Shown here one piece after another: positions 1-49,957 of a stretch of 49,957 bases of DNA. The first letter of the stretch is position 1. The number at the start of each line of letters is the position of its first letter. Made by a program: the position numbers and the translations under genes. Source of the stretch: Amoebophrya sp. A120 (lineage: Eukaryota; Protista; Dinoflagellata); assembly GCA_905178155.1 (NCBI GenBank), contig CAJINV010000008.1, forward strand, positions 4,404,577 through 4,454,533. Reading direction: 5' to 3'. A model generated the notes under the pieces. That model saw only the letters and a list, made by a program, of their open reading frames with translations, searched no databases and had not been told where the DNA came from.

Positions 1-857
1 AAGCACCGTCTACTTCGAATATGAAGGCCGTCCACTTCTGCTCAAGAAAATGAATGTACTCGACCGAGTTTAGGGCTTGATGGGTTTTTAAGTATCTGTG
101 CGGCATACCCAACGATATTTTTGCAAATTCAAAGATGACCTCTTCGGGTTTAGGGCTTTCAGTCTCAATACGCAAGAAAAGAGAATAGAAGCTAACGGCC
201 TGTGCCACTTCACGAGCGAAGACCGGTGACTGTCGCGATTCATGATGTCCGTAGGTAGGCATTCGTAAGATGAGCTGCGGAAATCATTGTCTTTCCTCTA
301 CCGCAGCCTTGAGTTTTTGAATGTAAGTGCAAGCACAATCTTCATACGCGATGAGTAGCTGGCTTTTGCGACAGAACGAGAGCGGACTGCGAGTTTGAGA
401 GTTTTGAGTGAACCGTAGCTCCCCTTGCCTTTATTTTTCCCCAAGGAAAAAAATACGCCACCGCATGTGCGCACTGCTTCCGCCTTTGATTTTGTATCTA
501 ATTTTCTGGCGCTTGCAATACTTCCCTGCAAGACCCTTTTAATACTGTGCCGAAACTAAGAGTAACACTTTGTTTCACATGATTGATGTGTTCTTCTGGC
601 TCGAAAAAATTAGCTGCGGGCCCAACCATATATAAGACAAGCGATGAGCGTGTCCCTTAGTAGTGAGCCGCGAAGCAAGATGGCGGGCGGCCGGACTATC
701 GACATCGTATCATACTGCAACACAGCCTCTCACGCCAGCACCTGTTTTGTCATGCGAAGGAATCCTTCCGGCGCCATCCGCTTCTCGGCGGTGGTTCTCG
801 ACTACTAAACACGAGCGAAGGTCAAAGCCAGTGGACCAGTCGGATGTGTAGTGATGA
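1..857. repeat. Dispersed direct repeat, copy 1 (may extend beyond the window start)
   Basis: Co-linear with 14651-15500, with scattered substitutions and small indels. Both start aagcaccgtctacttcgaatatgaaggcc and end ...gtgtagtgatga. Confidence 0.95.
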
Positions 858-1212
858 CCATCGGCGTGGCTAAATCTTCCGACGAGGACTTTTTGGCAAG
901 TGGCTCGATTTCGTTATGAAATTGCAAAAAAAAATCACTCTCACCCCCGCCACTTAATGATTCAAGGAGCAAAAGCAGAGCAGTCACTTCTGCATGATGT
1001 ATCATTCCCGTGCCGCCTCATGTTATATTCGGAGTGCTCTTCCTGCAGTTTATCGATTTCAGGCAAGGCAGTCCTGCTCAAGGCCAACAGGGGCAGCTGA
1101 TGCGCAAACACTATTCTACATGACCATGACAAGGCAGCAAACTCCTGTGCTTTCTTTCGTCCGTTCGGCATGACAACCGTGGGGTACGACGGGGAGTTGC
1201 GCAGAATATTCC

Positions 1213-2990
1213 ATGGCAAGTATCGGCGAGGACCCAAGTAAAGACCACCACTACGCAACTGCTCCTCATCAAGACCAAGAATTTTTGGATGCCGGCCCAA
1301 CTGGTGCCGTTGACCGAGAAACTGCGACCACTTCCACGTATGGTTTTGGGCCGGAAGCGGACGTGCAGCCGGATGAAAATCAAAATGGGGCTCTTTCTCT
1401 GTCTTCTGGAGCCACAGTTTCTTCGTTTCTGGCCTCGACTTCTGCCGGGGAACCCCAGTGTGCCGACAGTGCGTACACGTCCAACACATGCGGCCCCCGC
1501 ACGGACGAGTGTTTCTCGGTGTGCGGCGTCCCCCCGGACGGGGGCGGGCAACTGGACCGGTTTGCTGGGTGGTGCGAAGCCTGCGTGGGGACTGTTAAAA
1601 ACCGCAAAGTGGCGGGGGCATGTTGTCGCAGGGACGGCAAGGACACGTACGATCCCGACGCGTGTCGCTACAGTGGGATCACCTTCAAGCACACGAACTA
1701 TCACGAGTGCGTCGCAGTACCGGGCTGCTTGGCGGAAGCAGAAGTTGCGATTTCCGGGCGCGTGACAATTTCGTATGGGCCATCAGCAGGATCGCAAGGT
1801 GCTCTCAAGTCACGAGCTTTTTGTGCGCAGGCACCGAACCAGCAGTGCCGGTACCTCACGGCGGCGCAAGATTTCACGACTGCTACTTCAACCACGACTG
1901 GTACGGGGACCAGCAGTACCAGTTTCCTCCCTTCGTGCTTCAAGAGGAACGTCGGGAGGAAACCGGATGCGGTATCTGGCACAAAAATAGCCTGGTGCCG
2001 ACAGAAGTGCAATGCTTTACCAGGGTGCAACTTTTTTTCATACAACCACTCACCGTCCGTCGGCGGGTGCTTTCTTTTTGACGCCTGCCCTGACCGGTAC
2101 GGCGCCCCTTACTTCGATAGCTCCCCCTTCAAGACATACGAATGCACGCCCTATCAGCGGTGCAAAGATTGGGAAGAGTCCGGGACGCTGATATGCCCGT
2201 CCGGTCACAGGTACGACAGTTCCCGCGACGACGTGCGATGCGCCGGCGATATCTGCACACAGGCCGCAGACGAGCACACGTGCTGCGTTCCTCTCTGCAA
2301 CTGCGGCTCGGTTGTTGCTAATGGGGTACGGACCTATTATCCCTGGAAACCCAGCAAAAACGCGAATTCGCCCTGCACAGAAGCCAACCCGACGGAAGCG
2401 AATTGCCGGGCCTTTTGCTGTCAAACCGGATGCCAGGAGCCGGCTGAGGCGGACCAGGAGAAGTTCGCGAGCGGTCTAATGCTGAACACCATAGACTGGC
2501 CGGTGACGACGATGAGTGTCGCACCGAGCGCGGCCTGGTCGCAGAACCTGGCTTGCCATACCGACTACGTGCGCGACTCCACAAAAGACAACCAGAACGC
2601 GCGGTGCGACCCGGCCAATAGTCCGCTGCAGTTGCAGGGATGCAACCCCGCGGTGTGTGCGTGCTCTCACGGCCAGCCGGGAGGCTCTTGTCCGCAGTGG
2701 GCCACGCAGCGCTGCGAGCCGGGGTCCTGCGACACTGATAGCTTCTACTTTTACCGCGGAAATTACCCCACTGTCAACAAGCCGTCCTCGACGAGGTTCA
2801 CGCAGTTCCGCCAGTCGTCCTGCTGGCCGAGATGCACCCAAGCGGGGGTCTGCCAGAAGGTAAACGGCCGGCACTACCTTTTGAAAGACTCCACGGAGCC
2901 GTGGCACTCGGCGTCCACAGTACCTGCAAATTTTCAAGACATCTGCTGCCATGCAGGCTGTACGATTCCAGCTGCGGCCGCGCAAGACAG
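1213..2990 (+). CDS. Exon of large Cys-rich mosaic (probably surface/secreted) protein: PAN/apple-like motif, CC-type Cys modules, first ~175-aa Cys repeat. True start uncertain.
   Basis: 602-aa ORF. WCRQKCNALPGCNFFSYN...GCFLFDAC is PAN/apple-like. Phase-2 GT donor at 2991 joins in frame to 3268. Confidence 0.85.
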
Positions 2991-3267
2991 GTTTGTTTTG
3001 GACAGCATCACCACCTATTGAGTCGACGCACTGTGAGGAGACATAGATATCTACTTCCATTGTGATCAATGACACTTGTTCTATCTGTTTTCGCGCGCAG
3101 TTGGTAATATATAATTCCTGATGTGCATTTTTCCTGTCACGCAGCTGCCATCACCACGTTGATGGAAAAAAGTGTCGGGAGAAGCAACTGTTTCTGCGTG
3201 AAGTGAATTGCTCTCCCTTATTCGAATAGAACCTTGACTTTTTCTTGTAATGTACTACTTATTGCAG

Positions 3268-3789
3268 CTTCGCGTCGCAGAATTGGGAGGTGGAAACGGC
3301 AACGATGATGCCGGGCGCGACCTGGAGCCGCAACTATGAGTGTCACGTCGACTATGAGCGGGACTCGACGTATGACAACGCGAACGCCCGGTGCAATCCG
3401 GCCACCAGCCTGGCGATGGAGCTCCGCGGGTGCGTGATGGCGCAGTGCGTCTGCCACCACGGCAGCGCGACGGCCGAGTCCGAGTGCTCCGTGTGGGGCA
3501 CGGAGATGTGCTTAGACACCAGCTGCGACACCGCGAATTACTATTTTTACCGTCCGAATTTCCCCATGACCACCCTGCCCGAGAGCACGCGCAAGACCAG
3601 CGCGTTTCAACAGGCGTCCTGCTGGCCCAAGTGTACCCAGGCAGGGGTCTGCGCCCAGCATAACGACGTCTACTACATTTTGCGGGACAGTGCGGAGTCC
3701 TGGGGCGCTACCAGGGACGCGCCGGCGGATTTTCGTGACATCTGCTGCCACACGGGGTGCAAGGTGCCCAGCGCGGAGGATCAGGAAAA
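3268..3789 (+). CDS. Exon: Cys repeat 2
   Basis: ttgcag acceptor and GT donor at 3790. FASQNW...CHVDYERD...CVCHHG...QQASCWPKCTQAGVC...DICCHTGC is homologous to repeat 1. Confidence 0.9.
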
Positions 3790-4132
3790 GTAGAACTGTG
3801 TTAATTCGCTGCGACAGGAGAATCTGCGTTTGCATAAGAAACTCGAATGCTCTCCTCGTAAAAAGGCCGTTCTGATTGATATGTTCCGCGATCCTCTTTC
3901 AACGAGACAGGACCGCACGCTGTCTTTGTCTTTTTTGTGACCGCGGCGAAACATCACGCGGAACTGACCGAAAGTCATTGACTTGTGTTGCATGCTGAGT
4001 CAATTATTCAAGAGGAATAGACTGAAAAATCAAGAGGAACCAAATGTGTTGCATGCTAAAGACCATCGGCGCTTTTGATCAGGTCGTGGTTATTCATGGA
4101 TGATTACTCAAAAAGCGACCCGCTCATATCAG

Positions 4133-4262
4133 GTTTGCCGCGCAAAATTGGAACACAGAGACCTCTACGATGCTGCCGGCAGACAGCTGGAGCCGAAACT
4201 ATGACTGTCATGTGGACTTCGAGCGCGACTCTGCCGTGGATCATGCGAACGCGCAGTGCTGG
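4133..4262 (+). CDS. Exon: Cys repeat 3, part a
   Basis: atcag acceptor. Translates FAAQNWNTETSTMLPADSWSRNYDCHVDFERDSAVDHANAQCW. Not in the ORF track. Confidence 0.8.
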
Positions 4263-4444
4263 ATATGCAATACAAATCTAATATCGTAATCGTGCGAATT
4301 GAAATTGCATTGCAAAATTTCATTTGCTCTTGTTCTTTGAGAGGTTTAACCTTCAACGTGTACTGCCCGCAAGGCATAGAAACGCGTCCCGTCATGCAAT
4401 AATCGCATTTTTTACGAATGCAATGCTTGAGCTCCGGATACCAA
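4263..4444 (+). other. Non-canonical intron (ATATGC...ATACCAA)
   Basis: Removal restores C-x12-C spacing and the conserved Pro (NAQCWPSASERMKLRGC vs NARCNPATSLAMELRGC). The exact boundary could shift by a few nt. Confidence 0.6.
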
Positions 4445-4576
4445 CCAAGCGCCAGCGAGAGAATGAAGCTCCGCGGCTGCGAAGTCGCACCCTGCGTCTG
4501 CTCTCACGGCTCGCACACAGCCGCCGTAAATTGTCCAGCGTGGGGCAAAGAAATGTGTGTAGCGAACAGCTGCGAC
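4445..4576 (+). CDS. Exon: Cys repeat 3, part b
   Basis: PSASERMKLRGCEVAPCVCSHG...CPAWGKEMCVANSCD aligns with the other repeats. Confidence 0.85.
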
Positions 4577-4784
4577 GTATGCAAGCAAGAATCAAGGTGT
4601 GCGATCTAGTTCCAAGGGTCAGTGCTATTGCAGGGTATGGGGACGGCGCAGATGAGCAAAGCACGGTGACCACGACTCTAGGAGTCATCTTCTCTTCGCA
4701 TCAAACAATAGCGCGCAATCTCACTTGCGCAGACAATTGTCTCTCTGTGGAACTACGACAACACCAATTGCGCTTTCATACACC
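4577..4784 (+). other. Non-canonical intron with terminal inverted repeat (GTATGC...CATACACC)
   Basis: 5' gtatgcaagc vs reverse complement of the 3' end, gtatgaaagc. Removal gives SCD-ED-NFYFFR, matching SCD-TA-NYYFYR and FCD-EQ-NYYFHR. An AG 3 nt downstream is an alternative acceptor. Confidence 0.65.
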
Positions 4785-5044
4785 GAGGACAATTTCTACT
4801 TCTTCCGGCCCAATTGGCCGGTTGCCACGCCGCCGAGCGGAACGCGGTACCCGCCATCTTTCCAGCAGGCGTCTTGCTGGCCCCGCTGCACCCAGAGTGG
4901 GGTTTGCCAGAAGCACGAGGGAGTTTACTACATGCTTCGTGACAGCACCCAGCCGTGGGGTGCCTCGAAGCAGGTGCCGAGCAGCTTCAGGGACACGTGC
5001 TGCCACACCGGCTGCAAGGTGCCCACAGCCGCTGCGCAGAAGAA
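4785..5044 (+). CDS. Exon: Cys repeat 3, part c
   Basis: EDNFYFFRPNWP...FQQASCWPRCTQSGVC...DTCCHTGCKVP. Phase-2 GT donor at 5045. Confidence 0.85.
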
Positions 5045-5298
5045 GTATTTTTGGACAAGCTCGCTTCATGATAAGAAGAGATGGTTCAACTGTTGCATCA
5101 GGGACTTTGGCAAAGTACGGAGGTGGTGTAGAGAACGAATGTAGACCGGAAGTAAGCATCAAAGAATTTTCAAAGCAGAAAGTTAATTCTGTTCTTTTAC
5201 ATGATGGAGTTTGAAAAAATCGAGCATTAGGAAGGTTCAATTTGCGCCGACACATGAAACTATGATCATTGCTTCACGGTGCCAGAAATTCCCTCCAG

Positions 5299-6513
5299 GT
5301 TCGCCTCACAGGATTGGGAGTTCCAGACTTCGACCATGATGCCGGCCCCTTCCTGGAGCCGCAACTACGACTGTCACGCAGACTACGAGCGGGACCCGGC
5401 CAAGGAGAGCTTGAACGCAAAGTGCGACCCGGGTTCGCATTCCGAGATGCAGCTGCAGGGCTGCGAGCTGTCGCAGTGCGTCTGCGAGCACGGGTCCCAC
5501 GTCTCTATGCCCGAGTGCCCGGTGTGGGGCACGCAGATGTGTCGGATCGGGTTTTGCGACGAGCAGAACTACTACTTCCACCGCGCCAACTACCCCGTCG
5601 TGGCACCCCCGGCCGGCACCCGGTACGACAACAGCTTTCAGCAGGCCTCCTGCTGGCCACGGTGCACGCAGACCGGCGTTTGCGCAGCCGAAAACGGACT
5701 GTTTTACAGTCTGAAGGACGCGTCTGAGCCCTGGCACTCCGTGGCCACCACGCCCGCGGATTTCCGGTCGATCTGCTGCTACACTGGCTGTCGGCAACTC
5801 GCCGCGGCGGAGAAAAAGCGGTTTGCGTTGACGGAGCAAGAGTGGGTCGCGATCATGATTCACCCGGACATGCGGGCAGGTGGTCCGGGATACCAGTATG
5901 GGTCCTGCGCGACTGAGTACGAGGGGAGTGTGACCCAAAACACCGGTCTCGCAACGTTCATCTGCAATTTGGCCGACACGCCGATCGCCATCGGAAACAG
6001 CTGCAACCACTGGAAGTGCAAGTGCACGGGTGGCTTGCGCAACCAGGACTTCTCCACCTGCCCGGGCTACAATGTGGAAAATTGCGGCAAGTGCTACAAC
6101 GCCAAGTACAAGCCACGCGTGGTGGACTCGATTGTTAGCCCCACAGGAAAAGAGACCCAGTGTTGGCGCTACTGCGAGGCGATCACCTGCAGCGACTTTG
6201 ACGACCCGGCTACAAGCACTTACTTCCGGCCGAGGCTGGAAAACTTAGGCTCTCCGCACGGGCTGAGTGGGAAGCGAGTGGAGTTTTGCTCGGACCGGAC
6301 GGGCACGGACGCGAATTGCCGGGATTCCTGCTGCGTGCAGAGCTGCCGCAAACCCAGCTCCACGGTGGTGCAGAACATTTTCACCGTCACGCCCTCGTGG
6401 GACGAGCTGGTGCAATCTCCGGCCTTGTATCCGGGGTACGACGCCTGGACCACCAGTAGCGAGTTGAGCTACACCGGACCCGTGACGACCACGTCGACCA
6501 CCAGCACTACAAG
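5299..6513 (+). CDS. Exon: Cys repeat 4, a divergent Cys repeat, and start of Thr tract
   Basis: ctccag acceptor. Lies within ORF 5279..6544, FASQDW...SICCYTGC. Confidence 0.9.
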
Positions 6514-6700
6514 TTACTGGAACAAAACGCATTTAGTATCCTGAAAATTATGCTGCGAGTCACAGAGGCAGATTACAGGGGACTCGTTTAGGGCTCCTTT
6601 TTCGACTTAAATATCTTCAAATAACTTTTCGCCAAAATGATCTTTGTCTTGCAGTCTGTAAGCTGTACTAGGAAAGCGATGCGTTTGTGTGCCATACCAG
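6514..6700 (+). other. Non-canonical (TT...AG) intron with imperfect terminal inverted repeat
   Basis: 5' tactggaacaaaacgcat vs reverse complement of the 3' end, tatggcacacaaacgcat. Phase 2/2 join keeps the Thr/Ser tract in frame. Confidence 0.6.
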
Positions 6701-6790
6701 CACAAGCTCGACAACTTTCACCCAGACCACCTCAACGAGTACCACCTCAACCACTTCCACGACCACCACCACGACAACGTCCACGACTAC
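6701..6790 (+). CDS. Exon: mucin-like Thr/Ser tract
   Basis: TSSTTFTQTTSTSTTSTTSTTTTTTTSTT. Confidence 0.75.
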
Positions 6791-7450
6791 TTATCAGAGG
6801 AAAATCAACAAAGAGGTCTTGAACAGAAGAAAACACCTAAGTATTTCTCTGGTGGTCTATGCGGCTCTCATCCTGTTCAAACCAAGAAAATCAAAAGTAC
6901 TGCGTCGCCATGGTTTTTCAGACAATGACCACGTTTGTTTTGATACTTGTCGGCAGTTTCACAACGCGCTATCCCGAACTGTCGGAAGGCTAGTACGTGC
7001 GAGCGAGACAAAGTGCAGCACTGATGCATGCTCAAAATGCGCAATAAAAAGCTTAGACGTTTGATGTTCCTGCAGGAAAGCATTTTCCTCATCTCCATAC
7101 ACGTACAACCGTTACCACCTCGTATCACGAGGAACTAAAGCTTGGGTCCCCCAACCTCCAGTTGAAAAATACTCTGGGCGGATAAAAGTTTCTTAGCACC
7201 AAAATACCGAGTTTAAGTGCGCGGCAGGGTGAAAAGAAACGAACAGGTGTGGCTCGACGTGCAGTATACAGGAAATTTATTTTTTGCATTGCTCTTCATC
7301 CTGAATGTACAGGTACTCGCGCAGCACTCATGGTGGAAGTGTAGTGCACAGTACTAAAATCATTAACCTTCGCGACAGCGGAGCACGTAAAAGAAGCAAC
7401 ATCAGTTGGAGTACCCTGTGGGACTGGGTTTTTTTTCCGCCTGATACATC
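6791..7450 (+). other. Non-canonical (TT...TC) intron with inverted ends resembling the MITE family at 9154
   Basis: 5' tatcagaggaaaat vs reverse complement of the 3' end, tatcaggcggaaaaa. Phase 2/2 in-frame join of Thr tracts. Confidence 0.6.
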
Positions 7451-9152
7451 GACCACGACTACCACAACTACGGAGACCATAATGCGGGCTTTTGACCTGG
7501 ATTTTACTGTGGACACGGGCGTAATTCCAGAAGACCAAATTTCGCAGCTCGGTGCGAATACCGCGGTCGTCGAGGCGGTCAAAAACGCAACCTTGGCTTA
7601 TCTGGAAAAAGACGGGAACATCAAGCTGGACAAAGCCGATCTCCAGTCGTTTACCGTGACCGCAGGGACGCCAAGTAGTAGCTCGAGTGCAATCTCGGCT
7701 TCTTCTGCCGCGCTGAGTGCAGCGGCCTTTCTGGAGGACGAAGAGGAATTTGCTCGTAGCAACGGCCGTAGTTTCCTCGCGGACTCCGCCGCCCGCAGGC
7801 TCCGGCGCGCTACCATGACGGTGGCGCTTTCCATCGCTTTCACGGCGATCGTTCGCAGTGCTCCAGCCGGCTACGTCTATCAGGCAGCGCCAGACTTGGC
7901 GGGGCTCGTGGCAGCAGAAAATTTGCGCAGTGCGAATTTGAAATCGGCGCTGACCGTCGGCGGGAAAAAGGAAGGAAGCCGGTACGAGGAATTCACCTAC
8001 GAGGCTTGGATCTACCCAACGAGGGAAGATGCAAACCGCAAAGAAATTTTTGGCGGCATATCGCGAGGCTTTTATCTACTTCGTGCTGAGCCGCCGGAGG
8101 TGTGGAATGCGGCGTGCAAAACTGGCTCCGTGTACGACAAGTACCAGCCCGGTCCTGGGGAAGAGTCCCAGGCCAGTCCAGTCAATCCGTACGTGCTCCA
8201 CGTCGGATATACAAGCACCTTCAGCCAGGTTTGCGTCAGGTTCAACCAGTGGACCCACGTGGCGGCGACCATGCGCACGAATGCAGGCTCCCCGACAACC
8301 TATACCCTCGCACTGTATTTGAACGGTGAGAAAGTCGCAGAGAAAGCGGATGTTCCGCCGGCTTCGCCGAACTTCCCGGCGGCCTTTTACCAAAACACCA
8401 TTGGCAGGGGATTTTTGGACAATACCGAAAAGCTTTTCAACGTGCGGCTATGGAAAACCGAACGAACGGCCGCGCAGATCCGCGATTACGCACTAGCTGT
8501 TCGACCCGAACAGATGGACACGAAGACAGACTTGGTGTGGTGGTTTCCGTTGCAGGAGGATTGCAACGCGGCTGGTGTCGTCCCCAGCTTGCCGGGCCCC
8601 GTAACAGCTCCTCCAAGCACGGACGTTTCCTACCCGTCAATCAGCGCCCCTGCCCTGGAACACGCGATGGAGAAGACGCACACTTGCCCCGCTGGGGAGG
8701 CTTCCTGCAGCGGGTACCTTGGCCTGCCTCCCTCCGTACCCAGCCGGCCCGGGAACGCGTTGTGGGCGTTTGAAACTCGCTGGCCCGGCGAATCCGGTCC
8801 GGGATTGACGGACGCACAGAAAAACGACCTGGTGCGGTGCATGGCAGACAGCATGACGGCAGCAAACATCGGAGGCGTTTCGGTGGACACGGCTTCCGCA
8901 GCGATAGAACTGACTGCCGCGCCGATAGAGATCACGGGCAACTTCACCGAAGACGGCGCTGGTGCGCTAACGGCGGAGGCGAAGAGCGCTGAGCTGTCGG
9001 GAGATTTCGTCCTGGACCAGTCAGGACAGACGCCTTTTATCGAGGTTCCAAACGGGCCAAATAGTGAAAATTGGTACGACAGACCAGATAAAGACTGTGC
9101 CTTCGACACCGGCAGCACGGCCACTTTTCGCATTTCCGTCACGACCGCCACT
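7451..9152 (+). CDS. Exon containing a LamG-like/concanavalin jelly-roll domain (~7983-8557)
   Basis: FTYEAWIYP...NQWTHVAAT...LALYLNGEKV...TIG...NVRLWKTERTAAQI...LVWWFPL is the typical LamG_3/pentraxin-like motif series. Confidence 0.85.
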
Positions 9153-9153
9153 G

Positions 9154-9464
9154 TATCAAGAGGAAAAATCCCCCCTCCCCATATCGAACAGGAAATTTGT
9201 GATGCTGGATTTGCTTCCCCAAATCGGCTTGTGTTGCTAGAAGGCCAAGGGACGCACTTGCGGCCTGAATTGCAGGCAATTTGTCATGCTGTTTCCCACT
9301 TCCAGTTGCCTCCTGTCATGCTGAAGATGCAAGGCCTTCTTACGCCAGCCAGCACTACAGTCTGCGTCTTTTCCCTTCTAGCATGACAACATGATTTGTG
9401 GTCACAAATCAGCATCACAAATTTCCTGTTTGAATATGGGGAGGGGGGATTTTTCCTTTCGATA
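9154..9464. mobile_element. MITE-like introner, ~60-bp TIRs, perfect 5-bp TSD CACTG (predicted intron 9153-9468)
   Basis: TIR tatcaagaggaaaaatcccccctccccatat...aacaggaaatttgtgatgctg, inverted at ~9405-9464. cactg at 9149-9153 and 9465-9469. Confidence 0.9.
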
Positions 9465-9468
9465 CACT

Positions 9469-9520
9469 GCTTCTTTCGGCTTGTACGGCACGACGAGGTG
9501 CAGTGGTGAACACGGGCAGC
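9469..9520 (+). CDS. Micro-exon ASFGLYGTTRCSGEHGQ
   Basis: In frame with exon 7451-9152 after removing the element plus one TSD copy. Confidence 0.7.
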
Positions 9521-9521
9521 A

Positions 9522-10698
9522 TATCGAAAGGAAAAATTCCCCCTCCCCATATCGAAAACGAAATTTGTCATGCTGTATTTGAGGTCACAAATCAGATTTG
9601 TCTTGCTGGCGAGGACTGCAGGCCCATATCAGGCCTGAGTAGACAAGTTTTGGCCTAGGCACTTAGCATGGCAGACGTCTACGCTGTAGGAGCAACAGCA
9701 TGACAAACCGCCTGTAGAATGTGGCGGTTGTCTGTGGAGTTGCCTTCATGCAATACAGCGACGATTTGTGGTCTCAAATCTGCATCGCTGCATTTCGTCT
9801 TTTTTTTCCAATAACAAACGCAGACTGTTCGTCTTTTTTTTCCAATAACATGCCGAGCGTGTTTTTTCCTGCGTCCTATCCTCTTTTTTTTTTTTCCCCT
9901 TAACTGAAAGAATCTCTTCTGGTTTTTTGGCTACGATAATTTTCTTCTTGTTCCTGAGAGACCGTTAAGCGTTTTTTCTTCCTCTAGCCTGCGCCTCTGA
10001 TTCTCTGTTGTTTTTTCGCTTTTTTCGCATCGTTGATGATTCCTTTGGCTTTTGTCGAGTCTTAAGCATTTTCTCCCTAGGCCGCTTTACTTGCGATTTA
10101 TAGCCCCTCGCGCCCTTGCTAGCTAGTGAGCCCCTCAGTAAGTTTGTCGCTTTTCTCATCGTCTGGCCCATTACATATTTGCCCTCGTAGTCTAATGGCC
10201 TCCGCTTCATAATCCCAGCCCTAGCACATGCTCTGTTTCTCTCGTGCCCAAATTTCCTCCTGCTTACGTGGTGGGTTTCCCTCCTATCTTTCAACAAATA
10301 CAGACCGCGGGTTTTTTTTTTTTTCAACCTTGCACTTTTTGGATTTTTTCAACCAAACAAAAAAGCAGGTCGCAACAGGGAGAGGGATCATGACTAGCCA
10401 CGTAGATGTCGTTGAACATCCGGCAGGAAAATCCCAACCCTGCAACGTGGTAAGGCAGACGGGAACGCCCAATATACCTTCACTAGATCGCATGCAAACA
10501 GGCCTCGGCACCTGTTTGCATATCGGTCGACGTGAGCACCGCGGCAGCATTAAGGTCAAAATGAAAACTAGGAATGAGATTCCTCGTAAGTTTAGTAGCC
10601 AAAACAAACTGCCGCCATAAAAAAAAAAAAAATCTGCATCACAAATTTTCAGAAGTGTCCCGGTTTGGTATGGGGAGGGGGGATTTTTCTTCACAATA
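9522..10698. mobile_element. Second copy of the same MITE family, TSD CAGCA, carrying ~850 bp of extra internal sequence
   Basis: Left TIR tatcgaaaggaaaaattccccctccccatat. Right TIR tatggggaggggggatttttcttcacaata. cagca at 9517-9521 and 10699-10703. Confidence 0.8.
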
Positions 10699-10702
10699 CA
10701 GC

Positions 10703-10759
10703 AAGCTAAGTCCGACAACAGTGCTTCTTTCGGCTTGTACGGCACGACGAGGAGGCAGC
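10703..10759 (+). CDS. Micro-exon (Q)AKSDNSASFGLYGTTRRQ, a partial duplicate of its neighbours
   Basis: In frame after the TSD. Repeats gcttctttcggcttgtacggcacgacgagg. Confidence 0.45.
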
Positions 10760-10760
10760 A

Positions 10761-11080
10761 TATCAAAAGGAAAAATCCCCCCTCCCCATATCAAAACGAA
10801 GTTTCTGATGCAGGATTTGCGTACACAAAAAAGATTTGTCTTGCTGGAGAGGAATCAGCCCCATACTAAGCCTAAGTAGAGAGGCTCTGGCCTAGGCGTC
10901 TAGCATGAGAAACGTCCGCGCTGTAGGCCCATCAGCACCACAAACCGCCTGCATAATGCGGCAGAGCCTGTGGAGTTGTCTTCTTGCAAGGCAGGCGCGA
11001 TCTGTGGTCTCAAATCAGCAAGACAAATATTCGGAAACATACCTTTTCGATATGGGGAGGGGAAATCTTTCTTTTTGATA
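10761..11080. mobile_element. Third MITE copy, no right-hand TSD
   Basis: Left TIR tatcaaaaggaaaaatcccccctccccatat after cagca. Right TIR tatggggaggggaaatctttctttttgata, followed by gctca. Interior is similar to 9580-9790. Confidence 0.85.
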
Positions 11081-11677
11081 GCTCAGGAGGTTTCACCTCC
11101 TGCAGCTGAGGCCCCCCACAACAGGAGAAACGACCTCGAGGAAGGTCCTGCTGGCAACCGCGTGGCAGCTGCCTCAGCGGAGGGCGAGCAGCAGAATTGG
11201 ATGGATGCTGCAAAGGTGGAGCCCCTCCTACACGGTATTAACCCGACACGTGAACAAGCTGATATCAGCTGGACAAAACATGGCCGCCGCGATCTCAGTT
11301 GTCAAAATGCGTTCTGTCATGAAAATGTATGAAGAAGATTTGCTGCAGACGCAGAGACTACGGCTATGGTATGACAAGCGTGTGCATGCAGTGGAGTCGA
11401 CAGTTGCCACATCGTGAGGCTCGCTGTGGTCATCAACTTTTTCACGCTAAGAGTACATGGATGAGCAGCAACAGGAGAAGCAACAGGACAAGTGTGTGTG
11501 GTGCAAAAATTAGAATTACACACACACACAATAAACTGAAACTTCCTGTTCCTTACGCGCATCTGCAAAAGACATTGCAGCTGGAACAAAGAAAGTATGC
11601 GCAATAGGTCGTGGGCGGGACGTTTTTTCGCAGGACGATGTGCGATGTGGGCACTCAAGCTCTAGCGGCGGAGGCAG

Positions 11678-12044
11678 ACACTTCTTTCGGCTTGTACGGC
11701 ACGACGAGGCGCAGTGGTGAACACGGCCAGCAAGCTAAGGACGACAACAGTTTCTGTGTCAAAGTGGAAGACCCGTCTGGAAATGTGTTTCTGAACTTCG
11801 GCAACTGGGGCACCGGCACGTCGTACACATTTTCGGAACGGAAGGTGACCGACGTGGCCAACTTGCCGCAAGGGACCAGCAAGCTGGTGATCGGACTGCG
11901 CCATCGCGGTACTCGCCTCAGTGCTGTCCGCCTGAGTCCAGCTACCGGGACCGCGGCTTTTGTCCTTTGGCGACCGTGGAACGACGCGCCTGCTAAGTTC
12001 ACTTTCCATAGCTGCACGGTCAATCATTCGGGATCCGGCGCAAA
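11678..12044 (+). CDS. Exon, beta-rich domain; includes an uninterrupted copy of SFGLYGTTRRSGEHGQQAKDDNS
   Basis: Within ORF 11611..12048. GT donor at 12045. 5' boundary uncertain. Confidence 0.65.
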
Positions 12045-12104
12045 GTAGGAGAGCAAAAAGCAACTATGCTTCTGGTTACTGCTGCAAATTTGTTCTCCTA
12101 GAAC
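12045..12104 (+). other. Short hairpin-ended intron
   Basis: taggagagcaaa vs reverse complement of tttgttctccta (taggagaacaaa). Contains an in-frame stop. Could end at AG 12101 or at 12104; both are in frame. Confidence 0.55.
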
Positions 12105-12748
12105 GACTGCCGCGTCGGAGCGCCTTTGTCGTTTTGGTGATCATATTGGCACGGCCAGGGCCGTAATGTATTGTTTATGAGTAGCTTTCCTAACCGTTCG
12201 CAGACTTTATGGCAGATCTTTTTTTTTTGCAGTTTCTGGTATTGTGCATGCCCTTCGTTTGTAAAACAAGTTTGCTATGGGTTTGTTCGGGCGAAAATGA
12301 AGCAAGTCCCCGGAAGCAGTTCTTTTCCACCGCGATACAGCACTAAGGGCGCAGGCAACCGCAGAAGACGGCCAGACCGCTTCGATAGAGATGCTATTAG
12401 CCTCGGGGGGTGTGACTAGATATTTTCCGAGTTCGGTATCCCGCGAAAAAACATCATTGGTTTTCAAGACTTGTGTATCATGCGCTAGGGAAGATAGATA
12501 AGACAGCTTACTGGTGATGCGTCCTTCCTAGGTGCCAGGTGATGTGATGTGTACTAGAGAAGATAGATACGTATTGGTGATGTGTCCTGGGTACCAGCTA
12601 GATTTTGGACTACACTCCGCAGCTGCGCCGAAGCTTGTCATGTGCCGACCACAAAAATTACTGGCTTTTGCGTAATCGTAGAGAAGCCGACACTATAAAA
12701 TTCCAGCTCTATGCAGCTTTGGATGCTTTTTTTCAAAAGGATATCCAG

Positions 12749-12953
12749 GCACGTTGGCTTTTGCGCCGGTCACACTTCGCCTCACACACGGGGATAAAGA
12801 CGGGCTGTGCATCGACCGCATCCTCTTGAATGGGCATGAAATTCACAGCGGCGCTAAGTGGTTTGATGTGCCCGACTATCGAAATGAAATGAGTCGTCTC
12901 GCCCAGGAACAAAAGTGCATGATGCGCGACACGAAGCTCGTCGAGAATACGAC
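12749..12953 (+). CDS. Probable exon (LRLTHGDKDGLCIDRILLNG...KWFD)
   Basis: ccag acceptor, protein-like translation, and phase compatible with exon 13280. Confidence 0.4.
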
Positions 12954-13279
12954 TTAGATAAGTGCGATCTTCATTCGCACGGTAGCAATACAAATTTTGC
13001 TGGATGCAGCTTCGCAAAAGCCTGGGCTACAGGACCGCATGGTAAAGGCGACTCACAAGCGGAATTTTTCATGCAATGTCCGCACTTCTTCGCTGCGACT
13101 AGATTCTGCAGCAACAGCTGCTTCAGTCCATTCATGCGAGACGGAGCTTTTCCACCACATTTGAAGTTTTACAATAGAATCACTCGGTGACGCTGTTGTT
13201 CCCGTGGCGCTTTTCAATTTGATATGTGCCCAGGATCCCAATCTCACTTTCGACAGCCTCAAACGTACAGTTTTCGCAG

Positions 13280-14001
13280 AGCAAACGTCGACAGTAATGC
13301 AAGCGCAAGCACAGCAGCCACAATCTTCCTGCAGCGCAAACTGTCTTTCACGACGGCTTTCGAGGAGTGGAAAGCCGGGTTTCTCAAACTTCAAGCCGCA
13401 GAAGCCGCTACGATCGCTGCGACTGTGTCGTTTGGCTGCAACGGCAACGACTACGAGGTAAATCCGACTAACCAAGTTACCACCGGCGGACAGCCGGCTT
13501 TCTACTGTCCAGGGCCGGGGCTGGAGTTGGTGCACTACGAAAGCGGATGTCGCCCCAAGTGCGACTGCGCTCACGGGCAAATCACCACCAATGACCACTG
13601 CCCCGCACCGCATGCGCAGCTGTGCCACAGCTGCACAAAAGCGGCAAGTGATCACCTGTACTCCATTCGTAACGTGGACCCAACGAGCGAAAGCAGCATT
13701 GCGTATCACTGGCACGCACCGCATGGTGACAATCTGTTCTATGAGAACCGAATGTGCTGGGCAGACTGTGCGTTGGTGAGCTGCCACTATAAGAACGCGG
13801 ACAAGGCGTGGTTTCAGCACAGGTTAGAGGAGAATTCCGAGTCGGACCAAATCCGGTGGTGCAACGAGGCACGGCATGACCGAAACACGTGCGTGCAGGA
13901 CCAGAATTGTTGTCAAAAAGGATGCGCGGAGCCAGCAGGTGCGGTGGCATACGGGATAAATTGGGAAACAGCCCTAACCAAGACGGAGCTATATCCAAGA
14001 G
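13280..14001 (+). CDS. Exon: further divergent Cys repeat of the same protein family
   Basis: ttttcgcag acceptor and gtaagt donor at 14002. CDCAHG...C...CHSC...CWADC...NCCQKGCAEP mirrors the earlier modules. Confidence 0.8.
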
Positions 14002-14650
14002 GTAAGTTTTGTGCAAAATACCACAGGAGAAAATAGCGCTAGAAAATTTAGAAAATTTCCGACAAAAAGTATCTCTGGAAGGGAACGAAAGATATGTGCT
14101 TGACAGTGGCTTAGTAAAGTCAGCAGACATGATAATTTATTTCGTAATTTCCTTGTCTGGGATTCACGACGAACCGGCAGTATCCACCGCAGTGTTGGGC
14201 GACATCGGCAGTATCTCGGACGCGCTGGAAGACCGGAGAAGTTCCTGCTCCTGAGCTAACTTCTCCCAACAGATCAATCCGGAAACCGACACGCTACGGG
14301 TGGAACCGCATAAAAAACCAGAGGTACCTATTATGAAACATGTAGAGAAAAATCGTACTTCATCACACCCTTCAAAATATTTGTAAGACAGGGGCATCAA
14401 AATTGGCACTTGATGCTAGCACTTCCACGATCCGCGTGTGGAGCCCAAGGGAGAACGTGGCAACGACAGTGAAGCATCAAGATTCTTGAGGAAAAGAAAC
14501 TGGCAGCTGCGCCGACGACTGCGGCTGAGGAGCTTCTGAAGAAAAACCTGGGTGCGAACCGCATGCGAACGGTTTACTGGCGCGCCGGAACGCTGTGGCG
14601 GAAACCGGAGCTGCGTGGATTGCTGCACTGATTATCATGCAGCCCAGCAT

Positions 14651-15500
14651 AAGCACCGTCTACTTCGAATATGAAGGCCGTCCACTTCTGCTCAAGAAAA
14701 TGAATGTACTTGACCGAGTTTAGGGCTTGATGGGTTTTTAAGTATCTGTGCGGCATACCCAACGATATTTTTGCGAATTCAAAGATGAGCTCTTCGGGTT
14801 AAGGGCTTTCAGTCTCAATACGCAAGAAAAGAGAATACAAGCTAACGGCCTTTGCCACTTCACGAGCAGAGACCGGTGACTGTCGCGATTCATGATGTCC
14901 TTAGGTAGGCATTCGTAAGATGAGCTGCGGAAATCATTGTCTTTCCTCCACCGCAGCCTTGAATTTATGAATGTAAGTGCAAGCACAATCTTCATACGCG
15001 ATGAGTAGCTGGTTTTTGCGACAGAGCAAGAGCGGACTGCGAGTTTGAGAGTTTTGAGTGAACCGTAGCTCCCCTTGCCTTTATTTTTCCCCAAGTAAAA
15101 AAATACGCCACCGCATGTGCGCACTGCTTCCGCCTTTGTTTTTGTATCTAGTTTTCTGGCGCTTGCAATACTTCCCTGCAGGACCCTTTTAATACTGTTC
15201 CGAAACTAAGAGTAACACTTTCACATGATTGATGTGTTCTGGCTCGAAAAAATTAGCTGCGGGAGCAACCATATATAAGACAAGCGATGAGCGTGTCCCT
15301 TAGTAGTGAGCCGCGAAGCAAGATGGCGGGCGGCCGGACTATCGACATCGTATCATACTGCAACACAGCCTCTCACGCCAGCACCTGTTTTGTCATGCGA
15401 AGGAATCCTTCCGGCGCCATCCGCTTCTCGGCGGTGGTTCTCGACTACTAAACACGATCGAAGGTGAAAGCCAGTGGACCAGTCGGTTGTGTAGTGATGA
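14651..15500. repeat. Dispersed direct repeat, copy 2
   Basis: Matches 1-857. Confidence 0.95.
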
Positions 15501-18500
15501 TCGTGACAACATGCAACAGGGCAGTCTCCGTTAATTTTTGCGCTCCTGCAGCTAATACTTGCGCTCGGCGATTATCTACTAGAACCGATAACATCAAATC
15601 AAGCATGAAAATCCTATTTCGCGCCTTCTTCCTGACCAGTATGCATGCACAAGATTCCGCAAGCTTTAGCGACGCTGGGCGAAAATCTTTCGACCGAGGG
15701 TTTGTTCTCTATCACCTCGCGAGCACAGAGCAGATTTGCAACAACTTATAATGAGATCGAAGGTTGTGTCTTCTGGCAAGGCGATTTGACTGCCGGTTTG
15801 GGGGCTGGGGTATTCATTCCGATATGTTGAGCGCCACTTGAGGTTGGTGGAAAAGGCCTTTGAGAAGATACGAAAAGAAATTGACTTTACAAAATGCACT
15901 TGCTCGGAATTTGACAGATCTTGCGACGTCATCTACAAGCAAAGTCGATGTCGCGTAATGGAGGGCACGATGGAAGCGGCTAGATCTCCACACTAGTTTG
16001 CTCCCAGGACGACGCATGCTACAGATACATCATGAGTCGCGGATGCTGGATCCGTAGGAACTCATTCTGAACAATATACCTCCAAGTGCCTCCGCGTCCC
16101 GCTTTGGTTCTCACTATGAAAGTAGAAACAAGCACGCATGACGTCTACAACATTCTGGTGGGGGTTCGCCACTCATTTTTTTTTTTCTTTATCATGGTTC
16201 CAGATACAGGCAAGTGTGATATGGTGAAAAATTACTCAGCGATATTTGTGAATGGGCTGTCATCATCCGCCGAAGTAAAATGCTTTTGGCCTTTCCATAC
16301 AAAGCATTAAATCGCGAACTCGCCAAGACTCGAGGACCCGTATCACATTAAAACCGGGACTGAAGTCAGATAATTTCGAGTTATGGCAACCAGAAAAGAT
16401 AAAGATTTCATCAACGTTCATGCCGCAGAAAACTACTTACAACGTCGTATGTAGAGCCTGGCTCCAACTGCGGGCTCGCCTTAAAGCGCCGACTTGCCAG
16501 CCGCCCGCCCAAGCAAACTGGTGGGGGCGAGGCAAAATTGATAGACAGGAAATTTCCGGACAAAAGTATTTTCTGCAGTGCGAACACTTGCGGAGCTGCA
16601 ACGAGCTGTAGCTCTGCCGCGAAAGCAAATCTGATTTCAATGAACATTTGACCGAATTGCATACTTCAAAATATTCCGAGAAAAAAAATGCGTTTAGCTT
16701 ATTGGTCTTTGCTCGTGTAGACCTCTTCCGGAGTAGCTTTTTGTGCGACGCAACCCAGTATGTGCATAAGGCTTGTATTCAAAAGAAAGTGCTTTATCCG
16801 GGCGAGGCTTTTTCCACCTATGGAAAAGGAAGTGCCTTCCGGGGCAGATGTTATGTTTATGCGACGTGTCGGGGCCGTTCCTACACCCGATGTGTGCCTT
16901 TGCTGGCAGTACGTAGTCCAAATCTAGAGCAGCGCACTTTTGTTTCTCGATACTGCTACAGCAGTCAAAGCGATTATCTCCGGTAAGAAAATTTTTGTTT
17001 TTTCTCATGTTTCGAAGGCTAGTTTCAGCTCCTCGCCCGTTTTTATTTACACATTCGTATTTTCAGTTTCTTGATACAGTGATGCAAGCCGTGATAAAAT
17101 TACAGCATCTCCGGCACGCGACTTTCCTCATCCGCATCAGCAAAAAAGATGTTCGTGCTTTTGTCGGCCTTCAAGTATTGACCACAAAGCAGCTCTCCCC
17201 CCCAGAACGCATAATTTTTTAATATCACGCAACGTTTACAAGCGGCGTGCAGAGCCGCGATTTCTTGACTTCGAAAATAAGCATGGGATTTATGCGCTTT
17301 TCTGAGAACAAGAAAGGTAATCTGGTCGACGATTGTCAAGTCCCAGAATCACACTCGACATGCAAGAGTGACATTCTACATGTGAAAACTTGTCAAGTGG
17401 GTACGCACAAGCAGATAGTCAATGTCCTGTTTGCAGAAAATGACTGCATGTGACAGAATTGATGCTCCTGCTCGTCTTGAGGGGTCATCACGAAGACGTT
17501 GCACCTCTTTCCAGGGCGGGATTGTTTTCAGCCTGATCCCGATGTTTTTGGAGAGTGCGTTGCAGAGCATGTCATTGAACACGCTCTAGAGATGTCTTCC
17601 GATGCGGAGATATCTCCCGAAGGATTTGCTCCAACCCAGACTCCAGGACAGTAGTCGAAATTTCTGAAGAAGTCAGTAAGTAGGGCCACACAAGATCGCG
17701 AGGCATGTTTCGCAGGGAATTTTTGCAAGAGGTGCTTCTAATAGACGTTCCTGGCGTGAGAATCTGGCCAATGTCACTCGGCAAGTAAGTGCAAAAAGAA
17801 CAACTTTGATAAAAAACCAACGTGACTATCAGGCATGCTTCCCACAGCAAATGCCTATCCGACGTCCTTCTGTCGGCTTTAGTAATTGTTCTGCTTCTGT
17901 GGAAAGGTTACAGTGCTGGAAATGGGAATGCCTTGCAATATCATTTGTAGTGCAGACTTGCATCTGGAGCAATCGGTATTGGGCAGATCCCTTTCCCGTG
18001 TGACACAGACACACAGACGAGCCGGCAACAGAAGGACAAATCGACGACACCAAAGCTGTACCGAATGGCGCAAAGGTGGAGCAGATGACGGAAGTGTCCA
18101 AGTCCAGCCAGGGCCTGGTGGACACTGCCCCTGCGTCGTTCTTGGGGGAGGCCAACCACCTCACGCAACAGCAACAGGCGGTGCTCTCCACGAAACAAGA
18201 TTTGGATTTGTTTTACGATCTCCAGTTGTACCTATTCCAAGAAAACGCGGTCGATGTTTCTGCCTCCGTGGAGAATCAGCAAGCCAAGAACGAGAATTTG
18301 ATCTTGCGGGCCGGATCTGACATCACGCTGCAGCGATTGCACAGCAACGCCATGTGGCCTAAATTGGAGGTATCCAGGTTTCTTTTTCCTACCCATACCG
18401 TGATATTTGTTTGCTGAGTAGGATGAGTTCGTAATAAGGTAATCCGGGCACATTCAAACTGCGCAGAGTGGCAAAGTGTACAAATATGGGCATGCATGCC

Positions 18501-21500
18501 GATCGGATCAAGAAATAAAAACTGCGCAGCGCAACGTCGAGAAGCTTCTCAAGAGCCCAAGTATCCGCTTCTCTATACCGATATGGAAGTAAAGTTTTGA
18601 CCTGCGTCGCATTTTTTGTTGCGGCACTATACTCATTCAAGATACCTCGACGCAGCAGCTTTCTTCTCGACTCTTATGGTGCATCAGATTTACTCTCTAT
18701 CCAAATCTGCATCTCGAGGACACCTCCTTTGGAGAGCTGTATATATTTGATGAGGCCGGTCAAAGTTTTTTGAGCATGCACCATCACCAAGTTGGCCGAG
18801 TACCTGATTATGTTTGCAGAAATACGCAATGGAAGTATGCTGATGTCCAGGGAAGGCAAACCAAACTTGTAGAAAGGATTGCAAGGCCGCCGGGGTCGAA
18901 AAATGTCTGTTATTCCATGAGGCTGCTCAGTTTTCGACAACTACGCTGGCAAAGAGTTGCGCCCTCCCGTCGGACCTGAGCATTTATTTATACACGGCAT
19001 TCAGGCTGGATAAGAATACCAATAACGAGTTGGATACCGGCGATATTTGCGTGATTATCTACCCCATTCCAGGCCGAGTGATAATTCTGTCGCCGCTAGA
19101 CTACAGCGCTTTGCACAAGCGTCAGATCCACCAAGACGCCGACGTAAAAATTTGCGAGCATTGCATGCGCAAATGTTTATCATTTCATGCGATATTTATC
19201 GGAAGCCAGACGTAGCGAAATAGCTCCGCATAACGGCCACAACATCTCCAAACGTGGGCGAGGCTTTTTCACGAGCTGAATGAATAAAGGCACTCAGATG
19301 CCTAGCGTTGCCCGATTTGCACCCACTAATATCGACATTGTGGCGGCGCTGCATTAAATGAAACAAACTGCCACGGTTCACTTATACTCATGCAAGTGCC
19401 CTCGCAGCGTACCGTCCATGTAGGGCAGGCATTGTTGATAATTGCCATTCAGATTTTGAGCCAGAGTATCTCATATCGCGCAGAAATTAAGCCTCTGGAG
19501 GCTTCCGTGTGTCTACACAATAGTAGTCCTGCGCACGATCGGCACAAGTGTGGTGGTCTTGTCTGTATCCGTGTGGGTACACGATGCAACAAATATTGTG
19601 TGTTGCAGTGCAGGCATCAGGACTTATAGGCCTGATTTTACTTTCCAAATGATGCGCATGCATCTCGTATGTCTGGCGGCGTGTTGAGAATACAGTTGGA
19701 ATGCCACCGCTTCCTCGGGGTGGGGGGCAGTTGTCATCTGGATGACCCATTCCGATCCAACAGCGGGCATCGAGTTGCGTCATTCAATTGCGGCACTTAG
19801 GCAGGTTTTCATGGCGATCTCCGGCCAGCCAGCAGCAGATGGCCCCGGTGGCGCATCGGTTTCCTTTCCGGAGTACGTCCAGAGTTGTGAGTACATCAAG
19901 GGGAATGAGATAGGCAGGAAGCTGGCGGATGGGGAATCCGGAAAATCGTTCCTGGACATTCAAAACTGGCGGGAATGGGTGCCTGGATTGGCGCCGACCG
20001 ACCCGCGGCCTTTGTTATGTAAACAGGACCGCGCAGGCGTAGCTTTGATCCGAGCCTTACGTTTGTATGTACAAAGCGAGATCACGAACCTTGTAACCTG
20101 TCAGCCTGCCTGCCAGGTCTTGCCATACTCTGCAGGCATGCCGTTTTTTGACATGAAAAGCGGGCCAGTGCGCAAACTTTTTGCGGGCTTGTGCCAAACA
20201 TATAGGCCCGCCGGAAGTTTATTGAGTAGCGCCTGAACGACAGAAGAGGGCGAGCCGCCAAGCGCAGCGGGCTTTTGAGGCGGTCGCCGGTTTGGATTCT
20301 GGCGAGCCCCTTGTGCTGCTCGAAAGCGCGCGCAGACAAATCGTGCGCGAAATGAAAGTGCCAGGGGGCCAATCAAGTCGCGCGGTAGGTGTGGGGCACG
20401 CTTTCCGCCTCTCTTCGCGCGCCCCCTGGGACAATCGAAGGCCTGGGTTGTTGGTGCCGCTGACTCGTGAGAGAGGCGTTGGCGCTTGCGCCAATATTCC
20501 ATGCGGCCGACCATCTCCCGGCAGTGCGCTCGTCCGAGGGCGCCGCTTGGTGGGCTTGACCGCTGGGCCAGTGGTTGCCTGCGCATTTTTATGACCGCGG
20601 GGAGGGACGTAGGCTCTCGGGCTGCTTACTATCGTCAAGACCTGGTTTGCACTCCCCAGAAGATGAAGCTACGCGGGCGCCTCTGTTTGCTTTTACACAA
20701 AGCGGATGACGAATACTCTTCCACGGTCGCAGCCTACTGGAGTCCAGAAACAAACGACGCATACGACGCATGCCGTATTTTTATTGTGTGCGAATATCTA
20801 CGATCCATAAGATCTTCAACGCGTTAGATCTGTGAGTTCCTTGTTGGTGAACCGGTACCCTTGTCCTCTTGGAACGCGATGTCACATTTCTAAGCGAGCA
20901 CTCCCATCCTGTCCTCGCTAGGTCTACTCCATCGGGTAGAGAGGTGCTTGATGGTGGGACGGCAAGGGCTCAAGTGTTGTTCTTATCTGCGCGCATAGCT
21001 AATTATCTACGAGGGAAAAAGAGAAAGCCAATCAAATCAAAAGCAAACAGGTAAAGTGTGGCCCTCTCAAACCAAAAACAAAAACTAGTTAACCGCTGCT
21101 GGCATTATTCGCGACATCCATAGTTAACCGCTGCGGTGCGCTCGCTAATCCATGCATCGAGGCGGGTGGAGATTAACTCCCAACGCCCGCTCTCCCAATG
21201 CTCCACCGGGCGAGATTCATGCTAGGCCATGGCCAAGGTGCGCGGCATGTTCAGCCAGTGCATGCACTGGAGATCATGCCCGCAAACCAGGGCCATGCTG
21301 CCCGTTCTCTACACCTCTCTATCTTTCCCCGGGGCTGGCTTTCAGATACCCGCCCATGCGAGTATCTAAGAGCCAGTCGCCTCAGGAAGATATACCCTGA
21401 GCTTCTGCATCTGCTTCGCGCAGTGAGCATGCCCTCTGTGGAGGGGCGATTGCGTGGAGCAGAAGCTCAAGGCAGCGACGCACTGGGCTCACGCGGGGCC

Positions 21501-21509
21501 GGTATCGCA

Positions 21510-22660
21510 AGGGACCACGCAACACGTTTCCGCGGGGAAACATGCCGCGACGGGGACCTTCGGACGCGACGCAGGGCATTTTCTGAGGTAGAGAGCGTCG
21601 CTGGGGACCACGCGGCACGCTTCGGGCGAAGCGTGTCGCGACGGGGACCTACGGAGAGACACGACACGAAGCTCATAGTTTCGCCGTCGCGTCGGCAGGG
21701 ACCGTATATACGCTTCGCTTGAAGCATGCCCCAATGGGGACCCAGGAGGTAGCACCAAGCTCCTGTGGAGAGGGTGCCTGGGTCACACAGCAGGCTTCGT
21801 GGAAGCGTGGCGCGACGGGGGGACCACAGAGCGGACACCAAACCCTTGCAGGGTTAGTGTCGACAGGGACAGGGACCGCGCAGCACGCTTCGTAAGAAGC
21901 GCGCCCCGAGGGGGACCTGCGGAGACCAACACACCACGCCGAGCCGTGGTGGAGTTGATGTCGACGGGGACCACGAACACGCTTCGCAAAAGCGCGTCGC
22001 GATGGGGACTTACGGAGACACGCGACGCCAAGCCTGCAGCGAGTTTGCAACACGCGTCGGCGGGGACCACGTGGCACGCTTCGCTTGAAGCGTGCCGTGA
22101 TGGGGACCTACGGTCTCGTCTGGAGGCGGCGCGAGGGCCACGCGGCGTGCTTCTGCTTCGTAGAAGCCCGCCGCGATGGAGACCTCTCGGGCCGACACCA
22201 ACCATGCCTTGCGAAGTTGGTGCCGGAGGGGACCACACAGCATGCTTCGCAAGAAGCGCGCCGCGATGGAGACCTGCGGAGACGACACCAAACTCCCGCG
22301 GAGCTGGTGTTGACGGGGACCACACAGCACACTTCGCCTGAAGCGTGCCATGGTCGGGACCTACGAGGCAGCACAAAGCGCCCCTGCAGGTGGAGGTGCC
22401 ACAGCGCCGAGCAGCATGCTTCGAAGAAGCGCGCCGCAGTGTAGACCTGCGGAGCCGACACCAAGCCCCTGCGGACTTGGTGGCAACGGGAACCACGCCG
22501 CACGCTTCGTTCAAAGCGTGTCGGGCGCGGGACCTGTGGAGACGACACCAGGGAGCTCCTACTGCGGAGCTGGTGTCGACGGGGACCACGCAGCGCACCT
22601 AGCCAGATGCGTGCCGTGATAGGGACCGGCGCAGCGTGCTTCTCTCGAAGCGTGCCGTCA
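21510..22660. repeat. Degenerate ~90-bp minisatellite (~13 units), each with a hairpin core
   Basis: Recurrent ggggaccac...cacgcttc-N-gaagcgtg...gatgg(g/a)gacct at about 21511, 21603, 21698, 21780, 21872, 21966, 22062, 22135, 22228, 22315, 22397, 22488 and 22581. Confidence 0.8.
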
Positions 22661-22901
22661 CGGACACGCGAGCACACGGCGCCAGGCCTCTGTCCGAGGC
22701 GCTGGCGCTGTGCGGCAGGGGGCGCACGCGCTGCCATGTCGTGCAGATCTGCGCACAGCAGCAGCACTACCTTGGCTTGCGTGTCGCGCGCCCTCACTTG
22801 CTGCTCGCGCAAGTGGGACTCATTGATTTGTTGAGCGCGGCTTGCGGCCACGCCCCAACTGGGGCGCGGGTCGCGTGGCGGAGTGCGGTAACGCGCGTCG
22901 T

Positions 22902-23466
22902 CATTGGAGTGCACCTGCTTGCCAGCACATCCAACAAAGACCTCCCGGGCGTGCAGCTCGGCTTGCGCCGCAGCACAGCCCGGGAAAGCGTTTCCGAAAA
23001 CTCTCGTGCGCGCCTTCACTGGAGTGCACCTGCGTGCCAGCGCCTCCAGATCCGACCTCCCGGGCGTGCACCTCGGCTTTCGCCGCAGCACCACCCGGGA
23101 GTGCGTGGCAGAGTATGGCCGGCGCGTCTTCACTGGAGTGCACCTGCGTGCCAGCACCTCCAGCTTAGACCTCCAAGGCGTGCACCTCAGCTCTCGCTGC
23201 AGCACCACCCCGGAGTGCGTCGCATACATCTGCCGCCTCGCGCGCCTTCACTGGAGTGCACCTGCTTGCCAGCACCTCCAGATCCGACCTCCCGGGCGTG
23301 CACCTCGGCTTTTGCCGCAGCACCGCCCGGGAGTGCGTGGCAGAGTGCGATCTGCTCGTCTTCGCTGGAGTGCACCTGCGTGCCAGCGCCTCCAGCTTAG
23401 ACCTCTAGGGCGTGCGCCTCAGCTTTCGCCGCAGCACCACCCCGGAGCGCGTCCCGCACATCTGCC
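22902..23466. repeat. ~115-bp tandem repeat, 5 units
   Basis: c(a/g)(c/t)tggagtgcacctgc at 22902, 23017, 23131, 23249 and 23363. Confidence 0.9.
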
Positions 23467-26400
23467 ATGGCTACTCTCTTTTATTTTTTTTTTTGGTGAT
23501 AAACGGCGCAGGGCCGCCGCGGGTGTGTACTTATTCCAAAGCCAGACCGTGCAACACCACACGCAGAGGGGAAACGACAACACGCGCCCGGCGCGCGCCG
23601 TTGCCCCTACAGCGGTGTCGCTCCCGTTAGCTGGCAGCGCTTAACCTCATTTCGCTATTGATCGATATGTTGGACGCGAAATACCAAATAAAATAGTTCG
23701 CATGCGTGACGCTCTTGCATTCCCCCCTAAATTCTCAAAACTTGACTTTTATTGTTTGCGTTTTCCTGGCTGTTTAATGTATGCCCGGGCAGCAGGAGTC
23801 TTGTGAGCCTGTGAGCCAAGGCTGAATTGTTTCATTTAATATTGCCCCCGCCCTCGCCTCGTTATGGTGCCCAGGGCTTCGGGATGTAGATAGTTGCCAA
23901 GCCCTCGGGGTCTGTGATTTTTGTCCCTCCCGCCGCATTGCGTGTGTGTTTTTGGTTGAGATTTGTATTTTGCACCAGGCGGCTGCGCGGATCGATCTCG
24001 ATAGAGTCTCGCGCCTATAAACGGACAGAGACCCTTGCCATCCTTCTAGCCCTAGAGGCGTAGGCTAGGCCTGCCATCGAGCCGCTCCCGTAGGCTCAGC
24101 CAGAGGCCCCCGGGGCGGCGTCTGGCGTTATTGGCTGGCTATCGGATTCGGGATTTTCGAAAATCCCAGAGCTGTGGCGGCTTGGTTTTGGGCCAGGCAT
24201 GTGCCCCTTGCCCGGGCCCCTCCAGCCGGGGCCCGTGTGTCTCTTTATAGGCGCCCCGCCGGTGTTTCTCTTGGTGCCGCCGTTTTTTTGTTCCCCGGGT
24301 TTTGTGCAGCGCCGGCCCTCCGGGAGGCGTCCGGCGGAGCCTAGGGCGAGAGGTTTCCGGGATGGGCTTCGCGCTGCGATTTTTCGAAGCGTGGCGAGCG
24401 TGTCTTCTTTGGTATTTCGCAGCCCCCCGGGCCGGGTCCCGCAAGGAGCGGGCGCGCGCCCTCTGCCGTGGTGGTTCTGTTTGGTTTGGGTTGCGTTGCG
24501 CCCGTGATTTGCGACGTCATCCGGCCAGGCGCAGGCGGCTCGAGTTGTTCCGGCCGTTTCCTCGTTTTGGGAACCCGGCCACCAGTTCGATCGGATGAAC
24601 CCATCCCGTCGAAGCATTCGGATGGGCCCAAAATTTTCGGGATTCCACCGCGCCCGGCAGGGGGGAGCGTCTTCGATTCGGCGGGGGGGGGTTCTGTTTT
24701 CCCGTGGAAAACATCGGAAAAGGGCCCCCGGCGGGCCAATGGAAGGGCTGCAATAAAAGTCGGGAGGGCGGCAAAAGAGTCGCAGGCCCGATCTGAATAG
24801 AAGGCCAAGAAAAGGAGTTCCATCAGTAGACCCCTAAATAGAAGGCGGAGGAGCAGCCGGAAAAGAAGCCCCAAGAAAAGGACTTCCCGGGATCTGCTTC
24901 GTTTTTCCCTGTGCCGTGTTTCGCTGGCGTTTTTTTTTTTTTGTTTTTTGGGTTTCGTTTTTTGAAATTTGGCCGGGAAATTTTGTCGGGGGGGGGCGCC
25001 CCGGTGTCTCGCCCTCCCCTTCGGCGAGCAGCCGCCCGCAGATAGAAGGCGTCGGGACATTGAGCCGCGCCGCCCGCGGCCTTCCCAGTTCGCCGCCCCG
25101 GCCCTTCTTCAGGTTTTGGCAAGAGATTCGGAATGTGCAAAACCCCCGCCCGCCAGCCTTTCCGTTGGCTCTCCGTTTGCCCGGGAGGTCAGCCGTGTTC
25201 TTCGATCTGTGTCAAGTGGGGCCGGCCTCTTTTCCTTGGATTCCGTGTCTTTGCAAATCCCGACGCCGATTGTCAATCGATAACCTACGCCACCGCCCCG
25301 GGGCCTCTGGGTGGCCGCGCCTCCGACGGCCAGCCCGCGCGGTTTGATGCCATGAGGGGGCAGCTGCGCCGTGTGAACCCAAAAGGCCTGGCGCGGCCCC
25401 CAGTTCCGGTTGTTACCGGTCGCGGTGCCGCCGTGAATTGTTTGGGGCAGGCGCTGCCATGTGTGGCGAACGAAAGCCAAAACGCTCGCAAAGCTGCACA
25501 GCCGAACGCGGGCGCTTTGCCGTGGCAGCTCCGACATGGAGGGCCCTGCCGTATGCCTTGCCCCGCCCTTTTACAGAACGCCCACCGGGGCCCCCGCACC
25601 CAATGGCGCCGAAGGCGCTAAGGTGGCCGGCCCATGTCCTTCGCCCTGTGTTCGGACCCCCACCTTTCCGAAAGGCCGCAGGAGTTCTTCTGGTTGCCGC
25701 TTTCGCGCGCGCGGGCGCCCCGCCCGCCCCGTGCCTCCTGGAAGCCCGTGCACCGATGTGAACGGAATTCGGCCCGGCCGCCGGTCCGGTCCCGTGCGTC
25801 CGAGGCTGACCGGCCCTGAACAGTTTGCCCGAGCCCGCCGTGGCGCCCCGGCGGGCCCCTACTTGGTTCTGGGGTAAGACTGCTGCCACGCGACAGGGCG
25901 CTCGGGTTTGACTTTGGCCGCGGGTTTTGACGTTGTCTGGGCGCTCGCTGTGTTGCTGGCCCTTCAGATGAATTTCGCCTGGGGGTGTTCTGATTCGCCG
26001 GCCGGGCGGCCTTTGGCTGCACTTTGCCCGATCCAACCGCAGGCATATTCGCCGCCGCCCGATTTTCTTTGGATACCCACCAGGCGGCTGCGCGCCTGCA
26101 GGCATCCATGCTGCCAATTGGGCGACTGCCTGGTGGACTGGCAGACGCCGAAAGCTGCGGCATCTTGCCCGGCAGACTGCCGGAGATGTTGACCAAGCAA
26201 ATCGGTCCCACGGCGGGGCATATCGCTGGACTGCAGCCCAGCAGAAGATCGCCTCTGTCGCGCTGCGTGCCGAGTGCCTTGCGCGCGAAGTTTTTTTTTC
26301 TGATTGCGGGGTGTGTAGGGCACATTGAAGCACAGTATTGGGACCCGAGCGAATCGGTTGCCTGGCGGGTCGCTGGGGAGAGTGCGAGCCTAACCGGGGC

Positions 26401-29400
26401 CGGCAGGGCTGTGTTGCAGCTCAGAGCCCCCGTGCGCACATTATCGTGCGCACTGCCGTGCTCGGCCCCCGCCGCCCCGCAGGGTGGCGCGCACCGCTTC
26501 GATCCATTTCATTTGAAAGGAGAGCGCTGTCGCTGTTCGTGTTGTGTGGCAGTGCATGCGCTGCGATAACCGACCACAGGCTACTCACTCAAACAGGGCT
26601 CCGGGCCGGATTGGAGGAAGCGAGGACGCGAAGGGCGGCCGTGCAGCGAAGTCAGAGAGGTATTGGTCTTTGTTCGGTGTTGCTGTTTGTGTTTTCTTTC
26701 GGACGCGAGTGATAGAGAAAAGCGCGCAGCGCCGGCGCTGCCTTGTTTGTGATTGAAAGCCAGGGCCTACCCGGGAAAATTGGGAAAACAGGCTGCCCCG
26801 GGGTATTAAAAATCTGAGGAATTTGATTGCAACAGCAGGCCCCGCTAGGCGTTTGGCACAATCCTGCGGAAGGATTTCTGTGTAATTTGCGCCCATGCCG
26901 GTGTAGCACGGCGCCGGAAGGCCGCCGGGGGGCGGAGGCCGCATGCACACGCCCTGCGAGCTACTGAAAGGAAGGCGCCAACCCGGCTCCGCGATCGCCC
27001 TCGCCCCCCTTTCTTAGCCGCGCCAGCGGGCCGTGCGCTGGCCGCCGCCGCATGCGGGGGCCCGCGGGGCGGCTTTTGTGCCGATGCCTGCTCCAAAAAT
27101 GCCGCCGCCCCAACGGCGCCGCGCCCTGGAAAATGAGAAAGCCAGGAGGTACGCCCGGAGCGCCGCGCGCCCCCGCCCCCCACATAGACACAGGTAGCCA
27201 CTACGTTGCCGCGCACCGGTAAGCCGGCCTTGCATAGAAAAACAAAAAAGCCCGAAAGACATCGGCGCCTGGACCATATCGCCAGGCGCGCCGGGGCATT
27301 AGGATTCACTCAGGAGGCGCTCGCAGCGCCCGAAGAAAAAAGTGGCGCATTCAGTGTGGGCGGCGAATTGCAGTCAGAACGGCGCCGCCCACACGGAGAG
27401 CCGCTAGGCCGCGCATGGCGCACACAGAATGCACCGTGGGGCGCGCGGCAACGTGGCTGCGTGATTCCATCGCCCAAACAGGGTCCCGCAGTGCGAGCGA
27501 ACTCCGCGCGCCTTTAAGGTGGTTTGCTAGCTGCTGCGGGGGGCCGATTATCCACGCAGGCAAATGCGATGGCGCGCGCAAGGCATTTGCAAACACCCTC
27601 CCGGCGCCTGTTGCGAAGGGGCGCGCGGCTCGACACCACCGCCAGCGCAGGATGAAGCAAGCCAGGACAGAAAGGGCGAAGGCGCTGCTTGCGGGCAATT
27701 CTTTTCCGGGCTTCGCGCCGCGCCGCGGTGTCGTACCTAACTAAGCCTGCTCGCGCCCTTGAATAAAAGAACGCGGCCGCGCGCACAGTGTGAAGCATTT
27801 CGCGCTTCGGGTGGCGGATTGTGGAGGGGATCCCCCCCCGCGCACGGCAGCGCGCGGGGGGGCCGCGTGCTTCTATCGCTTTCGCGGACCGGGGCGCAAA
27901 CAACTACGAAAGAGCGCGCAGCGCGCGACTAGAATTAGCTGGCTGAACTTCGCCAGGCGAAATCCCAAAAAGGCCCGGCCGCCCGCCCGGGGAAAATGAA
28001 TCAATGGGAGCGCGGTTTTCATAACGCCAGAGGACTTCGCCGTGGCACTTAGTTTGCGGCCCGTGAGCACAGGCGCCACCGCCCTAGTGGCCGCCCGGAG
28101 CAGCGCGCGCGGTTTTTGTTCGGTCGCCGGGGCTTGTCCGCCTGCGTAGGCTCGCGCAGGGGAATGCGGCGCAGGGCGCGCAGCGCTTGCGCATGCGCAT
28201 CGTGCGGCAGGTATGGGCCCGCCAGCGCCATTCACCTGGCATTGAAAAGCTTCCTTCCGGCGGCGTGCGCGCATGGGCTGGCCAGGGAGGGCCATGGTGG
28301 AGATGCGTCGAAGGGCCCGCCGGCCGTTGTGTCGCGGGCGTTGTTCTATTGGGCGGGCTCGTAGGCCAGGGCACCCGGCGCGGAACTTTGAACCCCACGC
28401 CCAGGCTCCCGGCCCAAACGGGGCCCGCGCTCTCGGACCGGAGCCAGCTTGGCCGGGCGGCGGCGGTTCGGTATGGCGAGCCCCTTTTGAAGAAATAATG
28501 GAAACCCCGCGCCGCAAGTGTGGCGAAGTAAGTCTTGCAGTCAATTTGCGGCCGCAAGCTTCTCGGCGCGCCGGCGCCTGAATTGCAGCCAGCACTGCGC
28601 ACGTTTGCCGGCCAGCATTCGATGGCAGCCCGGGAAGTGTGGGGCATCGGCCCCTTTGGCGGTTATCGCAAGGCGGGAAGAGGGCCGGCACGCAGCACGG
28701 CGCGGCGGCTGTTTTTGCAGTTGCCAGCAGCAGCCGCGGCGCCTGTTTAGATTCCAGAGGAGTTGCATCGTGGGAAGGCCATGGCGGTGCTCTAGAAGTG
28801 CCCTCGCGGCCTGTCGCCTGGACGCCGCTGCGCCCTGTTTCGCTGCGCTGCCTAACTTCTTAGAAAAGTGGGCGCATCGGTTTCGTCAACATGGATGTGA
28901 GGGAACGAAACTCCACAGAGCGTCAGGCGCGGCGCGAACAATTCGGCGCACTCATGGACGAAAGGCAGGCGAGGACCCGGGACAGGGCAGCGCCATTGCG
29001 GGAGCGATTTAATCCGGAAATCCGCGCGCCGCCATAACCCTAAACCCAAACCATAAATCGCGAGAAATTTCCCTACGTTTCCGCGTACCTGATGGCGAGC
29101 GATGTAGCGAAGTGAGTGTGGTCGTTGATTCAGTTGATCACATTCCGGGGCTTGGGAAGTTTGTGTCTCGCCTCAGATTGAGGGTGGTGGTTGGGTCGAT
29201 CGTATTTCAGTGTGAGTCCGATGCAGATTGTGATCGCGATGCCACCCTAGACCTCGACGGGCGGATGAAATCGCATTTCAAGAAAAAGTTGTAGTTGTGT
29301 TGCTGCGCACTCACGATGTTGTTACGAAGCGAAGCACCTCACTAACGAATGGCCTCTCTGAAACTTTTCCGGAAGCGCAATACTCTCTCGCTACTTCATG

Positions 29401-31486
29401 CTTTTGGAAGCATGCGTTGACTGTCGACGACGTTTCCAAGGCTGGTACGTGGACAATGAAATCCGAAGAGCCTATTCTCGGAGACGCAAGCAAACCTGGC
29501 ACCCTGAAACTTGCCGGGCCAGAACGGCTTCCCTACTTTTGATAGCTGTGAGTTGCGCGAGTAGATCCAAGCTCTTGGCCCAGATTCTCGAATGCAAGTG
29601 CGTGGGACTCAGGGCTAGGCAGTTCAGTTCCCCAAGAAGATACTCGATTCAGATTCATTCTCGAGATACGTTGCGCAGATCGTTTCCCGGTTCAGGATTT
29701 GGATTTCGTTTTCGATTCTGGATGTGATTTCCCGACCCTTATTGCGTTTAGATTTGGATCTCGTTCCGGTTCAGATTATCTTCTTGCTCAGATTACGGCT
29801 CTAATAATGATGATAGTTCTTCTATGGCGCGCTTAAAGTCGCGTTTTCAAAAGTCATAGTTTTTTTTTTTTGCTAGTCTTCAGGCACTGGCGCCGATTTT
29901 AATGCCCTGCCGATATGAGAATAGGGTCGCCCGAGCTGGCGCGCATAAATGCGATAGCACTGAGCCCCAGGAAGGCAGTTCGGACGGCGCGCAAAAGAAT
30001 GCCTCGCCGCGATCCTTCGTGGCGCATTCCGCGATGCAATTTCAAAAACCCCGGGGCCGCTTCGCCTCCCCCCGCCGCCTAAAGTTCTGAGCAAAGGAAA
30101 GGCGACGCGCCGCGGCTTAAAAGCCGAGCCCCGCCACAGTCTGGCGCACTTGCATGTAGTCCCACCAAGGCCCGGAAAGGCCCGGCCGCCCCACATGCGC
30201 CGCTCAGCTTGGTTCTGCATGTCAGCCGGGGCGCCGTGGCCTGCATGAGGGCGGATACCAATGCCGCCACGCGCCACACCGGCAAGATGCGCCTCGCGGC
30301 CGCCTCATGAGCCAGGCGCGCCGGCAAGGCGAGGCCGGCCCCTTCGTGGCGGGCCGTGGAAGGCCACGGCGGCGACGCCCTTTAAACAGGAAGCGCGCAG
30401 CCGCCGGCTGCGCCAAGTAGCGGTGGCGCCTTCCGTTCGGCGAATATTCTGAATGCCGCCAAGCGACCGACGGAAGACCAATATGCCAGCAAGCCACCCC
30501 AATCGACCCGGGGCCCGAGATTATGTGGCCCCGACGACCTTTGCTGGTGTCCTTCCGGGGCAACCTCCGCCGGCCCCATTCCGGAGGCCTCTTCAGAGGC
30601 CTCCTTGGGGGGCCTAGTTAGCTCGGGATTGCATGAAATCCAGGGGGGGTGATCCGGAGGCCATCCGGGCCGCCATTGTGGCCCACCAAGGGCTGCCCCA
30701 AAGGCCTCCGAAAGCGGCCCCAATTCAGTTGGAGGGGCGTGGGGCCGCGCAGCTGGCTAAAAAATGGCTAATTTTTTTCTGATTTTTGAAAACTCCGCGC
30801 GGCGAGGTAGCCGGTCGGGCCTCTCGTTTGCCGGTTGCCCGGCCTCCGCCCATTCCGGAGCCCGCGGCCATTGCCCTTGGCCCCGGGCTTCATCGTGTCA
30901 GCTTCGGCCCCCCCTTGCATGGATGGGCCGCGCCCTTTTTTGTTGCTCTGGTTTGCCGGGTATGGTTGGGCATTTGGGCCGCCCCGCGTAGTTCGGTGAT
31001 TCAGGGCATCGGCCGTCTGGTTTTTGCATATTTCCGCGCTTTCTGTGGTTTTGCATGGTTTCGGGCCTTATGATATTCGACAGCGGGATAGGGACGAAAA
31101 TTGTAGTCGTGGCAGCCGCCATGAGCAGCAGTTTTCGTCTCTTTTGTTCTGTCTGATGTAAGCTCCTATCTGTATTGCTTTCTATCTCGGCCTTCGGTGT
31201 TTGTTGCTCTGTTGTGTTTCATTTGCCCTACGGAAGAGGATCCACGTTCGTGCACATGTCGCCTGCTATCTTCAGTTTTGGAAATGGACAGGTTCCGGAC
31301 CTGTCCGTTTCCAAAACTGCGGCACTCGACCACTTTTCGCCTCATGGATATCTTCTAAATCTTCTTCTAAATCTGCTTACAAGGGATTTCCTTAGGGAAA
31401 TCAGTGTACTGCAGATTTAGAAGAAGGTGAAGAAGGTGTCCATCAGGCGAACATGTTGGTCGAATCAGAAAAAAGATAGTAGGCGA

Positions 31487-31627
31487 TTTAGAAGGTGGAT
31501 TTAGAAGGCAAAATAGAAGGCGAATTCAGAAGGAAAAATAGAAGGAAATTTAGAAACAAAAATAGAAGGGGAAAAATAGAAGGAAATTTAGAAACAAAAA
31601 TAGAAGGCCCTTCCATTTTTGTTTCTC
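31487..31627. repeat. ~12-bp TAGAAGG-core tandem repeat ending in a hairpin (copy at 40208-40348)
   Basis: aaaatagaagg/atttagaa units. agaaacaaaaatagaagg is followed by ccttccatttttgtttct. Confidence 0.8.
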
Positions 31628-32539
31628 GATCATGGCCCCAGGTGGTTGTTGGGTTGGGTTTTGTCTTCGGGGATTCCTATATGGATTTCGTCTGGAATTC
31701 CTTCTGGGGATCTGTCTATTTGGTTTGGGGTGTTTCTGACCGGGGCGTTGAGGCTCGTTCGAGAGAGTCGACTCGTGTCGAGGACACGACCGGCAATAAC
31801 ATGTTTTTCCCGATGCCGCTCTTCGAGTTCGCTCATACATTTTGCATTCTAGTGACACTTCATCCAGAATAAAATCGAATGGATCTATCCTGGAGGTGCA
31901 AAAAAACTATTCGAAAACTATGAAGATTCTCTATCGATTTCGATAACGGATTCGCAATCTAATCACCTATTCTCGCATTACAGATTCAAAATAAATCAGA
32001 AATAAAAATCGAAACCAAAAGCAGGAGGAGTCGATAATTAACTTCTGAAAATGACTTCTGGAAACAGGTGCGGATTGTCGATTTGATTCGTGGTTTCTCG
32101 TCCTGGGGGCTCGCGATCACAGGACTTCTGGTGAAAATCCTGGGAAATCGAGCTTTCCCCGACCTAACAGGACACTTCGATAGATGAAAATCTATCTGAT
32201 TCTATTCGAAAACCAATAAGAAATCAATCCGAATCACGATACTACTTTAGAATCAATAGGGTAAATCGATTCGACCGATAAATTCGTATTTTTAGTCGCG
32301 ATTCAGATATTCTAAAATCTATAAAGTCGATCCTATTTCTCTCCTCTATCCTGATTCCCGGTCAGAATCTCGATTCGATCGGGATTCGATAAAAAAAATA
32401 AATGAAATTATCTAAAACCCACTTCTGATTCTCGATCAGATTCCGCCTCGACTCGATGGAAAGTGAAAAGATAAACCCTAATTATGATTCCGAATCTTCG
32501 AAGATGGTGTTCAGCGCGCGCCAATCACCATCAATTTAC

Positions 32540-32930
32540 TTGATTCCGATACCCGATTTCCTCGATGGATTTCGATAAAGGAATAAATATATCTAGGATG
32601 ATTCGACTCGGATTCCCATTGGGATTCTCGAGAATCAAAATAAGAATGAATCTAATCGATTCCGATTCTCGATGGGGTTCACGAGAAACAAATAAAAGAA
32701 TAAACTCTACCTATCTCGATTCTGATTCGAATTCCGGATGGGATTTCGATAAAAGGAAACAAATGGGCTCTGATTCCGAGTCGATTCCCGATGGGATCCG
32801 ATTCGGGATAGAAAAATAGAAATCAATTCCCGATGGGATTCACAATAAACAAAGAAAGGAATAAATCTAATCTATTTCGATTCTGATCCGAATTCCGATG
32901 GGATTCGATCAAGAATAAATAAAATCTATC
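32540..32930. repeat. Degenerate ~55-60-bp tandem repeat (copy at 41261-41651)
   Basis: Recurrent gattc...cgatgggatt...aataaa...tcta units. Confidence 0.6.
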
Positions 32931-34028
32931 AGAATACCTCCTAGATAGGGCGAAAACCTAAAATATCATTACTCGAAATATTGCATGACAGATTCGATAT
33001 TTTTTTTTCTATGCCTGAGATCCGACCGAGATTACGATTACGAATAGAAAAAGGAAAATGAACACAACTAAAAAGTCCGATAGTTAGGGTGTGCAATCGC
33101 TTCTCAATTCGATTCGATGTTTTTTCTTCAACAATCCCTCCCGGGATGCGAAATAAATTCTTGAGTTCAGGCGCCTGTCAAAATGGAAAAGTGTTCATCT
33201 TCGTCGTGATTGATCCATTGATTTTTTTCATTAGAAATCAATCCGAATTCGTTCGATTTTCGTTGTTCTTTTCTCGTTCGATTTCAGAAGTGAAGTCAGG
33301 TATTTTGTCCGATTTCCATGGTGTTTCGATCTAAAATTTTCATCTAGAAAGTGTGTGAAAATTTTAATCATTTTTGGAAAAGATTTCTTGTTTCATTTTC
33401 GAGCGATCCTCCATTGTCGATTTGATTGATCCCCAAAGCAGAACCTACCGGATCGATTTCGTTTGAATCGCGATCCGGCTTTTGATGTGTGTATCAAGGC
33501 CTCTCTTCTGCTTGGGGAGTCTATCAATGTCGACATCTGGTGGGCTCGATTTTAGGTATAGAAGGATAAAATTTCTAAAATTATACATGTGGTTTTTGCT
33601 TTTCTTCATCATCCTATGAAAATATAAAGAAAAGTAGTTACCTCTATGCAGGTTCTGGTGAGTTCTGGTCTTTTCGAAAAAAATGATCTTGAAGGAAATC
33701 GCATGGCAATCTTGAAAAGAAAAAAAATCACAAATCATACATCTAAATCTTACAAGTGATCAAAATACGCATGCTCTTCTCCTTCTAGTCTGTTCGTTTC
33801 TTCTGTTTCCCCGATGACAGTGCCGATCCGATCGCGACGAATGCCTCCGAGCTATCGGATCCGGATTGCCGTCGGTTTTGGGTTCTTTTTCAGTAGTGAA
33901 AGTCTTTGAAAGTAGTCTAGTTTCCATATGGTTTTTCGCCTCTCTTTTGCATTCATTCCGGGGCGAAAATTAGTCATAGTATAGGCTAGATCTAGGGCAT
34001 TCTAATCGTAATTGCGGTGCTAGTAGGC

Positions 34029-37000
34029 CTACGCAGTCACTTCAGTTTCCTCATCTTCCCCCACCCGAATGTGGCTAATCAGGATCTGGTGGTCGATTCC
34101 CCGTCGGGTTCCTTTGATTTCCAGCGTCATGGAGGGCGGGCAGCAGAAGAACTCCTTCGTGGCCGGTTGCAGTTGGTCCGGGCGCTTTTCGGTGGTTGGT
34201 TTGTTCTTCAGTGGTCCCCGATTGGCATCCTGGGCCTCTTTGTTCAGGACGATGTAATCAACAGCAAAACCGGTCTTGTCATAGGTGCAGAAAGTCCAGC
34301 TTCGTTTCCCGTGCGTCACCTGAAGTGCCTTATTCTCGGTCCCCAGCAGTTTCTGGATACTGGCGGTTTCCTGGCGGGATGTAGATGGGGTTTCGCGGTT
34401 GTGCCGACCGTGCAGGCCGTAGATCGATCGGTCGATCACTCTGTTGAAGTCGCCGACGAGGATCCGCTTTCCCGGGCCGGCGAGCCACTGGCGCAGGTTC
34501 AGGTCCCAGGCCTGGGCCTGCTTGATGCGGCGCAGCTCCTCCATCGCGTTCACGCTGTACACATTCCCGAAGGTGTGCTCGCCCCCGACAACAATTTCCT
34601 GGAAGCGACCCTCATGTTGCACTTCGGACTCGAATCGGGTCGCGCCAAAGTATTCGTGTGGGAGGTCTCTGCGGGCGAGGGCAGCAGTGGACGAATAGCC
34701 GATCTTGGACACGCTCGGGCGCAGGTAGATCGTGTAATCGGAATCCAGTGCATTGAGCGCGTCGCGGGCTTTCGTTTCCAGCGATGGGGAGACTTTGGTC
34801 TCTTGCAAAAAAATCAGGTGGGGCTTCGTCTTCAGAATTTCTTCCAGGTCAAGCAGCCTCGGGCCGCTTTCGATCGAAGCAAACAGTCCATCGAGATTGT
34901 AGGAGACGATCACGATTTCCCCCGGCGGGAGGATTTCCGGCTGGCGACGCAACAGGGGCGGGCGGGCGGGCCACTCGCGGTCGAGCGTTCCCAGCTTCAC
35001 GAGTTCCTTTACGCGCTTCGAAACTTCGCCGGGAGTCAGGGCGGCAGTCAGGTATGCCAGGATCGCAGGCTCCGTAAGCGGGAGGGCACGAACCATCGTG
35101 ATCGCCTGAGGTTGCCCGAAGCGGATTCTGCGGCCGAGCAGGCAGCCAAGCACGACCGAGTTGGCATTCCGATGCTGGACGACGAAAATCCGGGGCAGAA
35201 ACTTCATTTCGTATTTGGACCGATCGGGTTTCAAGCGGATCACCATGTCGCCGGCAATTAGGTCCTTGTTGACGGTTTTCTGGGCTTCGCGTTTCACGCT
35301 CCGGCCGTGGTTGAAGATGCGGCTCGCAACAGCTTCGAAGTCGGTTTCTCGGCGTTTCTTGATCGCGAGCGAAACCTCATCGAGCAGATCCCCCTCGACA
35401 GTTGTGGAGAAAACAGCTTCGTTGGCGGCGATCGGCGCTGCAGCACCCCAGTGCCGTTCGACCAGAGATGCACCGGCATAGCTGCCCCGCGGTTGGATTC
35501 CGAGGAGGTAGCCAGCACGGCGGACATGGTCGGACCAGTTGGAAGGCAGGAACGCCATCGCATCTTCTTCCTGTGCTTCGGCTTCTTCGGCTGCTTGTTT
35601 CTTCCCTTTCGGGCCGCGCTTCACGTTGATCTTTTTCTTCTCGGCCACCAGTTTCATATCCGGGTCGTCGAGGACAACAAACAAAAACTCGCCGTCCATC
35701 GTGTTTCGTCGCTCCAGTCGGAAACTCGGTGGGGCCAGGGCGTGTAGCAGGCGGATCAGGAAGTTGAGAAGGTGGTGAGGGTGTTCGACCATCCAGTTTC
35801 CGGACGCGAGGTAGTGCGGGCTCTTCCAGGTCTTGACCTCGTGCAGGGGGTCGATTTTCTGGATGAGCGCGTTGAGGGTGTCCAGAAATAGACGCCCGAA
35901 ATGCGACCCGTTGTCGCATCGGATGTAGGAATACAGTGTGAAAGTTGCCAACATCAAGCGGAAGACGCAGTCGGCGGCCGTGGCTGCCGTCGCGTCCGTC
36001 GTCGGCTCCGCCCATGTCAGCTCGCTCCGTCCGTCGGTGGCCGTGAAGATGCTGCTGAACTCGTCACCGGAAGCAAGGCCACAGATGTAATCGATAAACA
36101 GCACCTGTCCCCGGTGCCTGAACAGCTCCAACCGTGGTTGCAGTCGCACTGAGCTCGGGCCTTGCTGTGCGTAGGGGCTGAGGCTGCAGTAGATGCATAA
36201 GGATACGATCTTGGCACAGAGGTCCAGCAATCCGCCCTCGACAAAGAAGCCTTTTCGCAGTGTTAGGTGGTAGAGGATGCCTTTCCGTCCGTGCGAAACC
36301 GCATGGATCGCACTGATCACAGCAACGGCGATGCTGGTATGGTCATAGGTCTGACCCTCGAACACAAATTCTTCAGGTTCCACAAGAGTGGGGAGCAGGA
36401 TCTTCCAGCCGTGGAGCGGGACTCGGAACTGCAGGACGTCGCCGCAGAGTCGGTAGGACGGGAGTCGCTCCAGCATCGCCATCGCCTTATTCCGTTTCGG
36501 GCGGAGGCCATGCTGCTTCGCAACCGCGAGCAGATGGGCGATCTGTTCCTCTTCTTCCTCGGATCGGGCGACAGCCTCGAAGGCAGCAAACTCCAGGACG
36601 AACTGGCGCTTCTGGGTCTCCGTTAGAACTTTCTTGAAATTGGGCTCCAGGTGCAGGTGGGCGATCAGCTTCCGCGCGAACAAGAGGTAGATCGTGTTCG
36701 GCCTCCGTTTCTCGAGAAAACTGTCCCCGACCACCAGAAACATCAGAGCACCGCCCCACCGGCGGATCTTTCCTTCCATGATGTTTCCTTCATCGTCTCG
36801 CGCGACCCGGATCTCGACGAACCGCGTCGCATTCTCGGCGGTATAGGTTTCGTCTTGCCCTTCGCCGACGAGAATGTGGATGGTGGACCAGAGCCACTCG
36901 GTCGAACTCGCGGGGAAGATAACTCTTTCGAGTTCCGTCGCGGTTTTCCAAAGGATGGAGTCCGCCTGGGCATCTTCGTCAGGCAGTTCGTCCCCGGGCG

Positions 37001-39314
37001 TCGATACTACAATCTCCGAGGCGTCGACAGTTCCCAGGCTGTCAAGGAGTGCGTCGAGTTCCTTCGCGCCTTTCTTCGGCGGCCCCATCTCGGGCGGCTC
37101 TGCTTGAATCTCGACCGGATTCTGTCCGTACTCCACTTCGACCGACGGGGACGCATTGGCAGGCCCGCGATCGCAAAAACATTGGAAAAGGAAATAGTTC
37201 TTAGAGTCGAAGATCACCCTTGCAGTCGGGCAGGACGGGTGCTCGTCGTCGTACAGTCTGGCGCCGCGTGGGAGGTGCATGCTCCGCGAGAACCAGACCG
37301 ACTCTGCGTCCAGTTCCGCACGGGGTGGCAGGATTTTATACTCTCGCCATGTTTTGCTAATAGGGTGGGATAGGTCGTGGCCGAGCATCTGGCGGATCAG
37401 TCGGTAGGCCCGCTCAGGCGGCCCGGCCTTTTTGTTTCGGTTCGTGAACCCATATCGAAGCCACCGGTCACCACAGGGTGGGAGGATGTACTTCGGGCGG
37501 AGGGTCACGACAAGATTGTTGCCCCGGACGTCGTCCTTCCGGCGGCAGTGGATGTGGAAAGCCCATTCGGGAAGCCGGAGCGGGACGACCTTCTCCTTGC
37601 TGTCGTCGTCCGGATTCAGCAATTGTTCTTCATCCTCCGGGGGGAGAAGATGCTGGTCCGCGTCCGGGCTTGCCGCGGGGGCGTTGGCGTCCTCCATGAG
37701 AACATCTTCATCATCAAAAATATCATAAATGCGGTCTGTTTCATCGTCTTCGTTTCCCTCTTCGGTACCTGTTTCGCCGTGTTTGCAGACGTTCCGCCCG
37801 GTGGGGCTTGCAGTGACTTCGTCGGCCAGGGCGGCAGCAGCGATCGCAACTTCTTCCGCCGCTTCCTCTGGGGATGCGACAGGGGCGACGTGAGCTTCCT
37901 CGTCCTCTTCGCGGGTGGCTGCGGGTCGGGTCTGCTTCGGCTTCGGCGCTGTTGCCGGGGGCGAAGGGTCGGACTCCTCCGATTCGACGACCGGAAACCC
38001 GGACAGCAACTCCTTCCAGACATCCGCACGCCAGTTGATGGGCCACGTTACAGCCTCGAAGAGTCTATTTACTCCGACGCAGTCCACCACAATCCGCCCC
38101 AGTAGCGACTTTTTCCGTTTTGCCAAGAACATGCTGGATATCAGTGACGGGGCCCCGGTCTGGGCGGCTTTCTTGAACCAGGGCTCGATAAACCCCTCGG
38201 CAATAGCTTCCTCGATCAAAAACTTCATAATGTGATCCAGCACGCCGGGCAGGCTGAAACGCCGCGAGACACCAGCGGCGGCCCGCGGGTTGATCGGGTG
38301 GAAGGCCTTCGCGATTCGGACCGTCGGGAAAGGCTGGCCCGGGGCCCAGAGGGCCGCGCGGAGGACGCAGCAAATCTTAATGAAGCAGCAGCGGAGCTCG
38401 AGCGGCATCTCAACGGGGAGCGTATTCAGGAGTGTAGTGCAGATCAGTTGGTGGAAGTCGCGGTCGGACAGTTTTTCCTGGGCTGCCTCCTTCCGCTTGG
38501 TAATTTCTGCGTCGATCTGCTCTTGGGTCGCGTTTCCACTGATCGCGTTTCTGACCTTCGTATCGGGGCCCGGATCTGCGACCTGTTTCTCTTGGTTGGG
38601 TGCAGAACCGACCTGGTGGAGCCGACAGCGCGCATGTTTGATCTGTTCTCCCGAAACGACGTCGCGAAGGACCACGCGGGGCTTGACAGTTTTCTTATGT
38701 TTTTCCAGTAAGGTAACTTCAAACCGGACCCCTTCCTCGAGTTCCGCGGGCGTCGCAGTGATCGGGGCGCCGGGGATCGACACCATCGGCGCAAACGAAA
38801 CATCGACCGAAACTGCTTGCGGTACCGGGAACAGGGTGCTACAGTCGATCCGGACGACATGCTCCGACGGCACGAATGGCTCCAATACCGATGGGTCCAC
38901 GGTCCAATACTCGGCGTCGGCGGACGGATCCGCCGGTGGCAGGCTGGCTAGCAAAAGTATTTCTTCCAGGTCCGGGTCCTCCGGGATCGGGGCGCCGTCA
39001 AAACGCTGAAACAGGTCCTTGACTTTCTCTTTCCATTCTTCGTGGTTCGCCTCGACGCCATCGGGCTTTGCTTCAGTGCCGGATCGGGATCCAATGTCTT
39101 CGAGGTTGCTGGACGACCCAACGCGGTGCACCCGGTAACAGAGGCGGCCGGAGAGTGCGGAATGAATTTCCGAAGCCATCGACGATAGGGAGCGCTCCGT
39201 CCTGACATCCTGGGAAGACGTGATCAGCTCCCGGATACCGGTGGAGCTGCAATCGAAGAAAAGGATAAAGGGCACCGAAAGCGGAATCTTTGGTAAGATT
39301 TCCCGGACAAAGTG
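34029..39314 (-). CDS. 5'-truncated duplicate of the retroelement polyprotein (end of RNase H, RT fingers, integrase, AP endonuclease)
   Basis: Same translation as the last ~1750 aa of 42750..49607. Cut at the N. Confidence 0.7.
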   Translation of the reverse strand, partial: HFVREILPKIPLSVPFILFFDCSSTGIRELITSSQDVRTERSLSSMASEIHSALSGRLCYRVHRVGSSSNLEDIGSRSGTEAKPDGVEANHEEWKEKVKDLFQRFDGAPIPEDPDLEEILLLASLPPADPSADAEYWTVDPSVLEPFVPSEHVVRIDCSTLFPVPQAVSVDVSFAPMVSIPGAPITATPAELEEGVRFEVTLLEKHKKTVKPRVVLRDVVSGEQIKHARCRLHQVGSAPNQEKQVADPGPDTKVRNAISGNATQEQIDAEITKRKEAAQEKLSDRDFHQLICTTLLNTLPVEMPLELRCCFIKICCVLRAALWAPGQPFPTVRIAKAFHPINPRAAAGVSRRFSLPGVLDHIMKFLIEEAIAEGFIEPWFKKAAQTGAPSLISSMFLAKRKKSLLGRIVVDCVGVNRLFEAVTWPINWRADVWKELLSGFPVVESEESDPSPPATAPKPKQTRPAATREEDEEAHVAPVASPEEAAEEVAIAAAALADEVTASPTGRNVCKHGETGTEEGNEDDETDRIYDIFDDEDVLMEDANAPAASPDADQHLLPPEDEEQLLNPDDDSKEKVVPLRLPEWAFHIHCRRKDDVRGNNLVVTLRPKYILPPCGDRWLRYGFTNRNKKAGPPERAYRLIRQMLGHDLSHPISKTWREYKILPPRAELDAESVWFSRSMHLPRGARLYDDEHPSCPTARVIFDSKNYFLFQCFCDRGPANASPSVEVEYGQNPVEIQAEPPEMGPPKKGAKELDALLDSLGTVDASEIVVSTPGDELPDEDAQADSILWKTATELERVIFPASSTEWLWSTIHILVGEGQDETYTAENATRFVEIRVARDDEGNIMEGKIRRWGGALMFLVVGDSFLEKRRPNTIYLLFARKLIAHLHLEPNFKKVLTETQKRQFVLEFAAFEAVARSEEEEEQIAHLLAVAKQHGLRPKRNKAMAMLERLPSYRLCGDVLQFRVPLHGWKILLPTLVEPEEFVFEGQTYDHTSIAVAVISAIHAVSHGRKGILYHLTLRKGFFVEGGLLDLCAKIVSLCIYCSLSPYAQQGPSSVRLQPRLELFRHRGQVLFIDYICGLASGDEFSSIFTATDGRSELTWAEPTTDATAATAADCVFRLMLATFTLYSYIRCDNGSHFGRLFLDTLNALIQKIDPLHEVKTWKSPHYLASGNWMVEHPHHLLNFLIRLLHALAPPSFRLERRNTMDGEFLFVVLDDPDMKLVAEKKKINVKRGPKGKKQAAEEAEAQEEDAMAFLPSNWSDHVRRAGYLLGIQPRGSYAGASLVERHWGAAAPIAANEAVFSTTVEGDLLDEVSLAIKKRRETDFEAVASRIFNHGRSVKREAQKTVNKDLIAGDMVIRLKPDRSKYEMKFLPRIFVVQHRNANSVVLGCLLGRRIRFGQPQAITMVRALPLTEPAILAYLTAALTPGEVSKRVKELVKLGTLDREWPARPPLLRRQPEILPPGEIVIVSYNLDGLFASIESGPRLLDLEEILKTKPHLIFLQETKVSPSLETKARDALNALDSDYTIYLRPSVSKIGYSSTAALARRDLPHEYFGATRFESEVQHEGRFQEIVVGGEHTFGNVYSVNAMEELRRIKQAQAWDLNLRQWLAGPGKRILVGDFNRVIDRSIYGLHGRHNRETPSTSRQETASIQKLLGTENKALQVTHGKRSWTFCTYDKTGFAVDYIVLNKEAQDANRGPLKNKPTTEKRPDQLQPATKEFFCCPPSMTLEIKGTRRGIDHQILISHIRVGEDEETEVTA

Positions 39315-39315
39315 N

Positions 39316-42300
39316 AGAGGCCTCCTTGGGGGGCCTAGTTAGCTCGGGATTGCATGAAATCCAGGGGGGGTGATCCGGAGGCCATCCGGGCCGCCATTGT
39401 GGCCCACCAAGGGCTGCCCCAAAGGCCTCCGAAAGCGGCCCCAATTCAGTTGGAGGGGCGTGGGGCCGCGCAGCTGGCTAAAAAATGGCTAATTTTTTTC
39501 TGATTTTTGAAAACTCCGCGCGGCGAGGTAGCCGGTCGGGCCTCTCGTTTGCCGGTTGCCCGGCCTCCGCCCATTCCGGAGCCCGCGGCCATTGCCCTTG
39601 GCCCCGGGCTTCATCGTGTCAGCTTCGGCCCCCCCTTGCATGGATGGGCCGCGCCCTTTTTTGTTGCTCTGGTTTGCCGGGTATGGTTGGGCATTTGGGC
39701 CGCCCCGCGTAGTTCGGTGATTCAGGGCATCGGCCGTCTGGTTTTTGCATATTTCCGCGCTTTCTGTGGTTTTGCATGGTTTCGGGCCTTATGATATTCG
39801 ACAGCGGGATAGGGACGAAAATTGTAGTCGTGGCAGCCGCCATGAGCAGCAGTTTTCGTCTCTTTTGTTCTGTCTGATGTAAGCTCCTATCTGTATTGCT
39901 TTCTATCTCGGCCTTCGGTGTTTGTTGCTCTGTTGTGTTTCATTTGCCCTACGGAAGAGGATCCACGTTCGTGCACATGTCGCCTGCTATCTTCAGTTTT
40001 GGAAATGGACAGGTTCCGGACCTGTCCGTTTCCAAAACTGCGGCACTCGACCACTTTTCGCCTCATGGATATCTTCTAAATCTTCTTCTAAATCTGCTTA
40101 CAAGGGATTTCCTTAGGGAAATCAGTGTACTGCAGATTTAGAAGAAGGTGAAGAAGGTGTCCATCAGGCGAACATGTTGGTCGAATCAGAAAAAAGATAG
40201 TAGGCGATTTAGAAGGTGGATTTAGAAGGCAAAATAGAAGGCGAATTCAGAAGGAAAAATAGAAGGAAATTTAGAAACAAAAATAGAAGGGGAAAAATAG
40301 AAGGAAATTTAGAAACAAAAATAGAAGGCCCTTCCATTTTTGTTTCTCGATCATGGCCCCAGGTGGTTGTTGGGTTGGGTTTTGTCTTCGGGGATTCCTA
40401 TATGGATTTCGTCTGGAATTCCTTCTGGGGATCTGTCTATTTGGTTTGGGGTGTTTCTGACCGGGGCGTTGAGGCTCGTTCGAGAGAGTCGACTCGTGTC
40501 GAGGACACGACCGGCAATAACATGTTTTTCCCGATGCCGCTCTTCGAGTTCGCTCATACATTTTGCATTCTAGTGACACTTCATCCAGAATAAAATCGAA
40601 TGGATCTATCCTGGAGGTGCAAAAAAACTATTCGAAAACTATGAAGATTCTCTATCGATTTCGATAACGGATTCGCAATCTAATCACCTATTCTCGCATT
40701 ACAGATTCAAAATAAATCAGAAATAAAAATCGAAACCAAAAGCAGGAGGAGTCGATAATTAACTTCTGAAAATGACTTCTGGAAACAGGTGCGGATTGTC
40801 GATTTGATTCGTGGTTTCTCGTCCTGGGGGCTCGCGATCACAGGACTTCTGGTGAAAATCCTGGGAAATCGAGCTTTCCCCGACCTAACAGGACACTTCG
40901 ATAGATGAAAATCTATCTGATTCTATTCGAAAACCAATAAGAAATCAATCCGAATCACGATACTACTTTAGAATCAATAGGGTAAATCGATTCGACCGAT
41001 AAATTCGTATTTTTAGTCGCGATTCAGATATTCTAAAATCTATAAAGTCGATCCTATTTCTCTCCTCTATCCTGATTCCCGGTCAGAATCTCGATTCGAT
41101 CGGGATTCGATAAAAAAAATAAATGAAATTATCTAAAACCCACTTCTGATTCTCGATCAGATTCCGCCTCGACTCGATGGAAAGTGAAAAGATAAACCCT
41201 AATTATGATTCCGAATCTTCGAAGATGGTGTTCAGCGCGCGCCAATCACCATCAATTTACTTGATTCCGATACCCGATTTCCTCGATGGATTTCGATAAA
41301 GGAATAAATATATCTAGGATGATTCGACTCGGATTCCCATTGGGATTCTCGAGAATCAAAATAAGAATGAATCTAATCGATTCCGATTCTCGATGGGGTT
41401 CACGAGAAACAAATAAAAGAATAAACTCTACCTATCTCGATTCTGATTCGAATTCCGGATGGGATTTCGATAAAAGGAAACAAATGGGCTCTGATTCCGA
41501 GTCGATTCCCGATGGGATCCGATTCGGGATAGAAAAATAGAAATCAATTCCCGATGGGATTCACAATAAACAAAGAAAGGAATAAATCTAATCTATTTCG
41601 ATTCTGATCCGAATTCCGATGGGATTCGATCAAGAATAAATAAAATCTATCAGAATACCTCCTAGATAGGGCGAAAACCTAAAATATCATTACTCGAAAT
41701 ATTGCATGACAGATTCGATATTTTTTTTTCTATGCCTGAGATCCGACCGAGATTACGATTACGAATAGAAAAAGGAAAATGAACACAACTAAAAAGTCCG
41801 ATAGTTAGGGTGTGCAATCGCTTCTCAATTCGATTCGATGTTTTTTCTTCAACAATCCCTCCCGGGATGCGAAATAAATTCTTGAGTTCAGGCGCCTGTC
41901 AAAATGGAAAAGTGTTCATCTTCGTCGTGATTGATCCATTGATTTTTTTCATTAGAAATCAATCCGAATTCGTTCGATTTTCGTTGTTCTTTTCTCGTTC
42001 GATTTCAGAAGTGAAGTCAGGTATTTTGTCCGATTTCCATGGTGTTTCGATCTAAAATTTTCATCTAGAAAGTGTGTGAAAATTTTAATCATTTTTGGAA
42101 AAGATTTCTTGTTTCATTTTCGAGCGATCCTCCATTGTCGATTTGATTGATCCCCAAAGCAGAACCTACCGGATCGATTTCGTTTGAATCGCGATCCGGC
42201 TTTTGATGTGTGTATCAAGGCCTCTCTTCTGCTTGGGGAGTCTATCAATGTCGACATCTGGTGGGCTCGATTTTAGGTATAGAAGGATAAAATTTCTAAA

Positions 42301-45300
42301 ATTATACATGTGGTTTTTGCTTTTCTTCATCATCCTATGAAAATATAAAGAAAAGTAGTTACCTCTATGCAGGTTCTGGTGAGTTCTGGTCTTTTCGAAA
42401 AAAATGATCTTGAAGGAAATCGCATGGCAATCTTGAAAAGAAAAAAAATCACAAATCATACATCTAAATCTTACAAGTGATCAAAATACGCATGCTCTTC
42501 TCCTTCTAGTCTGTTCGTTTCTTCTGTTTCCCCGATGACAGTGCCGATCCGATCGCGACGAATGCCTCCGAGCTATCGGATCCGGATTGCCGTCGGTTTT
42601 GGGTTCTTTTTCAGTAGTGAAAGTCTTTGAAAGTAGTCTAGTTTCCATATGGTTTTTCGCCTCTCTTTTGCATTCATTCCGGGGCGAAAATTAGTCATAG
42701 TATAGGCTAGATCTAGGGCATTCTAATCGTAATTGCGGTGCTAGTAGGCCTACGCAGTCACTTCAGTTTCCTCATCTTCCCCCACCCGAATGTGGCTAAT
42801 CAGGATCTGGTGGTCGATTCCCCGTCGGGTTCCTTTGATTTCCAGCGTCATGGAGGGCGGGCAGCAGAAGAACTCCTTCGTGGCCGGTTGCAGTTGGTCC
42901 GGGCGCTTTTCGGTGGTTGGTTTGTTCTTCAGTGGTCCCCGATTGGCATCCTGGGCCTCTTTGTTCAGGACGATGTAATCAACAGCAAAACCGGTCTTGT
43001 CATAGGTGCAGAAAGTCCAGCTTCGTTTCCCGTGCGTCACCTGAAGTGCCTTATTCTCGGTCCCCAGCAGTTTCTGGATACTGGCGGTTTCCTGGCGGGA
43101 TGTAGATGGGGTTTCGCGGTTGTGCCGACCGTGCAGGCCGTAGATCGATCGGTCGATCACTCTGTTGAAGTCGCCGACGAGGATCCGCTTTCCCGGGCCG
43201 GCGAGCCACTGGCGCAGGTTCAGGTCCCAGGCCTGGGCCTGCTTGATGCGGCGCAGCTCCTCCATCGCGTTCACGCTGTACACATTCCCGAAGGTGTGCT
43301 CGCCCCCGACAACAATTTCCTGGAAGCGACCCTCATGTTGCACTTCGGACTCGAATCGGGTCGCGCCAAAGTATTCGTGTGGGAGGTCTCTGCGGGCGAG
43401 GGCAGCAGTGGACGAATAGCCGATCTTGGACACGCTCGGGCGCAGGTAGATCGTGTAATCGGAATCCAGTGCATTGAGCGCGTCGCGGGCTTTCGTTTCC
43501 AGCGATGGGGAGACTTTGGTCTCTTGCAAAAAAATCAGGTGGGGCTTCGTCTTCAGAATTTCTTCCAGGTCAAGCAGCCTCGGGCCGCTTTCGATCGAAG
43601 CAAACAGTCCATCGAGATTGTAGGAGACGATCACGATTTCCCCCGGCGGGAGGATTTCCGGCTGGCGACGCAACAGGGGCGGGCGGGCGGGCCACTCGCG
43701 GTCGAGCGTTCCCAGCTTCACGAGTTCCTTTACGCGCTTCGAAACTTCGCCGGGAGTCAGGGCGGCAGTCAGGTATGCCAGGATCGCAGGCTCCGTAAGC
43801 GGGAGGGCACGAACCATCGTGATCGCCTGAGGTTGCCCGAAGCGGATTCTGCGGCCGAGCAGGCAGCCAAGCACGACCGAGTTGGCATTCCGATGCTGGA
43901 CGACGAAAATCCGGGGCAGAAACTTCATTTCGTATTTGGACCGATCGGGTTTCAAGCGGATCACCATGTCGCCGGCAATTAGGTCCTTGTTGACGGTTTT
44001 CTGGGCTTCGCGTTTCACGCTCCGGCCGTGGTTGAAGATGCGGCTCGCAACAGCTTCGAAGTCGGTTTCTCGGCGTTTCTTGATCGCGAGCGAAACCTCA
44101 TCGAGCAGATCCCCCTCGACAGTTGTGGAGAAAACAGCTTCGTTGGCGGCGATCGGCGCTGCAGCACCCCAGTGCCGTTCGACCAGAGATGCACCGGCAT
44201 AGCTGCCCCGCGGTTGGATTCCGAGGAGGTAGCCAGCACGGCGGACATGGTCGGACCAGTTGGAAGGCAGGAACGCCATCGCATCTTCTTCCTGTGCTTC
44301 GGCTTCTTCGGCTGCTTGTTTCTTCCCTTTCGGGCCGCGCTTCACGTTGATCTTTTTCTTCTCGGCCACCAGTTTCATATCCGGGTCGTCGAGGACAACA
44401 AACAAAAACTCGCCGTCCATCGTGTTTCGTCGCTCCAGTCGGAAACTCGGTGGGGCCAGGGCGTGTAGCAGGCGGATCAGGAAGTTGAGAAGGTGGTGAG
44501 GGTGTTCGACCATCCAGTTTCCGGACGCGAGGTAGTGCGGGCTCTTCCAGGTCTTGACCTCGTGCAGGGGGTCGATTTTCTGGATGAGCGCGTTGAGGGT
44601 GTCCAGAAATAGACGCCCGAAATGCGACCCGTTGTCGCATCGGATGTAGGAATACAGTGTGAAAGTTGCCAACATCAAGCGGAAGACGCAGTCGGCGGCC
44701 GTGGCTGCCGTCGCGTCCGTCGTCGGCTCCGCCCATGTCAGCTCGCTCCGTCCGTCGGTGGCCGTGAAGATGCTGCTGAACTCGTCACCGGAAGCAAGGC
44801 CACAGATGTAATCGATAAACAGCACCTGTCCCCGGTGCCTGAACAGCTCCAACCGTGGTTGCAGTCGCACTGAGCTCGGGCCTTGCTGTGCGTAGGGGCT
44901 GAGGCTGCAGTAGATGCATAAGGATACGATCTTGGCACAGAGGTCCAGCAATCCGCCCTCGACAAAGAAGCCTTTTCGCAGTGTTAGGTGGTAGAGGATG
45001 CCTTTCCGTCCGTGCGAAACCGCATGGATCGCACTGATCACAGCAACGGCGATGCTGGTATGGTCATAGGTCTGACCCTCGAACACAAATTCTTCAGGTT
45101 CCACAAGAGTGGGGAGCAGGATCTTCCAGCCGTGGAGCGGGACTCGGAACTGCAGGACGTCGCCGCAGAGTCGGTAGGACGGGAGTCGCTCCAGCATCGC
45201 CATCGCCTTATTCCGTTTCGGGCGGAGGCCATGCTGCTTCGCAACCGCGAGCAGATGGGCGATCTGTTCCTCTTCTTCCTCGGATCGGGCGACAGCCTCG

Positions 45301-48035
45301 AAGGCAGCAAACTCCAGGACGAACTGGCGCTTCTGGGTCTCCGTTAGAACTTTCTTGAAATTGGGCTCCAGGTGCAGGTGGGCGATCAGCTTCCGCGCGA
45401 ACAAGAGGTAGATCGTGTTCGGCCTCCGTTTCTCGAGAAAACTGTCCCCGACCACCAGAAACATCAGAGCACCGCCCCACCGGCGGATCTTTCCTTCCAT
45501 GATGTTTCCTTCATCGTCTCGCGCGACCCGGATCTCGACGAACCGCGTCGCATTCTCGGCGGTATAGGTTTCGTCTTGCCCTTCGCCGACGAGAATGTGG
45601 ATGGTGGACCAGAGCCACTCGGTCGAACTCGCGGGGAAGATAACTCTTTCGAGTTCCGTCGCGGTTTTCCAAAGGATGGAGTCCGCCTGGGCATCTTCGT
45701 CAGGCAGTTCGTCCCCGGGCGTCGATACTACAATCTCCGAGGCGTCGACAGTTCCCAGGCTGTCAAGGAGTGCGTCGAGTTCCTTCGCGCCTTTCTTCGG
45801 CGGCCCCATCTCGGGCGGCTCTGCTTGAATCTCGACCGGATTCTGTCCGTACTCCACTTCGACCGACGGGGACGCATTGGCAGGCCCGCGATCGCAAAAA
45901 CATTGGAAAAGGAAATAGTTCTTAGAGTCGAAGATCACCCTTGCAGTCGGGCAGGACGGGTGCTCGTCGTCGTACAGTCTGGCGCCGCGTGGGAGGTGCA
46001 TGCTCCGCGAGAACCAGACCGACTCTGCGTCCAGTTCCGCACGGGGTGGCAGGATTTTATACTCTCGCCATGTTTTGCTAATAGGGTGGGATAGGTCGTG
46101 GCCGAGCATCTGGCGGATCAGTCGGTAGGCCCGCTCAGGCGGCCCGGCCTTTTTGTTTCGGTTCGTGAACCCATATCGAAGCCACCGGTCACCACAGGGT
46201 GGGAGGATGTACTTCGGGCGGAGGGTCACGACAAGATTGTTGCCCCGGACGTCGTCCTTCCGGCGGCAGTGGATGTGGAAAGCCCATTCGGGAAGCCGGA
46301 GCGGGACGACCTTCTCCTTGCTGTCGTCGTCCGGATTCAGCAATTGTTCTTCATCCTCCGGGGGGAGAAGATGCTGGTCCGCGTCCGGGCTTGCCGCGGG
46401 GGCGTTGGCGTCCTCCATGAGAACATCTTCATCATCAAAAATATCATAAATGCGGTCTGTTTCATCGTCTTCGTTTCCCTCTTCGGTACCTGTTTCGCCG
46501 TGTTTGCAGACGTTCCGCCCGGTGGGGCTTGCAGTGACTTCGTCGGCCAGGGCGGCAGCAGCGATCGCAACTTCTTCCGCCGCTTCCTCTGGGGATGCGA
46601 CAGGGGCGACGTGAGCTTCCTCGTCCTCTTCGCGGGTGGCTGCGGGTCGGGTCTGCTTCGGCTTCGGCGCTGTTGCCGGGGGCGAAGGGTCGGACTCCTC
46701 CGATTCGACGACCGGAAACCCGGACAGCAACTCCTTCCAGACATCCGCACGCCAGTTGATGGGCCACGTTACAGCCTCGAAGAGTCTATTTACTCCGACG
46801 CAGTCCACCACAATCCGCCCCAGTAGCGACTTTTTCCGTTTTGCCAAGAACATGCTGGATATCAGTGACGGGGCCCCGGTCTGGGCGGCTTTCTTGAACC
46901 AGGGCTCGATAAACCCCTCGGCAATAGCTTCCTCGATCAAAAACTTCATAATGTGATCCAGCACGCCGGGCAGGCTGAAACGCCGCGAGACACCAGCGGC
47001 GGCCCGCGGGTTGATCGGGTGGAAGGCCTTCGCGATTCGGACCGTCGGGAAAGGCTGGCCCGGGGCCCAGAGGGCCGCGCGGAGGACGCAGCAAATCTTA
47101 ATGAAGCAGCAGCGGAGCTCGAGCGGCATCTCAACGGGGAGCGTATTCAGGAGTGTAGTGCAGATCAGTTGGTGGAAGTCGCGGTCGGACAGTTTTTCCT
47201 GGGCTGCCTCCTTCCGCTTGGTAATTTCTGCGTCGATCTGCTCTTGGGTCGCGTTTCCACTGATCGCGTTTCTGACCTTCGTATCGGGGCCCGGATCTGC
47301 GACCTGTTTCTCTTGGTTGGGTGCAGAACCGACCTGGTGGAGCCGACAGCGCGCATGTTTGATCTGTTCTCCCGAAACGACGTCGCGAAGGACCACGCGG
47401 GGCTTGACAGTTTTCTTATGTTTTTCCAGTAAGGTAACTTCAAACCGGACCCCTTCCTCGAGTTCCGCGGGCGTCGCAGTGATCGGGGCGCCGGGGATCG
47501 ACACCATCGGCGCAAACGAAACATCGACCGAAACTGCTTGCGGTACCGGGAACAGGGTGCTACAGTCGATCCGGACGACATGCTCCGACGGCACGAATGG
47601 CTCCAATACCGATGGGTCCACGGTCCAATACTCGGCGTCGGCGGACGGATCCGCCGGTGGCAGGCTGGCTAGCAAAAGTATTTCTTCCAGGTCCGGGTCC
47701 TCCGGGATCGGGGCGCCGTCAAAACGCTGAAACAGGTCCTTGACTTTCTCTTTCCATTCTTCGTGGTTCGCCTCGACGCCATCGGGCTTTGCTTCAGTGC
47801 CGGATCGGGATCCAATGTCTTCGAGGTTGCTGGACGACCCAACGCGGTGCACCCGGTAACAGAGGCGGCCGGAGAGTGCGGAATGAATTTCCGAAGCCAT
47901 CGACGATAGGGAGCGCTCCGTCCTGACATCCTGGGAAGACGTGATCAGCTCCCGGATACCGGTGGAGCTGCAATCGAAGAAAAGGATAAAGGGCACCGAA
48001 AGCGGAATCTTTGGTAAGATTTCCCGGACGAAGTG
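39316..48035. repeat. Second copy of the 8720-bp block
   Basis: Matches 30595-39314. Confidence 0.95.
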
Positions 48036-49618
48036 GAGCAGTCCCAGCAGTTCCATCCGACCCGACGAATTCGCGTTCCGCTCCTGCTCTTCCTCGGAAA
48101 ATCTCTTGTGGCCTGCAAAGATAACAGCATCCCGGCCGCGCTGCCGCTGGATACCGAAGACCGACATCCCCGGGCGGCAGCTGTCGATCCCGAAACGTGG
48201 AATCCCGCCGGTCGTTTTCCAGTTGACGGCGGCGAGCTCATCAAGCTCCGATAGCAGCACCGCCTTCCGCAGCTCCGCCTTACAGGAATCGAAGTACTGC
48301 TTTGCAGTTTCGTCGGCCGACAGCTTGGCAATAGGTATCTTCCCAAGTAGGTACTTAGAGAAGTGATCCAGAATCTCGGGCCAATTGCGGATGGCGTTCG
48401 ACATGTAGTTCGCAACACAAACGAACGACTTCAGCTCCTTCACGCTTCTGGGCATCGGCAGGGCATCGAATGCGGCGACCTTCTCTGGATCCGGGCGGCG
48501 ACCGCGGGTCTTGTAGCACAGCTCCCATCCTAGGATGTAGACCTTCGCCTTCACCAGGATTTTCGACAGAGAGAACTTGAAGCCGGAAACGCAGGCCCGG
48601 ACCAAGTGCTGTGCGAGTCGAATCAGGAGGGCAGCAGGTGAGTCGGCCCGGCTGTTGCAATCGTCCATGTAGGGGACGGAGTATCTCGATCCGGAGGGCT
48701 GGCCACTGATCAGGGAGGCGATTAGGTCGTCTTCGGTACTGGCGTCGTGGTTGCAGTAGTCTCGGTAGGTGCAGGCTGTTGCGGCGGTTCCGTACTGGTT
48801 CTGCAAGTCGGCGGCCGCTTGGTGGCTGCTCATCTGTGTGATGGTGTCCAGCTGGGCCGGCTGAAGCGCCGGATCTGTCAGCGAACCAAACACCAGAGCC
48901 ACCCACATCGAGTACAAAGCGGGGGCAAAGATGAGCCCCAAAAACATGCGGAGGGGGGAAAAAACTTTATTTCCATACCCTAGGGCCAAGAATCCTTTCA
49001 ACATTTCATGTAGGAGGAACTGCAGGAACCCCTTGGCATGATCAAGGCAAAGCCAAGAGCCATGCTTCATGGTGTCGAGCCAGGAGTATGGTCCACCCAC
49101 CCAGTTGCTGAAGCGAAGAACCCCAGCGACGATGAGGCCCACGAGCTGCACGACCAGAACATACTGGAGCCATCCACTAATAGGGTCGGTTTCCAGCTTC
49201 GGATTTCTCAGGTCGTCGGAGGTTTCCACATCCTGCACCCAGTTCCAAAGCTCTTCATTCTCGGCGCTGACCATCGAGGAGCGGAAGGTCGGGATCTTTG
49301 GTCTCTCATCTTCGTCGCTGCACGCTGTTTCGACAAAAGAGTACTGCGACAGTCGCTTGACGTTCTTTCCCTCCTCGAAGTTCTGCAGTCTGTTCATCCG
49401 GATAAAACTTTCTTCGACCGTTCCCCAGGTGACGGATTTCTTCGACAGTTCCCCGTCGTGAGGAGCAGACTGGTGATCGGCGATGTTACCACTCGGGCCG
49501 GCACTGGTGGCAGCAGGATCGGGGCCAAGACCGGGCGGAGCGGCGATCATCTTCGCCTTCGGGGTTCGCTCGTTGTTAATCCAGTGCGGGCAGCGTGGTA
49601 CCATCAAAGGTTCTCTTC
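39790..49618 (-). mobile_element. Telomere-abutting retroelement: pol ORF plus long AT-rich 3' non-coding region. 3' boundary approximate.
   Basis: Pol domains as above. Composition changes near 39790 (31070 in copy 1). No paired LTRs are visible. Confidence 0.6.
42750..49607 (-). CDS. pol: Ty3/gypsy-type pol polyprotein, 5'-truncated: RT palm/thumb - RNase H - displaced RT fingers - integrase - EEP/AP endonuclease
   Basis: RT: CLDHAKGFLQ (~49020-49049), RMFLGLIFAPALY, YMDD (48660-48671), PDPEKVAAF..P..P.SVKELKSF...ANY. RNase H: IDSCRPG, MELLGL, FILFFD. Integrase: H-x3-H...C-x2-C, FIDY, CDNGSHF, MVE. EEP: SYNLDG, LQETK, EGRF, NVY, GDFN, WTF, VDYI, IDH. Confidence 0.93.
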   Translation of the reverse strand: MMVPRCPHWINNERTPKAKMIAAPPGLGPDPAATSAGPSGNIADHQSAPHDGELSKKSVTWGTVEESFIRMNRLQNFEEGKNVKRLSQYSFVETACSDEDERPKIPTFRSSMVSAENEELWNWVQDVETSDDLRNPKLETDPISGWLQYVLVVQLVGLIVAGVLRFSNWVGGPYSWLDTMKHGSWLCLDHAKGFLQFLLHEMLKGFLALGYGNKVFSPLRMFLGLIFAPALYSMWVALVFGSLTDPALQPAQLDTITQMSSHQAAADLQNQYGTAATACTYRDYCNHDASTEDDLIASLISGQPSGSRYSVPYMDDCNSRADSPAALLIRLAQHLVRACVSGFKFSLSKILVKAKVYILGWELCYKTRGRRPDPEKVAAFDALPMPRSVKELKSFVCVANYMSNAIRNWPEILDHFSKYLLGKIPIAKLSADETAKQYFDSCKAELRKAVLLSELDELAAVNWKTTGGIPRFGIDSCRPGMSVFGIQRQRGRDAVIFAGHKRFSEEEQERNANSSGRMELLGLLHFVREILPKIPLSVPFILFFDCSSTGIRELITSSQDVRTERSLSSMASEIHSALSGRLCYRVHRVGSSSNLEDIGSRSGTEAKPDGVEANHEEWKEKVKDLFQRFDGAPIPEDPDLEEILLLASLPPADPSADAEYWTVDPSVLEPFVPSEHVVRIDCSTLFPVPQAVSVDVSFAPMVSIPGAPITATPAELEEGVRFEVTLLEKHKKTVKPRVVLRDVVSGEQIKHARCRLHQVGSAPNQEKQVADPGPDTKVRNAISGNATQEQIDAEITKRKEAAQEKLSDRDFHQLICTTLLNTLPVEMPLELRCCFIKICCVLRAALWAPGQPFPTVRIAKAFHPINPRAAAGVSRRFSLPGVLDHIMKFLIEEAIAEGFIEPWFKKAAQTGAPSLISSMFLAKRKKSLLGRIVVDCVGVNRLFEAVTWPINWRADVWKELLSGFPVVESEESDPSPPATAPKPKQTRPAATREEDEEAHVAPVASPEEAAEEVAIAAAALADEVTASPTGRNVCKHGETGTEEGNEDDETDRIYDIFDDEDVLMEDANAPAASPDADQHLLPPEDEEQLLNPDDDSKEKVVPLRLPEWAFHIHCRRKDDVRGNNLVVTLRPKYILPPCGDRWLRYGFTNRNKKAGPPERAYRLIRQMLGHDLSHPISKTWREYKILPPRAELDAESVWFSRSMHLPRGARLYDDEHPSCPTARVIFDSKNYFLFQCFCDRGPANASPSVEVEYGQNPVEIQAEPPEMGPPKKGAKELDALLDSLGTVDASEIVVSTPGDELPDEDAQADSILWKTATELERVIFPASSTEWLWSTIHILVGEGQDETYTAENATRFVEIRVARDDEGNIMEGKIRRWGGALMFLVVGDSFLEKRRPNTIYLLFARKLIAHLHLEPNFKKVLTETQKRQFVLEFAAFEAVARSEEEEEQIAHLLAVAKQHGLRPKRNKAMAMLERLPSYRLCGDVLQFRVPLHGWKILLPTLVEPEEFVFEGQTYDHTSIAVAVISAIHAVSHGRKGILYHLTLRKGFFVEGGLLDLCAKIVSLCIYCSLSPYAQQGPSSVRLQPRLELFRHRGQVLFIDYICGLASGDEFSSIFTATDGRSELTWAEPTTDATAATAADCVFRLMLATFTLYSYIRCDNGSHFGRLFLDTLNALIQKIDPLHEVKTWKSPHYLASGNWMVEHPHHLLNFLIRLLHALAPPSFRLERRNTMDGEFLFVVLDDPDMKLVAEKKKINVKRGPKGKKQAAEEAEAQEEDAMAFLPSNWSDHVRRAGYLLGIQPRGSYAGASLVERHWGAAAPIAANEAVFSTTVEGDLLDEVSLAIKKRRETDFEAVASRIFNHGRSVKREAQKTVNKDLIAGDMVIRLKPDRSKYEMKFLPRIFVVQHRNANSVVLGCLLGRRIRFGQPQAITMVRALPLTEPAILAYLTAALTPGEVSKRVKELVKLGTLDREWPARPPLLRRQPEILPPGEIVIVSYNLDGLFASIESGPRLLDLEEILKTKPHLIFLQETKVSPSLETKARDALNALDSDYTIYLRPSVSKIGYSSTAALARRDLPHEYFGATRFESEVQHEGRFQEIVVGGEHTFGNVYSVNAMEELRRIKQAQAWDLNLRQWLAGPGKRILVGDFNRVIDRSIYGLHGRHNRETPSTSRQETASIQKLLGTENKALQVTHGKRSWTFCTYDKTGFAVDYIVLNKEAQDANRGPLKNKPTTEKRPDQLQPATKEFFCCPPSMTLEIKGTRRGIDHQILISHIRVGEDEETEVTA

Positions 49619-49957
49619 TAGGGTTTAGGGTTTAGGGGTTTAGGGGTTTAGGGGTTTTGGGGTTTAGGGGTTTAGGGGTTTAGGGGTTTAGGGGTTTAGG
49701 GGTTTAGGGGTTTAGGGGTTTAGGGGTTTTGGGGTTTAGGGGTTTAGGGGTTTTGGGGTTTAGGGGTTTAGGGGTTTTAGGGTTTTGGGGTTTAGGGGTT
49801 TAGGGGTTTTGGGGTTTAGGGGTTTAGGGGTTTTGGGGTTTTCGGGTTTTGGGGTTTTGGGGTTTAGGGGTTTAGGGGTTTTGGGGTTTTGGGGTTTAGG
49901 GGTTTTGGGGTTTTGGGGTTTTGGGGTTTTGGGGTTTTGGGGTTTTGGGGTTTTGGG
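49619..49957 (+). repeat. Telomeric tract: two TTTAGGG-type units, then mixed TTTAGGGG/TTTTGGGG
   Basis: G-rich strand runs 5'->3' to the end of the sequence, the correct polarity for a right chromosome end. Confidence 0.95.

Follow-up and report, generated by a model that had tools for sequence, protein, structure and literature searches.

Retrotransposons of the Metaviridae (Ty3/gypsy) encode a gypsy-like reverse transcriptase (RT), an RNase H and an HHCC/DDE integrase (IN) in the order PR-RT-RH-IN (definition in PMC7879559). We analyzed an element from the dinoflagellate Amoebophrya sp. A120 that shares this order and these enzymes but departs from Metaviridae in having what appear to be displaced RT fingers, an APE1-like EEP nuclease in frame after IN, a length of 5.4-6.2 thousand residues in full-length members of its lineage and a very long RT branch. 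The element lies in a stretch of 49,957 nucleotides (contig CAJINV010000008.1, positions 4,404,577 to 4,454,533), which we refer to as the window.

Frames of great length and captured enzymes, among them a 3' exonuclease, have been described for the planarian giant gypsy elements Burro/GYPSM1 and for LTR elements of bdelloids, whose captured domains are of the DEDDy, GDSL and dUTPase kinds. In contrast with the element analyzed here, the available sections of these papers describe neither an EEP/APE domain nor a split RT, and the DEDDy nuclease of bdelloids has a different fold and an ORF to itself (PMC6431247, PMC5408684). LINE-1 and its kin (the APE clade) likewise encode an RT together with an EEP-fold nuclease in a single protein, whereas the EEP domain of the element follows an HHCC/DDE integrase and is nearer to APE1, and its RT is of the LTR/retroviral type. 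Right-hand polymerase motifs that stand out of canonical order are described for the RdRPs of birnaviruses and permutotetraviruses, but in the available text on these enzymes it is palm motif C that is moved within the domain (PMC4015915), while the element has ~130 fingers residues relocated behind RNase H or to the polyprotein C-terminus.

Two features stand out in this Ty3/gypsy-like element, the EEP nuclease behind IN and the displaced fingers, and neither was found in print. No description of an LTR element with EEP behind IN was found in the titles and abstract starts searched (Repbase and GyDB being outside the scope of this search), nor was there one of an LTR-type RT with displaced fingers in titles and abstract starts (subscription journals and bioRxiv supplements being outside the scope). 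The Amoebophrya genome paper, in its available sections, treats LTR and non-LTR families in general terms only, and the words gypsy, LTR, copia and telomer do not occur in one of its text supplements (PMC7789003); the word gypsy is also absent from the available sections of a dinoflagellate genomics review (PMC11453091).

Results

One frame joins RT, RNase H, integrase and an APE1-like nuclease

The element occupies the minus strand of the window, on which a frame of 2293 codons runs without a stop from 49631 to 42750 (stop codon at 42750-42752) and encodes a 5'-truncated, Gag-Pol-type polyprotein of 2293 aa (42750..49631). Its domains follow one another in the order RT palm/thumb, RNase H, beta-rich segment, RT fingers, spacer, IN, SH3-like tail and EEP. 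The RT (48252..49067) comprises motif A (D197), motif B, YMDD (D323/D324) and the thumb, has no N-terminal fingers at its start and is followed by RNase H (47796..48209; D483, E527 and D553) and by a conserved beta-rich segment to which no family is assigned (47247..47651). This segment had no ESM Atlas match above 0.77, and visual inspection places it ahead of the fingers segment in the relative P0012 as well; a dUTPase origin was considered for it and found to be unsupported. The putative fingers segment (46722..47117), to which we return below, is separated from IN by a spacer composed of an acidic low-complexity linker and conserved blocks without assigned function (45066..46721).

A sequence-only reading of this DNA had described an integrase with HHCC and D,D(42)E motifs, an SH3-like tail and a full set of EEP motifs, all in one frame, and each of these elements was recovered. 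The IN core (44397..45065) contains H1536, H1540, C1572 and C1575 (from 45026) in the minus-strand frame, as well as D1607, D1666 and E1709, with 42 residues between the last D and the E. The tail motif DLIAGDMVIRL lies at 43985 in the same frame, and the EEP motifs SYNLDG (43625), LQETK (43529), EGRF (43334), NVYSVN (43286), VGDFN (43178), WTF (43019), VDYI (42983) and IDH (42818) continue in frame to the stop. We take the tail (43797..43985) to be the SH3-like C-terminal segment of the integrase, a label that comes from its motif, position and conserved columns and has no profile match. These domains make up the 3' third of the frame, which also holds the RT and RNase H; the displaced fingers segment, the 5' truncation at the telomere and the probably artefactual duplicate described below were not part of the earlier reading.

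Of the two Pfam matches anticipated for the frame, Exo_endo_phos was found above its curated cut-off (aa 2003-2224, E 4.5e-9), whereas rve did not match the window protein. RVT_1 was also without a match, such that EEP alone was recognized by Pfam, and in the relatives P0004 and P0009 rve matched weakly and below cut-off (E 0.004 and 0.007). The family IN+EEP profile matched foamy-virus integrase (E 2.4e-9), and the family IN and RT profiles scored best on five integrase-bearing gypsy-like references. In a Foldseek search with the RT model, the best matches were the RTs of foamy virus, CaMV, Ty3 and MLV (E 5.5e-7 to 4.5e-5), and RNase H came next. In a quick, unrooted RT tree containing 7 family rows, 5 gypsy-like rows and 14 of 60 other viral references, and no BEL, copia or retrovirus rows, the family formed one side of a branch (SH-aLRT 100) with a very long stem that joined among the gypsy-like rows. 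Since the RT is not colinear and this tree holds too few references, we file the element, which appears to work like Metaviridae, by resemblance rather than as a member.

Relatives were sought by HMMER among 1.84 billion representative proteins using the IN+EEP stretch as the query, which gave 59 matches, including one with 100% identity to the window. When 60 proteins were scanned with HMMs, integrase and EEP were found together in 12 non-self proteins, six of which (P0004, P0007, P0012, P0013, P0014 and P0052) carry both domains even though they were outside the HMM-building set, while the other six were inside it. These 12 relatives contradict a confinement of the fusion to the window copy and agree with the earlier proposal that it defines a lineage. 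Identity to the window protein ranged from 25 to 34%. Among the 20 best or longest matches, hosts were named as Amoebophrya sp. AT5.2 (P0007, P0014 and P0015) and A25 (P0008), so that every relative with a named host comes from Amoebophrya, consistent with the dinoflagellate link drawn previously. Two relatives are annotated simply as 'exonuclease III'. Word-indexed homolog searches returned no relatives, whereas the HMMER search of representatives did find the family, and no loci of relatives were found in the viral contigs or metagenome contigs searched.

The four longest members (5367-6191 residues) share N-terminal blocks, contain one Cys/His motif each and all have a D[TS]G protease motif upstream of RT, the last at motif level only. 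The PR-RT-RH-IN order is accordingly represented by RT-RH-IN in the window and by D[TS]G before RT in these four full-length relatives; the conserved N-terminal blocks and the Cys/His motif are common to the relatives, and gag is absent from the window copy. Taken together, the lineage is likely to consist of giant Ty3/gypsy-like retrotransposons of marine parasitic dinoflagellates.

We considered whether the fusion or the odd domain order could have arisen through errors of assembly or gene modeling, or could belong to a single decayed chimera. The window does include a probable scaffolding duplicate, and internal pieces are missing from two gene models of AT5, with P0014 lacking the YxDD stretch and P0015 having EEP but not the IN core. 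However, the same domain order is present in proteins from EukProt, NCBI, ENA, JGI and Logan at 25-35% identity, run X1, which covers all 30 bins of the unit, contains a 1302-base contig extending across the IN core and SH3-like region, and the frame is open for 2293 codons. An artefact or decayed chimera is therefore extremely improbable.

A segment resembling the RT fingers lies downstream of motif A

We take the canonical state of an RT to be one in which motifs 0-2 precede motif A, as seen in the 65 distinct reference RT regions, derived from viral contigs, that were used for comparison. The RT of the element instead starts at motif A, and nothing homologous to fingers is located upstream of it. 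A fingers profile matched each of the eight long members, the same eight from which it was built, exactly once and never before motif A, such that, at the level of sequence, RT colinearity is broken in 8/8 long members. In seven of them the fingers segment lies behind RNase H, 180-280 residues past the end of the RT-C/thumb/RNase H match. In P0012 it lies behind EEP at the C-terminus, with more than 1800 residues separating the palm/RNase H block from the fingers segment, which matches the window segment by tblastn (E 1.6e-11).

Several comparisons suggest that the displaced segment is, very probably, a remote homolog of the RT N-terminus. ESM Atlas grouped it with RVT_1 (23/30 matches, score 0.93). 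HHalign aligned it with 11 reference RT N-termini at 84.9% (E 6.4e-6, 125 colinear columns, score 40.2), whereas the controls did not exceed 18.7 (100 column shuffles), 13.3 (reversal) and 10.2 (the stretch before motif A); the reference N-terminus profile itself matched Ty3 RT residues 48-146 and the corresponding parts of CaMV, foamy virus and MLV. On the references, the fingers profile aligned over 132 residues and ended five residues before motif A, reaching 24 bits in L001 and L004 vs. a control maximum of 10.8. These two references are 94% identical to each other, and the other 63 of the 65 did not exceed the best shuffled control, although in L031 (9.5 bits), L025 and L002 the profile matched the same place. 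The region upstream of motif A matched 0/65 references, the A-B profile 65/65 and the C-thumb-RNase H profile 51/65. Single canonical N-termini used as phmmer queries scored at most 1.2 bits, with their best matches mostly inside the displaced segment, and the fingers profile had no match in PDB or Pfam.

On a canonical Pol, the three family profiles fell at -172..-41, -36..+21 and +23..+230 relative to MPFGL. The profiles thus tile a canonical RT nearly without gaps, and the family encodes the pieces in the order 2-3-1. Within the displaced segment, R932, R939 and N948 are invariant in 8/8 members, and R939 and N948 align with an invariant Arg and Asn of the reference RTs. The Arg aligned with R939 presumably binds the incoming dNTP, like HIV-1 R72. 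An AlphaFold model of the fingers alone was weak (pLDDT 58.7) and gave no fold match, while a model of aa 128-977 (850 aa) had a mean pLDDT of 44.1, with motifs A-B and the fingers below 50.

The displaced segment is likely to be used in an active, two-piece RT. Alternatively, the RT could be one chain, either because the fingers fold back in cis as a circular permutant or because the segment is a structural remnant that has been replaced by a hydrophobic helix. A fold-back would be compatible with the 180-280 residues that separate the fingers from the RT-C/thumb/RNase H match in 7/8 members, and permuted palms are described in the available text on birnavirus and permutotetravirus RdRPs (PMC4015915). 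The helix would be compatible with a hydrophobic 19-mer (Kyte-Doolittle 1.3-2.7) located 34-71 residues before motif A in all eight long members. Nevertheless, the fingers of P0012 lie behind IN and EEP at the far C-terminus, and a remnant would not be expected to keep R939 and N948 matching the references, or R932, R939 and N948 invariant in 8/8 members. Since more than 1800 residues separate the P0012 fingers from the palm block, we favor separate pieces over a cis fold-back and regard a single-chain RT as unlikely.

The window copy is truncated at a telomere

A telomere tract (49616..49957, plus strand) composed of the 8-base units TTTAGGGG (x22) and TTTTGGGG (x16) caps the 5' end of the element. 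These units are unlike the TTTAGGG/TTTGGGG telomere repeats that the available sections of the genome paper report for A120 (PMC7789003). In run X1, a contig diverges from the window at 49615 and runs on into non-telomeric sequence, from which we conclude that the window copy is 5'-truncated. This copy is without gag and protease, and its end was probably healed by telomere addition. Having lost gag and protease, it would not be mobile by itself.

The frame is followed by an AT-rich 3' non-coding region on the minus strand (39316..42749), which is mostly unique to the window copy and contains hairpins at 39994-40184, for which Rfam returned sub-threshold matches only. Beyond it lies a second copy of the 3' 8720 bases on the minus strand (30595..39314; ORF 34029-39338), which carries a single mismatch. 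The junction is the only N in the window (39315), a position that neither set of aligned reads crossed. The depth of the exact-match contig inside vs. outside the repeat was 19 vs. 26 in X1 and 39 vs. 45 in X2. Since the contig inside the repeat is no deeper than the one outside, this tandem duplicate is probably a scaffold-overlap artefact, and a real tandem array behind the 8721-base repeat is the less likely of the two and, in our view, doubtful. Over the coding region, contigs diverging by 2-6% reach ~3-4x the depth of the exact-match contigs, and from this greater depth, which does not equal copy number, it follows that a few more copies of the element exist. Run X3, which is only guessed to be RNA, yielded three short contigs. 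Three raw RNA runs carrying the same species label (X5, X6 and X7) contributed no real reads, which says nothing about expression.

At the other end of the element, a repeated terminal segment on the minus strand (29823..30790, its inner end being uncertain) has a sharp boundary at 29823, with TG at 29825-29826 on the plus strand, equivalent to CA on the element strand. This segment is a candidate for the 3' LTR. At 29823, the loose ends of 2 contigs give a consensus (agreement 0.7) that looks, by eye only, like the complement of a tRNA 3' end. Pyrimidine runs of at least 12 on the plus strand were limited to 29860, 32336 and 33774, and the window contains no tRNA genes.

The EEP domain resembles cellular APE1/ExoA enzymes

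The EEP domain (42789..43643) was compared with known nucleases. In the window protein the catalytic set N, D, E, Y, N, D-x-N, D, D-H is complete (N2005, D2007, E2037, Y2118, N2121, D2154, N2156, D2218, D2273 and H2274), as judged against what we take to be the corresponding APE1 residue numbers. Pattern matching found the G-D-x-N/S motif in 14/14 fused members and D-H in 13/14. EEP alone, in a single-sequence search of solved structures, matched APE1 at E 8.6e-7, while an IN+EEP profile built from 11 sequences matched APE1 at 1.5e-32, an ExoA-type entry (5cfe) at 1.3e-26, LINE-1 EN at 1.3e-5 and E. coli ExoIII at 1.7e-5. Because APE1 is so far ahead of LINE-1 in these E values, we assign the nuclease, on sequence grounds, to the cellular APE1/ExoA kind with an intact catalytic set, which upholds the previous view that it resembles cellular APE1/ExoIII and not LINE endonucleases. 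The domain can be aligned with human and zebrafish APE1 and ExoA-type exonuclease III at its catalytic residues, at the R-L-x-x-R-x-x-W-D helix and at the pocket motifs, where the APE1 motifs TFW and GWRLDY appear as TFC and GFAVDY. In contrast with human and zebrafish APE1, the EEP of the element resides in a polyprotein, has longer branches and carries F or L at the APE1 pocket tryptophan.

In a quick EEP tree of 53 rows, from which six short or duplicate rows were left out and which held no LINE rows, 35 stand-alone enzymes were split from the 14 fused domains and four short proteins (SH-aLRT 94). The fused rows had long branches, and a single capture of EEP would be compatible with this tree. 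Selection on the nuclease, which the sequence-only reading had singled out as worth checking, was assessed by comparing the window EEP with one collapsed contig of other copies in run X1, a run that may be the window's own source. Over one 450-base stretch (40 of 340 differences being listed), 20 synonymous and 6 non-synonymous differences were counted (pN/pS 0.096, p 2e-8), a pattern that shows apparent purifying selection on this one 26-difference EEP stretch.

The same architecture could also serve a nuclease that nicks undamaged target DNA, like LINE endonucleases, and in this way directs where the element inserts, with telomeres as a possible target. This would fit the position of the window copy at the end of a chromosome, where its 5' end points outward and bears a telomere cap, as is likewise described for Terminons in the available text (PMC6431247), and the available text on Helentrons also reports a C-terminal AP endonuclease (PMC4067079). 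However, the element differs from Terminons and telomeric Penelope-like elements in its LTR-type RT, in having no ribozyme match (28000-42800, E up to 1) and in the absence of telomere repeats at the 3' boundary at 29823. Helentrons are rolling-circle DNA transposons with Rep/helicase, whereas the EEP partners in the element are RT, RNase H and a DDE integrase; by Pfam, neither Rep nor helicase was found upstream of EEP, where IN, RT and RNase H are located instead. Furthermore, the integrase retains its HHCC and DDE residues, the EEP domain with its TFC and GFAVDY pocket motifs is far nearer to APE1 than to LINE-1 EN, and a single telomeric copy is also explained by chromosome breakage and healing. 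Target nicking is thus rather unlikely.

Another possibility is that EEP acts as a counter-measure, in which it would finish the excision of uracil or 5-hmU begun by a host glycosylase on the DNA of the element. In Amphidinium carterae, 5hmU is reported in the available text to be enriched on transposons and linked to silencing, although the main text of that paper, so far as available, makes no mention of Amoebophrya or Syndiniales (PMC11572971). The named hosts of the relatives are Amoebophrya in 4/4 cases, in keeping with this possibility, but Pfam detected no glycosylase domain in the window protein or the 13 relatives scanned. That modified bases are not recognized by an AP endonuclease unaided also argues against this role, and we consider it quite unlikely. 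Because the EEP domain is APE1-like and tied to an integrase, we favor a role in repair over both target nicking and a 5-hmU counter-measure.

Discussion

The reading that we prefer, by a modest degree, is that the element encodes a Ty3/gypsy-like polyprotein that is cut by its protease, after which the split RT reassembles and the nuclease cleans cDNA and integration gaps. The protease would likely cut the polyprotein into separate pieces, and the fingers and palm-thumb-RNase H pieces of the RT would pair non-covalently into one enzyme. By analogy with the Ty3/gypsy cycle (PMC7879559), the element would follow an LTR-type cycle that comprises a particle, tRNA-primed reverse transcription and DDE integration. 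The EEP nuclease would likely clear new cDNA of abasic sites and of 3' ends that are blocked or mispaired, and would likely also repair the same lesions at integration gaps; on the strength of its APE1-like sequence, we place the repair of such sites and ends by EEP at an even chance. Similarly balanced is our overall estimate that these proteins represent an undescribed giant Ortervirales lineage in Syndiniales that has the first naturally split RT, with movable pieces, and its own APE1-type repair/proofreading nuclease.

One possible reason why such elements escape annotation is that RVT_1 and rve do not match the window protein and that two relatives are labeled 'exonuclease III'. If the two RT pieces do form an active enzyme, they would mark a site at which nature has split the LTR-type RT fold, which would show where this fold can be cut and may be of use in split-RT editing tools. 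The order of RT motifs, if this holds, is not fixed. In the accepted view, gap repair falls to the host of an LTR element, and an element with its own APE1-like enzyme would make the gap-repair step directly testable, in organisms that are known for modified DNA bases.

Variation in the RT region of the element and its relatives

RT motifs B and C are separated by a loop (48671-48950 in the window) whose size was highly variable across the element and its relatives. From motif A to YxDD, 73 residues were present in the related long protein P0012, 123 in the window protein, and 239-288 in three further relatives (P0004, P0007, and P0015). Most of the eight long proteins of this lineage, the window's included, also carried a strongly hydrophobic stretch of helix length before motif A (about 49120-49180 in the window), which occupies the normal site of the RT fingers.

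A tandem duplicate is probably a scaffolding artefact

Near-identical tandem copies, with a single mismatch in 8720 bases, were found at 30595-39314 and 39316-48035, and the junction between them is the sole N of the window. This duplicate is probably a scaffolding artefact, and features within 30595-39338 would therefore repeat the element's own. In sequencing run X2, a contig collapsed from other copies differed within the stop codon (34029-34032, equivalent to 42750-42753); given this difference, the C-terminus of the protein may be longer in other copies.

Within the 3' non-coding region, two long hairpins accompanied by AT-rich repeats of 12, 25, and 38 bases were located at 39994-40184 (copy at 31273-31463), for which comparison with Rfam gave only sub-threshold matches. 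Another copy of the element skipped 724 bases, from 39506 to 40231.

Telomere-like sequence

A telomere tract at 49616-49957 consisted of two 8-base units, TTTAGGGG and TTTTGGGG, in contrast with the 7-base TTTAGGG that dinoflagellates usually have (PMC7789003, PMC11453091). Separately, a short, C-rich telomere-like stub was observed at 29036-29052, ~780 bases beyond the 3' boundary of the element. Contigs from the sequencing runs showed other repeat edges at positions 29257 and 29294.

Other coding frames and repeats in the window

A 693-codon plus-strand frame (7305-9386) encoded a Laminin_G_3/concanavalin-like domain (E 8.7e-12). Three related stretches of 130-500 bases, with about 68% identity, lay in long plus-strand frames at 3265-5790; these frames had no Pfam matches, and the arrangement suggests either repeated modules of a protein or a small array of genes. 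Direct repeats of about 857 bases (1-857 and 14651-15500; 96% identity) were positioned 14650 bases apart, and a Pfam scan of five long ORFs in the intervening DNA revealed neither RT nor integrase families. Two degenerate, GC-rich tandem arrays, with units of ~87 bases and 114/232 bases, spanned 21581-23466. Finally, multiple short direct and inverted repeats (families D11-D15, I4, and I6-I8) at 9151-11732 were reminiscent of the introner elements with inverted repeats that have been described in Amoebophrya.

Follow-up and report, generated by a model that had tools for sequence, protein, structure and literature searches.

The locus studied here, a stretch of 49,957 nucleotides referred to below as the window, raised the question whether a reverse transcriptase (RT) can be encoded in two pieces of reversed order, with its fingers downstream of RNase H, or whether the arrangement is an accident of one damaged or misassembled copy. 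To our knowledge every known RT is one continuous fold in which the fingers motifs come before the palm.

Domain order of the window protein

The RT was located in a 2293-codon stop-free frame on the reverse strand (42750-49631), whose residues were numbered from the ATG at 49604 (protein P0001). The sequence-only reading had described this single pol-like ORF as a 2285-aa protein; it is indeed free of stops, but it is what remains of a longer gag-pol-like frame, which lacks its 5' part and was cut at the telomere. Asp188 of motif A was encoded at 49041-49043 (-) and YMDD at 48660-48671. An RT test profile of 343 positions, built from 11 normal-order relatives, gave three matches in the window protein, with aa 186-244 corresponding to profile positions 138-196 (E 1e-4), aa 310-450 to positions 199-340 (E 1e-25) and aa 848-959, C-terminal of RNase H, to positions 20-128 (E 2e-11). 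The matches did not overlap and their order was reversed, as had been predicted, though they were obtained via the profile of relatives and not via RVT_1. The RT had also been claimed to begin at motif A without motifs 1-2 before it, and no fingers match was found in the upstream region. Degenerate fingers N-terminal to motif A were rejected because this region (alignment of eight rows, with P0011 left out for an empty slice) matched neither normal-order (E 0.69) nor distant gypsy-type RT profiles. Judged by sequence comparison, the RT of the window ORF is permuted at the junction of motif 2 and motif A inside one stop-free ORF, as originally read, and this order is common to a divergent family.

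All parts of the enzyme lie on the reverse strand. Motifs A and B with Asp188 (48873..49061, profile positions 138-196) are followed by an insert of about 64 aa between motifs B and C (48681..48872), the length of which varies across the split family and which is missing in the relative P0014. Motif C (YMDD), motifs D-E and the thumb (48255..48680) were identified by profile, Pfam and structure matches. RNase H (47793..48233) has the acidic residues D474, E518, D544 and D596, each kept in 10/10 rows of the family alignment. The displaced N-terminal RT segment, that is the fingers with motifs 1-2 and residues F919, R923, R930, D934 and N939 (46716..47063, aa 848-963), was assigned by profiles and conservation. 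A helical extension (47064..47264) is N-terminal to the fingers in normal-order relatives as well and was relocated together with them; its family profile matched P0002 at 19-203, P0003 at 724-901 and other normal-order relatives.

The usual place of the fingers before motif A is occupied by a family-conserved hydrophobic helix that is not fingers-like (aa 137-163; 49116..49196, -). Its hydropathy was 1.6-2.7 in 8/9 split members and 1.3 in P0014, compared with 0.6-0.9 in the two normal-order relatives checked. This segment resembles a membrane helix, lies 34-77 aa N-terminal to motif A in split members and is absent from the same two normal-order relatives. Between RNase H and the fingers is a beta-sandwich of about 90 aa (47325..47597, -) that is conserved in the main split clade. 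A dUTPase-like linker was rejected here, as the fold is a generic beta-sandwich with a non-significant best structure match (Z 6.2), and so was a protease between RNase H and fingers, as the protease of long members lies upstream of motif A and P0001 showed no such motif. The integrase (44445..45047, -) comprises an H1527/H1531/C1563/C1566 zinc finger and D1598, D1657 and E1700, and its family profile matched Ty3 Gag-Pol and foamy virus integrase. At the C-terminus we found an APE1/exonuclease III domain of the cellular type that has the catalytic residues N, E, Y, D-x-N and D-H (42795..43649, -; Pfam, PDB and conservation), which the earlier account of the domains had left unmentioned. All of its PDB matches (33/33) were cellular AP endonucleases, its family profile matched human APE1 with E 1e-31, and an xth model matched with a score under the model's cut-off. 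Pfam recovered only the C-terminal Exo_endo_phos from the whole window protein; when the protein was scanned in pieces, rve (E 3.7e-6) and a weak RVT_1 match (E 0.027, profile 71-202) were added.

The fingers segment by itself gave no relevant match in Pfam or in PDB sequences (one search used a poor alignment), and its identity therefore depends on profiles of relatives. In profile-profile comparisons the downstream module of the split family matched normal-order fingers with P=99% and E 8.9e-18. Against 22 distant gypsy-type RTs the module reached P=72% and E 3.4e-5, and three control modules E 0.09-0.53. An Atlas search of the fingers piece returned RT as a lead only (0.86).

Palm, thumb and RNase H were modelled confidently by AlphaFold (aa 162-985). 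The best Foldseek matches of the palm model were RTs of CaMV, MMLV, foamy virus and Ty3 (MMLV RT: Z 18.5, rmsd 6.1, 320 residues aligned), and the family RT profile matched Ty3 RT 4ol8 (E 2.8e-7). Since the palm model begins at MMLV RT residue 144, or HIV-1 RT residue 104, it lacks exactly the N-terminal part of RT (the first 103 residues of HIV-1 RT). In both models the greater part of the fingers had pLDDT <50, and they were predicted partly as helix with low confidence; in the single-chain model residues 731-824 were <50. Folded separately, the fingers module gave a poor model and no RT structure match. The docking of the downstream segment on the palm that had been expected from AlphaFold was not obtained (fingers pLDDT about 30-60).

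Median pairwise identity in the split-family alignment was 28% (range 21-62%). YxDD was found in 9/9 rows covering the site, F919, R923 and R930 in 10/10, N939 in 9/10 and D934 in 8/10. Of the seven rows covering the integrase, 6-7 kept each of the HHCC/DDE residues, and of the six covering APE, 5-6 kept each catalytic residue. The spacing of R923-R930-D934-N939 (7/4/5) equals that of K65-R72-D76-N81 in HIV-1 RT.

Relatives, genomic copies and descent

We searched 1.84 billion representatives with window positions 46650-49121 and obtained 112 matches. Classification of 116 proteins gave 43 with normal order and 12 flagged as permuted, namely the window protein, eight relatives, P0115 and P0116, which were not counted as they are cluster mates of P0013, and P0105, which was dropped because it is actually a tandem RT duplication. 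P0009 and P0011 fell below the classifier thresholds, showed the same split order in other profile comparisons and so were counted. The resulting 10 split relatives belong to separate 50%-identity clusters (P0004-P0011, P0013 and P0014) and share with the window protein a break point at RT profile positions of about 128 to 136. Four of them carry the name Amoebophrya; one belongs to strain A25 and the other three to AT5.2, in which they represent three different 50% clusters. P0008 was deposited under a SAR202 bacterial MAG, a label that is probably due to eukaryotic contamination. The closest relatives of the split family have normal order and match RVT_1 and RT_RNaseH. Pfam missed the RT in 7/7 split relatives scanned (P0004, P0006, P0008, P0010, P0011, P0014 and the fragment P0012) as well as in the whole window protein, and such elements have therefore probably been overlooked in protist genomes.

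Nine split relatives had the order palm-thumb-RNase H, linker, fingers, and in the seven of them that were long enough integrase and APE followed. P0014 showed palm-thumb-RNase H, integrase, APE and then fingers (2591-2703 of 2722 aa); only one sequence, on one contig, represents it, and it could be misassembled. Each split protein had exactly one fingers module, including four proteins of 5367-6191 aa with long N-termini. Counted from motif A towards the C-terminus, the fingers ended after 771-953 aa in 8 members and after 2397 aa in P0014, and this variation suggests that their position is free.

A protease-like domain was present about 500-650 aa before motif A in P0005, P0007, P0009 and P0013; the profile had been built from P0005, P0013 and normal-order P0003, and found P0007, P0009 and normal-order P0015 too. 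The whole-domain order PR-RT-RH-INT is thereby present in these four, and the window copy is without PR via its truncation. The same proteins have giant N-terminal regions of 3300-3900 aa, in which we found two common blocks and, in 3/4, a CX2C-H-C motif. An Atlas search of one of these blocks as a gag/capsid query gave nothing above 0.82. P0005 also contains a stretch resembling methyltransferase motif I, judged by eye.

Quick trees with long branches were calculated from 60 palm/thumb/RNase H stretches and from 47 fingers stretches. The split members formed one clade in both (SH-aLRT 93 for palm/RNase H and 97 for fingers), from which P0014 branched off first. In each tree the closest kin were the same environmental elements of normal order (98 and 99). 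As both trees agree, the halves appear to descend from a single RT that was split once. The two layouts are circular permutations of a block beginning at the fingers, which would fit duplication with reciprocal loss. This is the likely origin of the split, the fingers having changed position at least once afterwards.

In the window copy the 5' part of the element is replaced by a telomere-like array of 22 TTTAGGGG and 16 TTTTGGGG units (49616..49957, +). The window sequence departs from other copies at 49616, and these run beyond 49615 on a 3154-nt contig with the frame open for nine visible codons. Since the other copies continue where the window enters telomere repeats, the window copy is 5'-truncated and healed; it has neither gag nor protease and is probably unable to move on its own. 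The mixed TTTAGGGG/TTTTGGGG array is joined straight into the ORF, in an orientation like that of chromosome-end retroelements, in this single case. Telomere repeats of the TTTAGGG/TTTGGGG type, as in the window, are reported from an Amoebophrya strain (PMC7789003), which makes Amoebophrya the likely host. The family as a whole probably belongs to parasitic dinoflagellates of the sea.

Contigs identical to the window had depths of about 19-23 or 40-47 and variant contigs were three to four times higher, contig depth being a rough guide only to copy number. The variant copies were about 3-6% different and collinear, with no joint in 46500-49648, and contigs of other copies spanned the RNase H-linker (47245-48029) and linker-fingers-spacer (46500-47480) regions. 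For 40 listed of 164 differences between the window and other copies, 30/40 were at third codon positions and pN/pS was 0.10 (fingers core 0.08; APE end 0.12, 29 differences); by these substitution patterns the split element appears to be under strong purifying selection. All copy data derive from a single sample (X1 = X2, two runs), possibly the same source as the window. Two RNA runs placed no reads, and from one possible RNA run a single contig of 160 nt was obtained.

The ORF is followed by a 3' non-coding stretch (42407..42749, -) in which other copies are at least 90% identical. Similarity to them stops at about 42407, with a depth step and contig boundary at 42407-42436. There was no doubling of depth over 42407-42750 and hence no LTR signal, at a 90% cut-off that misses diverged non-coding DNA. 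Positions 30595-39317 repeat 39316-48038 with one mismatch, an 8.7-kb duplication with a single N at 39315. Window-identical contigs had a depth of 19-23 inside this repeat and 18.7 outside; given this single-copy depth, the duplication is most likely a scaffolding or assembly overlap. A tandem array of two elements was rejected, as the apparent second copy (34029-39338) belongs to the duplication.

Several further features were observed in the window. The AT-rich 3' flank has a long palindrome cluster and a 12-bp tandem repeat at 31273-31626 (= 39994-40347), for which Rfam gave one hairpin match far below threshold. A second multicopy stretch of the 3' flank (39320-39663), which shows loose ends and where one contig connects 39506 with 40231, could be the true 3' end of the element or another repeat. 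A run of 12 A lies downstream of the element (29860-29871, -). At 9150-11730 direct repeats are interleaved with inverted ones (30-270 nt), an arrangement reminiscent of introner or MITE ends. GC-rich dispersed repeats of 55-87 nt and a 114/232-nt tandem array occupy 21530-23470, where overlapping ORFs had no Pfam match. An ORF at 7305-9386 (+) carries a Laminin_G_3 domain (Pfam), and an 857-nt direct repeat with 96% identity is found at 1-857 and 14651-15500.

Proposed assembly of the two pieces and alternative explanations

We consider it probable (about 0.72) that the window holds a truncated copy of a multicopy gypsy-type lineage in which the displaced fingers rejoin palm, thumb and RNase H into an active RT, either by folding back or by binding after a predicted protease cleavage. 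The polyprotein would be translated whole in genomic order and processed by the element's aspartic protease. The fingers would then dock non-covalently on the palm piece, tethered via the 180-240-aa linker or freed by the protease, and their free position in P0014 speaks for release by cleavage or for a tether that is very loose. The rebuilt RT would copy the element RNA and the integrase would insert the cDNA, and the captured APE1-type enzyme would probably clean or trim cDNA ends or repair the insertion site. A broader view, to which we give somewhat less than even odds, is that of an undescribed lineage of giant syndinian retroelements with a natural two-subunit RT, in which the fingers are protease-released and repositionable, and with integrase and captured APE1; such elements might replicate in the absence of ordinary LTRs and prefer chromosome ends.

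An origin of the order by misassembly, or by a single rearrangement of a copy that is dead, was suggested by the 8.7-kb duplication around an N nearby on the scaffold and by the truncation of the window copy. The sequence-only reading had named normal order in other copies as evidence for such an artefact, but their contigs bridge RNase H, linker, fingers and spacer without joints, and the break is common to ten independent relatives. The split order is therefore neither a misassembly nor a one-off wreck, and we see next to no room for this explanation. We also think it very improbable that the family consists of domesticated host genes instead of a mobile element. The purifying selection, the cellular-type APE1 domain and the lack of a visible LTR or target duplication (in a window copy whose 5' end is missing) would fit domestication, but the ORFs are giant and intronless, the integrase is intact, several copies are about 3-6% apart and one Amoebophrya strain has three 50% clusters.

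Two other explanations, both unlikely in our view, accept the split and differ in how the enzyme would work. The fingers may have been repurposed or serve as a mere scaffold, with the palm working in their absence and helped by the insert between motifs B and C and the new helix at the N-terminus. This agrees with the degenerate motifs 1-2 (DCVGVN and DAVGVN vs DYRxLN) and with the partly helical, low-confidence AlphaFold prediction, and is at odds with the two invariant arginines, Asp and Asn at the 7/4/5 spacing of retroviral dNTP-/template-binding residues. Alternatively, the fingers might be placed directly before motif A by back-splicing or trans-splicing of the RNA, which would allow a normal contiguous RT to be translated. 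The two pieces nearly abut on the RT profile (128, then 136-138), and non-canonical introns are abundant in Amoebophrya according to the accessible text of PMC7789003. Such repair at the RNA level would, however, have to act on one frame that is open across the whole region in all members, and in P0014 it would require a circle of about 7 kb. The conserved coding helix just before motif A, at a distance of 34-77 aa, suggests instead translation together with the palm.

Comparison with known systems

With Ty3/gypsy elements (Metaviridae) the split family shares the LTR-class palm/thumb fold of RT, RNase H, an H2C2 and DDE integrase after RNase H, and in long members an upstream protease. It differs in its discontinuous, order-swapped RT, in the APE1-type domain after the integrase and in ORFs of up to 6191 aa. 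The element would work in the manner of Ty3/gypsy, but as the contiguous motifs 1-2 before motif A were not found, and no LTR signal or capsid match was obtained in the regions searched, we call it a gypsy-derived lineage rather than file it as a Ty3/gypsy member. The split family does not fit APE-type non-LTR elements (LINEs), since the listed RT structure matches of the split family are all LTR, retroviral or caulimoviral and its APE is C-terminal and cellular-type, whereas the LINE APE is located before the RT. HeT-A/TART and Athena are telomere-associated retroelements of the non-LTR or Penelope-like type. The window copy resembles them in its 5' truncation and in its orientation, in which the 5' part adjoins the telomere and the element faces away from the end of the chromosome, but the split element has an integrase and only one copy was seen at a telomere.

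The Naiad/Chlamys Penelope-like elements are retroelements described as having permuted domains (PMC8557442). In them the change of order concerns whole domains; their RT itself is not known to be split, and its class differs from that of the split family. LTR elements with captured host enzymes in pol, such as an extra RNase H or DNA methyltransferases, are described in the parts available of two reports (PMC5348765, 10.64898/2026.05.21.726589). The split family likewise has a cellular enzyme added to pol, in its case of the APE1/ExoIII type. This cargo is not unique to it, as the normal-order gypsy-type polyprotein P0109, from a four-member cluster, carries Exo_endo_phos at 715-978, about 900 aa before the RT.

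The accessible texts on Amoebophrya elements (PMC7789003, PMC12130899) and on marine RTs (PMC5029228) describe no split RT. We found no split or permuted RT in the mainly open-access literature searched, though such elements may be listed in Repbase, in subscription papers or in the supplements of the two Amoebophrya studies; within this literature, a two-piece, order-swapped arrangement was found described for RNA-virus polymerases and not for RTs. Birnaviridae and Permutotetraviridae RdRps have a permuted C-A-B motif order within one protein, as stated in the parts seen of two sources (PMC7724248, 10.1101/2021.03.02.433648). There motif C is relocated within the palm, whereas the split family keeps A-B-C and has the whole N-terminal fingers relocated 770-2400 aa downstream, past other domains. 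Narna-like splipalmiviruses have a polymerase in two pieces needing reassembly (PMC7724248, accessible text). Their RdRp is split between motifs B and C over two genome segments, whereas the split RT is broken before motif A within one ORF. By structure match and HIV-1 RT numbering, the natural split point of a two-part RT would lie between about HIV-1 RT residues 95 and 104, and such an enzyme offers a direct test of RT subdomain assembly. A selected, ancient split of this kind would mean that nucleotide-binding fingers can come as a separate piece in RTs, as in some RNA-virus polymerases.
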